Positions 1-20,000 of a DNA stretch of 20,000 nucleotides are shown here, piece after piece (position 1 is the stretch's first letter; every line of letters starts with the position of its first letter). A program made the position numbers and the translations under genes. The notes beneath the pieces were generated by a model. The model worked only from the letters and a program-made list of their open reading frames with translations. It did no database searches and was not told the origin of the DNA. The DNA lies in contig CAZDZV010000008.1 in the NCBI GenBank assembly GCA_964510025.1, forward strand, positions 52,452 through 72,451. The letters are read 5' to 3'. The stretch is from an uncultured Methanosarcinales archaeon. Lineage in GTDB: Archaea > Nanobdellota > Nanobdellia > Woesearchaeales > DATDXC01.

Positions 1-44
1 CAATCTCCCTATGGTCGACAAATGCTGGGGAAATTCAAACTTGC

Positions 45-93
45 GGAGGCAGCTGCCTCCGGACTGAAAGTCCGGGCCGTGGCGCTTTTTTTT
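45..93 (+). terminator. GC-rich palindrome plus hairpin followed by a T8 run; terminator-like or the end of a structured element
   Basis: Perfect 16-bp palindrome GGAGGCAG|CTGCCTCC (45-60), overlapping hairpin CCGGACT-GAA-AGTCCGG (59-75), T8 at 86-93. Confidence 0.35.
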
Positions 94-141
94 GGAAATA
101 TTTATATATGCTTTTCATAGATAGGCATAATATCAACCAAA

Positions 142-1563
142 TTGATAAAACTTAAGAAGCTATTGTTTTTTGACGGGGCAGGCTGGCTGCTGCTAGTGTT
201 CTTGATTGCCATGGGGCTTATACTAGGCCATTCTAACTTCATAGTAACAGGTTCAGTACTGGGCATCTTATTATGCATCTCCCTAATTATCCACTTCAGC
301 TCAAGGGACATAAAATCCTTCCTCAACAGGGTAGATGCAGAGAGCGAGAACCCGATATTGGTGAGGGAGCTTATGGTCAGGGATGTTTACACAGTGTCAA
401 AGCACGAAAAAGCCATAGATGCCGCTCAGAAGATGGTAAAGCATGATATCGGCGGCATCATAGTAGCAGAGAAAGGCAGGCCAATAGGCGTACTCACAGA
501 AAGGGATTTTATGCGAGAATTCTCAGCAAAAGGGAAAGCTGCCGGAAATGTGCTTGTAATGGACATAATGACCAAAAGCCCAATCACTGTGGGCCCTGAA
601 AAGGATATCTACGAGATTGCCAGGATCATGCTAAGGAGAAGGATAAAGAGGCTGCCGGTCGTCAGCAAGGGAAAGCTGGTAGGGAAGATAAGCCAAACTG
701 ACCTGATAGATAAGCTGGACGATATTAGGGTTGTGAAGCCGATCGTAGACAGGCCATTCTTGACCAAAGAGCTTATGGTCAAGGATGTTATCACTGTTGG
801 CAAAAAGGAAGGTGTGATGGATGCGGCAAAGAAGATGATGAGCCATGATATAGGCAGCATTATCGTAAAAGAGAAGAATCAGCCAATAGGCATACTTACA
901 GAGAGGGACCTGATGAGGGAATTCTCAGCCAAAGACAAGAGCACAGAGAAGAGAGCTGTGAAGGATGCCATGACTTCTGATCTTATATGTGTAACCCCTA
1001 TAACCTCCATCTCCAAGGTCATAGAGATAATGACAAAGCATAAAATAAAGAGGATTCCAGTTGTAGACAATGGCAAGCTTGTGGGCAAGATAAACCAGAC
1101 AGACCTGGTAAGGCATCTTGGCGATGTTCAGATATCCAAGACAATAGAAAATAAGGTAAAGAGGGACAAGAAGTATGATCTGGAACCCGGGCTATATTTT
1201 GACAGGAATTGCTATGGTATATTTGCGGACCAGGTAAAGGCCGGCAAATACGGCCTGTGCCTGACAACGCTTGAGCCATCGGTTGTCAGCAAGAGATATG
1301 AGCTGAGGAGAACACCTATACTGGAGATAAGCTCAGATCTGGAGTATACCTATGATACGATATTGAGGTTTATCTCAAAGGCAAAGAACCCTGTAGTCAT
1401 GCTTGATGGCCTGGAGATGTTTATTGAGGATAATCCCATATCGGAGATTGCTGACTGGTTTTATAAATTGAAGGAAAAGGCAGCAAACAGAAACGCTATA
1501 TTCCTGATGTGCATAGACCCGGACAACAGGGAGCATCTCGCCCTTATGCGGGAATTAAGCTAA
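142..1563 (+). CDS. Membrane protein: 2 N-terminal TM helices, 4 CBS domains (two Bateman modules), C-terminal DUF835-like (degenerate RecA/KaiC-fold) domain
   Basis: Hydrophobic segments at about aa 8-52. Duplicated CBS pairs (ELMVRDV..AAQKMVKHDIGGIIV..GVLTERD / IKRLPVV..GKLVGKISQTDL, occurring twice). C-terminal GLCLT..P..YEL..TPILEIS..VVMLDGLEMFIEDN resembles DUF835. TTG start, with TTTATATA at 101-108. Confidence 0.85.
   Translation: MIKLKKLLFFDGAGWLLLVFLIAMGLILGHSNFIVTGSVLGILLCISLIIHFSSRDIKSFLNRVDAESENPILVRELMVRDVYTVSKHEKAIDAAQKMVKHDIGGIIVAEKGRPIGVLTERDFMREFSAKGKAAGNVLVMDIMTKSPITVGPEKDIYEIARIMLRRRIKRLPVVSKGKLVGKISQTDLIDKLDDIRVVKPIVDRPFLTKELMVKDVITVGKKEGVMDAAKKMMSHDIGSIIVKEKNQPIGILTERDLMREFSAKDKSTEKRAVKDAMTSDLICVTPITSISKVIEIMTKHKIKRIPVVDNGKLVGKINQTDLVRHLGDVQISKTIENKVKRDKKYDLEPGLYFDRNCYGIFADQVKAGKYGLCLTTLEPSVVSKRYELRRTPILEISSDLEYTYDTILRFISKAKNPVVMLDGLEMFIEDNPISEIADWFYKLKEKAANRNAIFLMCIDPDNREHLALMRELS
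367..1130 (+). repeat. Intragenic tandem duplication of the CBS pair (period about 402 nt)
   Basis: GAGCTTATGGTCAGGGATGTT at 367 versus GAGCTTATGGTCAAGGATGTT at 769. DNA similarity continues through both modules. Confidence 0.8.
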
Positions 1564-1565
1564 GA

Positions 1566-1573
1566 TTTAAATA
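1566..1573 (+). promoter_or_regulatory. Archaeal TATA box for tRNA-Glu
   Basis: TTTAAATA ending about 28 nt upstream of the tRNA 5' end at 1601. Confidence 0.6.
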
Positions 1574-1600
1574 TTGGCTGGGATTTTCATCAGCTGGAGC

Positions 1601-1759
1601 GCCCCCATAGTGTAGTCCGGCCAAGCATAAGGGCTTCTCGAAGCCGGTTACGCTCGGTTGACACGCAAGGGTCTGCAGCATCGCCAAGGCCCAAGCTCAA
1701 CTTTCGATGTAACCAGTCAGAAAAAGCCTTTGACGTGGGTTCAAATCCCGCTGGGGGCA
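1601..1759 (+). tRNA. tRNA-Glu(CTC) with 84-nt intron at canonical position 37/38 (intron 1641-1724)
   Basis: Acceptor stem GCCCCCA/TGGGGGC plus discriminator A. Anticodon stem AGGGC/GCCTT with loop TT-CTC-G|intron|A. T arm GTGGG-TTCAAAT-CCCGC. BHB: central helix TTCT(1635-38)/AGAA(1719-22), bulges CG|A and AA|A. No encoded CCA. Confidence 0.95.
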
Positions 1760-1799
1760 TACCGAAACCTTTTTTAAGGATGATGGCTATATTCTGATC

Positions 1800-3734
1800 A
1801 TGAAGACTATCGGCAAAAAAACTATGGTGAAGGCTTTTGACCTGTTCAAGAAAGAGGCAGAGCGATGGTATAGGATTGTCAGGAAATTCAGCATCCCTGA
1901 CACAGAGCCGAAAAGAACAAATCAGAGGACCATGCGCCTTACCTTTGACAATAAAAGAAAGTCCATAAAGTCAAAGCTTGTCTACCTTTATGGCGCCCAG
2001 AGAGGGACAGATACCTTTGAGAGCATAGAAAGGAAGCTTGCTGCTTTCATCAAGAAAAAGCCGAGAAAACTAAAGCAGAGAGATGCAAGGTTCAACCCAA
2101 GGGACAGGTTCACCGAGAAGGATAGCATACTTATAACCTACCCTGATTCAATTTTGGAGGATAGGGCAACACTGAAATCCCTGAAGAAGTTTCTGGATAA
2201 GCACCTGAAAGGCATCATCAACTCCATACATATCCTGCCTTTCTATCCTTTTTCTTCAGACAGGGGGTTTTCTGTAAAGAACTACAAGAAGGTCAAGAAG
2301 GAATTCGGCAGCTGGGATGACGTAAGGAACCTGGAAGAAAACTTCAAGCTGATGTTCGATGGCGTATTCAACCATATCTCCAGGAAAAGCCGCTGGTTCA
2401 GGCAATTCCTCAGGGCCAACCCTCTTTACCAGAACCATTTCATAGCTTTCGGCAAGAAGAGCGATATATCATCAGAGGATATGAAAAAGATTGTCCGGCC
2501 GAGAACATCTGAGCTTCTTAGCGAATTCAAGACAAAGCAAGGAAAGATATATGTCTGGACGACATTTAGCAGGGACCAGGTGGACCTTAATTTTAAGGAG
2601 CCAAGGGTTTTGCTCCGTATATTGGATGTGCTGTTCAGGTACATAAGAAACGGGGCATCCTTGGTGAGGATAGACGCTGCCAACTATTTTTGGAAAGAGC
2701 TGGGAACATCATGCAGCAACCTCAAACAGACGCATGTGATAATACAGCTGCTAAGGGATATACTGGACATTGCAGCGCCGTCTGTGTCGATTGTTACCGA
2801 GACAAATATAATACATTCCCTGAACAAAAGCTATTTTGGCAACGGCAGGAATGAGGCGCAGATGGTTTATAATTTCACCCTGCCGCCGCTTGTGCTGTAT
2901 TCATTCTATAAAGGAAGCGTAAAATACCTAAGCAAATGGGCTTCCAGGCTGGAAAATATAAGCGATCACTGCACATGGTTTAATTTTCTGGCATCCCATG
3001 ATGGCATAGGGCTTACTCCAGCCAAAAGGATACTGCCTAAGAAGGAAGTTGCTTTTTTAATAAAACAGGCCAAGAAGCATGGAAGCCTTGTGCAGAACAA
3101 GACTCAGGCAGGCAGGCTAATACCTTATGAGCTCAATATAACATGGTGGAATGCAATAAATGATGACAAGAAAGAAGAGCTAAAAGGGCTTAAGCTGAAA
3201 AGGTATCTGGCTTCCAGAGCGATAGCACTAAGCCTAAAAGGTGTCCCTGGGATATATATCCACAGTCTTTTTGGCACAAAAAATGACTCTGAAGCTGTAA
3301 CAAAGTCAAAGGTCAACAGGGATATCAACAGGAAGAACCTAGTGCTGAAGAAGCTGGAAAAGGAAATCGAGTCCGACAGCCTGACAAGCAGAGTGTTTGA
3401 TGGATTGACCAACCTGATAAAAATCCGGACAGCCTGCAGCGCATTTCACCCCCAGTCAGAGCAGAAAATCCTAATGGAGAACGAGTCTGTTTTTTCTGTG
3501 CTGAGGACCTCCATATCGGGAGAGGAGAAAATACTGGCATTAATCAACGTTACAGACAGGTATGTTGATTTCACCGTCAACTGCAGGAAACTGAAGCTTA
3601 ACAGCAAAAGCCTTATTGACCTGGTCAGCAGAAGGAAGATTTTACCAGCTGACAGACGGATATCTGTCAATGAATTCGATATAAGGCTAGGCCCGTACGA
3701 TATCATGTGGATTTCAAGTAAATATTTAAAGTGA
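1800..3734 (+). CDS. GH13_18 sugar phosphorylase, glucosylglycerate phosphorylase (YcjM)-like
   Basis: Motifs LITYPDS, IHILPFYPFSSDRGF, DGVFNHIS, RPRT..LL, WTTFSRDQVDLNF, RIDA (nucleophile Asp), TETN (acid/base Glu), YNFTLPPL, FNFLASHDGIG, PYELNITW, GVPGIYIHSL. A BRE/TATA-like GAAACCTTTTTTTAAG at about 1764-1779 supports a near-leaderless start at 1800. Confidence 0.9.
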   Translation: MKTIGKKTMVKAFDLFKKEAERWYRIVRKFSIPDTEPKRTNQRTMRLTFDNKRKSIKSKLVYLYGAQRGTDTFESIERKLAAFIKKKPRKLKQRDARFNPRDRFTEKDSILITYPDSILEDRATLKSLKKFLDKHLKGIINSIHILPFYPFSSDRGFSVKNYKKVKKEFGSWDDVRNLEENFKLMFDGVFNHISRKSRWFRQFLRANPLYQNHFIAFGKKSDISSEDMKKIVRPRTSELLSEFKTKQGKIYVWTTFSRDQVDLNFKEPRVLLRILDVLFRYIRNGASLVRIDAANYFWKELGTSCSNLKQTHVIIQLLRDILDIAAPSVSIVTETNIIHSLNKSYFGNGRNEAQMVYNFTLPPLVLYSFYKGSVKYLSKWASRLENISDHCTWFNFLASHDGIGLTPAKRILPKKEVAFLIKQAKKHGSLVQNKTQAGRLIPYELNITWWNAINDDKKEELKGLKLKRYLASRAIALSLKGVPGIYIHSLFGTKNDSEAVTKSKVNRDINRKNLVLKKLEKEIESDSLTSRVFDGLTNLIKIRTACSAFHPQSEQKILMENESVFSVLRTSISGEEKILALINVTDRYVDFTVNCRKLKLNSKSLIDLVSRRKILPADRRISVNEFDIRLGPYDIMWISSKYLK

Positions 3735-3754
3735 GGGATATTCCTGCGTTTTGC

Positions 3755-3865
3755 GCCAAGGTGCCAGAATCCGGTCAATGGGCTCGCCTCGAGAGCGAGT
3801 TGGCTTCGGCCTATCCAGGTTCAAATATAACGAGAAATCGTCTGTTGGAAATCCTGGCCTTGGCG
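3755..3865 (+). tRNA. tRNA-Ser(CGA) with 26-nt non-canonical intron in the T-loop at 59/60 (intron 3826-3851)
   Basis: Acceptor stem GCCAAGG/CCTTGGC plus discriminator G. Anticodon arm CTCGC-CT-CGA-GA-GCGAG. Long variable arm GGC-TTCG-GCC. T stem CCAGG/CCTGG is interrupted by an insert forming a full BHB. TATTTAAA promoter at about 3723-3730. Confidence 0.93.
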
Positions 3866-3891
3866 TTTCCATTCCATAATAGTCATAAACC

Positions 3892-3899
3892 TTTATAAA
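3892..3899 (+). promoter_or_regulatory. TATA box (with A-rich BRE) for the nucleotidyltransferase gene
   Basis: AAACC-TTTATAAA, followed by a GGATGGTGG SD-like sequence before ATG 3933. Confidence 0.6.
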
Positions 3900-3932
3900 G
3901 CTATTTTCTAATTCAGATGCAGGGATGGTGGA

Positions 3933-4736
3933 ATGAAGGTCAGCATAGAGAAAAAAGTAAATCCTAACTTAGAGAGATACAGAAAAGAGGATCTTGACCT
4001 AGCGTATAAATTCACCAAAGACCTCCATAAAGAGCTGCAGACATTTGTCAAGGCTGTCGTGCTTTTTGGCTCAGCAGCAAGAAAGACAGAAGAAAAGGGC
4101 TCAGATATCGACCTTCTGGTTGTTATCGATGACCTTAGCATCCATGTCAATAGAGACCTGGTCGAGGCATACCGTATCATTGTCCAGAAGATAATAGCCA
4201 ATGTATCCACAAGGCTGCATATCACGTCGTTAAGGCTCACCTCCTTCTGGGAATATGTGAGGAACGGAGATCCTATAGGGATAAATATACTGAGGGACGG
4301 CGTCCCCCTGATAGACACAGGATTCTTTGAGCCATTGCAGGTGCTTCTCAGGCAGGGAAGAGTAAGGCCTACAGAAGAAAGCATATGGACATATTTCATG
4401 CGGGCCCCCAATACGCTGCATAATTCAAAATGGCATATAATGCAGGCGGTTGTGGACCTGTACTGGGCAGTAATAGACGCTGCTCATGCTGCACTGATGA
4501 AAGTTGGGGAGATACCGCCAAGCCCAAACCATGTAGCTGACCTGATGGAGAAGAAGATGGTGAGGAAGAAATTGCTGGAGCATAAATATGTAATAACGAT
4601 GCGTAATTTCTACAGGCTTGCCAAGATGATAGGTCACAGGCAGATTTCAGAGATCAAGGGCCAGCAATTTGACAAATATTTCAAGGAAGCTGAGGAATTC
4701 ATAGGCAGGATGAAGAAGTTCATAGATATCCAATAA
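3933..4736 (+). CDS. Minimal nucleotidyltransferase (Pol-beta fold) fused to a HEPN-like helical domain
   Basis: VVLFGSAAR..GSDIDLLVVIDD (GS plus DxD). C-terminal AVVDLYWAVIDAAHAAL..PPSPNHV..FYRLAKMIGH (R-x6-H) resembles HEPN/DUF86-type domains. Confidence 0.8.
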   Translation: MKVSIEKKVNPNLERYRKEDLDLAYKFTKDLHKELQTFVKAVVLFGSAARKTEEKGSDIDLLVVIDDLSIHVNRDLVEAYRIIVQKIIANVSTRLHITSLRLTSFWEYVRNGDPIGINILRDGVPLIDTGFFEPLQVLLRQGRVRPTEESIWTYFMRAPNTLHNSKWHIMQAVVDLYWAVIDAAHAALMKVGEIPPSPNHVADLMEKKMVRKKLLEHKYVITMRNFYRLAKMIGHRQISEIKGQQFDKYFKEAEEFIGRMKKFIDIQ

Positions 4737-4767
4737 TTTTAAATTCTCATCAGGTTTCTTAGGATAT

Positions 4768-5334
4768 ATGGGATTTGACCTTGACAAAAAAAATGCCCTG
4801 AACAAAACAGACAAATCGAAAAAGAAAGGCATAGATAAAAACATATCCAAGCTGGTAGCGCTTCTCAATTCTAAGAATGATTTTTACACCACAAGCAGCT
4901 GCGCAGGAAGAATACTGCTGATATCCTTTCCTGAAAATAACAGGAAATATAATGTCAAATGGCTTTTTATCAGCCATGAGGGGGCCAGATTTGAGGACGT
5001 AAAAATATCTCTGGAGGGCAGTGATTTTGAGGATATCTGGCTGAAGCAGGAAGCTATGATAATGCATGTCTGCTGCAGGAACCTGAGGAGCGCTTCAAAG
5101 CTGATAGAGACAGCCAGGCATCTGGGATTTAAAAGGTCAGGGATAAACACAATGGCAAAAAGGATCGTCCTAGAGCTTGTAAGCACCGAGAACATGGAAA
5201 CGCCTATAGCTAAAAAAGGAAGGCTTCTAGTGGATGACAAATATCTCAAAATACTGTTGACGGAGGCCAATTCTAAGCTAAGAAGAACACATGAAAAAAT
5301 AAAAAAGCTGTACGAGGAACTATCTTCTCTTTAG
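4768..5334 (+). CDS. taw3: tRNA wyosine-synthesis methyltransferase Taw3/TYW3
   Basis: D.S.KGID, FYTTSSCAGRI signature, WLFISHE, MHVCCR, GFKRSG, E.METPI. TTTTAAAT about 24 nt upstream suggests leaderless transcription. Overlaps the convergent gene by 15 nt. Confidence 0.92.
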   Translation: MGFDLDKKNALNKTDKSKKKGIDKNISKLVALLNSKNDFYTTSSCAGRILLISFPENNRKYNVKWLFISHEGARFEDVKISLEGSDFEDIWLKQEAMIMHVCCRNLRSASKLIETARHLGFKRSGINTMAKRIVLELVSTENMETPIAKKGRLLVDDKYLKILLTEANSKLRRTHEKIKKLYEELSSL

Positions 5335-8300
5335 GATCATCACTGCTGCCCCAATGGCATAAATGACCGCCCCAAGCAGGATAATCATGACGATAACCAG
5401 CAGAGTCATGTAGTCTCCACTATCCCTGAAGGTTATTGTTGTGGGTTGCTTTGGAACTGTTGTCGGTGTAGGGTATATGTCGCTATCACCAGGCAGGATC
5501 TGGACATCTACTATGTCTTCCTCTTCTTCCTCATCCTCTTCAGGAACAGCTGCGCATTTCTGCACCGTGAGATAAAGTATCTCGGTCTCCACCTCGTCTC
5601 CATCATCATACTCGACTTCTATAGTGACCGGATAGCTGCCTTGTTCGAGATCATCATCTATAACAAAGGTGTATCTTTTTTCATATTCGTTGTCATCATC
5701 ATCGATGTCCTCACTGAGGTCGAAGGTGTTCCTTTCATCTAAGCCCAGCTGGCTGCTTTTTACTGTCAGCTCAACATCTTCCTCCTCTTCTGAGCCTATA
5801 TTCCTTATGCCTACATCCAGTCCAACGACCCTATTGCAGCTGATTACTGAAGGCGACAGGTCTGCTTCGAATATCTTAAGCATGTGCTTGTCTTTTTCTA
5901 CCTCCAGCTCTAATGTCCAATCGATCTCACTGCCGTCGTCCCCTTCTATATGTATCCTTATCTCATAGACATCCTCTTCAACCTTTTCAGGAACCTGGAA
6001 CTCGATCTCAATCCTTTCATCTTTTCCGTCTTTTATCTCATCTATAGTATCGTCTTCCTCCAGATCATCGCCGTCATCTATGTCAACTATAGTCACCTCT
6101 ACATCAATATCTTCGATATCCTCATCTCCGATATTCTTGATCTCTATATCCAGCTCAACAGTCTCTCCAGGCTTTGCCTCGTCGCTGATTGTCTCCCCGT
6201 TATTAAGGTTGGAATCCTTGTTTCCATTTACCTTTACATCCAGGTCTGTTATCCTAAGGTACCCGACTGCGCCATCATCTTCACCCTCAACCACCTTAAT
6301 AGCAACCGTGTCCTCCCCTATAAGGCCAGCGCTATCAACTACGACTAGCCCAAACTCGTAATCTCCAAGAACGGTAGGGGTGAACTTTGCCTGGAAATCG
6401 ACGCCAGTGGTTGACAGATTGACAGTCTGCGGGCCGGATATCTGAGCCCATATATAAGCCACAATATCCCCATCAGGATCTGAGGAGCCCGAACCGTCCA
6501 ATATGACTTCTGAGTCCACATCGACTGTCCTGTCGCTGCCTGCATCTGCTGCAGGCGGGTTTGATATGTTGACGAAAAACATCGAAAAGTGAGGTATCTC
6601 AAATGTCAAGGTACCGTTGGCATAATCCTTGCCGGAGCAAATGCTGCCCGGGCATGCTATGCCTGTGTCAGCTGCAAATCCGCTGTTGTAAAGGATCTCA
6701 GGCTGCTCTACAAATGGAAGCTGATACATGCTGTTATCAGATGGTGTAGACTGGAAAACAGTGAATGCATCGGAATCGATCCCAAGCTTGCCGAGCGATA
6801 GCTCTACATACCTGTCAACATCCACCACATTACTTAGGTCTATTGTCTGGTTACCGAAATCAATCTTTCCAAACTCATTTTCTATGGTCAGGCCGGTAAA
6901 GGCATTCACGTTGGATTCATTTACATCGTTAATCGTACCGCCGTAAGTTGTAATAGGTATCAGGCTTACCTGCACGGTCCATTCTTTTCTGTCAAACGTA
7001 TCTGTTGCGTTTGACACATTGGCAACAACATCGAATGTTCCTGCTGTAGCCTTGTTGAACTGGAAATCCGCTCCAGTATCTTCCAGCACATCCTCTATAT
7101 ACCAATTTATGCTGTGGGCTATACCGTCTGGGTCTGCCACATCCACATGGAAATCTAGGTTCAAGCCATCACCCACCAGCAAGTATGCTTGTGTCGGCAG
7201 AGCATCCTTTATATATGGCAGATCATCGAAGAGCTGGTTCACGGTCACCAATATATCCTGGGAATCGACAAATTCGCCGTCGCTGACATTAAGCGTTATC
7301 GTTTCGCTCCCATACCAGTCATCCTCCAATGTTCCAAATGTGATGACCTTGTTAGGGGCGATGCTCACTGTGATGTTCTTGTTGCCAGACCATGTCCATA
7401 TAAGGTTATCACTGTCTATGTCCTCTGCATAGTCGTCCAAGTCAAGGCTGCTGTTTGTCCCATCCTCGTCAAATTCCACATCTGGTATCGCTTCAGCTAT
7501 GAATGGCGGATCATTTACAGGCTCTACAGTTATCCTGAACAAGCTGTATTCAGTATAGCTTCCTGTCGCGCTTATGTTGACATCAGAATGGCCAGTAGCA
7601 TTCGCAGAGGGCTTTCCACAGTCAACATATCTGTTGGCGTTTATTGAACAGCTTATCAATGAGCTGTTGGACTGAGATTCAACTGAATAAGTGAAATGGC
7701 TTCCAGGGTAGTTTGGATCATCTGTATAGTTCCAAAGGTCAATCCAGTTTGAAGCTGGCTCTGTGTCTTCATCTACGCTGAAATCGGGGATGCCAAAGCA
7801 TTCTGATACTTCAAGATATACATTTTCCTGTATCGTTTCCGTATAGAACCAGGTAACCTCTATGCTGACAGCGTAGCTGCCAGGATCATCTTTTGTCGTG
7901 TTGATATTGTATGTTTTTCTGATGGACGTGTTCTTGTCTATCGCAAACTGCTCCTCTATATCAATTCCCAGCTGTTCGCTGCTTACCCTGATGGTGTTTC
8001 CGTTTATCTGGTCCTTGCTTCCCCTATTGGTAATGTTAAAGGATAATACTGCTTCCTTGACACAGCCAACCTCATCAGGTGTCAGGTTGACATCTTCAAC
8101 GATCACATCATTATTGTCTTTTTTAACATCTATATATATTGTCCTTTCAACAATGCGAAGAATATGGTCTTCATCTTCCCCTATGCCTTTTATATGGAGG
8201 GGATAAACCTCCTCTCCTATTATATTTGGAAGGCTGAACTGAAGAGTGACTGTCTCTGTCTGATCCGGCTCAAGCTTTGGAATAAGTGAGGATTCCTGGA

Positions 8301-10449
8301 GCAATCCAAGGTCGGTGTTTATGCTGCCATTTACAGTAATGCCCCTGATCTCCATGTCTATCAGGTTTTTCAGCTCAACATCGACTTCCATCAGGGAACC
8401 GGGCATTGCTTCTACCGTGTCAAGATCATCGAGGTTGCTGTTCTCTGTGCCATCCACTGCTATATCAAGATCGGAAATCTCCAATGAGCTCAAGATGGTG
8501 AGGGTGACTGTCTCATTATCCTGGCCGCCTTTGCCGTCTGTAACGCGGAAAAGCACATCATGCACCCCGACATCTGCATAGCAAGGTGTCAAAGTCACCT
8601 CTCCAGAGGTCTGGTTTAGCTGGAATCCGCATATGCTCGCATTTGTCTGGAATGTAAGATTATCATTTGTGGGGTCCTCGTCTGTTGCTTCAAGATCAAA
8701 GCTAAGCGTAAGGCTTTCAGTTGCAGTCTTATCTCCTATGGAAGCAAGGACGGGATCGTCGTTTACGTTGGTTATATTTATGGTAATGTTCTGGCTGCCG
8801 GACAGAAGCCCATCTGAGGCAGTTATGGTGACGTTTTCCTGCAGAATGCCATTTGGATAGTTGAATGTGATTACCTGGCCATCAACATCTCCATATGGGC
8901 TGTCTGTTGTGATCGTCAGCTCCGATATGTTGGTATCGACATCATATAAATATGGTGTGACATTGAGCGTCAGGTTGGTCTCTTCAACCGCATTCTGGTC
9001 TGAAATGCCGGATATGATGGGAGCGTCATTATCGGACAATACTACCATGGTAAAGTTTTCAGTTGAAAAATCCACGTTATCATCTGCTGTGCAGGTGATG
9101 TTCAGCTCTCCGTAGAAATCATTTGAAGAGGTGATATTGAGCATCTTGTCAACATTGTCAACGTCAGCTGCCACATCCGCCACATCCGCGCTGCAGCTCC
9201 AGTTGATATCATCTACTGCTGTGTCCACATCAACGACATGTTCAGAGAGGTTTATCAACGTAAATGAATCCTCGAATATCGTCAAGCCATTCAGGCTGCT
9301 GAAGCTTATCTCTGGAGCATCGTTGACAGGAAGCACGCTTATGAAAAAGGTCTTGTCTATGGTGCCATAGCTATCGTCGATCCTGATTGTACAGTTGGCT
9401 TCCCCGTAGTAATCCTGGGCAGGATTCAAGCTAATATTCGTATCGTTAATTATAGAGCAGGCAACCTCATCTGAATCGACAACCGAGTATTCCAGCAAGT
9501 CACCATCAGGATCAGCTATATAATGCGATAGGTTGAACAATGCAGCTGTATCCTCTTCAATAGTCTGATTTGGAATATCATCCTGTGAAAGCCGGTTATT
9601 TGTCGCGTTTGGCGTTGGTATATCAAATTCAATCCATGTCGGCAGGGCGTCATGCAGCCTCCCTATAGAGACATCCTCCTGAGCCACCCACATATATGAA
9701 TACTGGCTTATTATCTCTCCCAACACATTGATAAGCTGAATTGTGTCATCATCCTTGTTAAGCATATTAACCACATCCACATAGAAGTGGCTGCCAGGTT
9801 CAATTATTCCGCTCTCTATTGCTTTTGTGTTGTCTATGCTGTCATTTATAGACCAGCCGGCCAAGTCTATAGCAATCGTATCATTGTTATATATCTCAAC
9901 CCAGTCATGGCCAGAAGAATAAGGCATGAATTCGTTTATAATAAGATTAGGTGACGTGTAAACGTAAACTGTCCCATTCTCAACAGATGATGGGTAGACC
10001 GTAAGGGGTGCGGGTTCACTGCTGTCATAGACCTGGGCATTTTCAATTTTTATCTGGGTTGTATCCTCTCTTGTTATGGCCTTAAAAGTCAGGTTTACAA
10101 GATGTCCGCTTCCATTTAAGCCAGAATAGGTATCATCCTTGTATATAGAGACCAGGACAAACCCCTCTGAATTGTTAATCTCAGATGTGTCATGAACAGT
10201 ATCTCCTGTTCTGCTGAAAAAACCGCCCTCTGTCTCAGATACTGCCTGTATGACATCGGGATCATAGAGGACATTGAACTGAGTTCCTACAATAGAGTCT
10301 GTTGTGTCAACATCAACAGTAAGAACAAATGTGTCATTAAGGCTGAGCGTCTTTTGAACCGGATTCACATTCATTGTTGTCGCTGCAGAGACAATTGTTG
10401 TCAAGAACAAAATAAACATTAATAGGCTGTAAGTTGATTTGTTTTTCAT
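5320..10449 (-). CDS. Large membrane-anchored surface glycoprotein (scaffoldin-like): signal peptide, cohesin, lamin-tail domain, multiple cadherin-like/Ig repeats, CARDB/S-layer-like modules x2, PKD-like domain, C-terminal TM anchor
   Basis: N-terminal K-rich then hydrophobic signal. Cohesin-like aa ~24-163 (TFVLTVDVD..GTQFNVLYDPDVI..EGGFF..GSGHLVNLTFKAI). LTD (LIINEFMP..DWVEIYN..IDLAGWSIND..PTPNATN). Linkers VNDAP, DNDAP, VNDDP, VNDPP. PKD-like ADAGSDRTV..LDGSGSSDPDG. P/T linker, then TM LLVIVMIILLGAVIYAIGAAVMIL-KRR. Many NxS/T sequons. GAGGGG SD. Confidence 0.88.
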   Translation of the reverse strand: MKNKSTYSLLMFILFLTTIVSAATTMNVNPVQKTLSLNDTFVLTVDVDTTDSIVGTQFNVLYDPDVIQAVSETEGGFFSRTGDTVHDTSEINNSEGFVLVSIYKDDTYSGLNGSGHLVNLTFKAITREDTTQIKIENAQVYDSSEPAPLTVYPSSVENGTVYVYTSPNLIINEFMPYSSGHDWVEIYNNDTIAIDLAGWSINDSIDNTKAIESGIIEPGSHFYVDVVNMLNKDDDTIQLINVLGEIISQYSYMWVAQEDVSIGRLHDALPTWIEFDIPTPNATNNRLSQDDIPNQTIEEDTAALFNLSHYIADPDGDLLEYSVVDSDEVACSIINDTNISLNPAQDYYGEANCTIRIDDSYGTIDKTFFISVLPVNDAPEISFSSLNGLTIFEDSFTLINLSEHVVDVDTAVDDINWSCSADVADVAADVDNVDKMLNITSSNDFYGELNITCTADDNVDFSTENFTMVVLSDNDAPIISGISDQNAVEETNLTLNVTPYLYDVDTNISELTITTDSPYGDVDGQVITFNYPNGILQENVTITASDGLLSGSQNITINITNVNDDPVLASIGDKTATESLTLSFDLEATDEDPTNDNLTFQTNASICGFQLNQTSGEVTLTPCYADVGVHDVLFRVTDGKGGQDNETVTLTILSSLEISDLDIAVDGTENSNLDDLDTVEAMPGSLMEVDVELKNLIDMEIRGITVNGSINTDLGLLQESSLIPKLEPDQTETVTLQFSLPNIIGEEVYPLHIKGIGEDEDHILRIVERTIYIDVKKDNNDVIVEDVNLTPDEVGCVKEAVLSFNITNRGSKDQINGNTIRVSSEQLGIDIEEQFAIDKNTSIRKTYNINTTKDDPGSYAVSIEVTWFYTETIQENVYLEVSECFGIPDFSVDEDTEPASNWIDLWNYTDDPNYPGSHFTYSVESQSNSSLISCSINANRYVDCGKPSANATGHSDVNISATGSYTEYSLFRITVEPVNDPPFIAEAIPDVEFDEDGTNSSLDLDDYAEDIDSDNLIWTWSGNKNITVSIAPNKVITFGTLEDDWYGSETITLNVSDGEFVDSQDILVTVNQLFDDLPYIKDALPTQAYLLVGDGLNLDFHVDVADPDGIAHSINWYIEDVLEDTGADFQFNKATAGTFDVVANVSNATDTFDRKEWTVQVSLIPITTYGGTINDVNESNVNAFTGLTIENEFGKIDFGNQTIDLSNVVDVDRYVELSLGKLGIDSDAFTVFQSTPSDNSMYQLPFVEQPEILYNSGFAADTGIACPGSICSGKDYANGTLTFEIPHFSMFFVNISNPPAADAGSDRTVDVDSEVILDGSGSSDPDGDIVAYIWAQISGPQTVNLSTTGVDFQAKFTPTVLGDYEFGLVVVDSAGLIGEDTVAIKVVEGEDDGAVGYLRITDLDVKVNGNKDSNLNNGETISDEAKPGETVELDIEIKNIGDEDIEDIDVEVTIVDIDDGDDLEEDDTIDEIKDGKDERIEIEFQVPEKVEEDVYEIRIHIEGDDGSEIDWTLELEVEKDKHMLKIFEADLSPSVISCNRVVGLDVGIRNIGSEEEEDVELTVKSSQLGLDERNTFDLSEDIDDDDNEYEKRYTFVIDDDLEQGSYPVTIEVEYDDGDEVETEILYLTVQKCAAVPEEDEEEEEDIVDVQILPGDSDIYPTPTTVPKQPTTITFRDSGDYMTLLVIVMIILLGAVIYAIGAAVMILKRR

Positions 10450-10498
10450 TATGGCATTCCCCTCTAGTCTTGATTAAACTAATGCAAATGAATATTAC

Positions 10499-10513
10499 TT
10501 TATAAAGCTTTCG
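10499..10513 (-). promoter_or_regulatory. BRE-TATA promoter for the cohesin-bearing gene
   Basis: The minus strand reads CGAAAGC-TTTATAAA about 50 nt upstream of ATG 10449. Confidence 0.7.
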
Positions 10514-10541
10514 ATATTTTTAGTATTCTGCAGTAGTAACC

Positions 10542-13343
10542 CTATGTGAAAGCTCTCCTGATAAATATCAGGTCCAATGTATTGATTGCACCGTCGCCAG
10601 AAACATCGTAGCGAGGATCCCAGTTCGGATCACTGGGAGTTACGCCAAACATCCTCCTTGTCAGTATAAGGTCTAAGGTATTTACCACCTGGTCCTCGTT
10701 CACATCTCCAGGCAGGTCAGCCCACCTGTCGGGATCCAGGGGAAAATCATCAATAAGGTCATTATAACCATCTCCATCTGTGTCAGGATTCTTCGGGTCA
10801 GTGCCGATAACAGCTTCTTCATCATCAGCAAGCCCGTCATTATCATCGTCATCATCGCAGACATCCCCCATGCCATCAGAGTCAAAGTCATCCTGGCCTG
10901 GATTTACATCTGCGGGGCAGTTGTCAGAATAGTCATCTATCCCATCATCATCGGTGTCAGGGGGCAGAACGGTAAAGCTGAACAATGTTGAATTGGCCTC
11001 ATTAGATGAATTGTCATATGCCCATATCCTGTATTCCACGAAATCCCAAAGATCGAACTCCCCCAGGTTTGCCGAGTATCGATCAGGCGCTATTTCTTCC
11101 ATATCCTTTATCGTAAATACGCTGTTGTTTATCCTGTATGCAACAAAAACATTATCCAATGCAAAGTTATCGGTGACTGCAGCAAATACAGTGACATTGC
11201 TGTTAAATTCATCAACCTCATCAGGTTGATGATAGACATCAGCTATCAACGGAGCCGACCTGCAGTCTATATCCATGAGGTTGCGTCCGCTGACAAAGTC
11301 TCCGTTTCCTCCGCGAAGGAATGTTCCCGGATATCCGTCCCTGCAGCCCTCGAATTCAAGAAGGAAGGATTCTCCTGTATTGAATATCAGCTGATCCAGC
11401 GTATCAAAATAAGCATCTCCCTGCAGATGAGCAGGAATATTTTTACCGACCAGGCCTTCATAAATCCGGCCTGCATTGTCACCTGATGTCACTGTTATCT
11501 GGTAGTTGGATCCTGTGGCCAGCATGACCCCATCAACAGAAAGCCTGCCCCGCACGTAGTTCAGGTCAAGATCGTCCGCTACATCAGGCAGAAGGTTGTA
11601 GCAGCCAGAAAAGTCAAAAGAGCAGGAGCTGCATGAAAGGGTGCCAGCATCATATCCCTCACTGGCGCATGTGGCTCCTCCAAGATTATCCGAATCGCAT
11701 TCCTCATCACCTTCTATGATGCCATCCCCGCAGCTGTAGCATCCAGACGTATCGAACACGCAAGAGGCTGAGCATGCCAGACTTCCGCTATCAAAGCCAA
11801 GCGACTGGCAGGTCTCACCAGCTAGCTCATCGCTATCACATTCTTCATTTTCCCCAATAATGCCGTCACCGCATGAACTAAAGAAGCAACCAGAGACATC
11901 TAAGGTGCAGGAGGGGCTGCAGACAAGGCTGCCTCCATCATAGCCTTCACTCAGACAGCTTGCTCCGCCGAGACTATCTGTGTCGCATTCCTCATCACCT
12001 TCTATGATCCCATTTCCGCAGACATTTGAAGTGCATCCTGAAAAGTCGAAATTGCAGGACTGGTCACATGACAGATCTCCACCTTCATATCCCTGGGAGA
12101 GACAGGTCTCTCCGGCAAGCTGGTCTGTGTCGCATTCCTCATCACCTTCTATGATCCCATTTCCGCAGACATACGATACACAGGCTGAAAAATCGAATTC
12201 ACATGACTGATCGCAAGATAAGGTCCCAGAGTCATAGCCCTGGGTCAGGCAGGTCTGTCCCCCAAGATCATCCGTATCACAATCCTCTTGGCTGTTTCTT
12301 ATGCCATCTCCGCAAAATTCCTGGCCGCTCAGGACACATTCGCAGGATGAGCTATCACACTGGTAATCAGGCCCACAGTCCTGGTTTGTCTCGCAGGGAG
12401 CGCTGCATATCGCCTTGCTGCAGGTATTGGTGAAATCATAAGGATATATCTGGCAGTCGAGCACTGGATCACAGTACCCATTCACGCTTGGCGCTGTGTC
12501 GAATGTATAGGGGTTGCTGTCTGAATCATGAAAGCATGTGGCGATTCCCGGAAGCCCCGGGCAGAGCGCATCAATAGGGGTAAAAACACAGCCTGTCTGG
12601 CTGTCACAGGCATCATTTGTGCATACAATACCATCATCACAGAGACCATTGTCAGGTGCATTGGAGCAGACCCCACCTTCACATGTATCAACAGTGCATC
12701 CTATTCCATCGTCACAATCCAGGTCTTCAGAGCATTCAGAAGAGGTGTTGCATGGCATTTCTGTGGCGTTGGCCGAATTCTGGGGGCTTGGTAGGCTGTC
12801 ATGCCAGAAATCCTGGAAGTTGCTGCCTGAGTCCACCCAGTTGCCGCATGACGGGTCTGTAATACCTGGCCTTCTTTCAAAAGAGTAGCCTGATATAGGT
12901 TCAGGCAGGATTGCTCCTTCGTAATAATCCGCTATCTCAACTGTCCAGCCGATCCTATCCACAATGGTTCCTGAATTTTCCAGCTGCAGGCCCATACCGC
13001 TGTTTGTGAGGCTGTAGGTGTGCCTTAGATCAGGCTCGGCCCATTCTGATGGCCAGTTGGCTGCAGGATTATTTGATATGAGGAAAAAGCTGTAGGCAGG
13101 CATTATCGTGCCAGGAGGAATATCCTTTGAATAGACTGTGCTGCTTGACTTGAAATTTATCTTCCATGATCCGATATTCACTGCTGTACCGGTGGGATTG
13201 TACAGCTCTATGTATTCAAGACCACTGTCACCTCCAGCTGCATTTACATGCAGTTCAGAAAAGACAATATGGTCTGCAGGATCAGCTGCCAGAGCTGAGC
13301 CTAGCAGAATGATGCACACCATCACTAATATATTCTTTTTCAT
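10542..13343 (-). CDS. Secreted protein: signal peptide, lamin-tail domain, Cys-rich repeats, Ig-like domain, thrombospondin type-3-like Ca-binding repeats, C-terminal dockerin
   Basis: LTD (HIVFSELHVN..EYIELYNPTG..VNIGSWKI..PSPQN). CDDGxxCTxDxC repeats. Five CG(D/N)GII..E.CD..L.G.TC..GY..G.L.C..SC.FD.SGC repeats. DTDDDGIDDYSDNCP..NPGQDDFDSDGMGDVCD. Dockerin GDVNEDQVVNTLDL..RR / YDVSGDGAINTLDL..RR at 10545-10712. No TM anchor. Confidence 0.9.
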   Translation of the reverse strand: MKKNILVMVCIILLGSALAADPADHIVFSELHVNAAGGDSGLEYIELYNPTGTAVNIGSWKINFKSSSTVYSKDIPPGTIMPAYSFFLISNNPAANWPSEWAEPDLRHTYSLTNSGMGLQLENSGTIVDRIGWTVEIADYYEGAILPEPISGYSFERRPGITDPSCGNWVDSGSNFQDFWHDSLPSPQNSANATEMPCNTSSECSEDLDCDDGIGCTVDTCEGGVCSNAPDNGLCDDGIVCTNDACDSQTGCVFTPIDALCPGLPGIATCFHDSDSNPYTFDTAPSVNGYCDPVLDCQIYPYDFTNTCSKAICSAPCETNQDCGPDYQCDSSSCECVLSGQEFCGDGIRNSQEDCDTDDLGGQTCLTQGYDSGTLSCDQSCEFDFSACVSYVCGNGIIEGDEECDTDQLAGETCLSQGYEGGDLSCDQSCNFDFSGCTSNVCGNGIIEGDEECDTDSLGGASCLSEGYDGGSLVCSPSCTLDVSGCFFSSCGDGIIGENEECDSDELAGETCQSLGFDSGSLACSASCVFDTSGCYSCGDGIIEGDEECDSDNLGGATCASEGYDAGTLSCSSCSFDFSGCYNLLPDVADDLDLNYVRGRLSVDGVMLATGSNYQITVTSGDNAGRIYEGLVGKNIPAHLQGDAYFDTLDQLIFNTGESFLLEFEGCRDGYPGTFLRGGNGDFVSGRNLMDIDCRSAPLIADVYHQPDEVDEFNSNVTVFAAVTDNFALDNVFVAYRINNSVFTIKDMEEIAPDRYSANLGEFDLWDFVEYRIWAYDNSSNEANSTLFSFTVLPPDTDDDGIDDYSDNCPADVNPGQDDFDSDGMGDVCDDDDDNDGLADDEEAVIGTDPKNPDTDGDGYNDLIDDFPLDPDRWADLPGDVNEDQVVNTLDLILTRRMFGVTPSDPNWDPRYDVSGDGAINTLDLIFIRRAFT
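11600..12315 (-). repeat. Five tandem ~49-aa Cys-rich repeats (147-nt period)
   Basis: An exact 49-bp copy TCTGTGTCGCATTCCTCATCACCTTCTATGATCCCATTTCCGCAGACAT lies at 11977-12025 and 12124-12172, with a further partial copy near 11694-11730. Confidence 0.9.
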
Positions 13344-15364
13344 TCTATCTTAAGCGTAAAGTTTTTGTTTGCAGTCAGCCAGTATCCTTCTGCCGGCTGA
13401 ATATCAAAATCATTTGGCTGATACCATGAGCTGACAGAGGGATAATATGTAGCCAGATAGTATGTTCCGTTCCTGTTTCTGGAAGCTATCTCTGTGATAT
13501 TATAGTCATCCTGATTGAAGCTTGAAACATCAGTTGCATTATATAAGGCAAGCCCTATCAGATTCTGCCCTTTTCGCAGCTCAATATCCTTTGATATGAT
13601 CGGGTAACCAACCACAGTGAAGTCCAGGGTATGTTTGGAATTCAGGAAATATCCTGCAAGAGGCTCCATACCGCCAGGATCCCATGTATGTGTTGATGGA
13701 TTATAGTCAAATGTCTGGAATCCTCCATCAAAGGTCCTTATCTGAGAAATCGGATGGTAGCCGGAATCCTGATGCATCACTGCATCTATGTCATCGTCAA
13801 ACGGGTCAAGGTTCAGTGACACAAGGTTGTATCCCTCCACCAAGCTCCAGTCATATTTGGCCACGATATTCGTATTATTCTCCTGATTGCCTGCAGAATC
13901 GACTGACCTGACGATATAATACCTTTCCCTATCAGCGTAAGCGTCTGAATCAATATAGTCTGTATCAGATGTCTGGGCGCTTGGCGAAATGTAGCTATAG
14001 GATTCAAAATCGCTTGCACCATAGATATAAATGTCATAATGGTCAACTGATTCACCTGAAGGAGCATCCCAGTCCAGCTTTATTATATTGTTAGGGTTGA
14101 TCACCTGAAGAATTAGGTTTTCAGGTGCTTTGGGCGGCGTGTAGTCTTCTGTGGCAAACGAAGCTAAAGAAGAGTTTTTGCAGTTACCGCTTGGATCGCA
14201 CATCTCTACCAAGTAATCATATTGTGTACCTTCTTCCAGCGCATCAAGCATAAAATCTGCCTCATCATCCAGTGCTGACAAAGGGCTTATCAGGCTTAAA
14301 GCTGACACACCATAATACATCCTGGAAAAGCATTGCTCGCTGAACGTAAATGAGATGTCCAGGGTGGAATTTGTCTTATTGTTTATGTTCGTAGAAACAA
14401 GATTAGGGGCAGTGAAGTCCAGCGTAGTGAATGAAAAGGTCCCTGTTTTGCCGCAAACCTCATCCTCATTGCAGGAGCTTATGTTGAAGTAATATATGGT
14501 ATCTTCCTCAAGGCCGGTCAGATCTACACTATGATCAAGGCTGAAGCTGGAATCAGCGATCGAGTCTGTAAAGACTGTGGTGGTCCCATAGTCTATTCTT
14601 GTTGTTCCTGGCTCGTCAGTATCCCAGGTTACAGTCGCTGACTGGTTTGTGATATCAGAAACCTCAACATCAATTATGGCAGGTGGGATGGTATCTGTCA
14701 CGAGCCAAAGAGCAGACCTTCTGAAAAGATATTCAGCAGCATCTGTCCACTGGTCAACCTCTATCATGCCGAAGAACACTGATTTTGTATTTGAATAGCG
14801 GCCGTTCCTGAGCTTGGTTCCTTCCTCTGCTGTGCCGATCAATGCGCTATTCTGGTTTGAAGCAGGAGAGTCGCTTATGGCAAGGACTGATTCCACGGCA
14901 GGCGCCTTGACAAGCTTGTCCATATAGTAGCCTGTCAGCGTAAGGTCGCCCAACAAATAAAGCTGTACTGTGCCGAAAAGGCCCTGCGTGATGAAATGGT
15001 CCGGGTCTGTCACATAGCCTGAGAGAGGACGGCTTGAAGCACGCTGAGAAAGCCGCCTTACCCATTCCCAGTCATCCATATAATACCTGTTCAATATAAG
15101 GGCAGGAAATTCGTTGACAGGTATATCCTCATTATTTGAAAAAATCTCGTTGTTTACCACCATAAAATCATAGTCAGAAAAGACAATATCCCCTATATCC
15201 TCGTCAAAAACAGTATCCACCGCAAATCCAAGGTCTTCCAGATTATCAATGATGGTCTGCTCCATACCGAACTCGCTGTTGACCAGATAGACCACTCTGT
15301 TGGTCTCAGCAGCAGCAAAACTAACAAAGAACAGGATGCTAAAAATTATCAATATCCTTTTCAT
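13340..15364 (-). CDS. Secreted fibronectin type III-like repeat protein
   Basis: Signal peptide. DTIPPAII..SATVTWDTDEP..YGTT..HSVDLTGLEEDTIYYFNISS and two further Fn3-like units (PKAPENL..LDWDAP..YDIY..YYIVRSVDSAGNQ). C-terminal LVEGYNLVSL / LRKGQNLIGL duplicated motif. ATGA overlap with both neighbours. Confidence 0.8.
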   Translation of the reverse strand: MKRILIIFSILFFVSFAAAETNRVVYLVNSEFGMEQTIIDNLEDLGFAVDTVFDEDIGDIVFSDYDFMVVNNEIFSNNEDIPVNEFPALILNRYYMDDWEWVRRLSQRASSRPLSGYVTDPDHFITQGLFGTVQLYLLGDLTLTGYYMDKLVKAPAVESVLAISDSPASNQNSALIGTAEEGTKLRNGRYSNTKSVFFGMIEVDQWTDAAEYLFRRSALWLVTDTIPPAIIDVEVSDITNQSATVTWDTDEPGTTRIDYGTTTVFTDSIADSSFSLDHSVDLTGLEEDTIYYFNISSCNEDEVCGKTGTFSFTTLDFTAPNLVSTNINNKTNSTLDISFTFSEQCFSRMYYGVSALSLISPLSALDDEADFMLDALEEGTQYDYLVEMCDPSGNCKNSSLASFATEDYTPPKAPENLILQVINPNNIIKLDWDAPSGESVDHYDIYIYGASDFESYSYISPSAQTSDTDYIDSDAYADRERYYIVRSVDSAGNQENNTNIVAKYDWSLVEGYNLVSLNLDPFDDDIDAVMHQDSGYHPISQIRTFDGGFQTFDYNPSTHTWDPGGMEPLAGYFLNSKHTLDFTVVGYPIISKDIELRKGQNLIGLALYNATDVSSFNQDDYNITEIASRNRNGTYYLATYYPSVSSWYQPNDFDIQPAEGYWLTANKNFTLKIE

Positions 15365-16005
15365 TTTCCCTTGTTTATCACAAAGAATGCAAGCAGGCCT
15401 ACAGCCACTATAATGGCCACTATCATGCTGCCGACAAGCATCTTGTTCGGTTCAGGCTCCTCAGCCTTGAAAGCGTCCTTCGAGCCTGGCGTCACAGAGA
15501 CTCCGGTGTCTTCTGGTTCAGGCTGGCCCGGGTTTGCCACAGGCGGAGGAGGCGGCATCTCCCTTTCTTCCACTTCCAGCGCCCCGTCGTCTATCTCAGG
15601 ACCCTCAGAATTTACGATTAATGTCGAGATCAGCCCTGCGTTGTTATCCTTCACATCAGGATCAGCAGGCGAAAATCCAACATTGAATGCGATCTCAAAG
15701 ATACCTCCTCTGTCGATGGTAGCAGTGTACCTGGCATTTTTTGATTCAGCAGGCTGAAGAACAAACTCCTCATCCTGTATGTCTATGAAGTAGTCGTATT
15801 TTTCGTCAACCACTACGTTTATACGGACAGCGAAATCATTTGTGTTCTTGACCAATATTGACCTTTGAAGAACAGCCGGATCTTGCGGAGATGCATTAAC
15901 ATTAACGATAGCCCTGACATTTCCAATCCTTGTCCTTATACTGCATATAGAAGGCAGAGCTATTATCAGGACAAACAACAAGACGAATATTTTTTTGCTA
16001 ATCAA
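15361..16005 (-). CDS. Small single-pass surface protein: signal peptide, one Ig-like domain, Pro-rich linker, C-terminal TM
   Basis: Probable TTG start at 16005, 6 nt after a GGGGGAG SD; the ORF-track start at 16020 overlaps that SD. PPPPPVANPGQPEP linker. TM MLVGSMIVAIIVAVGLLAFFVI-NKGK. Confidence 0.75.
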   Translation of the reverse strand: MISKKIFVLLFVLIIALPSICSIRTRIGNVRAIVNVNASPQDPAVLQRSILVKNTNDFAVRINVVVDEKYDYFIDIQDEEFVLQPAESKNARYTATIDRGGIFEIAFNVGFSPADPDVKDNNAGLISTLIVNSEGPEIDDGALEVEEREMPPPPPVANPGQPEPEDTGVSVTPGSKDAFKAEEPEPNKMLVGSMIVAIIVAVGLLAFFVINKGK

Positions 16006-16169
16006 TGTTAACTCCCCCAATAATACTACCTTTTGGTAATTTTAATTATTATTTACTTTATAATAACAAATAATTGGATATGTATATTTAAATATTACGG
16101 TAATTAGAAGTATATGTTATAAGATATAAAAATTTTTGCCTAAATAAGGTAGTAAAACAGTACTCTTAA

Positions 16170-16863
16170 AGCAACGGATCAGCTACAAAAGAATTATATA
16201 TCTTGCAACCGAGATTATCTTTATGGCTTGTTGATAAGAAAGCATCTGATGAAACTGTAAGATCAGCAGGTCTTGCCATCAAAGTCTAATGCTATTAGCG
16301 GGATTCTGCAGAGATACAAGGCGTTAATTGGCCCAGTATCCAAATAGGGAAGAAGCTGCCTGTAATACATTCAAAGGAAGAGATAGCAAAGCTTGCCGGC
16401 ACAACTAAGAGCAGTGACCATAGGCTCATTATCCAGGTTGGTTATTCATCTGGTTTAGTGAGATAATAAATCTAAAATGGGAAGATATTGATTTTGACAG
16501 GAACCTGATTCACCTGAAAAAAGCCAAGGGAAAGAAAGATAGAATATTCATGTTATCTCAGAAGTGCAGGAAGGATTATTAAATCTTTCAGGAATAAGGT
16601 CTATGTATTGCTGACAAATAGGGGTGGCAAATATGCACAATGGCCAAGAAAATCATAAAAAATGCAGCTATAAAGGGGGGATAAGAAAAAATATTGCCCC
16701 TCATACATTGAGGCGTTCTTTCGCCACCCACCTTTTGGAGGGAGGGACAGGCATTAGGCATATTAGAGACTTGTTTGGTCACTTATACATTAGTCCAACA
16801 CTTATCTATGCCGCAGTCTAAGACAAGAACATTCGCAGTATCAATAGCAACCTGGATGACTAA
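16170..16863 (+). pseudogene. Degraded tyrosine recombinase/integrase (XerD/XerA-like)
   Basis: Frame-shifted fragments: KKLPVIHSKEEIAKL..HRLIIQVGYSSGL / SEIINLKWEDIDFDRNLIHLKKAKGKKDRI / KNIAPHTLRRSFATHLLEGGTGIRHIRDLFGH..TLIYAAV* then DKNIRSINSNLDD*. The catalytic Arg codon region (GLRxSE) is deleted. The 5' boundary is approximate. Confidence 0.9.
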
Positions 16864-16965
16864 TCAATCCAATAGAAGAAGACAGGCTCCCACAGATATG
16901 CCCTCATCTATTCCTGGCACACAAAAATTCGGATTTTTGCTGAATCTGTGGGTTCGCCCTCAAAA

Positions 16966-19290
16966 TTAAATATAGGTCTCCTGCCCATTGCCGGTATAAG
17001 GTTCTGTGGGTTCTGAACCTGTTACAGCATCATCTGAGTCATCGCTGTATTTCCTGTAGATGAACTTTGAGCCATCGGGCATGCACACATACACTCCAAA
17101 CCTGCTGGAGTCATATACGCCGTAGCCTTCCGGAGTCTCTACAAGCTTTGCGCCATGGCAGCTGTATACTGTTCCGGATGCACCTGTGAATTCGTATCCT
17201 TCCATGATGCCATCTTCGTCAGTATCGACAGCAATCCACGTGTCTTCTTGATAGTCTCCGCCTTCTGCATTGGTCCTGAAAACCACATTGCCCAGAGCAA
17301 CACATTCTCCATTCCTGCATTCATTTGAGCAGGTTTCCTTGGCTATCTCCTCTTCTGTATGGTCGCAGTAGCTCTGCTCTGTACCGGGCAGATAGCATGT
17401 GTATTCCCTGTATACCTGGGTCACGTCAAATCCTACACAATAGGGCATCCCTATAAAGCTGTCAGTTCCGCAATCTGAATCCTGCGAACATTCAATGTCC
17501 ACCGGTCTGCACTGGCATCCGGTGCATCTTTCTTCAGCTCCGCAATCATCGTTATCTTCGCACTGCTCCACACCTGTGTAAAGAACTCCGTCCCCGCATA
17601 CGTTGTAGGTGCAGTCGTTCTTGCAGCCATCGTTATTGTTGCTGTTTTCATCATCGCAGTCTTCCCCTGACTGCACAATGCCATTGCCGCAGACTTCCAG
17701 CCTGCAGTTCGAGTCACAGCCATCTCCATTAGCGTTGTTCCCGTCATCGCACTGCTCTCCTGGCTGGATATCGCCGTTGCCGCAGTCAGGATTCAGCAAT
17801 CCCAGAACCTGGTCGAGCTTGCCGTCCATGGACGTGATTTTTCCTTCCAGCTCCAGGAGCCTGCTCTCAATCCCGATTATCTCAGTCTTTATCTCCTGTA
17901 ACCCATGCTCTTCATCCATTACTTCATCTTCGATGTTTCTTACTTCATCCTTGATTTCTTCCAGGCCAAATGCCGGATCCTCAAGAATGTCGATGAGATC
18001 TGCGACAGCAGATGCTGAAGCCCTCGAGCTAACAGCAGCATCCAAATCGCTCAGGTCAATATCATCCAGCTTGCTCTCAATCGCTCCAGCCTCGCTTTCA
18101 GTGGCCAGGTCTTCAGGTATCACAGCCTTGAAATCCTCCTTGCTGTTGAGTATCTCCTGGACGCTTGCTTCATCAGCTATACCGTCCTCAGGCAGCTTAT
18201 CCTCTATGTTCCTGACCTCGTCCTTGATCTCCTCAATGCCGAACGTGGGACTGAGGATAAGGTCCAGTATGGCCTGGACGCTGGCTTCTTCTGCTAGATC
18301 AGATACATCAGCCTTGAATTCATCTGGATTGCTGACAGCAGCCTCTATTGCTGCTATCTCTGTCTTAATCTCAACAAGTCCTGTAGCCTCATCATCGATC
18401 TTGCTTATTATATCCTGTACGCTTGCCTCGAGCGCCAGATCGTCTATATTTGGGATATCCAGCTCATCAATGCCTGCCTGGATCGCATCAACCTTTGCCC
18501 CTACATCATCAACATTTGCTTCTGTTGCCAACCCAGCAAGGTCCTCGGGCGAAGCTCTTGAGCTTACCATAGCATCAAGATTCGGGCTTATCAGGCCATA
18601 TAGCGCCTGCAACCCGTATGTTTCATGCGTAACTGCCTGTTCGATCATGATTATCTCTGCTTTTATCTCTTCCAATCCGATGCTTTCATCTGTCAGCAGG
18701 CTGTGTATTGTCTCCAGCAGGCTCAGGTCAATACCTGCAGGATTCAAGTACAGAAGCGCCCTGGTCACATCCCCGTTATGGCCTTCTGCATCTTCGTCTG
18801 TCCTTATCACTTCAGCAATGACCAACAGAGAGTAAGGCGCTTCTCCCTGCACTGTGCCCTGGAACACCATAACAGATTCCAGGCTGTCATCGTCATAGTG
18901 GTTGCTATAGACTGTCCCTGTGATGCCGGCCATAATCGTGCCGTCAGCCCATCCGTCTGCCTCCAGGGCCAGTGTTCCTCCGGTATATTCTGTTTTATAT
19001 CTGGCGATAGCATCGTCAATAGGATCAATCGGCACTGGAGATCCGGTCAATGTGAGGCCACTAACTTCCCACTGTCCACTGTCTCCTTCAGCTGACAGAA
19101 CATTGCCAGGTTCTCCGGCTGCTCCGCCATCATATGCCTCTTCCCATGTACCTAATTCCAGGCTGCTCACCGGATCAGCTTCCTTGTCATACCAAAAACC
19201 AGAGCCTATATCCGCAGAAACAGCGCCAATCAGAAAAACCCAAACACAAAAAACACACAGAACTCCCTTAACCATGTCTGATACTTTCAT
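16966..19290 (-). CDS. Secreted protein with an acidic repetitive coiled-coil-like stalk and DUF4215/Myxococcus-type Cys-rich repeats
   Basis: Signal peptide ending in AVSA. Five G(L/I)xEIKxE(I/V)xxIE motifs, repeated EASVQ, LDA(M/A)VSSRAS twice. CGNGDIQPGEQCDDGNNANGDGCDSNC and CGNGIVQSGEDCDD. GGGGGTG SD; TTTAAATA at about 19334-19341. Confidence 0.85.
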   Translation of the reverse strand: MKVSDMVKGVLCVFCVWVFLIGAVSADIGSGFWYDKEADPVSSLELGTWEEAYDGGAAGEPGNVLSAEGDSGQWEVSGLTLTGSPVPIDPIDDAIARYKTEYTGGTLALEADGWADGTIMAGITGTVYSNHYDDDSLESVMVFQGTVQGEAPYSLLVIAEVIRTDEDAEGHNGDVTRALLYLNPAGIDLSLLETIHSLLTDESIGLEEIKAEIIMIEQAVTHETYGLQALYGLISPNLDAMVSSRASPEDLAGLATEANVDDVGAKVDAIQAGIDELDIPNIDDLALEASVQDIISKIDDEATGLVEIKTEIAAIEAAVSNPDEFKADVSDLAEEASVQAILDLILSPTFGIEEIKDEVRNIEDKLPEDGIADEASVQEILNSKEDFKAVIPEDLATESEAGAIESKLDDIDLSDLDAAVSSRASASAVADLIDILEDPAFGLEEIKDEVRNIEDEVMDEEHGLQEIKTEIIGIESRLLELEGKITSMDGKLDQVLGLLNPDCGNGDIQPGEQCDDGNNANGDGCDSNCRLEVCGNGIVQSGEDCDDENSNNNDGCKNDCTYNVCGDGVLYTGVEQCEDNDDCGAEERCTGCQCRPVDIECSQDSDCGTDSFIGMPYCVGFDVTQVYREYTCYLPGTEQSYCDHTEEEIAKETCSNECRNGECVALGNVVFRTNAEGGDYQEDTWIAVDTDEDGIMEGYEFTGASGTVYSCHGAKLVETPEGYGVYDSSRFGVYVCMPDGSKFIYRKYSDDSDDAVTGSEPTEPYTGNGQETYI

Positions 19291-19390
19291 ATAAACACCC
19301 CCAATTTGATATATCTAGAATTTAAAGTCCAGGTATTTAAACCTTTCCAGTTAACTTCTTAAATAGCTTTTTGTCTCAGCATGGTTACAA

Positions 19391-20000
19391 TTATACTGTA
19401 AATTCAGGAAGCTCATGGCCGACTGCATTGCCAGCCTCGTCGATTACCTGTATGGTAAGCTGATGGCATCCGGTCCTGAAGCTTTGCCTTGCCTCGCAGA
19501 TACCATCGTCAAGCCGCGAACAAAGCCGCCTTTCCCTAGGCCTTGAATCCATATTGTCGATATAGACTATTTCGTCAAAATTATCTTCCTCAACCTCGAT
19601 CTCAAAATAAACTCGCCTTCCATCTATGGTGTGATCAATGTCTATTATCTCTGGCGGTGTCACATCCACATCCAGCTCTTCTTTTCTGGACTCGTCTGAG
19701 GTATCTGCAATATCTGCAAGGGTGAACCAGTATTCTATCTCTGTCCCGTCATATCTGTCCAGTTCTGCATAGGTGCTGCACGAATAGCCCCTGTCTTCAA
19801 CACATTCTTCAGATATGTCAAGGGTATTGGTCTCATAGCCAAGCTCAAGATTGCCGAAGTGCAGCTGCAGCAGGACAGGATTTTCTTCCATGAACTCAAC
19901 ATTAAAGATGCCGTTTGCATATCCTCTCCTCGGCTCTGTCCTGCCTATCCTGGGCTCATCGCTATCAACAGTAAATTCCCTTCTAACAGTCACGCTGTTT
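19391..20000 (-). CDS. C-terminal part of an acidic extracellular Ig-like domain protein (truncated by the window edge)
   Basis: The frame stays open to position 20000. Bacterial Ig-like motifs VDSDEP, VDVTPPEI, G.HQLTIQVIDEAGN. Confidence 0.7.
   Translation of the reverse strand, partial: NSVTVRREFTVDSDEPRIGRTEPRRGYANGIFNVEFMEENPVLLQLHFGNLELGYETNTLDISEECVEDRGYSCSTYAELDRYDGTEIEYWFTLADIADTSDESRKEELDVDVTPPEIIDIDHTIDGRRVYFEIEVEEDNFDEIVYIDNMDSRPRERRLCSRLDDGICEARQSFRTGCHQLTIQVIDEAGNAVGHELPEFTV

Follow-up and report, generated by a model that had tools for sequence, protein, structure and literature searches.

A candidate detachable adhesion arm with a cohesin-dockerin pair in a Woesearchaeota-like DPANN archaeon

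A stretch of 20,000 nucleotides (the window) from a Woesearchaeota-like DPANN archaeon was analysed computationally, and the reading that we consider reasonably probable is that two of its adjacent genes encode a detachable adhesion arm: a cohesin-tipped stalk, a dockerin protein clipped onto it, and a self-cut HFS motif near the membrane, with the arm held non-covalently until pulled. Briefly, the 1709-aa protein (the scaffold) would be a membrane-anchored surface stalk with the cohesin at its tip, and the 933-aa protein would be secreted and would then bind the tip through its dockerin in a Ca-dependent, 1:1 manner. The stalk would cut itself after Phe1288, the pieces being held together by strand complementation, and the lamin-tail domain (LTD)/Cys-rich head of the dockerin protein would make contact with a host cell, a matrix, or a surface at a distance of some tens of nanometres, roughly estimated from about 15 beta-sandwich domains. 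Shear would free the outer arm with its cargo and let the cell detach. This archaeon would possess a one-socket, one-plug adhesion arm, and in other members of its order the same coupling would display arrays of lyase- or glycosidase-like heads.

Host genome and domain architecture

The host is a Woesearchaeota-like DPANN archaeon with a small and near-complete genome (1.70 Mb, 97.7% complete) in which mcrA was not found. In a quick tree of one neighbour gene, which is nested in that group, 29 of 44 relatives were labelled Woesearchaeota or Nanoarchaeota/Nanoarchaeia, and 12 'Methanosarcinales' labels were scattered amid the relatives so labelled. The probable DPANN lineage proposed in the initial annotation is borne out by the tree, the genome size and completeness, and the mcrA result; the archaeon is likely tiny and symbiotic. 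A contig of public run X2 spans the junction of the scaffold and dockerin genes (9827-10890) and a contig of public run X1 covers the HFS site (5544-9328), each with 0 letters differing from the window; both runs come from one study and possibly from the source sample itself. The features identified, all on the minus strand, are as follows, with the basis of each in parentheses where applicable.

5320..10449, minus: scaffold gene, 1709 aa (ORF list, Pfam, NCBIfam)
5332..5409, minus: C-terminal transmembrane anchor (sequence, hydropathy)
5530..6267, minus: membrane-proximal Ig pair, kin to the Woesearchaeota/Pacearchaeota putative S-layer protein NF033506 (NCBIfam)
6286..6561, minus: PKD domain of the scaffold (Pfam)
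6559..6972, minus: Nup98/Nup145N-type autoproteolytic domain, about aa 1160-1297 (model, fold comparison, profile)
6583..6591, minus: HFS motif, aa 1287-1289, with predicted self-cleavage between Phe and Ser (sequence, alignment)
7006..9594, minus: Ig/cadherin-like stalk (Big_9, Cadherin_4/5, He_PIG, tandem-95 repeats), boundaries approximate (Pfam, NCBIfam)
9595..9957, minus: scaffold LTD, Pfam aa 165-252, domain end approximate (Pfam)
9958..10383, minus: cohesin domain, aa 23-164, membrane-distal tip (Pfam, AlphaFold model, fold comparison, profile against PDB)
10459-10464, minus: GAGGGG, a ribosome-site-like word before the scaffold gene
10499..10506, minus: TTTATAAA, archaeal TATA-box-like, with a purine-rich stretch ahead, about 50 bases 5' of the scaffold ATG
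10542..13343, minus: dockerin protein gene, 933 aa, probably secreted, no anchor (ORF list, Pfam, PDB comparison)
10545..10715, minus: dockerin, aa 877-933, two Ca-binding loops (Pfam, PDB profile match, alignment)
12759..13280, minus: LTD head of the dockerin protein with a C-terminal extension (Pfam)
13340..15364, minus: gene for a 674-aa secreted FN3 protein, with a 4-base overlap with the dockerin gene (ORF list, Pfam)
15361..16020, minus: gene for a 219-aa protein, hydrophobic segment at the C-terminus; leads the series of three overlapping genes (ORF list)

The scaffold is ordered as signal peptide, cohesin, LTD, Ig/cadherin stalk, Nup98-type autoproteolytic domain, PKD domain, PACE-CTERM-like Ig pair, C-terminal transmembrane helix (starting at about aa 1677 by hydropathy), and KRR tail, and contains 48 N-glycosylation sequons. 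Pfam matches included Big_9, Cadherin, PKD, and CARDB repeats, and the PACE-CTERM-like Ig pair occurs once more inside the stalk; the match to NF033506 (PACE-CTERM putative S-layer protein) scored 91.5 bits, below the cut-off of 110, and was confined to the membrane-proximal part. A homologue search with scaffold aa 20-300 returned 9 other proteins, all with an LTD and none listed with a cohesin. The scaffold and dockerin ORFs are separated by 92 bp, and the TATA-box-like word and purine-rich stretch ahead of the ATG suggest that the scaffold gene has a promoter of its own. A sigma-70 promoter scan found 22 sites against 24.3 expected, a model that is not relevant to archaea.

The scaffold tip was matched by Pfam Cohesin at aa 37-149 (E 9e-9, 36 bits, cut-off 24.1), and its AlphaFold model (pLDDT 93.4) was matched by cohesins in 49 of 50 VIA rows (best Z 17.4, rmsd 1.9 A over 139 residues) and by Foldseek at E 7e-10, so that a true cohesin fold, a nine-stranded beta-sandwich, is confirmed at the level of the model. 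The model scored about equally against type I, ScaC, and archaeal cohesins (Z 16.4-17.4) and slightly lower against type II (Z 14.5-15.5), whereas the family profile against PDB ranked type II cohesins first; the tip as modelled thus has no clear type. No further cohesin was found in the host genome with three profiles. A cohesin fold by itself indicates no partner, given the great number of cohesin-like domains (56,883 representatives at E<=0.001).

The dockerin protein is ordered as LTD (Pfam aa 22-134), Cys-rich repeats of Dictyostelium type and DUF4215-like (Pfam; 57 Cys), a 110-aa domain, an Ig-like domain, TSP3 Ca-binding repeats, and dockerin. The last was matched by Pfam Dockerin_1 at aa 878-931 (E 8e-9, 36 bits, cut-off 22.9), and its best PDB match was the type II dockerin 2y3n_B (E 1.7e-6). 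Both loops carry D/N at positions 1, 3, 5, 9, and 12, with Ser at position 3 of loop 2; both repeats have TL at positions 10/11 and RR at 17/18; and five Asp are invariant across the 31 rows of the alignment. These sequence comparisons confirm that the dockerin is canonical and internally symmetric, consisting of two loop-helix repeats that bind Ca. In the G119 pair the code is EF/EF. The 110-aa domain matched only the orthologue in one relative (G119) among the sequences compared, and an Atlas search with aa 585-800 gave nothing beyond one 0.75 match.

The initial annotation had described an N-terminal cohesin-like domain on an Ig/cadherin-like stalk with a C-terminal transmembrane anchor, a neighbouring protein ending in a dockerin, and an LTD in each. 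All of these stood in the Pfam, model, PDB, and hydropathy analyses, as did its view that the dockerin protein, probably secreted, has no anchor, hydropathy showing no helix beyond the signal.

The 674-aa FN3 protein, in which no cohesin or dockerin was found, and the 219-aa protein both have orthologues in G119, the former at the same place. Recurrence of the C-terminal domain of the 674-aa protein on other host-genome proteins was not confirmed by profile; Atlas look-alikes of this domain were unnamed clusters at 0.90-0.91.

Pairing of cohesin and dockerin across the order

Across 301 genomes of the host's order, a Pfam dockerin was present in 25 of 33 genomes with a Pfam cohesin (76%), leaving 8/33 with none, and in 46 of 268 without (17%); a hand count by family gave 17/21, and since kin are not independent, p-values overstate the association. 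Custom profiles gave co-occurrence in 24/35, a figure with some circularity in it, since most of the genomes behind the dockerin profile were themselves cohesin-linked, and the Pfam figures were therefore relied on. Dockerins without a detected cohesin were common with Pfam, and were counted in 9/33 even with the cohesin-linked profile. A same-strand dockerin gene lay within 400 bp of the cohesin gene in 13 of the 32 cohesin genomes with loci examined, upstream in 12. Anchors were polarised: a transmembrane helix after residue 80 was present in 0/76 dockerin proteins with complete ends and in 18/43 cohesin proteins (one probably a mis-started signal), and several further cohesin proteins among the 43 had lipoprotein-like or pilin-like N-termini.

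Dockerin identity was 61% within a genome and 36% between genomes. In 23 genomes, the two repeats of a dockerin agreed at positions 10, 11, 17, and 18 in 54% of cells versus 21.5% when shuffled, and at loop positions in 35% versus 26%, a symmetry that could stem partly from recent duplication. Cohesin and dockerin similarities mirrored each other weakly across 14 adjacent pairs (rho 0.20, p 0.09), and prediction of the complex of cohesin, dockerin, and two Ca scored 0.20 against a mark of 0.32, with controls also not folded, and was counted neither for nor against binding. In the host genome, the genome-wide count proposed in the initial annotation gave one cohesin gene and one clear dockerin gene, adjacent to each other; three weak dockerin-like/EF-loop matches (C2:29548, C22:3916, and C17:8043; domain E 4e-5 to 0.04) showed no TL/RR symmetry and were left out of the cargo count. 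The order of the genes, the polarity of the anchors, and the joint occurrence of the modules in genomes of the order agree with a cognate pair, which on this comparative evidence is one case of an order-wide cohesin-dockerin system.

The syntenic giant orthologues at L156, L145, and L148 begin with an LTD. No cohesin and no dockerin gene was found within the locus DNA examined for these three and L154, and a cohesin was found in 0/5 of the genomes carrying these loci and L144, for which completeness is not given; dockerins were present in 2 of the 5 genomes with cohesin-free stalks. It is likely, judging from these loci, that the older form was a one-piece stalk with an LTD at its tip, which relatives still have at the same locus, and that a cohesin and a dockerin gene joined it later.

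It is unlikely that the modules do not bind each other at all, the dockerin being a lone Ca-binding adhesion or self-association module, the cohesin an extra stalk beta-sandwich, and the two genes neighbours simply through clustering of surface genes. Such a reading would accommodate the dockerins of cohesin-free genomes, the great abundance of cohesin-like domains, the non-significant mirror test, and the proposal of dockerins as adhesins in Omnitrophota, with one essential in a Saccharibacterium; it sits poorly with the co-occurrence, the direct adjacency, the strict anchor polarity, and the genome-specific, symmetric recognition residues. Cross-species use appears quite improbable: here the tip cohesin would capture dockerins of a host or neighbour, or the dockerin would bind a host cohesin, as a host-recognition or enzyme-theft device. 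Many such modules occur in ANME archaea and clostridia, type II pairs cross-react between species, the dockerin has a type II protein as its best PDB match, and the scaffold gene appears to own a promoter; yet both genes are present together and adjacent, relatives without a cohesin at the locus also have no dockerin gene there, and the recognition code is genome-specific.

The Nup98-type domain and cargo

The ZU5/Nup98/GAIN family was reportedly extended to bacteria and archaea by Liao et al. in 2014. In the scaffold, Nup98/Nup116/Nup145 domains occupied Foldseek ranks 1-16 for the autoproteolytic domain, VIA gave Z 8.9-10.4 for Nup98 (rmsd 3.1 A over 117 residues at Z 10.4), 7.1 for ZU5, and 4.8-5.9 for GAIN, and the profile matched human Nup98 (E 6e-8), HFS falling on the Nup98 site in the alignment. 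The fold, with its cleavage turn ahead of the last strand, was present in both the model and the profile comparison. HX(S/T) was kept in 6/7 orthologues of the domain, with Ser and Thr interchanging. Among wider copies, HF(S/T) was present in 21/33 and the His was lost in 12/33, which indicates that the domain can persist without cutting. It was detected in 114 of 201 genomes of the order, with one invariant Cys and a second conserved Cys. The domain had been overlooked in the first reading of the window.

In the window's copy, one strand contains an unusual polar stretch (PSDNSMY), the single-sequence Pfam score is weak (E 0.007), and the model is of moderate confidence (pLDDT 77.7); a frameshift behind the odd strand is unlikely, the X1 contig matching the window there. 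Given this domain and its intact HFS, the scaffold is probably a breakaway stalk. For bacterial MAIN domains, and for those only, self-cleavage at HFS with the pieces remaining associated was shown (bioRxiv 10.64898/2026.05.12.724683). We regard as distinctly unlikely a pair that binds on a stalk that neither self-cleaves nor releases, the Nup98-like domain being a structural spacer and the arm permanent. The copies without the catalytic His and the moderate model confidence favour a spacer, and force-driven release is still a proposal even for MAIN domains, but HX(S/T) is kept in the window and its closest orthologues and aligns with the Nup98 site.

The initial annotation had called the assembly enzyme-free, and this stands in that Pfam and PDB comparisons of the two proteins returned no domain of a glycosidase, a lyase, or a trans-acting protease, and NCBIfam gave only partial, far-below-cut-off matches, e.g., to the M36 peptidase family over the PKD domain; it does not extend to the Nup98-type autopeptidase domain of the scaffold or to the lyase- and glycosidase-like cargo of relatives. 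A swappable device was also proposed, and in this archaeal cell it was not upheld, given the one cohesin and one clear dockerin gene; swapping was seen between lineages only. Relatives in the order carry up to 18 dockerin-bearing heads, many lyase- or glycosidase-like, and 18/80 of their dockerin proteins score above a curated family threshold (glycosidase, lyase, or peptidase), as predictions only. Genomes with lyase-like dockerin proteins include G042, G161, G174, and G248; in two such cargo proteins of G042, solved lyases were matched over short or non-catalytic stretches only. Cellulosomes are recognised by a multi-cohesin scaffoldin and several dockerin-bearing polysaccharide-degrading enzymes; the host genome has one cohesin and one clear dockerin protein, in which no catalytic domain was found, and at most 2 cohesins per protein occurred in the order and class loci examined.

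Significance and comparison with known systems

We put forward tentatively, as a possibility, a joint reading in which about one in ten Woesearchaeota-like genomes would use genome-coded cohesin-dockerin plugs as a general surface-display platform on transmembrane stalks, lipoproteins, or pilin-like subunits, with one adhesive head, as in the window, or up to 18 lyase/glycosidase-like heads digesting host envelopes or matrix; the window would be the version with a Nup98-type self-cleaving joint. If true, this would be a minimal archaeal counterpart of the cellulosome, and an episymbiont would gain a force-released, attach-and-let-go arm, which bears on the ways in which uncultured DPANN cells, Woesearchaeota among them, attach to their hosts, feed on them, and leave. 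What such cells bind and may eat is hinted at by the head domains and, in relatives, by the lyase-like cargo. The locus offers a pair of small domains, of 142 and 57 residues, together with a putative self-cleaving domain, all testable in vitro without culture, and genome-specific codes would supply new orthogonal parts for designer scaffolds. The component parts are already known, which limits the surprise.

No description of a cohesin-dockerin system of this kind in DPANN was found in the literature searched; such pairs are known from clostridial anchoring scaffoldins, Archaeoglobus, and ANME archaea (PMC9012536 for ANME). The source on CPR Cand. Shapirobacterales describes, in the part available, an ultrasmall-celled lineage that expresses cohesin/dockerin proteins and encodes glycosidases and lyases; these are bacterial, and that part gives no architecture, pairing, or anchor (bioRxiv 10.1101/2021.08.21.457207). 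As in clostridial anchoring scaffoldins and their type II partners (SdbA/CipA, PDB 2b59 and 5k39; B. cellulosolvens 2y3n), a surface-anchored cohesin is combined with a secreted protein bearing a two-loop Ca-binding dockerin, but the base here is a transmembrane anchor with a PACE-CTERM-like, S-layer-type part rather than SLH or sortase, there is one cohesin, and the cargo is a non-catalytic LTD/Cys-rich protein rather than an enzyme-laden scaffoldin. The A. thermocellus cellulosome anchoring cohesin carries one of the tested MAIN domains, and likewise has a self-cleaving-type HX(S/T) domain between cohesin and anchor (bioRxiv 10.64898/2026.05.12.724683); MAIN domains are recognised by homology to the one in B. 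subtilis YfkN and to GAIN-B, the domain here is nearer to Nup98 than to GAIN (Z 10.4 versus 5.9), and Nup98 is not mentioned in the main text of that preprint (Brogan and Rudner 2026).

Archaeoglobus fulgidus (PDB 2xdh) provides an archaeal, non-cellulolytic parallel with the same cohesin fold (Z 16.5, rmsd 1.9 A over 124 residues), and archaeal cohesin-dockerin pairs were reported to bind specifically (PMC9012536). In ANME archaea, the cargo consists mostly of ABC substrate-binding or S-layer domains and scaffolds have up to 5 cohesins (PMC9012536), whereas the system described here, as compared with ANME archaea and Archaeoglobus, belongs to a reduced-genome DPANN cell and has a long stalk and a predicted self-cleaving joint, with lyase-like cargo in relatives. 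The joint shares its fold, detectable sequence similarity, and HFS site with the Nup98-Nup96/Nup145 domain (PF04096, peptidase S59) and the ZU5/GAIN/MAIN superfamily, and differs from Nup98-Nup96/Nup145 in its predicted extracellular placement in an archaeal adhesin-like protein and in its invariant Cys and second conserved Cys.

Architecture of the scaffold and its partner

The two genes lie on the minus strand of the window (C8:52452-72451 of the source genome G000, which comprises 1.70 Mb in 33 contigs and is 97.7% complete), with 92 bp between their ORFs. Their lengths and coordinates were confirmed, and the Pfam searches proposed in the initial annotation placed a cohesin and a lamin-tail domain (LTD) on the scaffold and an LTD and a dockerin on the partner.

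Features of the two genes
5320-10449, minus strand: scaffold ORF, 1709 aa
scaffold aa 37-149: cohesin (Pfam, above cut-off)
scaffold aa 165-252: LTD (Pfam, above cut-off)
scaffold about aa 1160-1297: Nup98-type domain, ending in the predicted self-cleavage motif HFS at 1287-1289
10542-13343, minus strand: dockerin protein ORF, 933 aa
dockerin protein aa 22-134: LTD (Pfam, above cut-off)
dockerin protein aa 878-931: dockerin (Pfam, above cut-off)

The scaffold tip was modeled with AlphaFold based on 48 related cohesins (pLDDT 93.4), and 49 of the 50 listed structural matches were cohesins (best Z 17.4, rmsd 1.9 Å, 139 residues; A. fulgidus cohesin 2xdh, Z 16.5); Foldseek likewise matched cohesins (E 7e-10). 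The N-terminal domain thus has the cohesin fold assigned to it at the outset. The closest solved structure to the dockerin was type II dockerin 2y3n_B (E 1.7e-6). Genome-wide profile searches, in which three weak EF-loop matches were left out of the dockerin count, gave one cohesin and one clear dockerin in G000. The dockerin gene is the third and last of three genes with four-base overlaps, and the scaffold gene is preceded by a separate TATA-like box. Public contigs from three DNA runs of a single microbial-mat study, possibly the source, match the window at the gene junction and along the lower stalk.

Several other genes of the window were noted. The C-terminal 170 aa (13343-13843) of a 674-aa protein form an unnamed two-repeat domain, to which Atlas clusters of hypothetical proteins, stand-alone and 170 aa long, score 0.90-0.91. 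In a 774-aa secreted acidic protein (16966-19290), myxobacterial-type Cys-rich repeats come after a long coiled-coil-like region. A GH13 alpha-amylase-family gene with no evident signal peptide (1800-3734) neighbors genes for a four-CBS/DUF835 protein, a nucleotidyltransferase and TYW3, the end of which overlaps the scaffold end by 15 bases.

The organism is taken as Woesearchaeota-like DPANN. Among 44 relatives of the neighboring nucleotidyltransferase, 22 were labeled Woesearchaeota, 7 Nanoarchaeota/Nanoarchaeia, 3 'archaeon' and 12 'uncultured Methanosarcinales'. In a quick one-gene tree the last were dispersed amid Woesearchaeota, with label clustering at shuffle level (229/500), and the rows nearest to the window were Nanobdellota. 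A search of G000 for mcrA found none.

Cohesins and dockerins across the order

Among 301 genomes of the order searched with Pfam, 33 had a cohesin and 71 a dockerin. A dockerin was present in 25 of the 33 cohesin genomes versus 46 of the remaining 268 (45 of 267 when G274, dockerin-positive and unpublished, is dropped), and, counted by family, in 17 of 21 (hand count); the Fisher p of 2e-11 overstates this co-occurrence because kin are not independent. From 91 regions fetched around matches, which were hit-chosen and not random, the first 80 were used for adjacency, anchor and identity analysis. Of 32 cohesin genomes, 13 had a dockerin gene within 400 bp of a cohesin gene on the same strand, in 12 cases upstream; many other contigs were short. 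A TM helix after residue 80 was found in none of 76 dockerin proteins with complete C-terminus, 52 of which end in the dockerin, and in 18 of 43 cohesin proteins, one probably a mis-started signal. Dockerin identity was 61% within genomes versus 36% between them. In a set of 23 dockerins, each from a different genome, the two repeats agreed at the recognition positions 10, 11, 17 and 18 in 54% of cells (21.5% when shuffled), and at loop positions in 35% (26% shuffled). The symmetric residues are TL/TL and RR/RR in the window and EF/EF in the orthologue from G119, a genome of the same family.

This genomic evidence is consistent with a cohesin-dockerin pair, the binding itself being predicted. 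That the two do not bind each other is unlikely. Several results count against pairing: a Pfam dockerin was absent from 8 of the 33 cohesin genomes; dockerins occurred without cohesin in 46 genomes and in two of five genomes with cohesin-free stalks; and cohesin-like domains are very abundant in sequence space (56,883 representatives). A mirror test of cohesin against dockerin similarity was not significant. Binding across species is very unlikely.

When 80 dockerin proteins of relatives were scanned against Pfam, 18 (hand count) scored above a curated threshold for a family of glycosidases, lyases or peptidases (GH39, GH28, GHL15, chondroitinase B, lyase 8, lyase 14, Polysacc_lyase, Pel9A-like, pectate-lyase-like, heparinase II/III and subtilase), and 9 additional proteins (hand count) had beta-helix-type domains. 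This cargo is termed enzyme-like folds, with putative enzyme activity, because the matches of two G042 proteins to solved lyases are confined to short or non-catalytic segments. The 18 dockerin matches of G042 lie in gene arrays, one of them with two cohesin genes at its end; G161 and G174 each have 10 matches. A phylum sample gave 29 positive genomes of 301, four of them from another order; in two of these four a dockerin gene adjoined the cohesin gene.

Other arrangements were also observed. Pilin-like cohesin proteins with a class III signal, weak Pfam scores and the cohesin at the end were seen in L091, L088, L087, L129, L128, L190 and L192 (loci of G067, G170, G289, G069, G171, G395 and G336, respectively). 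Their gene usually closes a run of pilin-like genes, and the next gene encodes a large secreted protein carrying a dockerin-like domain; no dockerin adjoining it was seen in G236 or G425. Family f68 had a cohesin in all eight sampled genomes. An adaptor-like cohesin-cohesin-PKD-dockerin protein (L077:8895-14284, G023) has as neighbors a cohesin with a TM anchor and another that is fused to a prenyltransferase/squalene-cyclase-like barrel. One protein (L059, G246) has at least 8 tandem dockerin-like domains, with no cohesin detected in the genome.

The Nup98-type domain and the origin of the locus

The Nup98-type domain of the scaffold had been overlooked in the initial annotation. A scaffold orthologue matched the Pfam Nup98-96 autopeptidase (E 6.8e-8); the window's own score was weak (E 0.007), and six of seven orthologues matched at E<=1. 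Foldseek ranks 1-16 of the domain model (pLDDT 77.7) were Nup98, Nup116 and Nup145N domains (best E 9e-4), and VIA Z was higher for Nup98-type domains (8.9-10.4) than for ZU5 (7.1) and GAIN (5.9). A 33-row profile matched human Nup98 over most of its length with HFS aligned (E 6e-8). These 33 copies include the window, G119 and four from the 10,021-aa giant of G000, and exclude L202 (G132, unpublished). HX(S/T) was conserved in six of seven orthologues, and the wider copies had HF(S/T) in 21 of 33, GFS in 10 and Gln in 2. Of 201 genomes of the order, 114 had a Nup98-like domain (111 of 198 minus the unpublished G132, G112 and G183). ZU5, GPS and Nup96/98 domains have been grouped together and noted in large bacterial surface proteins (PMC3482391). 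Related MAIN domains, located between anchor and adhesion or enzyme domains, are reported to cleave HFS between Phe and Ser with the halves remaining associated; one of those tested belongs to a cellulosome anchoring cohesin of A. thermocellus, and shear release is the authors' proposal, not a result (Brogan and Rudner, bioRxiv 10.64898/2026.05.12.724683).

The scaffold carries relatives of two eukaryotic nuclear-envelope domains, Nup98 autoproteolytic domain and lamin tail (6559-6972 and 9595-9957), in one archaeal surface protein. G000, a 1.7-Mb genome, also has giant ORFs of 10,021, 7464, 5223 and 5182 aa (C2:117658-147723, C8:17860-40254, C8:2358-18029 and C4:84435-99983), two of which cross runs of N; HFT is present in each of the four Nup98-like copies of the largest.

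The membrane-proximal part of the scaffold is similar to a PACE-CTERM putative S-layer protein, with a score below cut-off. In four other loci a giant orthologue likewise lies next to the nucleotidyltransferase gene, namely L156 (2603 aa), L145 (1837), L148 (1638) and L154 (2727), and the first three orthologues start with an LTD. None of the four has a cohesin, or a dockerin gene nearby, in the available DNA, and no cohesin was found in the five genomes of L156, L145, L148, L154 and L144 (genome completeness not given). In G119, counted once with L143, whose proteins have the same lengths and scores, gene order is conserved and an 878-aa dockerin protein precedes a 1763-aa cohesin stalk. The simplest reading is that cohesin and dockerin were gained together at the locus; because the tree is unrooted, they may instead have been lost in the cohesin-free relatives. 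The dockerin protein of the window has a mosaic make-up: its aa 1-199 and 213-388 resemble a separate TM-anchored 1015-aa protein of G119 (40% and 39%), and aa 387-794 its dockerin protein (33%). The swapping proposed initially is therefore a swapping of heads among lineages and not inside this cell.

Proposed function and comparison with known systems

The scaffold and its partner probably form a sheddable attachment arm. In this model, a TM-anchored stalk would present the cohesin at its tip and hold there, via its dockerin, one secreted LTD/Cys-rich/TSP3 head; the joint near the membrane would be self-cleaved, with the halves held non-covalently, so that the arm could serve attachment and be shed. 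That cohesin and dockerin bind on a stalk that is not cleaved is quite unlikely.

Archaeal cohesin-dockerin pairs are known, reported to bind and numerous in ANME archaea (PMC9012536; PMC12484212), and precedents are reported in small-celled bacteria, namely Shapirobacterales (bioRxiv 10.1101/2021.08.21.457207), Omnitrophota (PMC10066038; bioRxiv 10.1101/2023.11.21.568195) and Saccharibacteria (PMC10633639). A literature search found no description of cohesin or dockerin in DPANN lineages, which subscription papers and bioRxiv supplements may mention; the supplements of PMC8204110 and PMC8421398 gave no match. The initial observation is real. By definition the pair is not a cellulosome, but it is predicted to work like a cellulosome anchoring pair. 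This kind of system is already known, and what is new is the variant: a DPANN S-layer-type stalk combining cohesin-dockerin coupling with a predicted Nup98-type self-cleaving joint.
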